Program-made: the position numbers and the translations under genes
Shown: piece by piece, positions 1 through 64,000 of the stretch
How positions within the stretch are numbered: the stretch's first letter is position 1
Layout of the letters: the number at the start of each line of letters is the position of its first letter
Notes under the pieces: model-generated
What the model was told of the DNA's origin: nothing
What the model saw: only the letters and a program-made list of their open reading frames with translations
Database searches by the model: none
NCBI GenBank assembly: GCA_043228905.1
Contig: JBHGNT010000017.1
Span: 9,300,001 to 9,364,000 of the forward strand
DNA: 64,000 bases
Source: Azolla caroliniana
Taxonomy: Eukaryota > Plantae > Polypodiophyta
Direction of reading: 5' to 3'

Positions 1-168
1 CTCGACGCCACGGCGGTGGTATGGGACGCCGATCGAGGCTCGAGTCCATCTTGATCCCTTCGCTCGGGGGTGGTCGGGTGGATCGGCACCCTTCTTTCTC
101 TTTCTCCTTTCTATCTATCATTTGTTTATCCTTATCTTAAGCTTACTTTAGTACTTAGATCTCTAATA
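1..168. mobile_element. Probable terminus of an LTR inserted into the transposase ORF
   Basis: Transposase-like protein ends abruptly at ...EVPSMKG (169). The minus strand then reads TATTAGAGATCTAAG..., resembling a TG->TA mutated LTR edge. The other end lies outside the window. Confidence 0.4.
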
Positions 169-920
169 CCTTTCATACTTGGAACCTCTTTACAATTGAG
201 CATCTGATCCCCGCTAAGTAGACGTTGTTGTACTCTATGTAGCCGCATATTACTAACACATAACGCAATTTTGAATGCAACTCTACATATCTGTTGTGCA
301 TGGAAGATATAATACTCGAATGATACTTTGATCCCCGTACATTTGTCAGATACTAGTTGCATATGTGTCCCGAGGTAAGTGTCTTGCTCATCACCGGTCA
401 TCGAAAAATAGTATCGCCTTAATTCTCGCAACTTTGATTTTCCAATCATAGACATACAACCACGGGCACAACATATTTTTTTGACATCAAATCCAATCTG
501 TTTATCTGATGTCACCAAGCTAAATCTAGCCAGACGAATTCTTCGTGGGATTCTTCTAATATGCATAGGGCTCCCAGATTTCTCTTCCTGCATAGAGTTT
601 GGTGTAACCTTGTTACAATCTCATTCTTTGTTGTGACCATCGCCAATGTTATTCAATGTTTCCTTGGCACTACCTTCATTCTCCGTATCTTTATTAATAT
701 CGTATTCTTCAATAGAGAACTCTTCACATGTGTCATTATTTACATTCCCTGTAGATGAGCTCAGACAATATTCTTCGATAGAATATGGTGAGTCTGTCGA
801 CAGACAATATTCTTCAATAGAATATGGTGACTCTGTCGACAAACAATACTCTTCAGTAGAAAACGATGAGTCTGATGACAAACAATATTCTTCAATCGAG
901 AACGGTGAATCTTCACTCAT
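169..920 (-). pseudogene. N-terminal part of a Sola-like / DUF7869-type DNA transposase, disrupted
   Basis: ORFs 621-920 and 132-593 share a frame, split by one TGA at 621-623. The protein has the CC-x3-C ... Y ... QDTYL ... Y ... ICRVAF..ALCVS..RL pattern that I recognise from Sola/DUF7869 transposase N-termini. The DDE core is not in the window. Confidence 0.55.
700..915 (-). repeat. 39-bp coding tandem repeat (S-x-E/D-SPYSIEEYCL)
   Basis: About 4-5 copies of the 13-aa unit are visible in ORF 621-920. Confidence 0.85.
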
Positions 921-1622
921 GGCTTAAGGTCTAGATAGGGCTCTGTAAGTTATGTGCTTAGGGTAAGGAAAAATAATAATAAGCTCCTCTCTAAACATAT
1001 ACTCCTCTCTAAACATAAACTTCTCTCTAAACAAAAGCCAAATCAATAGAATGTCTATATTATGTAATATTATATTAATACAATACATAAAAAATTTATT
1101 TTTAATATAGTAATTATATTTAAAATATCAATTATTATTTAAACTACATCCATATGAAGTTAAATCAAGTATAATATAAATCTAATCATTACCAAGCCAT
1201 AAATATGTTGGATTAATGTTAAAATCATTGGCTAATTAATGACACCCATATTTGATATAGAACCTCTCACTCATTGGTTCTTTAATGCTCACCATTTTAA
1301 ATATTAGACTTATCAATCATTGGTTAATTCATGCCCACATCTTTAATACACAGCATTTGAGAGTCATAAAAATTGTTGCTTTTAGTAATCAATCATTGGT
1401 ACATTCATGAACCTCTATCATTGTCTCCTTCATGACCTTTGAAGTCATTGCAGGTTGTTATCACTATAAAAGATTGATCAATATGTTAGTTTGACTTTGT
1501 AATCATTAATGCAATCATAAGTTACTCTAGTTAATGTCACTGTGGTTACCAACTAACTATCCTCAAACTTACCAACCTTGGTTAAGGTGACTATGGTTAC
1601 TTTAACCAATGTGGTCAATCCC

Positions 1623-1630
1623 TATAAATA
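1623..1630 (+). promoter_or_regulatory. TATA box (TATAAATA) of the ParB-MTase gene
   Basis: CCTATAAATAGG is followed ~25 nt later by a pyrimidine/CA initiator-like TTTCACTCAC and GAGCACACA leader repeats. Confidence 0.55.
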
Positions 1631-1728
1631 GGAAGACCTCGTCATATTTCACTCACAAGAGCACACAAGAGCGTACAGAGCACACAGAGCACACAGAGCG
1701 TATAGAGCACACAAAACACATAGAGCAC

Positions 1729-1995
1729 GTATCGAGTTCCTATGTTTCCTTTGCTTTTTAAACAGGAACTCGATACGGCATATCGAGTTCCCGTTTAAAA
1801 TTTAAGTTTTAAACAGGAACTCGATACGTCGTATCGAGTTCCCGTTTAAAGTTTAGGTTTTAAACGGGAACTCGATACGCCGTGTCGAGTTCCCGTTTAA
1901 AACCTAAACTTTAAACGGGAACTCGATACACCGTATCGACTTCCTGTTTAAAAAGCAAAGAAATCACAGGAACTCGATACGGCGTATCGAGTTCC
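1729..1995. repeat. Array of 27-bp palindromes (GGAACTCGATAC-NNN-GTATCGAGTTCC) with 24-bp spacers, 51-bp period
   Basis: Full palindromes start at 1765, 1816, 1867, 1918 and 1969, with a half-site at 1729. Spacers 3 and 4 are exact reverse complements; spacers 1 and 5 are near reverse complements. Confidence 0.95.
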
Positions 1996-2504
1996 TGTAT
2001 AAAAGAAGGCCCTGAAAGAGAAAATTTGTGTTTTTTGGGGCAACAATTAATTATTGTGTGGAAAAGATATCAAATTGTCTGTCAAAATTAGTCTTTTTTA
2101 TGTTGACTTGCCTTACTTTTTAAAAAAACATGCCCTAATTATAGGTGTTTTATGACCTACTATTTGCTTAAAAGAGTAGAAAATAACCCACAAATTACCT
2201 TTATGATAGCAAATTCTCCTCAATATAGGTCTGGAATCTATATAAGTCATACCTCCTCTTTAAAAGAATATATAACCTTGTTTACTTATTACGATATATA
2301 TTTTCTAGTTTGAATAGCCCTGCCTAGAATGGATTTTTGAATATAGGACTACCATGTACTTTGAATGCATGATTGATATTTTCACTTCACCACTAATCGC
2401 CTGCTAGTGAGAATTGTTCTTCATCTTCTTATTTATATTTTAATATACAACCTTAATCTACGTGACCACCTAACTTATGTTTTTGCATGTACTTTCTTAA
2501 ATAG

Positions 2505-5500
2505 GTCGTTTGAGAACCTTCGGACCGACCCGTGAAGAAAATAAAGCTTCGCATACAGGGTTCTCCAATCGAAGCCCAGACCAAGGTAGCTCTTGAGACC
2601 ATGAAGAGAGGAAAAAAGCTTCTCTTTAACGAGGAGACAAAATCTCAGCCACACATTGACGTTAGCCAAAAGAAACTTGTCGCTGCTACTGGCGGTGAAG
2701 ACCTTCCTGACCGTAATCTAACGGACAAGGAATGGTGTATGCAATATGTCGACTCAAAGAAAAAAGTCGTATTGTATACAGCAAAGAAGAAGGGGGAGGG
2801 GTAGCTTGGAAAGGAAACCCCATTTATGTATGGCCATATTCTACGATTTGACTATGAAGATGCAGATTCATCCAACATACTGGTAATGATAGAGTGCTCC
2901 AAGGGGGTACGTAAAGTGTTCCTTTCAGAAGATCTTTTAGTAAAGGAATCTTGTGGGCCAGAAGCGTTCAAAAAAGATCTTGAAAGCTCACAAAACCTTA
3001 TTGTTACGTTGAGGCCTTATATACAAGGCCATGTAACTCTAAGAGATGAAGTGTCCTCCCCATTGAAGGCTACAAAAAGGGTATCCAAAGTCCAGTCAAG
3101 ACCACCAAAGAAGAAGACATCCAAAATGTTGGACACCGATTCAACAAGTGAAAACGAAGAGGAGGACAATAAGGGAACGCTAGGAGCTGAGCTGGCATCG
3201 GGTGTTTTGTCATCCGAGCAAAATAAGATAAGGAGAGAGTTAATGTAGCGTAAACTGGTCAGGAAAGGGCAAGTGTTTAATTTGCCTATAACACACATCC
3301 ATCGGCCCCCTATTGAGATTAGAGAGCCACACCGCATGCATGTTCAAAATCTCAAGAAAAAAATGAAAATTAATCCTCATGCCACTGTGGTGCCTTTTAT
3401 TGTTATGGTAGATCTTGAAGAATGTGAAACCATTGAAGATTTTGATATTAGAAAGCATGATCAATATAATTACTTTGTCATTGGTGGATCGCATTCAGCG
3501 GAGGCACATCGGCAACTTGTGAGAGAACATCCAACGACTTTCTTCTTCAAGTATGCCGAGTGCAAAATTTATGTTGGGCTCACAACCGAAGAGGATAAGC
3601 TGTTGGCATGGGACCATAATAATGATAATGACTATAGGCAGAAAATGTCGTCCATTGAGCGTATACGGTTCTTCCACCACGAGTATTTGGACGTGAAACA
3701 AAAGTTTGGTGTGAAGTTACGTCCAGGCCTACGACGTCAATGTCTGCATGAAGTCGGCATTGTTGTAGATGATAATGTTAAGTCTGATGGTCTTCGAAAA
3801 TATGAGTCTTGGTTTCAATTGGCATTTAGAGATGGAGAAGTATGGGACCTACAAGATCAAATCTTCTCAATGTGGGAGAATAAGGAGGTAAAGGGTCAAC
3901 GACAAAAGAAATGTAAGGTTGACCCTCAACTAGAGTTAAAGTCACAAGCTGCCAAGAAAATTGACTTGACAATTGAAGAAGCCGCAGACGACATGAAGCT
4001 GTCTCTGTGGATAGCGATGCAAGGTATTAAGGATGAGCAGCTTCTTGTCTGTTTTGTCAAGGGTTGTGGCGAAAGATTTAAGCCTTTGAAGAAATGGTCA
4101 CTGAGTTCAATAAGTAAGTCTTTCAAATACTGAAATTGTAGTCTATATGGTGTAATTCAAAGTTCTAATCTTGGTTTCTAATTTACAGTCATAAGGTGTA
4201 CATTAAGATCCAAGAAGTTATGATGAAACAACTTGGATGTATAACTTGGGAACAAGTGACCGAGGATTATCCTCTCACATCTTCATATAAGGCGTTATCA
4301 GAGTATTTTATTGCATTCAAGGATTGGGTTAGTATTGATGGTTTTTCATTACCCTTTTATTATATGTAGAGCTTGTATAATAATACCTGATGTCCTATTG
4401 CTTCTATTAGAAACCGTGTCGAGGCAAGAAACAAGGAGAAGTTAAGGATATACACGATTTCCCTACATCCTTCCTTGCACATCTCGAGCGAGCCAGAAAA
4501 GAAAAGGATCATCGCTTAGTCAAGGCGTATGAAATGGAGGAAGATGGCTCCTTTAAAAAATTTAGCCACAAAAAAGATATTACGAGAGATCTTTACTACA
4601 ATGTGGTTTGCGGTGATGTCGTCGACTTGATCCAAAAGGTGCCAAAGAAGGAATATATGCTAATGATTGCAGATATTCCTTATGGATTTCGAATGGCTAG
4701 GTCATCATACGACGATGAACCGTTTAGGCTTAAACAATTGGAGAAGATGGTCAAGGATTTCGCTGAGCTAACGACTGCATCCTTGTGGCGAATAATTGTC
4801 TTTCATAGTATGGACCAAGGATACTCGGCAGCTCAAGCTTTGAGATCTCGTTGCCATGGCATCGAGAACCTTGCTTGGTAAGGATTATTTATAGGTGTCT
4901 TTCACTATATTGCATTTTTTAAGGTTGTTCAATCTATTCTTAACTCGATGTATTATTTTTTATAGGATCAAGACCAATGTAAATAGAGGGCCAACTTTTC
5001 GGTTTGTTAATGCCATTGAATACATCACGGTTGGCTACTTCGATGAAATTAAGAAACAGAGAATCAAGGAGCATTCTAATGAAGTGGGAGGTTCAAATCT
5101 GTTGGTATATCCAGCAGTGACACGGAAATTGCGACATGTCACCATGACAGAACGGGGACTTGTCAACCCATATCAAAAACCTCAACGACTTATGATGCAC
5201 TTGATCGAGATGTTTTCTATCGAAGGAGACTGGATATTAGATCTCTTTTCTGGCACAGGTATTCCTCGAACTAGGGTAACAATCTTGAGATAACCAATCC
5301 CGAATCTTTTTTTGTTTGACAACTAAATCTTCTTGTTACTTACATCACAGGAACGACGTCTACATGTGCATTGAAGCTCTTTAGAAATACAGTTGCATTG
5401 GAGAAGGACGAGGACCAGGTTATATTTATTAATATGTAGATTAAGGCTTTGTGGGAGTGCCCAGACCAGGATGAGGAGGTCGGTGCAAAGAACCTCGCTA

Positions 5501-5703
5501 ATACAGAAACGTTTCAACCTACTTTGCGAGAGCCTGTTCCTCCGTTAGTCGGCGAACCGGGGGAGCTAATAGAGCTTGATGATGAGCTTATAGAAGATAT
5601 TTCGTTGGCTCGGCTAACAGGGGAAGCCAATGCACGTATAGCCGAAGAGAGTTCTACACAAGATGATGAAGAAAATGGCGTTGATGAATTGATTGCTATG
5701 TAA
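2505..5703 (+). pseudogene. Spliced ParB/Srx-like domain + beta-class N6-adenine/N4-cytosine DNA methyltransferase fusion, pseudogenised
   Basis: Exons 2505-4113, 4189-4327, 4411-4877, 4966-5258, 5351-5703, with GT-AG introns that keep frame. ParB-like block: IREPH..VQNLKKKMK..PFIVMVD..YFVIGGSHSAEA..LAWDHN. MTase motifs in beta order: GDVVDLIQKV..MIADIPYG (4672-4683), WIKTN..NAIEYI, NPYQKPQRLM..LIEMFS.EGDWILDLFSGTGTTSTCALKLFRNTVALEKD. In-frame stops at 2511, 2802, 3246 and 5437, plus indels at ~4050-4087. Confidence 0.85.
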
Positions 5704-6127
5704 TAGACTCTATGAAGAAAATGACGTTGACGATTTGTTAGGATTTCACATTATTAATACAAATTTTGGGTTTTACCTAGTGGATTCTATTCTTTATAAT
5801 CTTCTATATGTTTCAATTTTATTTTTATATACTTGGTTAGTAGATTTATGACATTGGTTTCACCGCGTGCATAGCTGACTACCAAATTTATGGAGAAACA
5901 TGAATTAGTTAAAATTGAAGCTGATTTTGGTCCAAGCTAACCTTAACAGAACATGGCCCTACAATTGTTGCCATGACTATCCATGTTGTTATTATGGATC
6001 TTTGTCTTCTATTGTTAAAACTATTATGTTTCTATTCCATTGCTGCTTAGATTGTGTAGTGTGTTGATAATTGTTCTAGTTGCGTTATCGTTCGGAGTTT
6101 GATCCTGTGTGAATCACCTAAGCAATA

Positions 6128-6370
6128 GAGTAGATCAATTTTAAATACAGGTATGAAAGCCTAATAGGTTTGTTATTTCCATGACATTATCCTAAAGTTC
6201 ATTGCCTTACATTATCCACAATTATATACATATGGTTTGATCCCATATGAACAAACTGAGGAATAGATTAGATCAACTTTAAATACAAGTATTGAATACT
6301 TTAATAAGTTAGTTATTCCAATCACTTATCCTAATGTGCACTATCCTACAATTTCCACAATTACATACAT
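6128..6370. repeat. Diverged ~140-bp tandem duplication
   Basis: TAGATCAA(T/C)TTTAAATACA...TTATCCTAA...TCCACAATTA(T/C)ATACAT occurs at ~6128 and ~6267. Confidence 0.7.
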
Positions 6371-7299
6371 GCACGTATGGGTCAAAGTATAAATTATGAC
6401 TCATTTTATTAGTATGGATACAAGTACACCTGATATTTTTGTAAAACTTACCCAATTAATATAAGTCTTTAAGTTAGTGTTTCCCTTGTCGCACAGTAGT
6501 GACATATTGAACCACTGTTGAACTTTATTATGCCTACATTAACTTATCAACGCGTCTAAACTTGCATGATTTCTAATGATCTCCACTCGTAGACCTATCA
6601 TGTATTTTTATATTTGCAAATTCTCATCAAGTTGAGGAACATGTGATACTAGTGCATCCAATTTTTGTAGAGAGGGTGTATTTGCTTCGTTTTAAGAAGA
6701 TTCTACAAGTGGAATGTGCAATCCTTCCACTTGTGAACGCGAATGTGTTTTAGCACGACGAGCACCTTTTTATAGTCTTTTGGGTTGTGTTCTGGTATGG
6801 TTTCAGGAGTTGACAATAAGTTCTTGCAAAATTTCAAGTTTGACTCCTCTTTTTTGAAGAATTTGTTGTTTTCGACATACTGAACCTTTTTTTTTTTTTT
6901 TTTTTTTACCATAAAACATATGCTCCATTGGTATTAATAAAAAGCCCGGAGGCAGTATACAAATAGTACATAATATTGTTTCATCTCCACCAGTATATCT
7001 GAAATGATTCTAGTATTTGTAAAAACTGTTGGGAAAAAAAACAGCCATAAAACACAACATTGATTCCAGTGATCTGCTGCAGATTCCATGTCCTCCGTCT
7101 TTCCAATCATATGTGTCAGGTGTAAGAAGATTTCCGTCTCTGTAAGAAGATTCACCATCCCAACAGAAACAGTTGCAAACAGATCTGAAGTGATTCCAAC
7201 ATTTGTAAAAACTGTTGGGGAGAAAAAAACAGACCATGAAAATGAAATGTACTATACTAATTCCACCTCTCACCCCATTTGCTTTGATCCCCACAACTT

Positions 7300-8400
7300 A
7301 TTCACTCTCCCTTCATGATGTGCTTAGGCCCCCTCACCATCATCACTCCTAAAAACAACCAAATTGCTTCATTCAATCCACCTCCACCATCTCGCCGAAT
7401 GCCACCAATGTCCTGTGGAATTAACAACAAAATAAATAAAAAATTCCTCATCCCCTCATGAGCTGCTTCGATCCCCCCCACCATCATCACTCCTAAAACA
7501 GACACATTGCTTCCTTTAGTCCACATCCACCATCTCGCCGAATAGCACCAATGTCCTGTGCAATGAATCAACAAAAATGAGAAATTGTTCCTCATTCCCT
7601 CATGATTTGCTTCGTTCCCCCACACCATCGTCACTCCTAAAAACAGAGAAATTGCTTCAGTCAAACCACATCCACCATCTCGCCGAATACCACCTCTGAC
7701 CTATACAAAAACAACAAAAACAAGTGAATAATGGTTCCTCATCCCCTCATGATTTGCTTTTGTCCCCCCCACCATCATCACTCCTAAAAACAAACAAATT
7801 GCTTCAATCAATCCACATCCACCATCTCGCCGAGTACCGCCAATATCCTGTGTAATTAACAACAAAATAAGTGAACAATGATTCCTCTCCCCTCCTGATC
7901 TGCTTCAGCCCTCGCACCAACACCACTCATCCTCACACCATGACAAAGTTGCTTCAAATCCCAATGCCATCATCCCGCAACCTATGAGAACCATAATATC
8001 TGTCTTAAGTCAACCCATATCTAGGGTATCTTGCTTCCCCTATTCCATCTCACCGATTAACGCGGTCCTGTAATCACAACAAAAAATGAGCGAAAATCAT
8101 TCCTCGCCTTCTCATAATAATCTGCTTCAGCCCCCACTCCAACATCACTCATCCTAACCACAAAAAACAGAAAAACGGCTTCGTCCTGTCCCCATCTACC
8201 ATCTCACTATCTCCGATTCGACAATCCTGTTACACTAACAACCAACAAATGAGTAGAAAACAAACAGAAATCCTCACCTTCTCCTAGTAATCTTCGACAA
8301 CCCCCACCACCATCAGTCATCCTAATCACAAAACAACTTAAACCTATTTCAACCTGTCCACATCCACCATGTCGATGTCTCTGATTATCACACGAAATCT
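7300..8400. repeat. Diverged ~150-bp tandem repeats
   Basis: Recurring CACCATCATCACTCCTAAAA...ATTGCTTC...CCACCATCTCGCCGAAT units, about 6-7 copies. Confidence 0.8.
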
Positions 8401-8548
8401 GCCTCATACCACTAAAATCTTCTTTTACTAGCCTGATTCAGCATCCAGAACATCATCCCATTTCCTCATATCTTCTTCTAGCATATGTATATCTTACCTA
8501 CATTAAAATAGGCTTCATACATGCCGCCACCGTCTCCTCCCTGTTATC

Positions 8549-11500
8549 TCATGTTGTTCGCCATAAGAATGGTACTGGTGGCGGGAACAACCAACGAGGT
8601 GGCACATAATTCCACCTAACCTCCGTGCCTGCATCTAACATTATAGGAATAGCTGACCAAACTCGTCGTAATCTCTTTCTTTTTCGAATGGTTGTGTTTC
8701 CATAGCCTTTATACCTGTCATACTCACCTTTAACCGAATGTACTAATAAATTCCAAAAAGACTTTACCTGATCCACAACATGAATGTCTTCATCATTGTA
8801 TAACTTGGAGCACCGAGCTTTCCAAAGAACCCATAGAGACAACGAGGAGACAATCTGCCAAACATAGCTCCGCGAGAAGAACTTGACTCCCTGCAAGGAT
8901 CCTGAAGTAGAATATACCTGAAAACTTCTTACATATAAAGACAATGAAGAATGATTATAATGATAAAAAGCCCTTTGTTGATCCAACATTCCCCAAAAGA
9001 CTGCACCCCACGTAAAAATAGCAGACTTATACTTACGGCCTAGAAGCCTAAGAATTCGACACCAAAAACTTTTTGCGGAAACACATTCCCAAAATGCATG
9101 ATGCAATGTCTCATCCGCAAACCCACACATAATACATGACCAATTACTCATCGATCTCCTCAATAAATGACCTATTGGCAATGCATAATGAATCATCAAC
9201 CACCGAAAATGCAATATCTTATTCATGCATTTAATAGACCAAAACTGTTTCCAAAACATAACCATATTAGTAGATGAAACATTACCTTCCTCCCAATACT
9301 TTTTTCCAGCAGGTATTGGCTCGGTCTGCCTCAACATAAAATTCCTACCAAACGCTACTGAATATTTGAAAAAAGGAAGGATCTTAGTCGAAGAGTCAGA
9401 TATGGATAATTTCCAACCATAATCCGCTGGATCCCACTGCAGGTCATCAATAGGTTTAGAGTCTAACACCGAAATATGAGATGAAAAATTAACTATTAGT
9501 GGACTAGGATCGATATATATATTTTTATGTAATCTAGCAATTACTCGCACTGGCAATTGCTTTGCAGCCAACATGATTTGAGACTCCTCATCCACTAGTA
9601 TCAACCTACCATTGTCCAACACTTCATAAAAATAAATGCTACCATTTTGATCATATAACCGAGCTCCTATAAGTATATTGAGTGTCGAGAACATACCGTA
9701 CCAACTCTGAAAATGATCGAATTGCAATGTAGGCATTGTGACCTGATACACCCTGGACAATTGTGATAACATGATCTTAGCCCCTCTTAAGTTCGATAAC
9801 CTATTACTTTGCTCCAACGTAGAGGACTGCATAAACCTTATCCAATCCGCAACCGTACGAGCTGGTCCACTATCCATTGCAGCCCATGATAACCTAGGGC
9901 GTAAACCCAAAACACATGCAGCTTCATCAGTAAATAAAGGATTCCATATCAATGGTTGACGCATAAATTGATGATAGCTTTTCGGTGGCAAGAAAACAAG
10001 CGCTTGCCGAAGAGTTTCCCATGCCCGAAAAATTCCATTGAAGAAACGCAATGATCCATCATTGGACTTAGGTAGCTGGAAATCTGCATTAAAGAACCAT
10101 CTAAGACTCTCCTTCCATTGACCACCTACCGAAGGCTTGACCTTATATAGATGTTGCATCCATAGCTTTTTCCATAACTCCTGTCCTGGCAATAAACTCC
10201 TAACAACATGTTTAGTAAGTAAAGCTTTGCTTTGCATAAATGGATCAATCAAACCTAAACCACCTTTTTGTTTAGGTTGTATCAGGATAGACCAAGCTAC
10301 CTTTGCTACAGGATTGACTGACCTATTGTTCCCCCAAATAAAATTCCGTACTAAACGTTGAACTTTCAACATTATTGACCTAGAAAACAGCCATGTAGAT
10401 GCTATATACCAAATCGAGGACAACAACACCGCATTAGCTACAACTACACGTCCTGCTAAAGATAATTTTTCTTTATTCCAATATACTAATTTATTTCTTA
10501 ATCTTAACAATAAGGGTGCAATCATATCTTCTGACTTTAATCCCACACCCACTCGACAACCTAAATACCTAATGGACTGACCTTGAGGTATCCATGTGAA
10601 TCCTAAAGAGGGTACATTAACTGGCGGATCTCCCAAAGCGACCCAAAAACCTGATGACTTATCCCAATTTATCAATGCACCCGATGCATCTGAGAAATCA
10701 TCCATGGCCTTTTGCGCATGAAACAAATTACCATGTGAGGCCTGAACATATAAAGCTGTATCATCAGCGAATTCACAATCCACATTTGCGTTTGCTACTG
10801 GTAGTGCTAAACCTTTAATATTTACATATGGAGAATTTAAATGTACAGAGAATGCTTCGGATACTAACAAAAACAGGAAAGGAGCAAGTGGACATCCCTG
10901 GCGTACAGATCTTGAAATAAAAAAATTCCTACCAATGTCCCCTGCAAATAATAGAGAACTACTTGCATTACGATATAATGCTGAAACTCCTCGTATCCAA
11001 TTACTTGGAAAACCCATCCTAACGAGTGTTCCCTCCATAAAATTCCAGTCCACTCTGTCGTAAGCTTTTTCAAAATCAAGAAATAACACCGCCAGATCTT
11101 GCTTCTGCACTTCAGCGATGGTCACCATTTCCCAAAAGAGAATAATATTATCAAAAATACTTCGCTCTTGCAAAAAACATGTCTGGGTATCATGAATCAA
11201 CTCCGAAAGATAAGGTTGTAACCGTCTAGCTATCGTTTTTGCTAATATCTTATAAATAACATTCAACAAAGTAATTGGTCTCCACTAGCTAAGCTCTTCT
11301 AACTGTCCACTTGTTTTAGGAATCATATAGATTAAACCCTCCTTCCATTCTTGGGGCATATTTCCAGAATCTAAAATTTGTTGATAGGCCTTAGTCAGCC
11401 CATCACCTATCAAATCCCAATACTGGATATACCATTGAACTCCCAGCCCATCCACACCAGGACAAACATCCTTTGCAAGGGCTTTTACTGCTTTAAAAAC

Positions 11501-12916
11501 CTCTTGAGTACTTAATGGTTGTAAAAGACAACGTAAAAGATTTCCAGAAACCCTATTCTGAACCCTAGACCATATAATGTCCCTCTTAACCATATCAGCC
11601 TCAAAAAATGGTCTAGCTTTTAACAAAGCTTCATAATAATCAGAGGCTATTTGTCGCATCTGGCTAGGATCCGTGGTATAAGAGCCATCAGGACATCTTA
11701 ATCTAGATATCCTAGCTGATGACTTATGATGATTATGCACTGCAAAGAACAACTTGTTGACTTTATCTCCCAATTCTGCCCATGTGGATGATGTATTGTG
11801 ATAGTTAAAATCAACAGAAATCTTTTGTAAGTCCAATATTTGATTCCCTACTTGAACCACTCGAGCACTTATATAACTCGAATGTGGTCTTCTCTCTTGC
11901 AAATGTTGCAGGGATTTCAATCCCCTACGCAGCCTACCTATTTTAGTTAAAGATGCATAAAATACTTGTTTAGCCTTCCTGTAAAAAAATTGTTGTGTTT
12001 CACTAATAGCCTTGTGAACACTAGATAATGCATAATCATAGGAGTAGTCATACTTATTCCAAATATTATGCACCGTAGGGGAACAATCTGGGCTAAGAAA
12101 CACATGATTCGGAATTCTAAACCTTGAGTTCTTATACTGCTCCTGTAAGACTATAACTAACCGAAGTGGTGCATGATCAGAAAAGGAAAATGAAGGTATG
12201 ATTCCAATGGAACCTCCTTTGTCCCACAAAAACTTATCAGCATAAAATCTATCTAACCTAGACAAATTTGCATGTGATTGTCTTCTATCTGATCTTGAAT
12301 ACTCTAAGGAATCTTGTATCCTTGTAAAAGAAGACACATGCCACAAGTCCAATAAACCTAAAGAAAAGATTAAACGTTCCCATTCATATAGTTCTAAACC
12401 AGATATTGTTTGTGATGTGCCTCCTAACCTATCACACCCATCCTCCAACATATTAAAATCACCTGCCAATGCCCAATGGTCAACAACTGGTAATTGTGCC
12501 ATTAGGCTCTTCCAAAGTATCGTTCTATCTTTCGTATGATTCGGTGCATATATATTCAACAAACCCCATTTTTTCAAACCAATTTGTAAAATTACATATT
12601 GACCTCTACCACAAGTCAAAACTCCGTAATGTAAGAAAGCAGAGCACCAAAAGTCATTTATTGCAATGCCAAGTCCCGCCTTCCGATTATTATCCCCAGT
12701 TGCAAGCACCCAAAATTGTCTCCACTGGCCTAGCAACAAATTTCCATATTTTTGTATCCTTTGTTCATTTAAATGATGCTCTTGAATAAGAAGAACATCA
12801 ATTCTACCTATGACAGACTTTCTTAACTGACGACGGAAAACACTCCTTATTTTAAGGTAATGTTGGCCTCCCAAGCCCCGTACATTCCATGAAATAATAT
12901 TTAATCTATCCATCAT
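8549..12916 (-). pseudogene. L1 ORF2: APE endonuclease + reverse transcriptase + zf-RVT, one in-frame stop
   Basis: SWNVRGL, IQEHHL, AGDFN, SRLDRF, SDHAPL; WRPITLLNVIYKI, LDFEKAYDRV, RQGCPLAP, FADD; C-x2-C..ETLHHAFWEC. Single TAG at 11285-11287. Confidence 0.92.
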
Positions 12917-14345
12917 TCATGTTTTGCACTCCTACTCTACTTTCAGCCAGTGCAACGTCTCTACCCTTCCTTCCATCTTCGGAGGCCCGTAATTGTCTCC
13001 TATTTGACCAAATGTCTTTCCCAGTCACCTTATGTGCACACACAGGCATGTGTTTATCTATGTTAGAAACCCTATCAGATGACTTATCAACTATAGTAAA
13101 AGCAACTATATTACCACCCTTCATCTCAGCATGTGTGAGGTCAACCTTGAGCACTTCATTTTCCTTTTTAAACTCTTCGAAAGCAACGGATGTATCAATT
13201 TGTTGTACTTGGTCTAAAAATATTTGTTTATCGTTACTAAATTGATTATTAACCTTAAAAACAGATTCCACATCTTGTACCTTCGGAAATGTGTCTTTCG
13301 AATTATGTTGCTCGTTCGTGAAAACTGGGATGGAAAAACCGCCCTCCACTTTACTAGTCCCCACCTCCTTTTCCGTTTCCTGCAAGGAATGATAAGGATT
13401 AGCTTCAAGTAATAACACTGGCTTAACCAACTTACTAATCGGTTTAAAAACATGTTTAGCAGCAACTGTAGACCAACCCTCATTATTAACATTCGGTTGA
13501 CTTGGTGCACGTGCTTCATCCTTCGGCCGGCGCTTTTGATAATCTCGACCTAAATGACCAAATTGTCGACACACAAAACATTGATTAGGTAAACCTTGAT
13601 AATATATCTTTTGCACAACCGGTGATTTATTCATAAGTAAGTTAGGTAATGTAATAGTTGACGGCAACCGAACAGATCTTGGTGCAATCAACCGAACAGC
13701 GGGTACCCCACCCACCTGTCCCTCGCGCATACCAATGACCTTACCTAACAATGTCCCAATACGAGGAAGAACATTCCTCCATTCCTTCCTTAATCCGGGG
13801 AATACCGCCGTAAACACCATACTAGACTCTTGATCCTGTAATATGTCATCTACATTAACATTATGAGACCATTTATGAAAAGATATCCATGCACCTTCCA
13901 CGCCCGCCTCCTTAATTGCTAGTAGCTTCGTGACGGCCTCCTCGCTTGCAAATTCCACATGGTAACATCCCCGAGACATAAATTGAATATCGATTATCTT
14001 ATCCGCTTCCTCCGAGAAAGCCGCGTACAAAGTATGTCGAAGTTCCGATCGATTTAATCTCAAACCCTGTACCTACACCACCAAGGAGTAAACTTCCAAC
14101 CTTTGTACCTCGCCCAAAACCACAGCTCGATCCTCCTCCGATAACAACAGGTCGACTGTCTCATCACTGAAATGAGGCGAAAATTGGGGGGGTGCACTGG
14201 ACTCCCTTGCTCGCGTATGCAGTCCAGCTGCAGATGAAGTAAGCGGTTGGCCCGCAGTCGACCTCCTGCGCGCGTCGGGATCACCTGTTTCTGAGGTCGC
14301 GCTGCTCGCGTCATACGCGACCTGTGGTTTTCCTGTCTACTGCAT
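12906..14345 (-). pseudogene. L1 ORF1 (DUF4283/RRM-like + zinc knuckle), two in-frame stops
   Basis: ATG at 14345 is in frame with ORF 12906-14063. TAG stops at codon 3 and ~14073. YQGLPNQCFVCRQFGHLGRD knuckle. Overlaps the ORF2 start by 11 nt. Confidence 0.8.
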
Positions 14346-17300
14346 CTCCTCTCAAAAAAAACCTTTTTCTAGCATATTGGTTGTCGTTGGAGCACTGAAA
14401 CCATTCAGCTTATTTCGGAGATCTACCACTTGTTGCTAAGAATCCTCAACAACAACCTTGTTCACTGATCTTGATCCTTGAGCTGTTGATCTTCGACTTC
14501 TACATTTATCTCCACTTCTACTTCTACATTCAACTCTAGTTTTGCTTCTTTTGTGATAACATCCATTCGCATTTTAGCCGCATGATCTATAAATGGTAAT
14601 GACACACATAAGAATGTCATTTGCCTTTCTATGATCATTCTTATTCCTCGAAAATGCTTACATTTACTTGCAAGGTCTCGGCAATCGCAATAAGAGCATT
14701 GGAGCAAGACATTGTACCATAGAGTTAAAGTGGTCACGGTCAATATTTTAAACCAATATTTGGCCTCACCCACAAATTGGATATCACATACCTTTCTAGT
14801 ATCCTCTCAGCCTCTTTAAGTCTCGACCTTTGATTCTTACAATTTGCATGGGTTGGAATCTACCACTCTCATATATATCTTGCCTTTGCATGTACCATTC
14901 TATTACAGTTCCTCTAATGCAAGTGTCAGACACACTATCTCCAATTAAAGCATGCAGTAGATCAGTAATAAACTGCTTAATTCTTTCTCTCAAGGAAATG
15001 TTTAAGATAAATTGCCAATGTCTCTCCACTTGTTGGTAGTGTCAACATGTCCATGGTTAAATAATCTTCCAAATTTGGGCCATAGATTCCGCCGAATATA
15101 AGTCTTTCCTCACCATTCTCCTTTTATATACTCACAACTTTGGGTTTGTTTGACTGTTATTGCATTACTTCTTCACACATAGCATTGAGGGTGCATTCCA
15201 TTATGCAACCCATGAGTTGGCACATCCGTTGGTAAAGGTGGTGTCTTTCAGTAGCACTCACTTTGGGCAACAAGTTAGCAACCCATGATTTTTTAGCATG
15301 GAACTAACACAGTAAACTATGGCAATGTATGTGTGATCTTTCGCCATTTGCAACAATCCAACATTGATGGTCTCAAGTAGTAACATTAGATATAGAATTA
15401 TATTCTTTCCAAGATTTATCATTGACTATGACATTTGGGCTTACACTTGGCATTCTTGCAAATATAACTTTCAAGCAAGTTTCCAATGTTATTTGCTCAT
15501 GATTTGAGCACCGATCATAGTAGGATCCGGATTCCCATATTGTTTGGTGCAACTGTTGCATATAATGGCAACTTGGATTGATTCGTTTTGAATGTGAAGT
15601 CAATTGCCCCACTCACACATTTCCAACATCCATTGATCTTGTAGTATCAAAATAAATGGTTATAGGGTTGGAAATCCATTTTGGCCTGGAAGGTATGATT
15701 GGACATGTGCCACTTTCCCTTCCTCTTCAAGGGCATAGATATATTGCGCCATCAAAGAACAATTATCGTCCAACAATGCACTTCTTATTTTTAGCTTATT
15801 AGCCATATTATGCACCTCTATTGGTAATAAAAGAAACAAGTTCTAATGGACTAACCTTAGACATGTGAAATGATTCTTTTTGCATGCTCATCTTGGCAAC
15901 ATGCCTTACACACTCAACATCAAATAAGTGATCTTTGCAACAACTTATTACATTAGGATGGGCCAACAAATGTTACACGTCACGTCTTGTTCCTAGGACA
16001 AGACCACTATGACAACCGTATACATAAATGTTCGCAATCCCATGTTTAATCCCTTCATTCAATCTTAAGCTCTCATGAAATTTACATCCACAATGCTTTG
16101 AACCCTTCTGACTTTATGTGCGCCTGATCAATTGTCAAGGCACATCTACACAATGGCAATCATATTTGGCCACATGTTTGCCTACCCCTTTCCGCAAGCA
16201 TGTATTATACTTGATTTGAGCCTCAACTAGAGTATCATATATTAGACTTGTGCCCAACATGTCATTTGGTGTAGCCTTTTGTATTAACTAGCATTGGTCA
16301 ATTAGTGCTTTTACGTATGCACTAGATATTCCATAATCATGAAGATCCATGGCCCAATGCTTCTTTAACTCTGTAAGAGTTTATGTTAGTAGGTGATGGG
16401 TTGTCCCCCCATGTGAGTGTAATACTATCTATCTCCATTGATCTACAGATGATACTCTTAGATTAGGCAATGTCTTAAGTAAATTGTACTCTTCATTTTT
16501 TAGCATGAGTTGACTCTTCAAGTGCCTCCATGCATTAAAATTCACAAGCATACCCTTTGCAACATCTTTTAAAGATTCAACTGTGACCTTAAATATTCCT
16601 AATAAATCTTTAACCAATAGTTCATATGTACCTTGATTGAAGTCAAAAAATCTTGGGGAGCAAAACATTGAGGGATCCATGTTGTTCTTAGTTTCGTCAG
16701 ACTACGACTCGTTGTCATCCTCAGATGTCATTGAAGTTCCTAAATGTGATGAGGTTTCCTTTATTTCGGATTCCAACTCAAATATAAAATCTTCCACTTC
16801 AAATAAGTTATCACAGATGTCTAACATGATAGCAATATGAAAATTGTAGCTATGAATGTAGAAATAAGAGCAATATGAAAATGATATTAGTCAACATGAA
16901 ATATTCCATAATATGAAATGGTAGTTGTGGATGTTAAAATGATAGCATTGGAATTTGCCAATGTGCTGCAAAAATGACGTTGATGGAAGGTGGTTGTTTC
17001 TAATTGTTGAAAACTAATAATTACATGTTATTGGTGTGGAACGTAAATTTGGCTAGGTTAGTTGCAAACATTATCTTTGATATCTTTTCTAAATTACAAT
17101 GGTGCTCCTAACATAAGAATGTGAAAATGAAGAGCACATTTGATATTTTTAACATAAAACCAAGGGGTGTCTGAAATTCAAGTCCGTCACAAGGGACGGG
17201 CAAGTTTTAATTAGGTACTACATATATAGAAAAGGACCTACTGCATATATAAAATTATTGTGTGCTTTTAATGTCCCAACACCAATTGGACTTGGTGACC

Positions 17301-18287
17301 GGTGAACCATTAATACACCTAGTTTCCATGGAAAACTGACAAGAAGTTAAAACACTTGCAAGCGAGAGCTTGTAGATGGGAATTAGATGTGTATAGATAT
17401 ATTATACAATTGCCTATTGAATTTCAATCATCCAAGAGCAATAATTGGACATGGAGTTCAGCTATGCCTAATAACCATGTTGTGAAACATTGTTTAGTAT
17501 TGTTCCCTTCGCTATAGAGATTAAATATATTTCAAATCATGGCCCTCTATACTTCAGGCTGGATACTAATCAAGCTTTATGTAACCTAAACAAGCCCATT
17601 TTCGAAACCTGTCGAGGATTGTAGGGCAGAGCTTGATACTTGCTTGTTTGGTTGATGTTTTCTCTCTCTAACCCCTAGATAGAAATCTTATGTTGAGGAA
17701 GTAACCCCTGTTAATTGTCATATTCTTAATCAGCAGATTAGACCAGATTGATTATTAAATTATACTCGATAACAAAACATGAATCCAGTAATCATTGAGA
17801 TTACAAAAATATGCTTTCTAATGTTTTATAGGTATAACCTTTCGGAATAATCTCATGCATAGATGTGGATATGCATGTTGGATTGCCATTAATACATTAC
17901 AAGTTATCAGATATTTTAAATTTCTCCCTGTAACAATGGCCACCACACAATAACATTCATTGGCCCAATATGAGAAAAATTCAAAACATTTGTAACTAGC
18001 AGCTTACATTTATTCTGAACCAAAAAACAAAATAAGAACTTGGGTTGTGTATGTACTTAATAAGTCGGGAAACGTGGAAGAATATCCATGAAACTCAGAA
18101 TGGCATGACATGTAAAGACCTTTTATTTACTTCGTGTTCCAGATTACCTTTTTATTACACCATTCTTGAGAAGAACATTGTACAAGTAAATCATAGGCAT
18201 TTGATTCCTTCCATCTTACACTCCATCAGAATGACACTTTATCACAAGGTATGACAGTTAGTGATATAAGCAAGTGTGATGCGAGGT

Positions 18288-21200
18288 TCAAAGGCACACA
18301 TGAGAGGGTATCATCTTTCCAGGATTCATTATGTTATTTGGATCAAGAGCATGCTTGATATTTTTCATCGCCTTCAATGTATTGTAGCCATGTTCTTTTT
18401 CCATGTACTGCAAAAAATATTATCCCATATGTTAATTCCCGTGTGTCAAAACTAATTCCTCTAGTTGGAAAACTATCACCTTGAGCTTTCCAGTTCCAAC
18501 GCCATGCTCTCCGGTACTAGTACCTGAAATTTAAACCAGTTTTCTAGTAAAAATACTGTATTATAAAAGACTATCCTTTGCAAATGAAAATTTGCATTAT
18601 AAAAAACTATCCTTAAACAATGCAGCTGGCAATGTTGTATTCAGAAAAAAGGACATCCTTAACATCCTCAGGAGTTTAACTACCAAGTGTAGACCTATAT
18701 ATTCACAGTGGTGTTTTATCACCTATCCCCAGAGAAATTGCATTATTTATAGATGAGATTAGGTTTCATCTTCAGATGCAATTAAATAATACTGCCATGT
18801 GGACCTTTCAAACAAAAGAATGCAAGTTGCCCATGTATCAAAAGCTCAATTATTTTCATTTTGATTCTGATAGGTCTGAATCCATTGGCCCTATCTTGAC
18901 ATTCACAAATGAATAAACTTTGAGACAACTCGAGAAGTGCTACTGATGTTGTCAATCACCACAATCCCATGAATGTGAACCTAGACAGGTCCATCAGCAG
19001 CAACACCAACAGTTCAGTAAGTCCAACACAAGGGAGAGGAGATACAATGCTTGATCACTAGTCAATACTGATTCCAGTATTGACCTTTTTACACATGGCA
19101 AGAAATACATTAGATCAGTTACACTTTGAAAAGGCACAAAATCATGACAGATTAGTACAGTAGGTGACCATTTTTCCCATGCCCACCCACAAATGGGTTG
19201 TTGGACCGTGGCTAGTACAATTGGAGTAAAACAAGCTTTTGCATAGCGATATTTTGAGGTTTGGGTATACAGCTATAACCTTACAAATCTACGCCTATCC
19301 AAAGGAATAAAAGATATCAAATGGTTTAAAATCATTTTGTTCAAACATATTATTTTCACCAGGGATTCATAGAGTGCATATATTCCCTGTCGCACTTTTC
19401 TGATTGGAGACGCCAAGGGTTTCTAGCTGCAGCAAGGGCTGAGAGACGGGTACAATGTCAAGGGCTTTTCAGAAATCCACAAAACAGTAAAAAATCCCTT
19501 TTTTATGGGTCTACTTGCTTTGATAAGGGCTCAGCAGATTAATATATGATGGAAACTGTGAACCCCATTCGAAAGCAAAGCCTGTTCAGCTCAACAACCA
19601 TTCCTCTTTGACCATACACTCAATTATGACTCTAGGATCGAGCCATATAGTTAAGCCAAATAATGGACCGCCATGATTGTCCTAAAATTGCTTGGCATCA
19701 CGGGGCTTGAGCCATGTGGCTGGGAGAAAGTGGCTACCCGGGGATATCATAGTACATTGCATATTGATGCCCCACCTGAGATGCGATCAGTTGTGTAATA
19801 GGTTGCCTCTCATTAAATATTTCCCATGCTATTCTACTTTCTTGTCCTAGGAGCAGGCAATATACATATATTTTGAATTTAGCCAAATATAATCTCTTCT
19901 TCTTCCTTTGGAAGGCTGCTCTTGCTTGTTTATGAGTACAAATCCTGTGAGTAGCATCTCCTTGTATCATGATAGTCCTCATCATCCCAACTATTGTGGG
20001 TGAGTCTACCAAGTTTGGATGTGTTCGCCAATCCTTGTCGACTTCCTTTAGCGGTGCAAAAGGATCCAAATCTAGCATTCTATACTCCACAACTATACAC
20101 ATAAACGTCAACATGTCAAAGCCGCCAATCTGGGTCATTGTGACAAACCATTATATATCACAAATCCATGTGCACTTCCCAAGGCTAGAAATTTGTTGCC
20201 ATAATCTGTTACTTTGCTCATACTTGAGCTTGCTGCTTTAGGCCAACTTCTTATGCCATAACTTCTCCATACATGGCCTCCCTTGTGTGAAAAAGTTAGT
20301 TTTCCATCATAACTTCATGCACTGAAGTCTCTTACAGTACTAAATCCCCAAATACTAGCAAACCTTATGATATCATATAATGATAGATATGGTAATACAC
20401 TCAGAGGTTCAAACCCACAGTAGGCAGGTGGAAAGTAGCAAATTGCAATATATAGCAAGGAACCTCTTGCAACAGCAAGAAAATTGTGAGCAATTGACCA
20501 TCCTCCGAAAGTCAAGCTGAAAAGTCAGTGTCAGTGCAGTATAACATGGTGTAAGAAGAAGGTGACTGATATACTTTGTAACATATTTGAGCCTCCAACT
20601 AGTGGAGTTATCACAGAGTTTAGGGACATAATTCAACCAGATGCAATGCACAGATTATAAAAGTATAGTATAGCTGGTATGCATGGCCCGTGCACAAGAG
20701 CCACGGCAGCCAAGTCATCAAAAGAAATACTTCATCACCAAAGAACAGGCCATTTCTAAATTTCTAGCAGTTTGTATAGAGCTTGCCAATTTATCAAAAC
20801 ACTGAACATTCACTATTTATAACGACTCTTACCATCCATTGACAACGCTGTGTATACCATGAATTCACTCAGACGAACAGCTTCTTTTGCTTGTTCCTGA
20901 TTGGAAGGGTCAAACATGATTACTGTATGGAAATTACCATCCCCTGCATGGGAAACAATTCCACTGTATAGAAAATTGTTAAAACATACACTTCAAAATA
21001 GTTTTCCAGCTAGCTTAGTGGTAGAAAAGATGTCTCCATTACCAAGTGAGTGGTGATGCATCAAGCTCATCTTTAGACTTTGTAATGCAATCTGCAAGCC
21101 TGGATAGTGGAACACAAACATCCTGCAAGCACCCACTTGAGTTCACAAACAGGTTTTGTAATTTTTCTTCACCATCTTTAGATTAGCATGTCAATTCAAT

Positions 21201-24200
21201 TCCTAACCTTGTGTCAATATAGAAATTAGAAATTTCTCAGCTGACCATAGTGGCAACAATTATTTATGGAGATGGACACTTGCCAATTTAATTGTAACTT
21301 TTAGAATATTTTACAAAATACTCGCTACGAGTTTCTTATCAACATAGACATTAGATCCCATCAAAGCCATGTTTCATTCGAGCATTAACCAATGACTTTC
21401 TTACTGTAGTCATTGCTTCAGCATTTGGTACCGCCGCATAACATGCCCACAATGCCTCCTTCCTCATCTATACATGGAACAGTTGAATTACTCATAAACT
21501 CGCATGGTATCAATCACATGATAAAAGTAAAAAAAGTATGGAGTTTAATTAAGAGTATACCCTCCATAATTGTTCCTTTTCTTCAGGTGTCTCATAATAC
21601 TTAAATCCCGCACCATGGTGCTCTTCTGCTATTTTCTGCACTCTCAGAGTTTGCTCTAGAGCATATGCATCTGCGAATCACATTTGAATCAATTAGACAA
21701 ATGATTAAATATTATACTTTTATAAGACTAGAATACAATGGACTCACTGATCTCTGTGCAAGCGTATGGGAAAAGCAAAGAAAGATTATATTGGGCATAT
21801 CTAAGCAACTCCGTAGACTGACATTTCAATACCAATTTCTGATACATATGTTTAATACTGATTTCCTCCAAGAATTCGAAACATTAAGTTTTCCTAATGA
21901 TTATAAGATCATGCAAACAATGTTAAGGAAATCCTTGCCAAAACGACCCAAAGAGAGGTAACGTATCTAATGTATCAGGGAGTGCAATCAACAAGACATG
22001 AACATGATGAACCATGTTGTCTTTATATCCCACTATGCGTCTTTATATCCCACTATGCCCCAAGTCAAAGTAATATGTATCATGAACCTCTAACTGAAGA
22101 AATAACGACATATAACCTTATAAAAGGTCAATTTGTACATGTGAAATTATGGCCAATTGATTCAGTTCAAGTATCAACTGATATGATCCAATGGTTGGAG
22201 CCTTGAGTCTATCGAATTAAGGTCTAGATCAAAGTTGGAATATGTGTTTTCAAGTTTCTACAAAGCTTGTTTTCAATCACAGTTAGAATATCTGTTTTCA
22301 AGTTTCTACAAAGCTTGTTTTCAAGTTGGAATATGTGTACAAGTTGCAATGTGTGATAAGGAAGCTGCAAACTTCTTCGCATCAGTTAGAGATTGAGGTA
22401 GGCAGATGTACACAAATACCTCTTGAAGAAATAATTTGTGTCAATGGAGTGAAATCTGAAGAAGAACATTTGTCATTGTACTGTTTTTATGAAATAAGAT
22501 GGAGAAACCATTGTCTCTAAGCAACACTTTGGCCCATTATGCAAGGTAACGGAATATGAGGACCAACAGTACTTGGGACTTTTCTTGCTAGAATTGAGAG
22601 ACACAAGGAAAAATTGTTGAAGGACAACAATACAAGCACACATGCTAATCAACAAAGTGCAAATATAGCTTTTGTTTAGCTCCATTACTCCTGCAAGTCA
22701 ATCAAGGGCTACACAAATGGGCTCCCGACTAGGATGTTGACAAGGGGTTACAATAGATCAGGCAATAGCAATTTCTTGATCATGTAGTCCTCGGGCTCGT
22801 GGACCACGATCTTATCACCCTTGTCATCAACAAATAAAGGCCATTATCTCCCACCATCACAAGTGCCTTGCTCGCTTCAGAGACCTCTCCATTCTGGATT
22901 GGCCTACGCTAGAGATTTTTTGAAGACAAAAATTAGAAGATATATGATTCGAGAAACTTACATGTATAGATAAGATACTTTCGTCACATCGTCATTTATT
23001 TCATTTAAGGTACATTTATTTATTTTGGTTATTGTTTCTTAAAGCCAAGACAACATTTTAAGATGCAATTTCTTGTTTGATCTTACAGGCCATTTTGATT
23101 GGTATTCATAGATAAGGTTGCATATTATGATAGTTCATCTTCAGTTTATGATTTAGAAGTTGGATTTGTGAAATATAATTTTCCATTCAACTCACACATT
23201 ACCTAAAATTACATAATCAGGGAAACAGGTCATCGGGGAACTCATTTTTCTTGATTAGTATTCGTAGATAATTGTGCATACTATGATAGCTCATTTAAAT
23301 GTATGATTTATAAGTTGGATTTGTGAAATATAAATCTCCATTCAACTCATTAATTACCTGTGCCAACAAACTCAAACATTAAGATTGGTGTTTCCTTCAT
23401 ACTTCCACCATTAGCAATATTTAAAATCTTTACCATGACTTCATCCAGAAGTTCTACCCGACTAACCTACAGCCATCCCATCAAAAAGTGGATTATGCAT
23501 AATAGAATAAGTGAAGCAGGACGTAAGTCCAAAAAACTCTTGCCTGAATGCCACAGTGCATTGTAGCAATGGCCACATCAGCTGCATCTTTGATTGAAGG
23601 GAAGTTGCAGATTGCTACCTGAAGAACCCAATCTCAATAAGAAAGAAAAAACTTTTTAATTTCGCAATATGAAAAAACTTGGCTAAGGATAGTTCTCATA
23701 GTAAATGCATACAACAGATGCTTCTGGGATCTTTTGAAGTTTTAATGTCACTTCAGTTATAATCCCTAGTGTGCCTTCACTTCCAATCATCAATCTTGTC
23801 ATATCATATCTTCAAAAAAGAAAAATAGGACATAGATAACAATATTAGAATTAGTTCAGCATTCTTTTTAGCATACAAAGAAATAGCAGAAGAAAGAAAG
23901 ATTTTAGCTTTTGTTACAGAAGCAAATTATCCAAACTAAATGCTAAAGAAAAAAGATATTACTTATATGTACAAATTGTTACGTACATCCATAACATTCT
24001 CCACAATCATTTCAAAGAGAAAGAAGAAGAATCTTAAAGTTTCACTCCTACAATGCTGAAGAGTTTAGGGTATCAAGGAGAAATAGTTGGAAGAAATGAG
24101 ATGAAATAAAATGAATGGCTCCAAAAAGCCTAAGTGACACATGAGTCAATGAATTACATCCACATGAATCTTATAGAAGAATAGTAAATAAAGCTAAGAC

Positions 24201-27200
24201 ATTGTACCTAAATTATGTATCTCGGTTGTGAGCATAGTACAATGATATAGGAACCATGATACAAGTTATGCAGAGGATATTATGTACAGAGAGGTAGAAC
24301 GTGAGTTTGTCAACTGATGAACACTCTCATAGGATGATGCCATATGATAACAATGTCATTCACGATGAACCACCCGGAAGATCATGCTCAAACTTCAGAA
24401 ACAATACTATGTATCATCCATGTCTTCTATGTGATGATCCATCCATGTGCCCTAGAGGTTTTGGAGTGAGCCAAATGAGCTTTTTGGTCAAGCATTATTC
24501 TCCATCTTATATACTTCATCTCCAAACCCCACAAGCAGAGCATTGGACCTCACCTTGGTTTATGGACTATCCTGACCAAAGACAAGTGGGATTCTTGTGG
24601 TCATCATATGAAAATATTAGAGAGACTATCATTGAAGTAGAAGAATCTCATGGCTCCTACAAGTACTAGGTAGAGATAATAGGCATGCATAACAATACGA
24701 TGCACAAGAGTTTCCATTAGTTGTATTTCTTCCAGATTTCTTATTCTTTCTTTACATCATCTATACATGCATTACATCAACCTAATAAATCAAGCTGTAT
24801 ATACCTAACGAATTGTAGCATTTAATAATGGCATCATCTGCAACGGACTTGAATCTTGTACACATACAACCATTTTCCCAAGACACCGTTACCAGTAACT
24901 CTGGATCTTTGGCCATTGGCAAATATTTTCGAAGACGTCAGATAAGTGCTTTTTTGGGAAATCTCACAACAAACTTCATTATCATCAACAAAATTCTTGA
25001 TCTACATTAAGACAGATACCGTGACCTGCTGGCCATTTTCACGAAATCACTTCGCATATTTTGACATAAGATTGAGGTTTTCCAGCCAGAAACATAATGC
25101 ATTACGAAGAACTTACATCATATCTAAAAACAAGTCGTTAATCATGCATAGTTTACATAATCCATTGAGAAGTTTGGGACAAACCCTGCAGATGTTTTGC
25201 GAGCACGATTTGCTGTTTTGATCACATCTCCATTCGCGAGAACTGCCTGCAGCAGCACCAGATAATACCTGAAATTTGGTGAATCAGCTGGTCTCTAAAG
25301 AATATCTAATAAGGATAGTATCAAAGCTAACCTTCAATGAGATAACATTGTCCTTCATTGTACCATACCTGAGATATTAAAGTATAGAGTAAGAAGATAA
25401 TCACACAATATTATAATTGAACATCAAGGTGAACAATGTTAATTTATCCCTGCCCAACATAATTGATACATGGGAAGGGAAGGAATTCATCTTGATATGC
25501 AGATGATTGCATACAGGGCAGTTCAATACCGGACAGCAAGAGAGCCTGAACAACGAGTTGCACACATCCCACCAATTGACGCTCCAGGACCTGGCACATA
25601 TTTACATATCCCACAAAAAGATGCTCAGCTTGATTAAAGAAATTTATTTCATACTGAACTAGTTCAAACTTCACTTGATAAATAGCATACTTGAAAGTCC
25701 TATATGTTACTGCTTTTATGCTACAAGGGTACCTGGATCTAATGGAAAAAATAATCCATAAGGTTTCAGAAATTCATTAAGTTCAATCCATCCAAGACCA
25801 GGCTCCACTACCACATCCATGTCATCAACATTCAGCGCTTTAATAGCCTAAGAGCATGCCAAATAAAACTTGTCACATTGTGGATGTGCAACAGAATTCC
25901 ACAAAATGAAGTGCTCACCTTCATTTGACTCATGTCAACGCTTACACCCTTGAAAGGGGTCAATGTTTGTCCTTCAATTGAGGTGGCACCACCAAAAGGT
26001 ATGATTGGAACCTAAAACAAAATGTACATAAGGTAGAGTGAAGAAAGAAAGAAAATATATTTATGTCTTTCAAGAGGCCAAAATGGCCTATACGACCACA
26101 AGAGATTGCATTTTAAAATGTTGTATTCTCTTTGAGAACAACAAAATAAATTAAATGTGACTACATAAAAAGTAAATAAATGCAGAAAGAAAGACAGAAA
26201 ACGATATTAACATCTTTTAAGAGGCCAAAATGGCATATAAGACCAAACAAGAGTTTACATAGTACAATATGTTGCGGTTGCATTGTTGTCCTTCAACTTC
26301 TCTCTATCTCTTGAGTTCTAGTAGAACAATCCCAAACCCTGTTGGCTTGTGTATTCCATGATTTGGAACAGGGGGCCAAAGCCTTGTTTGAAGAGGCAGT
26401 GATATCTCCCTCTTATTTCATCAAAAACACCAGTGGCAGACAGTGTTTTTCTGATTCATCCACCTGATGGTACCATTGCCATATCCATTCTTTCACAAGC
26501 TTGACTGCATATCTGCCTATCTCATTTCTAACTAATGTGAAGAGGTCCTGAACTAGACACATGAGATAGAGGTCTATCCATATAAGAAAGAAAGAAAGAA
26601 AGAAAGATATATCAAAGTCTTAAGAGGCTGAACTGGCCTATAAGACCAAACAAGAGATTACATCTTAAGTGTCCTCTCGTCTTTGAGACCAACATATCAA
26701 AATGAAATAAATATTCCTAAGTAAATATAATGGAACATAAAATAAAAAGAGACTAAATAATCTTGTTTTCGGCACATGTAAGATTCTCAAGTCCAATATA
26801 TTGTAACTTTTGTCTTCAAAAGATCTCTGGCATAGGTTGATCCACAATGGAGAGGTTTCCGAAGCAAGGTAAGCACCCGCAATGGTGGAGATAACGGCCT
26901 TTACCTGTTGATGACAAGGGTGGTGATATTATGGTTCATGACGCCGGTGCCTACATGCCCTACAAATTGCCATTGCCTGATCTTTATTATGCCCTAGTCG
27001 GGAGCACATTTGTGTAGCCCTTGATTGACTTGTAGCATTAGTACGAGTGATGGGACTAAAGAAAGTTGTGATCGTTCTTTATGGATGAGCTTGTGTGGTT
27101 GTAATGTTGTCAAACAACTTTTCATTGTGTCTCTTGAGTTCTAGCAAGAAAAGTCCTAGGAACTGTTGGTCCTCATATTCCATTGACTTGCGTAGCTGGC

Positions 27201-30200
27201 CAAAGCCTTGTTTAAAGAGGCAATGGTATCTCTCTCTTATTTCATAAAAGACACTATAGTGACAAACATAGAGTTCTTCAGATTCCACGCCTTAACGACA
27301 CAATTCCACTCCTACCTCGATCTCTAATTGATGTGATGAGGTTCACAGCTGCCCTATCACACTGCACAGCACATAGGATAGATGTATCTCCATATAAGGT
27401 GGCCTGATGATGGATCCATCCTCCGGTGTGTGTACAACGTGTCCTGTAGTGGGCCATCTTTGTACCGAGTGATATTTTGGGGCTTCACCATGTTACCTTG
27501 TTTTCCAAGTTAATAATATCAGTTTGGATCACTCTATTCTTTTCCACTTTGGTCATGTTTAGATGGGGACAGTCCAAGCTATATTGAAATGGGGTTAGTG
27601 TATTTTATGCTTATGCCATGTGACTCGAACCATTGCTTCATTTTAGCATACCAACAATGAACATCTCCATGTTCAGCCAGTTCTCTTGAACATTAGTGCT
27701 AACCTTGAGTACCTTCCTTTAGGGAACTCCCAAAGACGTTGGATCAAGTCACTAATCGGAATAATGCCTCGGTGATTATAGGGGCTGCTCCAATCTCTGC
27801 CCAAATTATATCACGGGGCACCAATGTTTTGATCCTTATCATGTGGACGATCATTGACACTAAATGTCTTTCTAAATCTTTCCAATGATTTGCTTTGTTA
27901 AGACTTCTAGGTATGTGGAGCACATATATTCCACCCTTTACTCTTCCAAGAAGAATTCTAGTTCTGATCTTGTTACCCATACTTGAGTGGCGTTAAACAC
28001 CATCACTTTAGAATTATCCATGTTTATGAACAAACCTTTGTCTTTACAAAATAGTTTAAAGACATTTAGATGTCTTTGTAGTTCCTCCAGAGAGTCAAAA
28101 ATCAGCACAATATCATCTGCATATAGCAACATTTGTATAGCTATACCCGCTAGGCAAGCTCCCGAACCCCCGAATCTCTCTATGTGATTTGATACCTCAT
28201 CTATATAGAGACCATAGAGAGTGGTAATGATACTATGTAAGAATCTAGTAAAACTGCTAAATGTACAAAAAAGTCTTGTTAGCTAAGACTGATGGACTGA
28301 AACTTCTGATTCCAAAACATATCGATTCGAGATGGAGAGGTCTCCAAAGTGAAGGACACACTTCAATGTCAGGTGATAATGCCTTTATCTATCAATGACA
28401 AGGGTGACAAGGTTTATGTGCATGACAAATTGCTATTGCCCCATCTATTGTAACCTGTTCTAGTATATGATTGAAACTGACCTTGTGTAGCCCTTGATTG
28501 ACTTGTAGCATGAGAAGGAGTGATGTTGTTAAAGAAAGTTGAGATGGTTTTTTGTTTGAGAGCTGTTGTGGATGTACTCTTGTCATTCGAAAACTTTTCC
28601 AGGTGTCTTTTGAGTTCTCGCAAGAATAATACCAATCATATTCCATTACTTTGATGAGTACGCCAAAGCCTCATTTAAAGAGGCGGTAGTATCTCCCTCT
28701 TATAACACATTGGTCCTCTTATTCCTAGCCTTGACAGCATAATTGCCAAATCTATTCTTCCATAGATTTGCGTGCGTATCGCTTATCTTAATCACTAACA
28801 GATGTAAAGAGATCCTAAGTTTCACCCTAACACATAAACTAGACGTGTACTTATATAAGAAGGCCTGATGATAATGTATGAGAAAAATGAAAAGTAATCA
28901 ATAGGATATACCATAATTGCAGGAGAGATAGACGATAAGTGGATTGCCCTATGCAGCAGTCTTACAATGTATATCACTCTTAAGAAAACATTCAAAGTGA
29001 TGCCTGCAACCTCCAACAAAATTGTGTTGCAATGATGTATTCTCCAATGTAGGTAGCATCCATTGTGAGGAATCCAAGCAGCCCAACTAAAGAGCTTAGG
29101 CAAGAACTATCCCATTGCGAGATGCTTGCTATTGTCGGGTCTTCTGGAATATCTCTCCATGGAACCCCTAACATCCTCTTTGGAACTATGTGCTGACTTC
29201 ACCAACAACTCAAAAAAGACTCTTAAAGTGCTGACCTCTACAGAAAGAAGCTCAAACATCTTTGATCATAGAAATCCAAGACCCCAAATTTTGGTTGAAA
29301 TCCCTCCCTAGAAAGGTAATAGAAGTGTACTAATATAAAATACAGCAGCATGTCTAGAACTTGTACAGTTTATGAATCATAATAGACCACATTGTTATAT
29401 TACCCTTGGGCTATTGCCCAATTTTCCAAAATACTTATTGGGGAGTGTGATGGCTCTGTCTTCTGTAAAACATGTGTATTGAAATTTAATTAGAGAACAT
29501 GATAGTCTAAGATATCTCATCTCCTATAAGTATCCAATATCACATCATCATAAAGCATGCAATTCAGACACAAGATTCAGTGAACATCGGTCAAAACAAA
29601 TGTTCAAGTCATAGTTAAGAATCACCGAGATTCCAAATACATCTACATTGTAGAACAATCACAAGATTCAAACGAGACGAGGAGAGTGAAAAAGATTCCT
29701 ACATTATATCATGTCTTTCATTCACCATAATATTTTCTAGTTAGCATTAACAACCTTAAATTTGTTGCATGCTTTCACCACTCCTACCACTTCTTCTTGA
29801 GTCCTGCAGTACAAATGTCACAGGGGGGGAAATAAACACTACTTTCAAAAAACCATAAGGTGATGATGCATGCATGGATGAATGAACAATGAACGCTTAC
29901 TTTGGGTACACAACCACATCTGGAATGTGCTCTGCAGGATGATAGCTGTTTACAGGCTTGCCATGTATTTCTCTATCCTCTGGATCGAGCACCACATACT
30001 CTTCCTATAACATAGCCAAGTAAGAGATTTCCTACAAACAGAATCCCACCCTTTAAATAAAGATCAAGGAGATAAAACCCTACACCACAAATAGCCTTCA
30101 ACTCTGCAATAAAAGAATCTTGCACATTTTGTTGACTCAAAGATTCCTGAAGAATTTGAACCCTAAAAAAGGAACAAGGTTTACGTTATGATCAAAACAT

Positions 30201-31138
30201 AATTATGTGACAACATCTAATTAAGCACATTGTGGTTAATAAACTTCCATTGAATCATCATGTTATTACATGACGGCGACAAAAATACATCTCATGAGAA
30301 CAAAACTGTCTCATTACATTGTATACAGCTTTAGAAAAGAACTTGCACAATGGTTATGAATTGAACACCATTAAGCATCAGTGGTGTTTGTACTGGGAAC
30401 TGGATTAATCTGATTTTATGCATGTAAAAAAGGGTGTCCTTGCTATTCATACCACCACAACTTATTCCTCCTTTGTAGGTTATCTAAAATAGAGGGTTTC
30501 TCAATGTTGATATGATTTTACCTGTTATACATGCGTACAATCCAAGAAGAATGAGAATGACAGGAAACATCTTCTTCGGATGATCTCCAAATAGTCTTTC
30601 ATTGTCTACAAATGTTTATGCTTGATCCAATAAACTCTACAAAAGTTTCCAATTTGCGAGTATTTTTTTTTTTCATTCATTCATATGGTACACATCCATC
30701 AATCTTCAAATTGGGCCAAGCATCTGGAAATCCTTTAATTCCTATTTTTTTGTGGAAATCCTGTGATTCCTATTTTGTTTTGTACCGAATGCCTTCCTTT
30801 CTGATGGTTTAATGCTCATTTAGAGACGATTTAAGCTCAAAGGATGAGGGAAATAAAAACAAAATAAAACAAATTCCGAGGCAAGAATATATATATATAT
30901 ATATATATATACATACATACTTGTGAGGCTCGGCGGAGAGCATCTTCTGCGAAAAGAGAAAAGCAGCGGAAGCAGAAGACGCAACAGATAAAGCGAAGAG
31001 ACCATGGCCATGTGAGTGTGAGCGACGGCGAGAATGCGAATGCGAAGAGGAGGTGGCAAGAGGGCGAGGGAAGTGGTAGAAGAAAGGAGGCGTGTAACGA
31101 GGAAAGCAGAGACGAAGCAATCGAGTCGAGAAAGCCAT
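18288..31138 (-). CDS. DLD: D-lactate dehydrogenase [cytochrome], mitochondrial (FAD-linked oxidase), 18 exons, ~548 aa
   Basis: Exons 31138-30921, 30162-30084, 30004-29901, 29803-29755, 26011-25919, 25847-25733, 25590-25530, 25368-25332, 25246-25185, 23809-23713, 23618-23544, 23466-23358, 21670-21561, 21467-21405, 21122-21043, 20963-20833, 18523-18480, 18407-18288 splice to 1647 nt without stops. Motifs: PDVVVYP, GGATSIEG, DPGPGASIGGMCATRCSGSLAVRYGTM, GSEGTLG, HAGDGNFH, TGEHGVG, NPGK..PSHVC. N-terminus is Arg/Ser-rich and transit-peptide-like. Confidence 0.95.
19200..20650 (-). mobile_element. Decayed RTE-type LINE fragment in DLD intron 16
   Basis: Minus-strand relics such as CFVDF*KALD and AEQA.FR. 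Many stops; limits approximate. Confidence 0.65.
22330..23100 (+). mobile_element. 3' fragment of RTE-type LINE in DLD intron 12
   Basis: TSSHQLEIEVGR..EEH..FYEIR.R.HCL. The same family appears inverted at 26.8-27.4 and 28.3-28.7 kb. Confidence 0.7.
26040..28740 (-). mobile_element. Cluster of RTE-type LINE fragments in DLD intron 4
   Basis: MLLYADDIVL..LQRHLN (27938-28132), SSHQLEIEVG, YEIRERYHCLFKQGFG. Repeated 3' ends AAGAGGCCAAAATGGCCTATA with (AAAG)n at ~26070, 26220 and 26620. Confidence 0.75.
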
Positions 31139-31181
31139 GGATGATGGCGGGTGAATCAATCGATGACAGTCACAGTAGTAG

Positions 31182-31228
31182 CAGTAGTAGTATGTATGTA
31201 TGTATGTATGTATGTATGTATATGTATT
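31182..31228. repeat. (TATG)n microsatellite just upstream of the DLD ATG, interrupted by the MULE
   Basis: The TATG run at 31191-31226 resumes after the element at 37004-37040. Confidence 0.8.
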
Positions 31229-31599
31229 GCTCGTGACTAACTGCTACCAAATATTAAAGAGGGCAAGTGAGGGAATCGCGGAGAGGGACGGTACAGGTCA
31301 CATCGCTGATGGCGCGTTCGATCTCCACCGTCCAAGATGGATAAAAAGCTGACAACGTCTGTCAGAAGGAGCCCGACTCTGCGAAAAGGAGCCCGACTCT
31401 GCCACAGGGAGCCCGACTCTGTCAAAAAGGAGCCCGACTCTGTCAGAAGGAGCCCCGCTGTCAGATCACATCAGTAAGAAGGAGCCCGACTCTGTAGCAA
31501 CAAACATCAAAAACTCCACAAAATTGTAAGTGTACAACAAATATTTTCCATGAAACTGACCATAAAATTTCTCAAAAAAACGTAAAGGTTCAAATAACA

Positions 31600-32790
31600 A
31601 GTCTTACATAAAATATTAAAATGTCAGATGTTGACAACCCTAAATTGAAATATACATATTAAGATTATGGCTCATGTCGGGATGATTGCAAGATGCAACC
31701 ACAATTTTTACAACATGTAACATTTGAGTCCCTTGAAGTCAAGGTCAAGCCATCGCAACGCAAACACCGAACCTTCTCATGGTCAACCAATGGCAATCTC
31801 CTCCTAGCCCGACTAGCACCTCTTTGTAATTTTCCGGAGTGGGATTTGGAAGTGTTTGGGGAGCTGCCAATAAGTTCTTGCGAGATGTCTATTGTTGCAC
31901 GAGATGTCTATTGTTGCTGCCAATAAGTTCTTGCGAGATGTCTATTTTCGACATACCTTTCCAATATTCTCTCTGCTTCTTTAAGTCGAGACCTTTGATC
32001 CCTACAATTCGCACGAGGTGCAAACCGACCACTCTCACATATTTCTTGTCGTTGCTTGTACCACTCTATTACCGTTCCTCCTATGCAAGTGCCAGTTTCA
32101 CTGTCCCCGATTAAGACATGTAGAAGGTCGGTAATTGATCGGTTTATTCTTCCCCTCAAGGCAATATACTTGATAAACTGCCAATGTCTTTCCACAATAT
32201 TGGTAGTGTCAACATGTCCATAGTTGAACATTCTACCAAACTTGGGCCAGAGTTTCCTCCACACACATGTCAAACCACAAATGTGTTTGGGACCGTTGCC
32301 CATTTACAACAATCCAAGATTGACGGTCTGTTGCAACCACATTAGTTATGGCATTATATGACGTCCAACATTTATCGATCACTATCGCATTTGGCCTCAC
32401 CGTGGGCATCCTTGCGAATATGACTCTCAAACAAGTTTCTAATGCCACTTGCTCATGGTTTGACCCCTTATCAGAACTACAAAGCATGTACCATAATGGG
32501 ATCCCAATTCCCATGGCATTGGGGGCAACTGCGGCATATAATGGTAGCCCAAATTGGTTTGTTTTAAATGTCGAGTCGATTGCCCAAGAGTTGTTTAGGG
32601 TCAACCGCTCACACATTTCCAACATCCATTGATCTTGAAGTATCAAGATAAATGGTTGTATGGCGGGAGATCCTGGTTCACCATGCAGGTAGGGTTGAAC
32701 ATGTGCCACTTTCCCAAGATCTCGGAGTGCATAGGCATGATGCAAGATCAAAGCCCAATCAACCTTAGTCATGGCACTCCCAATTTTTAA
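31600..32790 (-). pseudogene. MULE transposase, 3' half, frameshifted
   Basis: WAIDSTFKTNQFGLPLY (MULE domain), PNAIVIDK, HVDTTNIVERHWQFIKY. The 5' part is missing; local duplication at ~31866-31946. Confidence 0.88.
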
Positions 32791-32802
32791 CCTTAGTCAT
32801 AA

Positions 32803-33040
32803 GATTGACATTGAGTCTTATTATGTCTTTGAAATGGATTGACATTGAGTCTTATTTATGTCTTTGAAATGGATTGACATTGAGTCTTATTTATGTCTTT
32901 GAAATGGATTGACATTGAGTCTTATTTATGTCTTTGAAATGGAATGACATTGAGTCTTATTATGTCTTATTATGTCTTTGAATTGGATTGACATTGAGTC
33001 TTATTATGTCTTTGAAATGGATTGACATTATGTCTTACTA
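32803..33040. repeat. ~35-bp tandem repeat
   Basis: GATTGACATTGAGTCTTATT(T)ATGTCTTTGAAATG, about 7 copies. Confidence 0.9.
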
Positions 33041-33169
33041 TGTATTCTTTACGTAAGGACCGAAGCACTCTTTCTATATACTTACTCTTTATTGGCCTTT
33101 CTCAAAAACCATTGCCTTCACTACTTGTCAATAAGCTATTAGTCTTATTCTTTTGACACCCAAAACAAT

Positions 33170-33562
33170 TCCAATATACAACCAAAATGATTTTCATATA
33201 CAACCAAAATGAGATTCATACACAACCAAAATGAGATTCATATACAACCAAAATGCGATTCAAAAATTGATTCATATTCAACCAAGATGAGATTCATATA
33301 CAACCAAAATGAGATTCAAAAATTGATTCATATTCAACCAAGATGAGATTCATATACAACCAAAATGATTTACATTGAGTCATCTACAACCAAAATGATT
33401 TACATTGAGTCATCTACAACCAAAATGATTTACATTGAGTCATCTACAACCAAAATGATTTACATTGAGTCATCTACAACCAAAATGATTTACATTGAGT
33501 CATCTACAACCAAAATGAGATTCATATACAACCAAAAAGATTTACATTGAGTCATATACAAC
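33170..33562. repeat. 21/30-bp tandem repeats
   Basis: CAACCAAAATGAGATTCATATA and CAACCAAAATGATTTACATTGAGTCATCTA arrays. Confidence 0.9.
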
Positions 33563-33569
33563 CATTGCA

Positions 33570-36540
33570 AAATGACTCCACGTAGTCATATGCCCAAAGT
33601 CCTTCGTGCCCATTTTGCCATGATTTTCCGAAGGAGCTCCACGTCTTCGAATCCAAACCATTGCTCCTTACCCTACAATTGAAGATGCCATCAACAAAAA
33701 CAAAAACAAATGCTCAAATTCAAATCTCATAAATACTTACAAATTGATCGGACTCAAATCCTTGAATCAACTCCTCGACCAACATGCGAATAGTTTGCAT
33801 CACGTAATACCCACAATCGGTCCCATTAGGTTGGGTTGGGTTATCATCCATGTGGATGCCATCTCCCCTACTGTGATCAACGAACATAGTTGTATCTCCG
33901 ACAAGAAGACCGCTACATCCAGTCGTCGGCATGCCACCTGATACCTGTTTATTAGGCTAGATTAGTAACTACTAAACAAACATGATGTTAACTATTGATA
34001 TCATGCCCCCAGCATAACAACATACCTGGTGAACTTATTTCTTGCAGAGTTATCCCATGTTTTCGAGATTGTCCCTGGACCAACAAAGACAATCCCAATG
34101 TTTGCATCCTCATCTGTGTCAGATGATGTAATGAACTCCGAATTACATGGGTCCACTTCTTTCCTGCGGATTTGGATTTTCGGCCTCCTTGCTTGTTGCA
34201 TTGTCGATTCTGACAGTTGGTCTTGACCACCATCGATCTCGACATGTGCCTCATCCTTTGGTATGGGAATTCCATGACTCTTACACTACAATTCATACAT
34301 AAGATTCACACATAATCATAAGTTTTAAACTCACATAAGATGCACACAAAATCATAAACCATACTTACATAATCTTTAGACGCATCCGCAATCTTCAACC
34401 TCACTTTTGCCATCCTATGCTCCTTTCCCTCGTCATACCTGGCCATTTGTTGGCTAACGAATTGAGCAATGAAATCAGCCTCCTTGCATGTTCGAAGTGA
34501 GTCCGGAGTGGCTTTGAAGATTTTTATTGCTCTTGTCCTCAACTTCCTCATGTGTGATTGGCGTGATCTATTATACTTGAGCTCCGGATCCAAAAAACGA
34601 TTTATTGATCGTTGTCTTTCGTATTCGCTGAAGAATGATGTGGCTGTACTCCTCATGGAGGTCGATTGCTCTTCTTCGTCTATCTTTAGCCCCCGAGGCA
34701 GTATTACATGGATGCCATGTGCCTTCTGTAAATGGGCCTCCATGTCCGCTTTTTTTCGAAACCATCTCCCCTCTTTTCTACACGAATCTCCCACAATACA
34801 GGTGCGACATTTGATACCTGTTGAGTCTCTTCCACACTTGAAGAGGGACATAGGGTCCACTACAACAATGGTGTCACATTTGCATTAGAAAAACCCAAAA
34901 TATGCTTACATCAATAATGATTATAAGAATGGACATAAACTCACCATTTACTTTGATATCTTCAACACCTGGACCCACGTCATGCATGGGGTTCGTATCC
35001 ATGCTCGAGTCTTGAGTAATGATGTTTTCAGCCTCCGTATCATTGGATTTGGGGCACCTAACACCCTTTCTTACATAAACCCTAAACCAACATTCAAGTT
35101 AGCACACAAACATTATTATTTATACACAATATAAAGTAGAGAAATGATTCATGCCATACCTCCCTTCATAGGGTATTGTTTCACCCCAATCTGCATCAAA
35201 GTCTATGAAGATCTTGGACCGACTAGCCATCTGTACAAAACATTTTTAGAAAGGCATTCATTACATTACTATTATTTAGGGAGAAAAAACGCAAAGAATG
35301 TATACAAGATTTTAGATTTGACATTCAAATGTGGGCATAAAAAAGAGCCCAATAATGCATGAATCACATGGGCAAATTCAAGCATTCAAATGTTGGCATT
35401 TAAATGACATTCAAATGTTGGCAAAATCAAAATCATACATGTATTCAATCATACACAGCCCATGGGAGATCTTAAATGCACACATACATGTATTAAATCA
35501 CAGCCTATAGAAGATCTTAAATACACACAAACATGTATTCAATCATACACATGCACACACATTCGCAGCCCATGGAAGATCTAAAATACACAAATACATG
35601 TATTCAATCATACACATGTATACACACACATTCCCAAATAAATGTATTCATCATACAACAAACACACACATTCACAGCCCAAAGAAGATCTTAAATACAC
35701 ACATACATGTATTCAACCATCACACACAGAAATGTATTCAATCATACACACACAGAAATGTATTCAATCATACACACACAGAAATGTATTCAATCATACA
35801 CATGTATACACACACATTCCCAAATAAATGTATTCAATCATACAACAAACACACACATTCACAGCCCAAAGAAGATCTTAAATACACACATACATGTATT
35901 CAACCATCACACACACAAATGTATTCAATCATACACACACAGAAATGTATTCAATCATACACATGTATACACACACATTCCCAAATAAATGTATTCAATC
36001 ATACAACAAACACACACATTCACAGCCCAAAGAAGATCTTAAATACACACATACATGTATTCAACCATCACACACACAAATGTATTCAATCATACACACA
36101 TACATGTATTCAATCATACACACACAGAAATGTATTCAATCATACACATGTATACACGCACATTCCCAAATAAATGTATTCAATCATACAACAAACACAC
36201 ACATTCACAGCCCAAAGAAGATCTTAAATACACACATACATGTAACCCTAAACCCATCACACACACAAATGTATTCAATCATACACACACAGAAATGTAT
36301 TCAATCATACACACACATACATGTATTTAATCATACACATACACACACAAATGTATTGAATCATACACACATACATGTATTTAATCATACACACATTTAT
36401 GGTACCTATTAGAAGCAACCCTAAACCTAATAGAAAGAATATGATACCTAATAAAAACCAAAACCTAATAGAAGGAATATGATGCCTACCTCTGGACTGC
36501 AGGTGCTCGCAGTGCCTCACCGGAGATGTTTGCAACGAGT
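33570..36540 (-). pseudogene. Second, multi-exon gene in the MULE: C2H2-like finger + Ulp1/C48 protease-like C-terminus
   Basis: CRTC..WFRKKADMEAHLQKAHG (34306-34860) and QPNGTDCGYYVMQTIR (33740-33830). GT-AG-bounded blocks. Limits approximate. Confidence 0.6.
35440..36400. repeat. Complex CA-rich minisatellite with ~160-190-bp higher-order units
   Basis: ATGTATTCAATCATACACAC core, with repeated CACAGCCCAAAGAAGATCTTAAATAC. Confidence 0.9.
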
Positions 36541-37460
36541 GCTCGCAGATAGGTGGTGCGCCTCGCTCAAGAACCCTAAACCCTCAAACCCACGAATGAC
36601 AGAAAATGACAGAAAATGACAGAAAATGGGTTTTTATACTTCCTTGAACATGAATGAGAAGGGCTCCCTTTTGACAAAATGGAGCCATTCTTTAATGAGT
36701 CGGGCTCCAAGGGAGCCCTTCTTTAATGAGTCGGGCTCCATTTTGCCTGAATGGGTTTTTATACTTCCCTGAACATGAATGAGAAGGGCTCCCTTTCACA
36801 AAGTGGAGCCCTTCTTTAATGAGTCGGGCTCCATTTTGTATGAGCCGGGCTCCCTTTTTACGTGGCGCGCTTTTTCGCGCCTATTCCACATCCATCTTGG
36901 ACGGTGGAGATCGAACGCGCCATCAGCGGTGCGACCTGCACCGTCCCTCTCCGCGATTCCCTCACTTGGCCTCTTTAATATTTGGTAGTAGTTAGACACC
37001 ACGATATGTATTATGTAATGTATGTATGTACTATGTATGTAGGTAAGAGTATAGTAGTTAAGTGTCTGTCGCAAATCAATAATAAATATGTATGTATTGT
37101 ATCAGTATTTATATAGCCTACTACAATCATCGGTTTTGGCTTCTTCTTTTGGGCAAAGCAAGCTCTTCTCCAAACCCTCTTTGCCTTTGCCTTTCACCAT
37201 TGCATTTGCAATGTAATATGTATAATGGGTAAGAGTGAGAGAGTGTCTACTTGCAACGAATTAATAAAGAGGCTTGCTCTGCTTGCGAACGGTGTGCATG
37301 GGAGCACAATTCGATAATCCCATGACATCTGTACCATCATATCATTATCCACAAAAAGCGCACGCCCATAACTAATGGGGTTCTGTCCAACAGCCTCTGT
37401 CACGTCAAACTTGGCTCCTTCCCTACGTCTATCACTCTAACTTAGCTCTTCCCTTGCGTT

Positions 37461-38230
37461 TGTCACGTCTAACCCGGCCCAAAGTTGCTAACCTGACTGA
37501 CTTTTTTCTAACCCAATTAATGTAGCGCAAGGTTGTAACCTGACTACCTTGCATCTAACCCAATTGAAATTTCTTAGTGTGAAACTGTTTTTAGAATTCA
37601 AGCCATTGGACACTAAAAGAATATAAGGTATGGAGATTCACATTTGGAGGACAAGGACATGAACTAACATCTCGTGGATAAGTCCAAATAAAAGCAATAA
37701 AGATGGAGAAAAGTTAAAAAGAGAAAAAGCAGACCACCAAAACGCAGTCAGAAACAAATGCTCATAACTCTCTCGTTTGACACCCAAATATCACGTGTAA
37801 ATATGGGTTAGAAAGCTTATGATGAGAGCTATCCATAGCGTTTTAAAACTCTAAATTTGGAGCATGGATGAGGGAGATATGACGATTAGAAGATCATTGT
37901 GTCATAGCTAAGAATAGGAGATGGAAAAGCTCTAAAAAAAGCGTGGAAAAGAAAGCAAGCGAAACTTATCTACTAGAGGAGAACTTCATATAAAGCAAGA
38001 AGAGTGAGGTGGTGAGGAGAGCTTTTTTCTTGTGGTGTTTTTCTTGCCTATTCATGTAGTGCGTTTTTCTAGTGATCAATTCATCCTTGTAGGCTTGAGT
38101 TTATGTATCTTCTTTCTCTTGTTTCTATGATCATCACTCCTTATTAATATATCTTTGTAGATTTGGGTTTCTATATCTTCCTTCTCTCTCTTTTCTATCA
38201 TCATATCTCTTTTCACTTAGGAGACTAGAA
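37461..38230. mobile_element. Probable decayed LTR remnant
   Basis: Starts TGTCACG and has LTR-like composition (TATAAA, then T-rich tail). No partner LTR or TSD seen. Confidence 0.35.
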
Positions 38231-38239
38231 ATTGCAAAG

Positions 38240-38752
38240 ATTTGGACGGAGACACAGCGCATAGAGTATGGACCGGCAAAGATGTGTCTTACCGGCACTT
38301 GAAGGTGTTCGGTTGTCTTGCCTATGTACATGTAGCAAGGACCAAGAGAGAAAAATTGGATCCAAAGTCCCAGCCATGCATATTCCTTGGGTACAGCGAT
38401 GATGAGTTCGACTACTAAGTGTAGGACTTGGTCGACAAGAAGGTCTTCCGGAGTCGAGACATAGTCTTCATGGAAGACAAAACCATTGCCAACAAGGAGT
38501 CGGAGAAGCAAATAGTGGACTCCAGGTCGACCGACAGAAATCGGTTGGAAGATGCTATGACACATCCTGTTGGAAGCCGGATGTCAACCGAAGACCATGA
38601 TGAATTAGACAGATTCGAATAAAGAACCAAATTAACCAAAGAAGAAGAATCGGACACCGGAACCAAACAAGACCCCGAATCAGATTCAGATGAAGAACAT
38701 ATGGAGGAGTTGGTCGTCGAAGACCAAGGATGAAGATACCCTCTAAGAGAGA
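38240..38752 (+). pseudogene. Copia pol fragment (post-integrase SH3 region)
   Basis: HLKVFGCLAYVHV..KLDPKSQPCIFLGYS..VFRSRDIVFMED, with stops. Confidence 0.85.
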
Positions 38753-40535
38753 TGTTGAGCGAGCAAGCTCAACCAGATCCGGATCGGTATCCGAATGGTA
38801 TCCGGAAACAATCGGCCAGATCGGGGAGACAGATTGAAGAGCCGGATTCGAGTGCAAACCGGAAGCCTAATAGTAGCCTAGACTACTGGGTAATCATTGT
38901 CTCATAGTTAGTGTCAGTCGCTCGTGTGAGCATTGAAGTACATAGTACTTTTGCCAGTCCTTTTGAGGACTTGTATAAATAGTGATGTTTAGCACATTGT
39001 ATGTACAAAGTCTACAGAGTGTTTTTATTTTTTTGAATCTACGTTTACATTATGCTCTCTCTGTCTCTCCCATGTATACTCTCTGTGTATTAAGCTTCTC
39101 CATTAAACCTTCATCTTATTCTCTGTTGATATCCGGCTGAGCCGGTTCTGTCTAACGCTTCCGCACGTTAACATTCACATGGTATCAGAGCGTGAGGGTT
39201 GAGAACCTCTACAACTGACACTTGCTTTTGTAGACGAACCCTAGAACCTGGTAACAACAGACAAAAAGAAGATATGCACAGAGGAATGGCAAGTTCACTT
39301 CCAACAGAGAAGCTTGATCGGAGCAACTACGCGTCCTGGTCATATAAGATGCACCAGTACCTGGTGGGGCATGGACATTGGAGCTTCGTGGAAGGAAGAA
39401 ACGAGGTAGCGTCGGAGCCGGCACACGAGGACTTCCCGGTATGGGAGCAAGGAGTCAGCTGAGTATTTTACTGCCTCACGTCTTGTGTGCATGACCAGAT
39501 GCTCGGCTACAGAAAGGATGCAAAAACGCCGAAGGAGGCCTAGGGAAATCTGAGGAAGATTTTCGCCACGAGTACCACAACCCGTAAGTTGCAGCTCCGG
39601 CAAGAGCTGAACAATATCCGGCAAAGAGATATGTCGGTTATGGATTACACCACCAAGATAAGGGAGATTTGTGATGCACTCGGGTTCATCAACGTGACGG
39701 TGGATGAAGACGAGATGGTACAAATCTGTCTTGGTGGTCTAGCGCAAAGGTATGGGCCAATCCGGACAACGATCTGCACCCGAGAGAAGCCATCGTCCTT
39801 CTTCAACTTACAATCAATGTTGATGGTTGAAGAAAACCACGCGACCAGGTCGAGGACCACTTAATCGGACAACCGGATGTTGTACACAAAGTCAGATCGG
39901 CCCCGTGGACGTGGAGGACAAGGTGGGTCGGCACGCAATGGAGGCGGCCCGCAAGAGTAGAACCGAAGGCACAGAGGTAGTGCCGACAGTAGTTTTGGAC
40001 CCTCCACAAGCAGGGGGAGTCAAAGCGGCGCTGGAAGCCGGCAAGGAAAAGCCGACACGGAATGTTGGTACTATGGAAAAAAGGACCACAAGGAAAGCGT
40101 GTGCTAGAGGAAGCGCGTCAATTCAGAAAACTCCAGATCCGGCAAAACCAACAAAGCTTGCACTACGTAGAAGGATCGGAAGGATCCAAAATCGGGAAGA
40201 CCGGGAAAGGGCCAACCTTTGTGATGAGACAGAAGGCAGACCCGATGAAAAAGACTACTTCCAAATCAGAAGAAATATGGTACGTTGTTTCCGGAGCATC
40301 CAACCACATGACGAGTCATGAAGAGTGGTTCTCGATTTTGGAGAAACCGAAACAACCGGGGATTGTCGAAACCGGAGACGACACCCCACACCCGATTGTG
40401 CATGTCGGAGAAGTCCCTTTGAGCTATGTCGGATAGAGGGGGAAGTTGATGAATGTATTACATGTTCCAACTATCACAAAGAACCTGGTATCGGTTGGAC
40501 AAATCATCGACCATGGAATGTAGGTGCAGTTTACG

Positions 40536-43500
40536 TGTTGAGAAGCAAGCTCAACATGGTATGTGATGCTTATGAGAAATAAGCTATAGTAGCTATTTAG
40601 CTACTAGTGAACAAAAAGGTAAAACAACTATTTAGCTAGTGACAGCTAATTAGCTAGTGAACAGCTATTTAGCGACTGACAGCTAATTAGCTACTGGCAG
40701 CTAATTAGCTGCATGTGTAATAACTTATGACTTAGGTAAAAATAAGTGTGAGTGAATAGTAAGTAGTAGTAAGAAAAAACAGAGAACAGTGAGTAGAGAA
40801 CTCTGAGAGAGTGAGAGACCAGAAGACTGACGAGAGCAAGTTGAGCTCTACATGTAATAGAAGAAAACCATTTTGCTACTACAGAGGTAAGTCCCCTTTC
40901 CTTTCTCTGTCTGTTTAGAGCACGCTAACGATCCAGCACACTACGATCCGCCGCGCATACAAAAGAAGAGCCCGAGTGCCTTCTTCACGTTTTCTTAACA
41001 TGGTATCAGAGCAGAGTTGCTCATAAAGAAGAGTACAAAAGTGCATAGATCTGAGAAAGGTATTTCTCTGTTTGCTGATCTGAATCAGAAAGTTACTTGT
41101 TGAAGTAATTGTAACAGAAAACCTAGTTTGGAAGAGATAATGGCTGCAGAGAATGCGGGCCAAATAGTTACAGAGAAACTAGATAAAAACAATTTCCCGG
41201 CGTGGAAATTTAGAATGACAAATTTCCTAATGGGGAAAGGATACTGGGATTACATTGAAGGAGACCTAGAAGAGGCTCCAGAGATCCCAAAAGAAAATGC
41301 CACAGCAGCACAGATTAAAGCGTTCAAAAATTGGAATCAAGGGGCAAGGAAGGTAATGCATTGGCTCTCACTTAGCATCTCAGATTCGATGCTTGGGCAC
41401 ATACAGGATGCTATGCTCCCAAAAGAAGCTTGGGACAGTTTGGTAAAACTGTTTGCAGTAAACACAAAAGCTAGAAAGCTACAGTTGAAGACTGAGCTAA
41501 ATACCTTAGAAAAAGGTAAGATGTCAATAAATGAGTATGCCCTAAAAATCAAGAGTATATGTGAATCACTTGCTTCTATCAATGTGAAGATAGAAGATGA
41601 TGACAAAGTGGAAATATGCTTAAGAGGCTTAGGACCTCAATACAAGAGTTTTAAAACTTCTATGCTCACAAGGGATAGTACCCCAAGTTTTTCAGATCTG
41701 GTCTCAATGCTTGTGGTAGAGGAAAGGAATCAAATGGATGATGCAAATAAAGGAAACTCAGAGAACGAGGGGCAAGCCCTCTATAATAATGCCGGAAGAG
41801 GCCAAGGAAGAGGCCATGGAAGATTTGGCTCAGGAAGAACCAATAATAATGGCTTTCAAGGAAGAGGACAACAAGCTCATAGAGGAGGAAACAACAACAG
41901 AGGCAGGGGGAGCAACCGAGGTAGAGGTAAGCAAACTTATGTAAATGATGATGGCTGCTGGTATTGTGGTAAACCAGGCCATACACAGGCTGAATGTTAC
42001 AAGAAACAAAATGATGAGAAAAGAGGAAAAGGACAACAGAGTAACTATGCCTCTACTAGTGAAGATTGTGAAAAGGAAGGTGTTCTTGTAGTGCAACATG
42101 AGATAGCAGCAGTGGCTGAAAGCTCATAGAAATGTAATGAAGAGTTCACGTGGTATGTAGACTCGGGGGCATCTAACCATATGACTAGACATGCAAATTG
42201 GTTTGAGAGTTTAAGAGAACCAGAGGTTCCTGGTTATGTACAAACAGGTGATGACACAACTCACCAAATAAAACATGTTGGAGATATCCCATTGTGGGAA
42301 GAAAGAGGAAAAACCAAGTATATGTTGAATGTGATGCATGTTCCAAACCTTGCTAAGAATCTGATTTCTGTTGGACAGATTGTAGAGCAAGGTATGCAAG
42401 TGAAGTTTAAGCAAAGTGGATGCTATATAGAAAAGAATGGAAAGCTCATTGCAAAAGGGAAGAGACAAGGAAGAATGTTTATCTTGGATGTAGAAATGCC
42501 CAAACAGATTTCAGCCATGTTTGCAAATGGAACGAGTGTAATCTCAGATGTGGAAATGTGGCATAAAAGGATTGGCCATATAAGTATGCAAACATTAAAG
42601 AATATGTTGAGAAAAGATGCAGTGGCTGGACTGCCAAACTTGAAAAAGTGTGAAATGGGAAAAGTATGTGAAGCATGTCAATATGGTAAGCAAAACAGGT
42701 TGCCATTCCCTCATGAGAGACATGTAAGCAAAAATCTGTTGGATTTGGTACATACAGATGTATGGGGACCAACAAAGAATGCATCTATTGGTGGATGCAG
42801 ATTTTATGTTACATTTATTGATGATTGTTCACGGAAGACATGGGTGTACTTCATGAAGGAGAAAAGTGAAGTATTTGACTGTTTTCGTAAGTTTAAATGC
42901 ATGGTAGAAAAGCAGGCTGGTACAAGGATAAAATGTTTGAGATCTGATGGAGGAGGAGAGTATTTCTCCAATGAATTTTCTGATTTTTTGTGTAATCAGG
43001 GAATAAGAAGACAGTTCACATGCCGATATACTCCACAGCAAAATGGAGTTGCTGAGAGGAAAAACAGAACTTTGGTGAACATAGCAAGGGCAATGATGAC
43101 TGAGAAGAACATGCCATTATACTATTGGGCAGAAGCTGTAAATACAGCAAATTACATTTTAAATAGATGTATTACATCAGGAGTACATGAGGCAACTCCT
43201 GAAGAGTGTTTTTATGGCAGGAAGCCTAGCTTACAACACTTGAAAGTGTTTGGATGCCTTGCATATGTACATGTGCCTGCAGAAGTAAGAAGTAAGTTGG
43301 ATCCAAAAGCAGAAAAATGTATCTTTGTTGGATATTCAGAAGAACAAAAAGGGTACAGATGTTATAACCCTGTGACTAAAAAGATTGTGACAAGTCGAGA
43401 TGTGATATTTGATGAGTTGGCTAGTTGGTACAGCCCAAAACAGAATCTAGAGACTGATGAAGACTATCAAGATGAAGACAAAGACAGATCAGAAAATGTA

Positions 43501-45969
43501 GAAGACTGTCACAGAGATGGAGACAAGGTTGGACAGCAAAGTCCAACATCAACAGAATGTTCTGGACCATCAAAAAGCTCAGATGGTAAATCTGATTCAA
43601 ATTCATGGAGTGGAAAAACTGGACAGAAAAAATCTGATGACAAAAAAGGAAAACAGAAAATGCCAGAGTATGAAATCCCGGATGACCTATCAAAAAACAT
43701 GGAAGATGAAGATTCAGATATGTCTTTGGATGATTTCCTTGGAATACAGGAAATGAAAATCCCTGGTATGGAAAAGGCAATAAAGAATGCAAATCAGAAA
43801 CTGAGAAGATCAGATAGAGAGAAAAAGACTGTGGAAAGATTTGGGTATGATACATATATGGCTATGCACTATGCATATATGTCTAAGGTGGTACAGATCC
43901 CTGACCCAAACAACTTTGAAGAAGCAAAATCTGAGAAGAAATGGATGGATGCAATGCAAGAAGAGATTGATGCATTGGCTGAGAACAAAACGTGGGATTT
44001 AGTGAAGTTACCAAAACAGAAAAATGTGGTAGGCTGCAAATGGGTCTACAAGACAAAGCATGACTCCAATGGGAATGTAAGTAGACATAAAGCAAGATTG
44101 GTTGCAAAAGGATATGCTCAGATGCAAGGGATTGATTATGATGAGACTTTTGCACCGGTTGCAAAGATGGCAACCTTGAGAACACTACTTGCTGTAGGAG
44201 CAGCCAGAAAATGGATTTTGCATCACATGGATGTAAAAAATGCTTTTTTACATGGTAACTTGGAAGAAGAAGTGTATATGAGTCAACCACCAGGTTTTGA
44301 AGATAAGAAACATCCTGATTATGTATGTAAGCTGAAAAAAGCTCTCTATGGACTGAAACAGGCACCAAGAGCATGGCACAGAGAACTTTCAGATTCTCTG
44401 AAAAATCTTGGTTTCAAAATGTCAAAAGCTGATCCTTCTTTGTATGTAAAAAGTGAAAATGATTGCATTGTTATTATTCTGATTTATGTAGATGATTTGA
44501 TTATTGGAGGAGATTCCGTGGATGAAATAAGAAAGTTGAAAAAAAATCTGGAAATGCAGTTTCATATGAAAGATTTGGGAGATCTGAGATATTTTCTTGG
44601 TATTGAAATCATCAGATCTGAAAGTGGTATATGTATGTTGCAAAAACAGTATGCAACAACTATGTTGAAAAAGTATGGTATGCTTGGATGCAAACCTATT
44701 GCTGTACCACTTGATAAAAACTGCAAGTTGAGGGCTGATTTGGGAGCCAAGATAGAAGATGTAAACATGTACAGGTCTATGGTGGGCAACCTTATTTATT
44801 TGACTATAACAAGACCTGATTTGAGCTATGCTGTTGGATTAGTCAGCCAGTTTATGCAACAGCCAACAAAGCCGCATTTGGACTGCATCAGAAGGATTCT
44901 GAGGTATGTAAAAGCAACTCAGAACTTTGGACTATTTTACAGGGCTGATCTAGACATAAATCTGGAAGGATATACAGATGCTGATTGGGCTGGAAGCCAA
45001 ACAGACAGGAGATCCACAAGTGGATACATGTTTACCTTGGGAAGTGTAGGAATTTCATGGAGTAGCAAGAAACAGGCTACTGTTGCATTGTCCAGTACAG
45101 AAGTTGAGTATAGAGGGGCTGCAATAGCCACATGTGAAGAAGTATGGATCAGAAGACTGCTTGCTGATCTGGGAGTATATATAGATGGTGCTGTCACAAT
45201 CTGGTGTGACAATATGAGCAGCATTCAGCTTGCAAAGAACCCAGTGTTCCATGCAAGAACAAAGCACATTGAGGTGCATTATCACTTTGTTAGAGAAAAA
45301 GTGATGGAAGGTGAAGTTGATCTGGTGTATGTGAATACAAATCAGCAGGTTGCTGATATCCTTACGAAGGGATTGAGTGTGGAAAAGCATACACAGTTTC
45401 GGAACATGATGGGAGTTGTAGACATTGATATGATGGCTGAAAAGCATCATGAAAAAGAAGTTGTAGATAACCCCAAGAAAGGATAAGTTGAGCTTGAGGG
45501 GGAGTGTTGAGAAGCAAGCTCAACATGGTATGTGATGCTTATGAGAAATAAGCTATAGTAGCTATTTAGCTACTAGTGAACAAAAAGGTAAAACAACTAT
45601 TTAGCTAGTGACAGCTAATTAGCTAGTGAACAACTATTTAGCGACTGACAACTAATTAGCTACTGGCAGCTAATTAGCTGCATGTGTAATAACTTATGAC
45701 TTAGGTAAAAATAAGTGTGAGTGAATAGTAAGTAGTAGTAAGAAAAAACAGAGAACAGTGAGTAGAGAACTCTGAGAGAGTGAGAGACCAGAAGACTGAC
45801 GAGAGCAAGTTGAGCTCTACATGTAATAGAAGAAAACCATTTTGCTACTACAGAGGTAAGTCCCCTTTCCTTTCTCTGTCTGTTTAGAGCACGCTAACGA
45901 TCCAGCACACTACGATCCGCCGCGCATACAAAAGAAGAGCCCGAGTGCCTTCTTCACGTTTCCTTAACA
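40536..45969 (+). mobile_element. Young, near-intact Ty1/Copia element B
   Basis: 465-bp LTRs at 40536-41000 and 45505-45969 (3 mismatches by eye). TSD TTACG. PBS-Met 41001-41012. PPT GAGGGGGAG 45496-45504. Confidence 0.97.
41140..45486 (+). CDS. Copia gag-pol polyprotein with a single in-frame TAG after gag
   Basis: Gag with CWYCGKPGHTQAEC; TAG 42127-42129; WYVDSGASNHM protease; HTDVWGP/SDGGGEY/NGVAERKNR integrase; YVDD RT; DADWAG..RTKHI RNase H. Confidence 0.92.
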
Positions 45970-46518
45970 TTACGCACCTCGATGCTTCATCGAGGAAGAA
46001 GGCCGGATAATTGCGCAAGGGTGCAGAGAAGGGAGGATGTTCATCCTCAACACTAATGATGTCGGCACCGCCATGTTTTCTACAAGACAGAAGTTTGAAT
46101 CGGACATCGATCTCTGGCACAAGCGGATCGGCCACGTCAATTACCGGAGGCTTCAGGACCTGCAATCGAAACAGGTTGTGTTCGGTTTGCCGAAATTCAA
46201 TGGCCGGAAGGCCCAAGTTTGTGAAGCTTGCCAACTCGGGAAGCAACACCGGCTTCCATTCCCCACCGAACGAAACCGAAGGCATAACAAGCTTGATCTA
46301 ATACATTTGGATGTATGGGGACTAACACAGAACGTTAGTCTTGGCAGGAGTCAGTATTTCGTCTCCTTCATCGACGACTACAACCGGCACATGTGGATCT
46401 ACCTCATCGAGAGGAAGAGCGAAGTCTTCGAGTGTTTTCGGAACCTTCAAAGCTTGGTTGAACGGGAAACAGAGAGGAAGATCAAGTGCTTGCAGTCGGA
46501 TGGCGGAAAAGAATACTT

Positions 46519-47236
46519 TGTTAGGAGACAGATCCCTCCGGATGGGAAGTGAGAACTGGATGTGGAGTACCCGGCTACTGAAGACCCGGTTCTCACCGGA
46601 TGACAAGTACCCTGCTACGGAAGACCCGGTGAGAACCGGATGACGAGTACCCTGCTACGGAACCGGATGACGAGTACTCGGCAACGGAAGACCCAGTGAG
46701 AACCGGATGACAAGCACCCGGCAAGCGCTGGATGATGCAGGCCCGGTGAGGAGTGCTCACCGGATGAAGGGACATATTCGTAAATATGTTTCTGAGAGTC
46801 CATCGGGGCTATATTTGTAAATAGCCGAAAAGTCATATTAGTATAAATATGACTTAGGGAAAACTTAGTAGGATAAGTTGTCATTCTTGTTGGCGCAAGA
46901 CTAGAGAGCGCAAAACTGTGTATAGAGAGAGTAAGAGAGAGGAAGAGGTCGTTGCCTCTGTTGTAACCGCCGCTTGTGGCGAAGATCGTGAGCACGAGGT
47001 TGTTGCCTCCATGAGCTCACTGTTGTAATCATTGTGATATAGTGATAGTTTGCAGTCTGTGGGCTGCCGTGGTTTTTCCCTAGTTTGGGTTTTCCACGTT
47101 AACATCCTGTATTCTCTTTTCTTTCTTGTGTACTCTTCTCTCCATTGTGTCGTGCCTTCATTCCCGTTTTTTTGTGTTTTGATTCTAAGCTCGGTTGTGG
47201 CCGAACGTTGTTCATCGGGAGCGTGTGTTCCTGTCA
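46519..47236. mobile_element. Solo LTR (718 bp) with TSD TACTT
   Basis: TG...CA ends; TACTT at 46514-46518 and 47237-47241. Splits the integrase motif DGGKEY|FSDQF. Internal ACCGGATGAC repeats. Confidence 0.9.
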
Positions 47237-47999
47237 TACTTTTCCGACCAATTCAACAGTTATCTGCAGCAGAATGGAATTCGGAGAGAATTTAGCTGCT
47301 GATACACACCAGAACAAAATGGTGTGGCCGAGAGAAAGAACCGGTTGATTTTCGTCGCGGCAAGGGCAATGCTGGAGGAGAAGAGCATGCCCCAATTCTA
47401 CTAGGCTGAGGCAGTCCGGACGACCATCTACATCCAAAACCGGAGCGGTGACAAGGTGTCAGCACATGAGTTGTATTTCGTCGGAAACTATTGTCCATAG
47501 GCCAAAAATATAAATTAGTTAAATGTAATACGCCAGTAGGTAAGGCGAGTAGGTAAGGTAGAGTTAGGTGAACGCCGAGTTTCGAGCTTCACAGTCAGCC
47601 AAACGCTCGGCTTTGTATGAAGAAAAAGTATATAAACCGAGGTCTGCGTACCTCGGCAAGGGGGAGATATCTAGAGCCTAGGTGAGGTTGTTTCATAGAT
47701 AAGAGCTTTGTAAGGTCACCGGCTGAGAGCCGTGTTTTTTTTGTAATCATCGATAACTGTTTGCAGTAATACATATCTATTAGCTCTTGTTGTTTTCATT
47801 TGTGTGCCGTCGTTTCTAAGGTCTCGATTACGTATACGACCCGGGCTCTATTCCGGGTAGGCTCTCCATTTTCTTCCCCTAACGATGCCTCCGTGCACAA
47901 GTCTTCACGTTCACTTCCCTTGATACCGATAGTTTGTAGGCATATCGAAGGTGTTTCCAACAGAACGGTTAACACAATTTGGCACGCCCGGTTACAACT

Positions 48000-50900
48000 G
48001 TGAGATCACAACGAACTACGTGGAAGACAACCTTCAGCCGCCATTACGGCACCCAATCGCACCAAGCGATCTCGGCCATCTGGCCGATGCCTTGAGCCAG
48101 TCGAAGGCTCTTCCGACTCGGCGATCACGGACCAGTTTTTCCAAGAAATATCGGAGGCTCACTGGTTGCAATCCTCGCCACCTGCTACTTGGTCGCGAGT
48201 TGAGTCCACACCAACCTCTCCACCAAGCCCTCCAGAGATCACCCACCCTAACTCTAACCCTTTTCCGGTTTTACCAGAAGACCCTGAATTCGATACCATG
48301 CCATATCCTTACCCACGATACACCGACAGCCCCGACGCGGAGTAGCACATCCGTGCCTTCGTGTCCACCTGGCAGGCCAACCACTCAACACAGCGATTCT
48401 CGCCTGCCGAAATCGGGTCCTCAAAAATTGCCGAGTTTATGCTATCCCTCGATGGACCAGTTGTGCGATGGTATTCTGGCCTCGACTCAAGGGAGTTTGC
48501 CACCTTCCATGATGTTCGCACGCAGTTCCTAGAACTGTTCCATCGCGAGGTGCCCAAACAAGAATTGCTCTGACAGTTCTTTTCCATGCGACAAGAACCG
48601 CACGAGACGGTCGCACAATTCACGATCTGGTTCCGGAATCTCTACAGACAAGTGGACGATGATGTCTCTACACAACACATTCCGGACGCATTCCTGTCCA
48701 GCCTACGAGAGCCTCTACGGACGACTCTCGCACTTACTAATTTTGCCAACCAAACGATCGAGCAAGTCATAACGCACGTCCTCGCCCTCGATCGGACTCA
48801 GCAAAGCACGACTTTCGCTATGAGTTCACTGCAAAGCGCCCTTGCTCAGGAGGACAATTGCTTCCACCAAGCCCTCCAATGCACAGTTTGCTCGGGATCG
48901 GGCCATCTGGTCCTCGAATGTCCTCACTGGCCACAGCGTCCGATCTGCCAGTCCCGATCTCACACTGTTAAGCACTGTGAATACAATATTCTCAACCGCA
49001 CAACGACGACCCCGATTCGCCAGATCGAGCCCAGGGATACATACTCTCGTCAGGACGAGCAACAACCCTACCGGAACTAGGATAACCAACGACCCCGATC
49101 GCCGGATAGACGGCGCCGTAATGACGATTACCGTTAGGACGACGACCGTTACCACAACGACAACCGACGAAGATCGGACGACCACCGTGATCGCTATCAC
49201 GATGACCAGTATCGGGCAAACGACGATTATGATCGGAATGAAGATGATCAGGATGACCGATATGATCAGAGAAATTTCCGTAATGATTGGCGCAACTCTC
49301 ACCGAGGATTGCCAACACCCCTTCCACCGCGCCACCTGTGCACTTGACCGAGCCAGGAACGGGTCCACCCCTCATGGATGCGCAGAATCCAGCCATAAAA
49401 ATTATGATTAAAGAATCAATGGGAACCTTGCCCCTTTTGGCTTTGGATGGCCGACACACGATCGGTTCGCCCCATCGGATTAATCCGCCACCTCGACTTT
49501 ACTCTAGGTGGCCACATGTTCACTATCTCGGCCGTTGTATTACGACTCGAAGCACAGGGGGCTTACCCAATGTTACTGGGCAGACCATGGTTGCGCATAG
49601 CAAATATCAAACAACATTGGCAACGCAACATGATCTCGTTTCGCCGAGGAAAGACCAAGGTCCGGATCATAACCGAAGAACGCGTAACCACGCCCCACAA
49701 CACCTCGCCGTTATACGCGGAAGGGGTGCACATGCTCGACGGGTTAGCCAATGATGAGCTGGACGACTTCCTAGAAGACCACCCCACTATCATACCTCTC
49801 TTCGAAATCAACGCCATGACGGCCCTCGGCACACCTCTAGACAAGGAAGTCATAGTGAATACACCTCCCCAGGATGAGCCCGATCCCACCACCATTGCAG
49901 AATTACGACATGCTCGGGACGCTTTTGAACGTGAACTCGCCATCTCCCAACAAGTGAAGGCATCAATGCTCGAAACACTGAACCTCGGTTTGGACGAGAA
50001 CCCTCGCACCCTACAGATTGGTAATAACTTACCAGCCGGCGAACGAGCAACCCTCATACATTTACTCACCGATTACCAGGATGTATTTGCATGGTCTTAC
50101 ACGGATATGAAGGGTTTGGACCCACAATACTACCAACACCAGATCCATCTTCTCCCGGACGCTCGGCCGGTTCAGCAAAGACGATACCGAATGAACCCCA
50201 ATTATGCGGCTAAGGTCAAGGAAGAGATAGACAAGCTCCTCCGAGTCGAGTTCATACGACCTGTAAAACGCGCCACATGGTTAAACGCAATCGTAGTCGT
50301 CCCCAAGAAAAACGGGAAAATTCGAGTCTATGTTGACTACTGTAAGCTTAATACTGCAACGGTCACGAATGAATTCCCTCTTCCGTTCACGGATAGCGTT
50401 CTCGACACGGTGGCAGGTCACGAATGCTACAACTTTCTAGATGGGTTCAGTGGTTACAACCAAATCAGAATGCACTTGGACGATCAGGAGAAGACAACAT
50501 TTGTCACGAAATGGGGTGTTTTTGTGGCAAAAGTAATGATGTTCAGTTTAAAAACGGCGACAGCCACGTTCAAGCGCATCATCACCGAAATTTTTAACGA
50601 GTATATCCCGACGTTCATGCAAGTCTTTCTCGATGACTTCGCCGTATATGGTCAATGACTGGAACACATGACCCAGTTACGTCTCTGTCTTGATCAATGT
50701 CGCCAGGTTCGGTTAAGTTTAAACTCGGCAAAATGCGCGTTCTTGATCACAAGCGGCAACCTACTCGGGCATATCGTCAGTCAAGAAGGTATCACCATGG
50801 ACCCGAATAAAGTACAAGCCATCCTAAACGCCCCCGCACCCTCGAACGCAAAAGGCCTTAGCCGATTTCTGGGACAAATCCGATGGCACAACCGGATGAT

Positions 50901-52850
50901 ACGCCACCTGGCCGATTTTGCGACAACACTACACGTGGCGGTGCATCGACTCCCCTTTCAATGGACTTCAATTGAGGACAAGGCTTACCAAGGATTGAAA
51001 TTAATGCTCTCGCATGCCCCAGTTGTACAGCCCCCGATATGGTCGGAACCTTTTCACGTCTTTGTGGACGCATCAGATATCGCCATCGGGAGCGCACTTA
51101 TGCAATGCACGCCCCCAAATTGGTATCGGCCGGTGTATTATATGCTAGCCGACGTCTCTCGGCCGCGGAAAAGAACTATTCAACCACAGAACGAGAGGCC
51201 CTCAGGATGATCTACAACATTAGTAAATTTCGGCATTACCTCTTAGGCTGAAAATTCACATTTCACGTCGATCACTCGACCCTCCTTTACCTGGTCAATA
51301 AACAAGCCCTGACAGGTCGACTGGCTCGATGGATGCTCCTATTGCAAGAGTTTGATTTTCATATAAAACATTGACCCGGAGTCCAACATGCCGTCATTAA
51401 CTACCTAAGCCGCCTCGAGTCAAGAGACCCTGCCGAGCCCACGTATGACGATTTACCCGATGCCGGCTTATTTCATCTCACAACGCTGCCAGATGACAAA
51501 GAAGATGAATGGATCACGGAGATGACCCATTTCCTTAGTACTGGCTTGCCTCTCGACCACATGGCCCTCGATGTACAGAAACGACTCGCAATACGTAGCT
51601 ACAACTTTTGTCTCATTTCCGACATCCTCTACCACAAAGGCTCAGACGGAATATGGCGTCGGGCCATTCGACAATTCGAGAAGAAGGCCATCCTCCAAGA
51701 AACCCACCTAGGAATCGCCGGCGGACACTACGCCGGAGATTCCATGGCAAGGAAAGTATGGCAGAGTGGGTTATGGTGGCCTACAACGAAAAAGGATGCC
51801 CACGAGTTTTGCCGATAGTGCGACTTGTGCCAACGGTTGGGCAAGCCGATGGAACAAGCTCGAATGCCGCACCAACCCATTCTTCCATTGGAACCATTTC
51901 AAAAATGGGGGTTAGATTTTGTGGGACCCTTCAAACCAGCCGCGGCCCAAACTGGTAATAAGTATATCATTGTGGCCACGGACTACTGCAATAATTGGGT
52001 CGAGGCAAAGGCTTTACGAGGCAACACGGTAGCATCCACGGCCAAATTCGTGTATGAACATCTTTGGTGCCATTATGGATGCCCAATTGAGCTCGTTAGT
52101 GACCAAGGTGGGCACTTTATAAACCATATAATACGCGAGTTGACGACACACTACGCGGTGGTACATAAGAAAAGTACACCATACTACCCACAGGCAAACG
52201 GATTGGCCGAATCGACTAACAAAATTCTCCAAACAATCCTGAAGAAGATTGTCAACGAGAACTGCACCGATTGGGATGACAAGCTCCAGAGTGCACTATG
52301 GGCTTATCGCACTACATTCAAAACGAGCATTCAATCCACCCCCTTTCGGATGGCTTTTGGTCTCGAAGCCGTTATGCCCATCAAGTTCCAAGTTCCGAGT
52401 CTCTGAGTTCAAGTTAAAGCACGTTGCTTTAGCTCCCCGAGGCCCAATCCGAACAATTGAGGCTGGAACAACTCCTCGAACTTGGCAAGGACCGAGTAGC
52501 GAGCATGGCCCAACTTGAATAGCGCCAACGACAACGGAAAACCTTTGTGGACCGACATCAGAAAGGATTGGAACAAGAATTGATCATAGGCAAACTAGTC
52601 CTTGTTTTCTAGACGCGACTCGGTACTATGCCAGGAAAGTTGTGATTTCGATGGACCGGGCCCTTCTAGATTATTGACAAGTTTAACGGCACGTTCCAGC
52701 TCGGCACCCTCGCCGGGGAAATTGTCAAAAGCTGGGTGAATGGATTCTGATTGCGACCGTACCAAGGAAATACCCCAGCCAACCCTTTCGCCGAGTCTCA
52801 CGGCACAGACAATACCACGAAGGAGGCCACGTGTCCCCCTCGGTAAGAAC
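48000..52850 (+). pseudogene. Gypsy gag-pol (gag, RT, RNase H, integrase) with many stops and frameshifts
   Basis: LLGRPWL, DVFAWSYTDMKG, FLDGFSGYNQI, FLDDF, VDASDIAIG, NYSTTEREAL, WGLDFVGP, SDQGGHF, YPQANGLAESTN. Confidence 0.9.
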
Positions 52851-53376
52851 CCACCAACATTCCAAAGTAGACATTAGGTAGGATTAGGCATAGTTTTAGC
52901 AATTAGTTAGTTCCACCTACACCACCTACCACATCACCCAAATCACGTCATGTTTAGAGGCACACATTAGTCACTTTCACATTCACTTAAGTATTTAAAG
53001 GTACATGCACATCACCTAAGGCAAAGCACTAACTCCCTAGGACACTTGACCATAATATCCTATTATGGCATCCACGCCCAAGAATCTCCAGGCTCCTCTT
53101 CATGCACAAAACCCTAGGCGTTCGCTAAAAAACAATTACCCCAAGCCCACCCCACACACAGACGTTTTCTTGCACACCTAGCTTTCATCGCTCCCACTCT
53201 CTCAAGCCTCCTCTCACTCTTAGCGTGTCCATCGCTCCCACCGCTCTTGCTCACAAGCCCTCGCTTGTCCTTGTAGCCCCTCTGCCGCACCACAACCATC
53301 TCCTTCCCTCACTCTGTCTTGGCTTGGTCGAATCCTCCTTCCCCAATCTTCCACACAGCAGAACCCCGAGTCCATT

Positions 53377-56300
53377 ATGCCTCTTGTAGCTTCACAGGAA
53401 ACCCGCTCCTGGCTTCAGGAACGAGGATTGGGTGGTTATTTAAAGGTGATCGATGCCCCTGCACACCCTGATGCCCAAGCGGTCGCACACCAAATTCACT
53501 CGGACACAGTCACCAACAATATGATTCATGTTGCCTTGGACCTGAAGCGAGGAGGTGATCATGAAGTCGAGATTCCCCCTTCCATGACCCTGAAGGAATA
53601 CTTTGGTGCGTATTCCATATCTGGTAAAGCCTATCGCACCTATGGTGGATCCAACAAGGCATTTGGAGAACTCGATCGCATCCTGATGGAGTACGCGTTT
53701 GTGCATACCAACCCTACAAGTATGCCATAGAGCAAAGCGGCGATCATTATCAGTGCCTACGAGGGAAACAAAATCGACTGGGGAATCATCAGAGGCGAAG
53801 GAATCCGTGCGGCGCTGGAATCCTTCCAAACTGGTAAGCGTTTGCTGCTTGTGATCAATCACTTCCTTATAGTCCCCTACCCACCTCCTTCGGTTTCCCC
53901 TTGTCGCATCCTGACCTCTCCACCTCCCTCAGGCGCTCGGAACCCCGCTTTCGCCTCGGCCCCACCCCCACCAAAAACACAAAAACAACGGGCGGTAACA
54001 ACAACCTGTGTCGAATGGGATGAGGCCGAGGAGGCCATCCCCGAGGATGTCACCATACACCAGCGGCCACCAAGGACATCAATGACCTCTCCACAACCGA
54101 GCCCACGGCCCACAAGCGAGCAGCCCTCGGCCATCCGGTAGCAAAAGAGGAAACAGGCCGAGGAGCCAACACCACCGGCCCCGGACACACAGGATTAGCC
54201 GTCAAAAAGACGTCACATCATTCAAGAGGCAACCACAGAAACCGAAGGTGACCAACGTAAGAAATCAAAAGAGGCCAGCCCCACCTCCACGGACATAGTA
54301 CCAGCGGAGTAATGGCTCCAAGTCGGTACGGTCGAGCATGGACAAACCACACAGATATCAGAGGAGGAAGTCCTTGGTTACAAATATCTCCTCGTGGAGG
54401 CATACGAGTTCAGTGCACTACTTCGACTGGGCACAACTTACGAGTTAATGGTTTTCCTCGCACGCGCCCAAGTACCTGCCGTCGCTTGTATGGCTGAGGA
54501 GCATGCCGAAACAAAGATGATTCAACGCACTCTAATGGGTGAAATCGAACCTCACGAGGATCGAGCCTTACAGAAGATAGGACGGAAGAAGCAAGTACAG
54601 AATGCTTCGCTCCTCATGGAACTACTGGATCTGAACATGGCCTTAGTCGAGGCATATCGCAATCTACACCACACTACTCGGGCAGCCAAGGACATGGCCC
54701 GACGGATCAAAATGGTGCATCAGCAAACCAAACGGGCTACCGACCTATGACAAGCCACCAAGGAGAAATTGGCGACATTCACGTAGCAACAACCACCCTT
54801 AATACTCCTTGCGCCGAGTGACGGTGTCTCACCAGCCACTCTTCCAAACCCGAGTCCATGATGTAGGTACTGTCGCACACAAAGACGACACTGCCCACCC
54901 TGAGGTAGCCACGACCGAGGCCAACACAATGACGGACTCAGTACAGACAAGTGAGCCATCGTCATGGGCAGATATCAGCCCACACCCCCAAACCAGCCAA
55001 GCCTCTACGCAAACGCCACCACCTCCGGTCGTCATGGAACGAGCAACACAGACAGACAGGGCGTCCTCGGCCAAAATCCGGCAAGCGGAAACCCAGACAA
55101 GGCCTCCCCTTAGGGACTATCAGGAGGAGCTTCAGGCCTAGATTGCTCTAGCCGAGTTGGCAGAATAGAACCACAACAACATTCTTGGCCAACAACGGGA
55201 ACAAGCCGCGAGCCACGAAGCGAACCTCAAGCGACTGCTTGTTGAAAGGTCGGCCGCGCTTGAAGCACGAGAATGAGAGGTGATGACCCTCCAGGTCTCT
55301 ATCATTGAGGCTAAAGAACGTTTCATAAAAGAAACTGAGTGGAATAGCCAACGGGAACAAGAGCTCTTTGTAGACAACCAGGAATTACGATGTCATCAAA
55401 GAGCCTTCCAGGACATGGCCAACGAACATATGCAAAAGTGGAGGATCTCGGAGGAGCAACGAGCAGAAATTTCCGATGCATATCACCAGTTGCAAACCGA
55501 GCACATCGCCGTCAAAGAACAACATCGAGACGCTTGGCGACAGGAAAGGGACGAAACTGTAGCTCAGCTCACCAACCGTTATGAACAAACCATCGCGCTC
55601 ATCACTGAAAAAGAAAAAGAAAATCAAGCTACTTTAGCACTCTTTACCCGCAAAAGCCAAGCCGAAGCCAAGGCCGCAAGGGAGGCACTGGAAGTTCACC
55701 GTGCGAGCATCGGCACGGACGATACCAAAATCAAGACCCTAATCCACAAGTATCGCCAACAATTCACTACGAAGATCAAAGAAACGCTTGACCATGTCTG
55801 GCAGGAGTGGTCAGTCCAAGCCGCAGACCTACACGTACTACATGCGGATGCCGAGAACTGACGGAAGGAGGGCCGAGGGTTTTACAAGATGGATGACACC
55901 AGCATCCAGACTCTCCGTGAAGACTTAACGGAAGAATATCATACCTTGGCAACATCCCACACCGCGGCCATCGAGCAACTCTTGGAGGAATTCAACGACG
56001 ATCTAATGATGTTTCGTTTAGAAGCCGAAGCGTATGAGGAAGAATGACTCGCTACCGGGAGTCACAGAGCTCCCACAACCACGGAGCAAGGAACCGAGTC
56101 ACTCCCCATGGCAGCTCAACCGGAACAATCGGCCCCTACCGACCTCCACATCCCAACTGAACCACTCACCATGGCAGTTAGACCAGAGGAACCTGCCCCT
56201 ACAGACCCCCACATTCCACCGGAGCCACAGATTATAACCCCGACCCCGTCTGAATCGGTCCCAATAGAGGAGGACACACATGATGACACCGCCATCCCCA

Positions 56301-56397
56301 ACTCGGCAAGACAACCTCCATCACAACCCCACCTGCCGAGCAGTCAGCCCAACCCCACACCCCTGAGGATATCCTCGGTATATTGGAAGAGGAATAA
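53377..56397 (+). pseudogene. Extra 3' sense ORF of the Tat-like Gypsy (globular N-terminus, Pro-rich linker, coiled coil), disrupted
   Basis: A chain of plus-strand ORF fragments lies between integrase and the 3' LTR. The C-terminus is homologous to ORF 58652-59284 of the second element. Confidence 0.7.
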
Positions 56398-57204
56398 AAC
56401 CAACCTATACGCACTTGTAGGAACGAGCAATTTTTGTAATTCGTGTTGTTTTGCCAAATCCATGGTAAACCGTGGGTGGGTCCAACGGACAAAGACCTGT
56501 CCCATGGGCATGCTAGGTGTTGTCCATAGGCCAAAAATATAAATTAGTTAAATGTAATACGCCGGTAGGTAAGGTAGAGTTAGGTGAACGCCGAGTTTCG
56601 AGCCTCATAGTCAGCCGACTGCTCGGCTCTGTATGAAGAAAAAGTATATTAACCGAGGTCTGCGTACCTTGGCAAGGGGGAGATATCTAGAGCCTAGGCG
56701 AGGTCGTTTCATAGATAAGAGCTTTGTAAGGTCACCGGCTGAGAGCCATGTTTTTTTTGTAATCATCGATAACTGTTTGCAGTAATACATATCTATTAGA
56801 CTCTTGTTGTTTTCATCTGTGTGCCGTCGTTTCTAAGGTCTCGATTATGTATACGACCCGGGCTCTATTCCGGGTAGGCTCTCTGTTTTCTTCCCCTAAC
56901 GACGCCTCCATGCACAAGTCTTCACGTTCACTTCCCTTGATACCGATAGCTTGTAGGCATATCGAAGGTGTTTCCAACAGAATGGTTAATAGAAACTGAA
57001 TTTGAGACACCTTCGGATATTTGGCAGCATAGCATATGTGCATGTACCAGATGAGAAGCAAAGGAAGCTTGATCCAATGTTGGAGAAGTGCATCCTGGTC
57101 GATTACTTGCATGAGCAGAAGGGGTATAAGTGCTATAACCCCCGGACGAAGCAGGCATGAGTAAGCCAAGATGTTGAGTTTGACGAGACGACATCATGGA
57201 GTAG

Positions 57205-58159
57205 TCCTTGGGGATACGCAGGTTCGTATCTTGCTCTATGCGGATGACATAGTTTTGCTCTCTGAATCCGAACACAACCTACAAAGGCACCTTAATGCCT
57301 TAGATGACTTTCATGCACAATGAGGATTGGTAGTGAATCTAGGGAAAACTAAAGTCCTTATCTTCCACACATAGGCCCAAGTTAGAGCTAAGTGTCACCT
57401 AACTATCTCCCATAGCCCAGTTGAGGTGGTTGGATCATACATCTATCTCGAAGTCACTTTCAATGCTCGGTCAGGTAAATTTTCGATGACACAGGCAACG
57501 AAGGATAGACTTACGAGAGGACATACATCCCTCTCACTCCTAGAGAGACAATGCCAGCAAGCATAGTTTCAAGAGCCACGGACTAAAGGGTGGCTCTTTG
57601 ACTCATTAGTGACCCCCTCCCTCATGTATGCATCAACGGTTTGGGCTCCAGGATTACCATCTTTCATGTGGGTGCAATTAGAGAGACCATTGGTGATGAT
57701 GTTATCACGCTAACTCCGAAGCAAATCGACACTACCACATGACATTATTAGGGTTGAGTTCACGTTACCCCCAATGTTAGTAGAGGCACTTTTCCAACTT
57801 GTATTCTTTCTTCATAGGATACATAGCCAACCACATGATAGAATATCTCATCAAGCCTTTAAGGCCTCTCAATCATTGTATGAGTCCGGCTATACTAGCT
57901 CATGGTATGGCATGATGGTGAGTTGACTTCTTGCGAATGGTCTAGACATTAATAACCTACCTCCCCTTAGGTACAACTACATGATTGATAACACTTTAAT
58001 CTCTCACGAGGACCGCAATAAAGTAATACGCCAAGACATATGGAAAATTTACACTTGGTATAAATGGATCACACCATGAGAGTCACTCCCATCTAAAATG
58101 TTGTACTATAAGGAACACTTCATGCACTTCTCTGAGACTTGAGTTAGGTTTTATCATGC
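57205..58159 (+). mobile_element. RTE-type LINE RT/3' fragment
   Basis: ILLYADDIVLLSESEHNLQRHLNALDDF..LVVNLGKTKV, with stops. Confidence 0.85.
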
Positions 58160-59284
58160 TGTTACCGATTAGGAACACTGTCTATGGTCAGTCCTTCGAC
58201 CTAGACTTCCAAGTGACTGTGTGCCAACGACTTCCAAGTGACTGTGTGCTTAGGGGGATACTTCCCGTAACCTAGCAGTGTATACGGGAGACGGCTACAA
58301 CCGAGCTCCTTAGACAGTGGGCTAGTGCGCACACCGCCACTCACTCCTACGCTCTTAAGAATTACAGACACACAGTAGATTAACCACATATGCATATAGA
58401 TATCAGAGAAGATAGAACTCTATTACGATACGTCTCTCATTCAAAATTACACACTACCTCTCTCAGAGGTTTTCTGCCCTTTATATATGTAGGGTCTTTT
58501 CGCTGTTCACGCTTCCCGTGTGAACCGTTACATGTGTTACAATATCAGATTCTTTCCATATTATTGTGCTCTTTGTCCGTCGGTTACTATTCCGGTGGAC
58601 AACACATGGCATGCTTGTGGGACAGTGCCATGGCACGTCGAACCCATCCCTTTAATCTTCTTCCAAAATGGCCTTGATGTTTGGTTCTGCTACGGTGTCC
58701 TTGTCCGGGGACAACAGAGGACCCGTAGGTGCGTCGTTGTGAGGTTCCCCTGTCTGGTTTGGAGAGCTTCTCCTGGTCTCGCGGTTGTCCTGTGTGGGTG
58801 GATCGGGTTTTGTGGGTTCTTCTTGGGCTAGGGGGTTCGATTCAGCCGTCCACGGGCTTGCGGTAGGTCGTGGTTCTGTTCCTTTCGTCACTTCCCCCGT
58901 GATGTCGGCCGCCGTTGTACGCTCTGGGGAGCAGGTTTGCGGGTCCCCTTGGTCCGAGACGTTCTCCATGTGGTCACCTGTAAGCGTATGCTCCGGTAGG
59001 TGGGGTTCCACTTGGGTGATGGTGTCGTTGTCTGGTATTGCGGGGGACTCCGCTCGCCGTTCCGTGCTGTTCACCGTAGTGGTAATTTCTGGTGACCTGG
59101 TCTGAGGTTCCTCTTGCTCGGCAGTATCCTGAATTGGTGTCGCGACAGATTCCTCGTTTGTTCGCATGCTGCTGGCTTGCGTGATCTGGGGAAACAGATC
59201 CTCCTGACTTTCGCCAAAATAATCTAGTAGCTGCGCGAGTTCTTCGGAATGTTGGTCCGCTAGCGTGTGATAGTCCTGCGCTAG
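58160..59284 (-). mobile_element. 3' end of a second Tat-like Gypsy (3' LTR 58160-58604 plus tail of extra ORF)
   Basis: The LTR starts TGTTGTCCA and ends GGTAACA, like the 47.5-57 kb element. ORF motifs QDYHTLA..LAQLLDYF and ..KAILEED* match EEYHTLA..IEQLLEEF and ..GILEEE*. Confidence 0.8.
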
Positions 59285-60179
59285 TGTTATGTACACATAA
59301 CGTTGGTGAGGGTAGGTCACTAATATTTACTTTAGTGAAGGGTATGTTCACTATTATTAAAAAGGGGACTAATGATTGGATAGAATGAATAATATGTGCA
59401 TGCACTATCATGATTTAGACAACCAATGAATAGAGAGCCTTTTAGAAAGGCACATCTATTCAAGGGGCCTAGGAAAAGGTATAAATATGAGGCTTAGCTA
59501 CCCTCATAGGGATCATCACGTCGGAAGGCTGCTATCGTAGACACCGGTGGTGCGGGCTAGGCTTTCGTCTCGACGATCGTGTTTATCTCTTCCAAGGTAT
59601 TAGTCATCCTAATATCCGGCGGTATGGGACGTCAGTGGTAGGTTGGCTATGTCTAGATCATAGCTCGGGGGTGGTCGGGTGGAACGGGTTCTTCTATCCA
59701 ATCTATTTTCTTCCTTATTACTTGATTTGGTCTATTGATTAGTAATAGACTCTTAACAGTGGTATCAGAGCTTTTACTAACAATTTTGTTGTTGTTTTGA
59801 TGTTTTTTGCGTGTGAGCGAGGGGGATCTAACAAGGCTCGTCATGCTCTTCTCAGGATCAAAACAACACTCTAAACCCGGTATTCTTCTTTTTTGATCTC
59901 TTCTCTTTTTCTATTATGCGTTCTTTATGGTCGAATCAAATTGGTATTACGTTTTATTCTCTTTCTTTCTACCTCCTACTACGCTACGATTTTACTTATT
60001 ATTATGCATCGGGCCGAGCGTGTTTGCACTAATCGCACACGCTCAACTCATGGCCTTTTGCATATTGCGATATATATCCCACTCTCTCCTCTCTTGAACT
60101 CTTACGATAATAATTATTCTTGTGCATTGGGTCGAGCGTGTTTGCTCTAATCGCACACGCTTATCTCATGGCCGTTTTG

Positions 60180-60530
60180 CATATGATGTTGAGTATACCA
60201 CTCTTCCCCTCTATTGAGCCATCACTTGGCCGATTCTAAGGGATGATGTGGCCTTGACGAGGTGTATGTTGCCTACCTATGCCACTCTACTCTCTATTAA
60301 GCCATCAATTGGCCGATTCTATGGGATGTTGTGGCCTTGACAAGGTATATGTAGCTTACATATGCCACTTTCCTTTTTAATTAGCCATCAATTGGCCGAT
60401 TCTAAGGGATGATGTGGCCTTGACGAGGTATATGTCACTTACCTATGCCACTTTCCTCTTTAATTAGCCATTACTTGGCCGATTCTAGGGATATGTGGTG
60501 GTCTTGAGGAGGTGCATGTCAACTACCCTA
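60180..60530. repeat. ~85-bp tandem repeats in the Gypsy leader
   Basis: AGCCATCA(A/C)TTGGCCGATTCTA.GGGATG.TGTGGCCTTGAC, 4 copies. A further duplication lies at 60010-60180. Confidence 0.85.
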
Positions 60531-61511
60531 GGGTTTCGTATCTTAGGGCATGTTTGATTCCATACACCTAATTGTTGATTATTCTAATTAAATCTTAATT
60601 TCATAAGTATTGTTTCACTTATATGATTTTCTAGTAATTATTATTTACCCGCCCACAATTAACTCTCCTTTTTCCACTTCCTTTTCATGTATAAAGTATT
60701 TACATCGTTTATTTTTAATGTAACCTTTACGAGTAGACTATTTTTTTCGTATGGAGTGGCTTGTTGAACGATTTTTTTTCAACGGGTCATCTAGGTTTAA
60801 CTCTTATCATCAAGCCTTAGAAAACGAGTAAAACCATATGAGTTCCCTTATTGATGTTTTACTCATGGATTTGAGTATTACATCTTTGCGCACAACACCG
60901 TCATCACTTGTATCAATTTGTGGCTTATGTCACAATTGTGCAAGTTATAACAATCATATTGGGATGTATATGTGCATACCTTGCACTTCCCATTTATTTG
61001 TGACATTGTTTTTTTCGTAGGTAACACATGGGTTCTTTTTTTTACCCTTGTTTTCGTCACTACTTAACTCTTATGAGTAGTGCCTTATTTTATCATTTTA
61101 TCATCACGTTTGCTTATTGCTCGCAAGACTAGAATATTACTTGTGAGTGCACTTGTTTTTTCACGTAATACACTTTCTCGACCATATAATACATGATGGG
61201 TTGGCATTAATATAAGGCTATCTAGGAAATTTCATTGATGTAAGAACCATGGTTGAGCCTCAGGGAGCCGCCATGATTACTCAAGATAGAGATCCGAGAA
61301 ATACATCTTAGCTATGTTTTCCCCCATGGTTTTTAAAACACCATAGTGTTACCATAGTTATCGGATCTCGAATCACATCTCATATGTCTAGAGGGGTAAA
61401 GACATGAGATACTTTCTTGGATAAAGTTCTTTCAATCAAAATTTCAAGCATTCATTTTGCTTGTGTATTTTCTGAACCTCCTTATTTTATTACATACCCA
61501 CAGCGTGCATC

Positions 61512-64000
61512 ATGGAACAAGTTTTGAACGCAGTTGGAACGATCTCTCCAAATGAGACCTCTCAACCCCAATCCGCATCTCGCACACAAGCTGAGATCAC
61601 TATTGAGCAATTGCTCACTACTACCTTGAATCAATTGGCCGAAATGAGACAGGCCAATATGGCATTGGAAAAGAAATTCCAAGAATTAACTATTGAGTCC
61701 AAGAAAGAAGGTGAACCTTCCTTCGTAGTCACGCCTTTCAAGGGAGATAAGAAAGAAAGAACCGAGGAGGCCATTAGCACTTGGCTTGGTCGTTGGGAGT
61801 CTCACTTTGAGCTTCATCCCAAGCCCGATGCAGTAAAAATTGGTTATGTCGGTCGTGAGTTAGGTGGCCGAGCTGCTACTTGGTGGCGTGGCCTAAGGAC
61901 CGCAAAAAACTTACCCACAACTTGGGAAGGTTTCGTTGATGTTTTTAAGAAACAATTCTTGCAGCCACCTTCTCAAACCGAACAAGCGCAACACTTGCTC
62001 ACATTGTCTAGTAAGCCATTTACCTCTCTCGAGGATTATGTGCATCACGCTCGGACCCAGATCCAAAAATCGGGACTTACGGGTGAGAAATGGTTTGTCG
62101 CTTGTTTTTTGAATGGTATTCCCAATGGGGATTATCATTGGATTGTCCATGACAAGGACCCCACAACTTTCGAGGAAGCCGTCAACATTGTGCTGCAATA
62201 CCATAGGACTTCCAAGAAAGACCACAATAAACCTGAGTTCGCCAAAACTCCGAATGTCAAGTTCATTGGGAAACGTAAGCAATCCAGTGACACTCTTGAC
62301 CGCGACTCAAAGAAACCGAACCTCTTCTGTGCATATTGCAAGAAGCGGGGCCACACAAAGGATACCTGTCGTCGTCTTGAGAGGAAGTCAATGAACACCC
62401 CTCCTCAAGACAAATCTACGAGTCACACAGGTGAGTCTTTTGATATTGTTGAAGTTCATACCAATCACTTAAGTTTATGTGAATGCACTTTTCCTTCACA
62501 TTTACTTGGACCTAATGATTTACTCCGAGCAGTCGGATATATCAATGGAACACAAGCACATTTCTTGTTTGATTCCGGTAGTTCTCACAATTTTCTTAAT
62601 GATCACTTTGTGCAGCAAATGGAGCTCCACATAAACGCAAGTGATCATATCTATCAAGTTCACATGGCAAATGGAAACGTTCAATACATCAGTGGCATTG
62701 TTTGTCAACTGCCAATTCAAATAGATACTTATTTGGAGAAGCTTGACTTTCATGTTATGAAATTACAATCCGCAGATGTCATTTTAGGATATCCTTGGTT
62801 TTTTAATAAAAACCCTTCTTTGTCCATTGATTGGGTTAATCACTCAATCACATTTGAACTTAATAATTGTAAACATTTTATTCAATGTTCCAAACTTCCT
62901 TCTCATTCACTTGTGTCTTCTAAATCTTTAAGTGAGTATTCTAGTTCATTAATTTATTCGTGTGTAATTGATCCTGCGGTTCAATTTTATTATTTTAATA
63001 TTGATGCCACACAATTACCACATTTTGAGCAACGATTACTCGACTCTATTTTAGAGGATTTTCAAGATGTGTTTCCTACTGAATTACCGCTTACTTTACC
63101 ACCTAAACGTAATGTGGACCATCAAATTGAACTCATCCCTGGGGCTGCTCCTGTGAGCATTCCACCTTACCGACTTAGTCGATTAGAAGAGGATGAGATC
63201 GCTAAACAACTTAAGGAATACTTGAGTATGGGCCACATTAGGTATAGTAAATCACCTTGGGGTGCGCCAGTTCTATTAGTCAAGAAGAAGGAAGGTTCGT
63301 GGCGAATGTGTATCAATTATCGCCGTTTGAATAAAATGACAATTAAGAATGCATATCCATTACCTCGTGCCGATGATTTGATTGATCGTTTGCACGGGGC
63401 TCGATATTTTATGAAAATTGACTTACGAACTGGTTATCATCAGATTCGCATCGCCGAGGATGATATTCCTAAAACCGCTTTTCGTACGTGCTATGGCCAT
63501 TATGAGTTTTTAGTCATGCCGTTTGGGTTGACTAATGCTCCAGCCACATTCCAACAAGCGATGAATGATGTTTTCCGAGATCAACTCGGTGATTTTGTTG
63601 TCGTCTTCTTGGATGATATTTTGATATATAGCCGTACCTTGCAAGATCATGTTCAACATGTTCGATTTGTTTTGCGAAAGTTGCGTGACAACTCTTTCTA
63701 TGCAAAACATTCAAAATGTGACTTCTTCCAAAAATCTATTGTGTACCTAGGTCATTTAATTACAGAAAATGGCGTTGAAATTGAACCTTCTCGTATTGAA
63801 AAGGTTAAACTTTGGCCCATTCCTCGTAATATTCGTGAACTTAGATCATTCTTAGGGTTTGTTGGATTTTTACGAAAATCAATTCGTAACTATTCCAAAT
63901 TGACTACGCCATTAACTGACCTTTTAAAAGGTCATCCACGTAAGTCTGTCAAACCAATTTCATGGAATGAACAACTTGACAAATCATTTGAGACACTCAA
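61512..64000 (+). CDS. Gypsy gag-pol polyprotein, open to the window end (partial)
   Basis: ATG at 61512. Gag RAATWW..TWEGF; CAYCKKRGHTKDTC; protease LFDSGSSHNF; RT SPWGAPVLLVKKK, IDLRTGYHQIRI, MPFGLTNAPATFQ, FLDDILIYS. Absent from the ORF track, consistent with no stop before the edge. Confidence 0.88.
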   Translation, partial: MEQVLNAVGTISPNETSQPQSASRTQAEITIEQLLTTTLNQLAEMRQANMALEKKFQELTIESKKEGEPSFVVTPFKGDKKERTEEAISTWLGRWESHFELHPKPDAVKIGYVGRELGGRAATWWRGLRTAKNLPTTWEGFVDVFKKQFLQPPSQTEQAQHLLTLSSKPFTSLEDYVHHARTQIQKSGLTGEKWFVACFLNGIPNGDYHWIVHDKDPTTFEEAVNIVLQYHRTSKKDHNKPEFAKTPNVKFIGKRKQSSDTLDRDSKKPNLFCAYCKKRGHTKDTCRRLERKSMNTPPQDKSTSHTGESFDIVEVHTNHLSLCECTFPSHLLGPNDLLRAVGYINGTQAHFLFDSGSSHNFLNDHFVQQMELHINASDHIYQVHMANGNVQYISGIVCQLPIQIDTYLEKLDFHVMKLQSADVILGYPWFFNKNPSLSIDWVNHSITFELNNCKHFIQCSKLPSHSLVSSKSLSEYSSSLIYSCVIDPAVQFYYFNIDATQLPHFEQRLLDSILEDFQDVFPTELPLTLPPKRNVDHQIELIPGAAPVSIPPYRLSRLEEDEIAKQLKEYLSMGHIRYSKSPWGAPVLLVKKKEGSWRMCINYRRLNKMTIKNAYPLPRADDLIDRLHGARYFMKIDLRTGYHQIRIAEDDIPKTAFRTCYGHYEFLVMPFGLTNAPATFQQAMNDVFRDQLGDFVVVFLDDILIYSRTLQDHVQHVRFVLRKLRDNSFYAKHSKCDFFQKSIVYLGHLITENGVEIEPSRIEKVKLWPIPRNIRELRSFLGFVGFLRKSIRNYSKLTTPLTDLLKGHPRKSVKPISWNEQLDKSFETL

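What the first reader, a model, noticed from the sequence alone, without database searches (positions are those of the whole stretch)
1729..1995. Strictly phased 51-bp array of 27-bp palindromes upstream of the ParB-like gene (parS-like?)
Seen: 5.5 copies of GGAACTCGATAC-NNN-GTATCGAGTTCC separated by spacers of exactly 24 bp. Spacer 3 is the reverse complement of spacer 4, and spacer 1 approximately of spacer 5. The array can therefore fold as many small hairpins or one long one. Each half-site contains TCGA, and 51 bp is close to five helical turns. It lies ~100 bp downstream of a TATA box. Known: ParB-family proteins load at clustered palindromes near their genes. Inference: a loading or methylation target for the fusion protein, or a hairpin/siRNA source in the 5' leader.
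Basis: partly seen in the sequence, partly recalled or inferred. Interest (0 to 1): 0.8.

Follow-up and report, generated by a model that had tools for sequence, protein, structure and literature searches.

The report
Palindrome array in transposon methylase intron
A row of evenly spaced palindromes lies in the predicted first intron of a ParB-fold DNA-methyltransferase gene carried by a multi-copy plant jumping gene (likely from a fern), and likely serves as the docking site from which that protein would mark the element's own DNA; the copy here is broken, and the same idea is already in print for algae.

Summary
The array is real: 5.5 palindromes at a 51-bp period, 11 half-sites against 0.02 expected. 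Each site is better read as 13+1+13 bp. It belongs to a Sola-type DNA transposon, between the DUF7869 transposase and a ParB-fold/N6-N4 methyltransferase cargo gene. All 3 of 3 metagenome hits lie in this cassette, just behind a short first exon, so the array is intronic. This window's copy lost that exon by a deletion ending at a palindrome centre. Between subfamilies the arms are 88-93% identical and the spacer middles 37-46%; four-fold sites match at 18 of 40. That points to a sequence-specific protein-binding array, not a hairpin RNA or MITE, though the hits were chosen for one exact site each. Best reading (0.6): the element's own ParB-methyltransferase docks here and probably methylates the element. 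Binding, methylation, the HTH and a CTP clamp are unshown; GxxR is absent in 20 of 20 close relatives. The gene pairing (Ectocarpus Sola1-1) and arrays beside ParB-like cargo (red-algal Plavaka) are published. The scan has noted this family many times on other pieces of this genome.

The parts
1728..1995 (.). Array of 5.5 palindromic sites (13+1+13 bp), 51-bp period, 24-nt spacers that occur in both orientations
1621..1632 (+). TATA box of the cargo gene, conserved in four other promoter arms
1657..1728 (+). Predicted 5' untranslated leader with GAGCAC repeats. It ends at a deletion junction (shared CG) that removed exon 1 and the 5' splice site and stops at the centre of a palindrome
   Evidence: the junction is spanned by a 72-nt contig with no differences in run X2 (record 13)
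1996..2504 (+). Remainder of predicted intron 1; acceptor AG at 2503-2504; not alignable with the same intron of L003
2505..5703 (+). Broken cargo gene: PH-like N-terminal domain, ParB/Noc-type domain (GGSH loop), helical domain, then beta-class N6/N4 DNA methyltransferase (DIPY before FSGTG). Predicted exons about 2505-4113, 4189-4327, 4411-4877, 4966-5258 and 5351-5703. Stops at 2802-2804 and 3246-3248, a short deletion near 3310 and a frameshift near 4050
   Evidence: exon limits read by eye from splice signals and homology
169..920 (-). 5' part of the DUF7869 (Sola-type) transposase, facing away from the cargo gene; similarity stops at 169
   Evidence: 133/150 identical to the open 932-aa transposase of L002
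6714..6749 (-). Right terminal inverted repeat of the element, likely ending ...GTT
   Evidence: 89% over 37 nt to the left end of the L002 element; termini compared

Best explanation
The array is a fixed part of a Sola-type plant DNA transposon, lies in the predicted first intron of the element's ParB-fold/methyltransferase cargo gene, and likely serves as the docking site for that protein, which would bind each palindrome as a dimer and probably methylate the element's own DNA. SHOWN: the array and its 13+1+13 site; its place in the cassette in this window and three other loci; fixed arms against drifting spacers, intron and silent sites; an N6/N4 methyltransferase domain in the same gene family. 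PREDICTED: ParB/Noc fold of the middle domain and a homodimer through it. INFERRED: sequence-specific binding by this protein rather than another; methylation in cis (adenine more likely than cytosine, from the D-x-P-Y motif, a recalled rule of thumb); a benefit against host silencing; and growth and reshuffling of the array by fold-back copying, which would explain spacers in both orientations. The window's own copy is broken and could only be a target for protein made by other copies.
For: (1) Linkage: 3 of 3 exact-site hits in the metagenome scan lie in the cassette; none is free-standing. In four contig sets the summed depth on the palindrome is 6-12 times that on the TATA region, in the range of array sizes seen (2.5 to about 10 sites); the tool warns that depth is no copy number. 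(2) Constraint: arms (positions 2-12) are 0.88-0.93 identical between subfamilies, spacers 0.58-0.63 and spacer middles 0.37-0.46. Four-fold sites window vs L001 match at 18 of 40, first and second codon positions at 140/153 and 144/153, and the 3' part of the intron does not align with L003. Spacer length is 24 in 11 of 14 junctions. (3) Protein: the top Foldseek matches of the P0001 model are Noc and ParB (best E 3.1e-4); VIA Z 8.8, rmsd 2.5, 99 aligned to Caulobacter ParB over residues 251-384. 6 of 20 long relatives pass Pfam N6_N4_Mtase, as does the window's own exon. The helical domain after the ParB fold is as conserved (0.84) as the ParB domain (0.85) in 20 relatives. (4) The homodimer model of residues 236-542 of P0001 scored 0.55, best of 3 controls 0.09, runs agree in at least 49% of contacts, pLDDT at least 72. 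The mark was reached by 21 of 30 microbial pairs and 0 of 23 single chains, and by 17 of 29 eukaryotic pairs but only 1 of 7 without an older solved relative, so the pass may come from likeness to solved ParB dimers. (5) Precedent: PMC12477816 and bioRxiv 10.1101/2025.02.11.637652 (passages); VANC binds motifs in tandem repeats in non-coding parts of VANDAL, introns included (PMC5735166, passages).
Against: No binding or methylation was measured. The three outside loci were chosen by an exact 24-base match, so one site in each is conserved by construction and family members with other palindromes could not appear; no protein-first retrieval from metagenomes was left. L001 and L003 are one subfamily, so there are three subfamilies in all. 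The GxxR phosphate motif that ParB needs for nucleotide binding (PMC12704722, passages) is absent in 20 of 20 close relatives (GGSHS), which weakens a CTP sliding-clamp step. TCGA is not significantly better kept than the inner CpG (4 vs 11 decays in 41 half-sites, p 0.08; p 0.21 without the chosen sites). The whole-protein model is of modest quality (pLDDT 58.5, pTM 0.36). The transposase and host factors are not excluded as the binder.
Confidence: 0.6

Rival explanations
1. The array binds another protein: the element's transposase (an internal enhancer of transposition or an operator between the two divergent genes) or a host transcription factor. The ParB-methyltransferase would act elsewhere.
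For: The array lies between the two divergent genes, about 800 bp from the transposase start. Fixed arms show a sequence-specific binder but not which one. L002 keeps a long array beside an open 932-aa transposase while the held part has lost the cargo coding exons. Exact telo-boxes (motif recalled) lie in three L002 spacers and at its 5' splice site.
Against: The half-site occurs nowhere else in the window, not even at the terminal repeat where a transposase binds. It sits inside the cargo gene. Red-algal elements of another superfamily have inverted-repeat arrays beside their ParB-like gene, so arrays follow the ParB gene rather than one transposase type. The window and L003 have no exact telo-box.
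Confidence: 0.17
2. The intron is transcribed and the array folds into a long hairpin that is diced into small RNAs or affects splicing, so it would work as RNA.
For: Very stable fold (z = -23.7). The array is downstream of the TATA box in the transcribed intron. In L002 two promoters face each other across the array.
Against: A structure alone could drift by compensatory change, but the arm sequence is the same in three subfamilies and only 2 of 38 changed pairs are compensated. Any palindrome folds, so the energy does not discriminate. All Rfam miRNA matches are far below their gathering scores. No second copy of the arm, as a possible target, lies in the window.
Confidence: 0.1
3. The array has no function: it is a fold-back, recombination-prone repeat that arose once and is carried along by the transposon.
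For: Spacers occur in both orientations. The window's deletion ends at a palindrome centre. L002 joins two promoter/exon-1 arms that are 67% identical, head to head through the array. Unit number varies from 2.5 to about 10.
Against: Fold-back copying keeps symmetry but not sequence. Yet the arms stay at 0.88-0.93 while silent sites fall to 18 of 40 and the rest of the intron cannot be aligned, and spacer length stays 24 although spacer sequence drifts.
Confidence: 0.1
4. The array is an independent MITE or foldback element that happened to insert here.
For: The palindrome draws far more contig depth than its flanks.
Against: 3 of 3 outside hits are in the cassette at the same place. Loose ends of contigs at the array edges read as further units. 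Only 0-5% of what was laid runs on into unlike sequence, though these contigs are short.
Confidence: 0.03

Closest known systems
Sola1-1_Ec32 of Ectocarpus (PMC12477816; passages and supplementary table rows seen)
   Same: Sola transposase with a ParB-like/N4C-or-N6A methyltransferase gene on the opposite strand; proposed to bind and modify its own element; termini begin AAC and end GTT, like the ends inferred here.
   Different: Brown alga, 21.5 kb, 1104-aa protein. The main text has no occurrence of 'palindrom' and the passages seen mention no array. Sequence kinship of the two cargo proteins was not tested.
   Same: Tandem arrays of inverted repeats next to a ParB-like cargo gene of a DNA transposon, proposed as parS-like self-binding sites.
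   Different: EnSpm/Plavaka superfamily. ParB is fused to a 2OG oxygenase and the methylase is a separate gene (PAG2). Arrays are described as adjacent to the gene, not intronic. The supplementary figures, unseen, may hold array sequences.
VANDAL/VANC anti-silencing system of Arabidopsis (PMC5735166; passages)
   Same: A transposon-encoded protein binds short motifs multiplied in tandem in the element's own introns and intergenic DNA and changes its methylation.
   Different: MULE superfamily; 8-9-nt motifs, with no occurrence of 'palindrom' in the text; VANC causes loss of 5mC, whereas here the cargo carries its own amino-methyltransferase domain. Shown by experiment there, only inferred here.
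Bacterial ParB-parS and Noc-NBS (PMC12704722; passages)
   Same: ParB N-terminal fold, predicted dimer through it, clustered palindromic sites near the gene.
   Different: No ParA, no GxxR in close relatives, 27-bp site, methyltransferase at the C-terminus, and no segregation role in a plant transposon.
DAM-carrying DIRS/LTR retrotransposons (bioRxiv 10.64898/2026.05.21.726589; abstract and passages)
   Same: Transposable elements carrying prokaryote-type adenine methyltransferases, with raised 6mA on the elements.
   Different: Retrotransposons; no occurrence of ParB or Sola in the text; reported absent from Streptophyta, which the paper says lack abundant genomic 6mA.
MpDN4MT1 of Marchantia (bioRxiv 10.1101/2021.02.12.428880; passages)
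   Same: Prokaryote-type amino-methyltransferase in a seed-free land plant.
   Different: Host gene with TSPPY that writes 4mC in sperm; no ParB mention; here D-x-P-Y and transposon-borne.

Membership tests
ParB-parS (CTP clamp) | ParB N-terminal fold | tested here: met
   Model of P0001 (90% identical to the window's ParB region): Foldseek E 3.1e-4 to Noc; VIA Z 8.8, rmsd 2.5, 99 aligned to ParB
ParB-parS (CTP clamp) | GxxR phosphate motif (Box II) needed for nucleotide binding | tested here: not met
   GGSHS in 20 of 20 close relatives. 6 of 29 rows of the wider alignment have G..R in that loop, register unverified (motif)
ParB-parS (CTP clamp) | Central HTH domain that reads the site | tested here: inconclusive
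   Whole-model alignments to ParB/Noc/KorB run through the helical region (residues 252-542); the region folded alone gave no clear match
ParB-parS (CTP clamp) | Dimer | tested here: inconclusive
   Model supports it (0.55, best control 0.09) but may pass by likeness to solved ParB dimers
ParB-parS (CTP clamp) | Clustered palindromic sites near the gene | tested here: met
ParB-parS (CTP clamp) | Partner ParA ATPase beside the gene | tested here: not met
   The element holds only the transposase and the cargo gene
ParB-parS (CTP clamp) | Site-specific binding, NTP-dependent loading and spreading | not testable with these tools
   needs EMSA, BLI or ChIP
Sola DNA transposons | Sola-type DDD transposase | tested here: inconclusive
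   DUF7869 E 6.4e-52 for the L002 transposase, 89% identical to the window's fragment. The link of DUF7869 to Sola is recalled; no Repbase or Sola1/2/3 profile was available
Sola DNA transposons | Terminal inverted repeats | tested here: met
   The window's right end matches the left end of L002 in reverse, 89% over 37 nt; two different copies, not one
Sola DNA transposons | 4-bp target-site duplication | not testable with these tools
   No held copy shows both ends; 4 bp is given for Sola1-1_Ec32
Beta-class N6A/N4C DNA methyltransferase (class order recalled) | PF01555 domain with D/S-x-P-Y before F-x-G-x-G | tested here: met
   Window DIPY (exon 4) and FSGTG (exon 5), PF01555 E 4e-8; 6 of 20 long relatives pass the cut-off
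Beta-class N6A/N4C DNA methyltransferase (class order recalled) | Catalytic activity and target base | not testable with these tools
   no modification data held
VANDAL/VANC anti-silencing | MULE transposase with a VANC-family protein | tested here: not met
   DUF7869 transposase and ParB-methyltransferase instead; it may work like VANC without being a member
VANDAL/VANC anti-silencing | Target motif multiplied in tandem in non-coding parts of the element | tested here: met
MITE or foldback element | Dispersed copies independent of a host cassette | tested here: not met
   3 of 3 outside hits are inside the cassette; small sample, no whole genome held
miRNA precursor | Match to a known family, or discrete small-RNA products | tested here: inconclusive
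   All 27 Rfam matches are below gathering score; small-RNA products could not be examined

The most novel reading that the evidence does not exclude
A streptophyte-wide family of DNA transposons (relatives in Chara, Riccia, Ceratopteris and Ginkgo) uses a ParB-derived dimer that loads at an intronic parS-like array, without the canonical CTP motif, and spreads a bacterial-type methyl mark, probably 6mA, over its own element: a portable self-recognition and epigenome-writing module in plants reported to lack abundant genomic 6mA.
Probability: 0.27. Interest if true: 0.85.

Novelty: new variant of a known kind. Interest (0 to 1): 0.5.

Why it matters
If the protein binds this array, the published but untested idea that transposon-borne ParB fusions recognise and modify their own element becomes directly testable, with a defined 27-bp site, a 51-bp spacing and natural variants. 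It would put a sequence-targeted amino-methyltransferase in land-plant genomes and add a second transposon self-marking strategy beside VANC. The concept itself is not new, and this copy is dead.

Tried and rejected
No whole genome is held for this window, so no genome-wide co-occurrence count was possible. Viral contigs gave no relative of the protein and no exact site; prokaryote genome contigs gave no relative. No RNA holder was listed; this says nothing on expression. The helical domain folded alone (pLDDT 75.6) gave no Foldseek match at E <= 0.001 and no VIA Z >= 5, with Spo0J at rank 47, Z 2.7; this does not exclude an HTH. Profile searches of the PDB sequences gave only chance matches, and the methyltransferase exon matched one putative methylase at E 0.28. 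A search for longer relatives of exon 4 found none. Selective protection of the TCGA CpG is not significant. Strict helical phasing is not established. Rfam miRNA families were rejected. A heat-shock-element reading was considered and dropped because the arm does not fit GAAnnTTC (motif recalled, judged by eye). The 'other letters' tables disagree at position 1780 and were not used for conservation claims. The original Sola paper is not held. Literature searches found no paper describing this array or this cargo in land-plant Sola elements. A plant TIR-transposon survey has no occurrence of ParB (PMC12973397, passages). Iyer 2016 (PMC4738411, passages) describes ParB-HTH fusions of another methyltransferase group in chlorophytes and chytrids. 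Iyer 2011, cited for green-algal cases, was not seen, and subscription journals are mostly missing.

Full report
OBSERVATION. The array is at 1728-1995: five full palindromes and one half, period 51, spacers all 24 nt. The 13-mer half-site has 11 matches in the window, all in the array, against 0.02 expected. The three-base centre is G-N-C, so the site is 13+1+13; the 13th base is G in 32 of 41 half-sites over four loci. The outer ends of the spacers are also symmetric (79% consensus or better at six of the eight flanking positions), leaving about six free bases per unit. Fifty-one bases equal five turns only at 10.2 bp per turn.

SURROUNDINGS. Downstream lies a spliced, broken gene (2505-5703). 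Its closest named relative in the first search is a Ceratopteris richardii protein (67% over the ParB region), which is why I call the host likely a fern. A profile search found 619 representatives at E <= 0.001. Of the 20 long ones that I picked from the 150 listed, 6 carry Pfam N6_N4_Mtase. Ten look-ups named Chara (3), Riccia (3), Ginkgo (1) and Ceratopteris (1), and two had no organism. The model of P0001 (pLDDT 58.5) matches Noc and ParB first. Upstream, on the minus strand (169-920), is the 5' part of a transposase that is 133/150 identical to an open 932-aa DUF7869 transposase in L002. The window's 6714-6750 matches the far end of the L002 element in reverse, giving a terminal inverted repeat that likely starts AAC, as in Sola1-1_Ec32. 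The array is thus an internal part of a Sola-type cut-and-paste element with divergent transposase and cargo genes. That DUF7869 equals Sola is recalled, not tested.

OTHER COPIES. An exact-site scan of metagenome contigs gave 3 loci. All 3 are in the cassette. Four promoter arms (L001, L003, both sides of L002) show TATA box, GAGCAC-rich leader, a 35-nt first exon starting with ATG and a GT donor, then the array. In L003 that exon is in frame with exon 2 across a 532-nt intron. The array is therefore in predicted intron 1. The window's copy has lost exon 1: its leader joins the centre of a palindrome through a shared CG. A 72-nt contig of run X2 spans this junction without a difference at depth 14, while depth summed over the TATA region is about 59,000, so the junction is real and rare. 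Contigs of four runs in each of two calls cover the region with hundreds to thousands of variant pieces (90 in the smallest run), showing a multi-copy family. Palindrome depth is 6-12 times TATA depth; the tool warns that this is no copy number.

WHAT IS CONSERVED. Between the window and L001, four-fold sites match at 18 of 40 while codon positions 1 and 2 match at 140/153 and 144/153, and the 3' part of intron 1 cannot be aligned with L003. Against that, arm positions 2-12 are 0.88-0.93 identical between the three subfamilies, whole spacers 0.58-0.63 in the better orientation and spacer middles 0.37-0.46. Spacer length is 24 in 11 of 14 junctions. Only 2 of 38 changed arm pairs are compensated. 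Fixed sequence with fixed spacing and free linkers is what a protein-binding array looks like; a hairpin kept for structure alone could drift. The limit is ascertainment: each outside locus was found by one exact site, and L001 and L003 are one subfamily. The outer CpG (TCGA) decays less than the inner one (4 vs 11 of 41) but not significantly (p 0.08; 0.21 without the chosen sites).

MECHANISM. The most likely binder is the cargo protein, because the array lies inside its gene, not at the element's ends, because the protein has a ParB fold and a predicted two-fold dimer through that fold (score 0.55, best control 0.09, at least 49% contact agreement, pLDDT at least 72; possibly by likeness to solved ParB dimers), and because red-algal elements of another superfamily also have inverted-repeat arrays beside their ParB-like gene. 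Docking would bring the methyltransferase domain to the element, to write a predicted amino-methyl mark, more likely 6mA given D-x-P-Y (recalled rule). A ParB-style CTP clamp is doubtful: GxxR is replaced by GGSHS in 20 of 20 close relatives. The HTH is not established (membership test). Spacers in both orientations, varying unit numbers, the window's deletion and the L002 head-to-head join of two arms 67% identical suggest that the array is reshuffled by fold-back copying or recombination. One central breakpoint and one join, which may be a mis-assembly, are anecdotes, not a test.

KNOWN AND NEW. The Sola plus ParB-methyltransferase pairing is published for Ectocarpus (PMC12477816, passages and supplement rows). 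Inverted-repeat arrays beside ParB-like cargo, with the parS analogy, are published for red-algal Plavaka elements (bioRxiv 10.1101/2025.02.11.637652, passages; its supplements were closed and may show the arrays). VANC is the proven case of self-targeting through tandem motifs (PMC5735166, passages). My searches found no description of an intronic palindrome array with a ParB-methyltransferase in land plants. Earlier AI notes of this scan reach the same reading on other pieces of this genome (218 of 266 notes fit the look-up, 8 shown; 75 findings in at least 2 genomes, 8 shown); they are not independent evidence, and my reading was recorded before them. It works like a parS or VANC target array but is not a member of either system.

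VERDICT. Observation confirmed; interpretation partly supported; new variant of a known kind; interest 0.5.

Noticed in passing
L002:5480-6730: Two different promoter/exon-1 arms (67% identical) face each other across a 480-bp array of about ten sites, next to an open 932-aa transposase; either recombination between two elements at their palindromic arrays or a mis-assembly.
   Followed up: partly
L002:5755-5994: Four exact telo-box motifs (motif recalled), three in spacers and one at the 5' splice site; none exact in the window's or L003's array region.
   Followed up: partly
L002:109-1877: The element's left end interrupts a Gypsy-type pol (integrase) reading frame.
   Followed up: no
window 2650-3020 (P0001 residues 62-176): The cargo protein's N-terminal domain folds confidently and matches PH-like and DNMT1 RFTS domains only weakly (Z up to 4.7); it could be a chromatin- or partner-binding module.
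   Followed up: no
window 723-912: 39-bp tandem repeat encoding an acidic S/E-rich repeat at the transposase N-terminus, also present in L002.
   Followed up: no
window 1490-1620: Short GTTA/TAAC-rich symmetric repeats just upstream of the TATA box, kept in all five promoter arms aligned.
   Followed up: no
window 8549-14072: LINE-like element on the minus strand (ORF1-like, endonuclease and reverse-transcriptase frames; family names from recall of the motifs).
   Followed up: no
window 7282-7875: Four copies of a roughly 145-bp tandem unit.
   Followed up: no
window 31233-36999: Element with 110-nt terminal inverted repeats (95%), a MULE-like transposase remnant (label recalled) and several minisatellite arrays; a related 185-nt piece lies at 15609-15793.
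   Followed up: no
window 40535-45803: Copia-type element with LTRs 99% identical over 300 nt and long open frames, strongly CpG-depleted (o/e 0.12).
   Followed up: no
window 47549-56994: Gypsy-type element with LTRs about 95% identical and broken pol frames.
   Followed up: no
window 22485-23076 and 26098-28703: Several 72-96% inverted and direct copies of one roughly 600-bp repeat.
   Followed up: no
P0021 (Chara braunii): One annotated 1825-aa protein holds two ParB-methyltransferase units in tandem, perhaps two adjacent copies merged by the gene caller.
   Followed up: no
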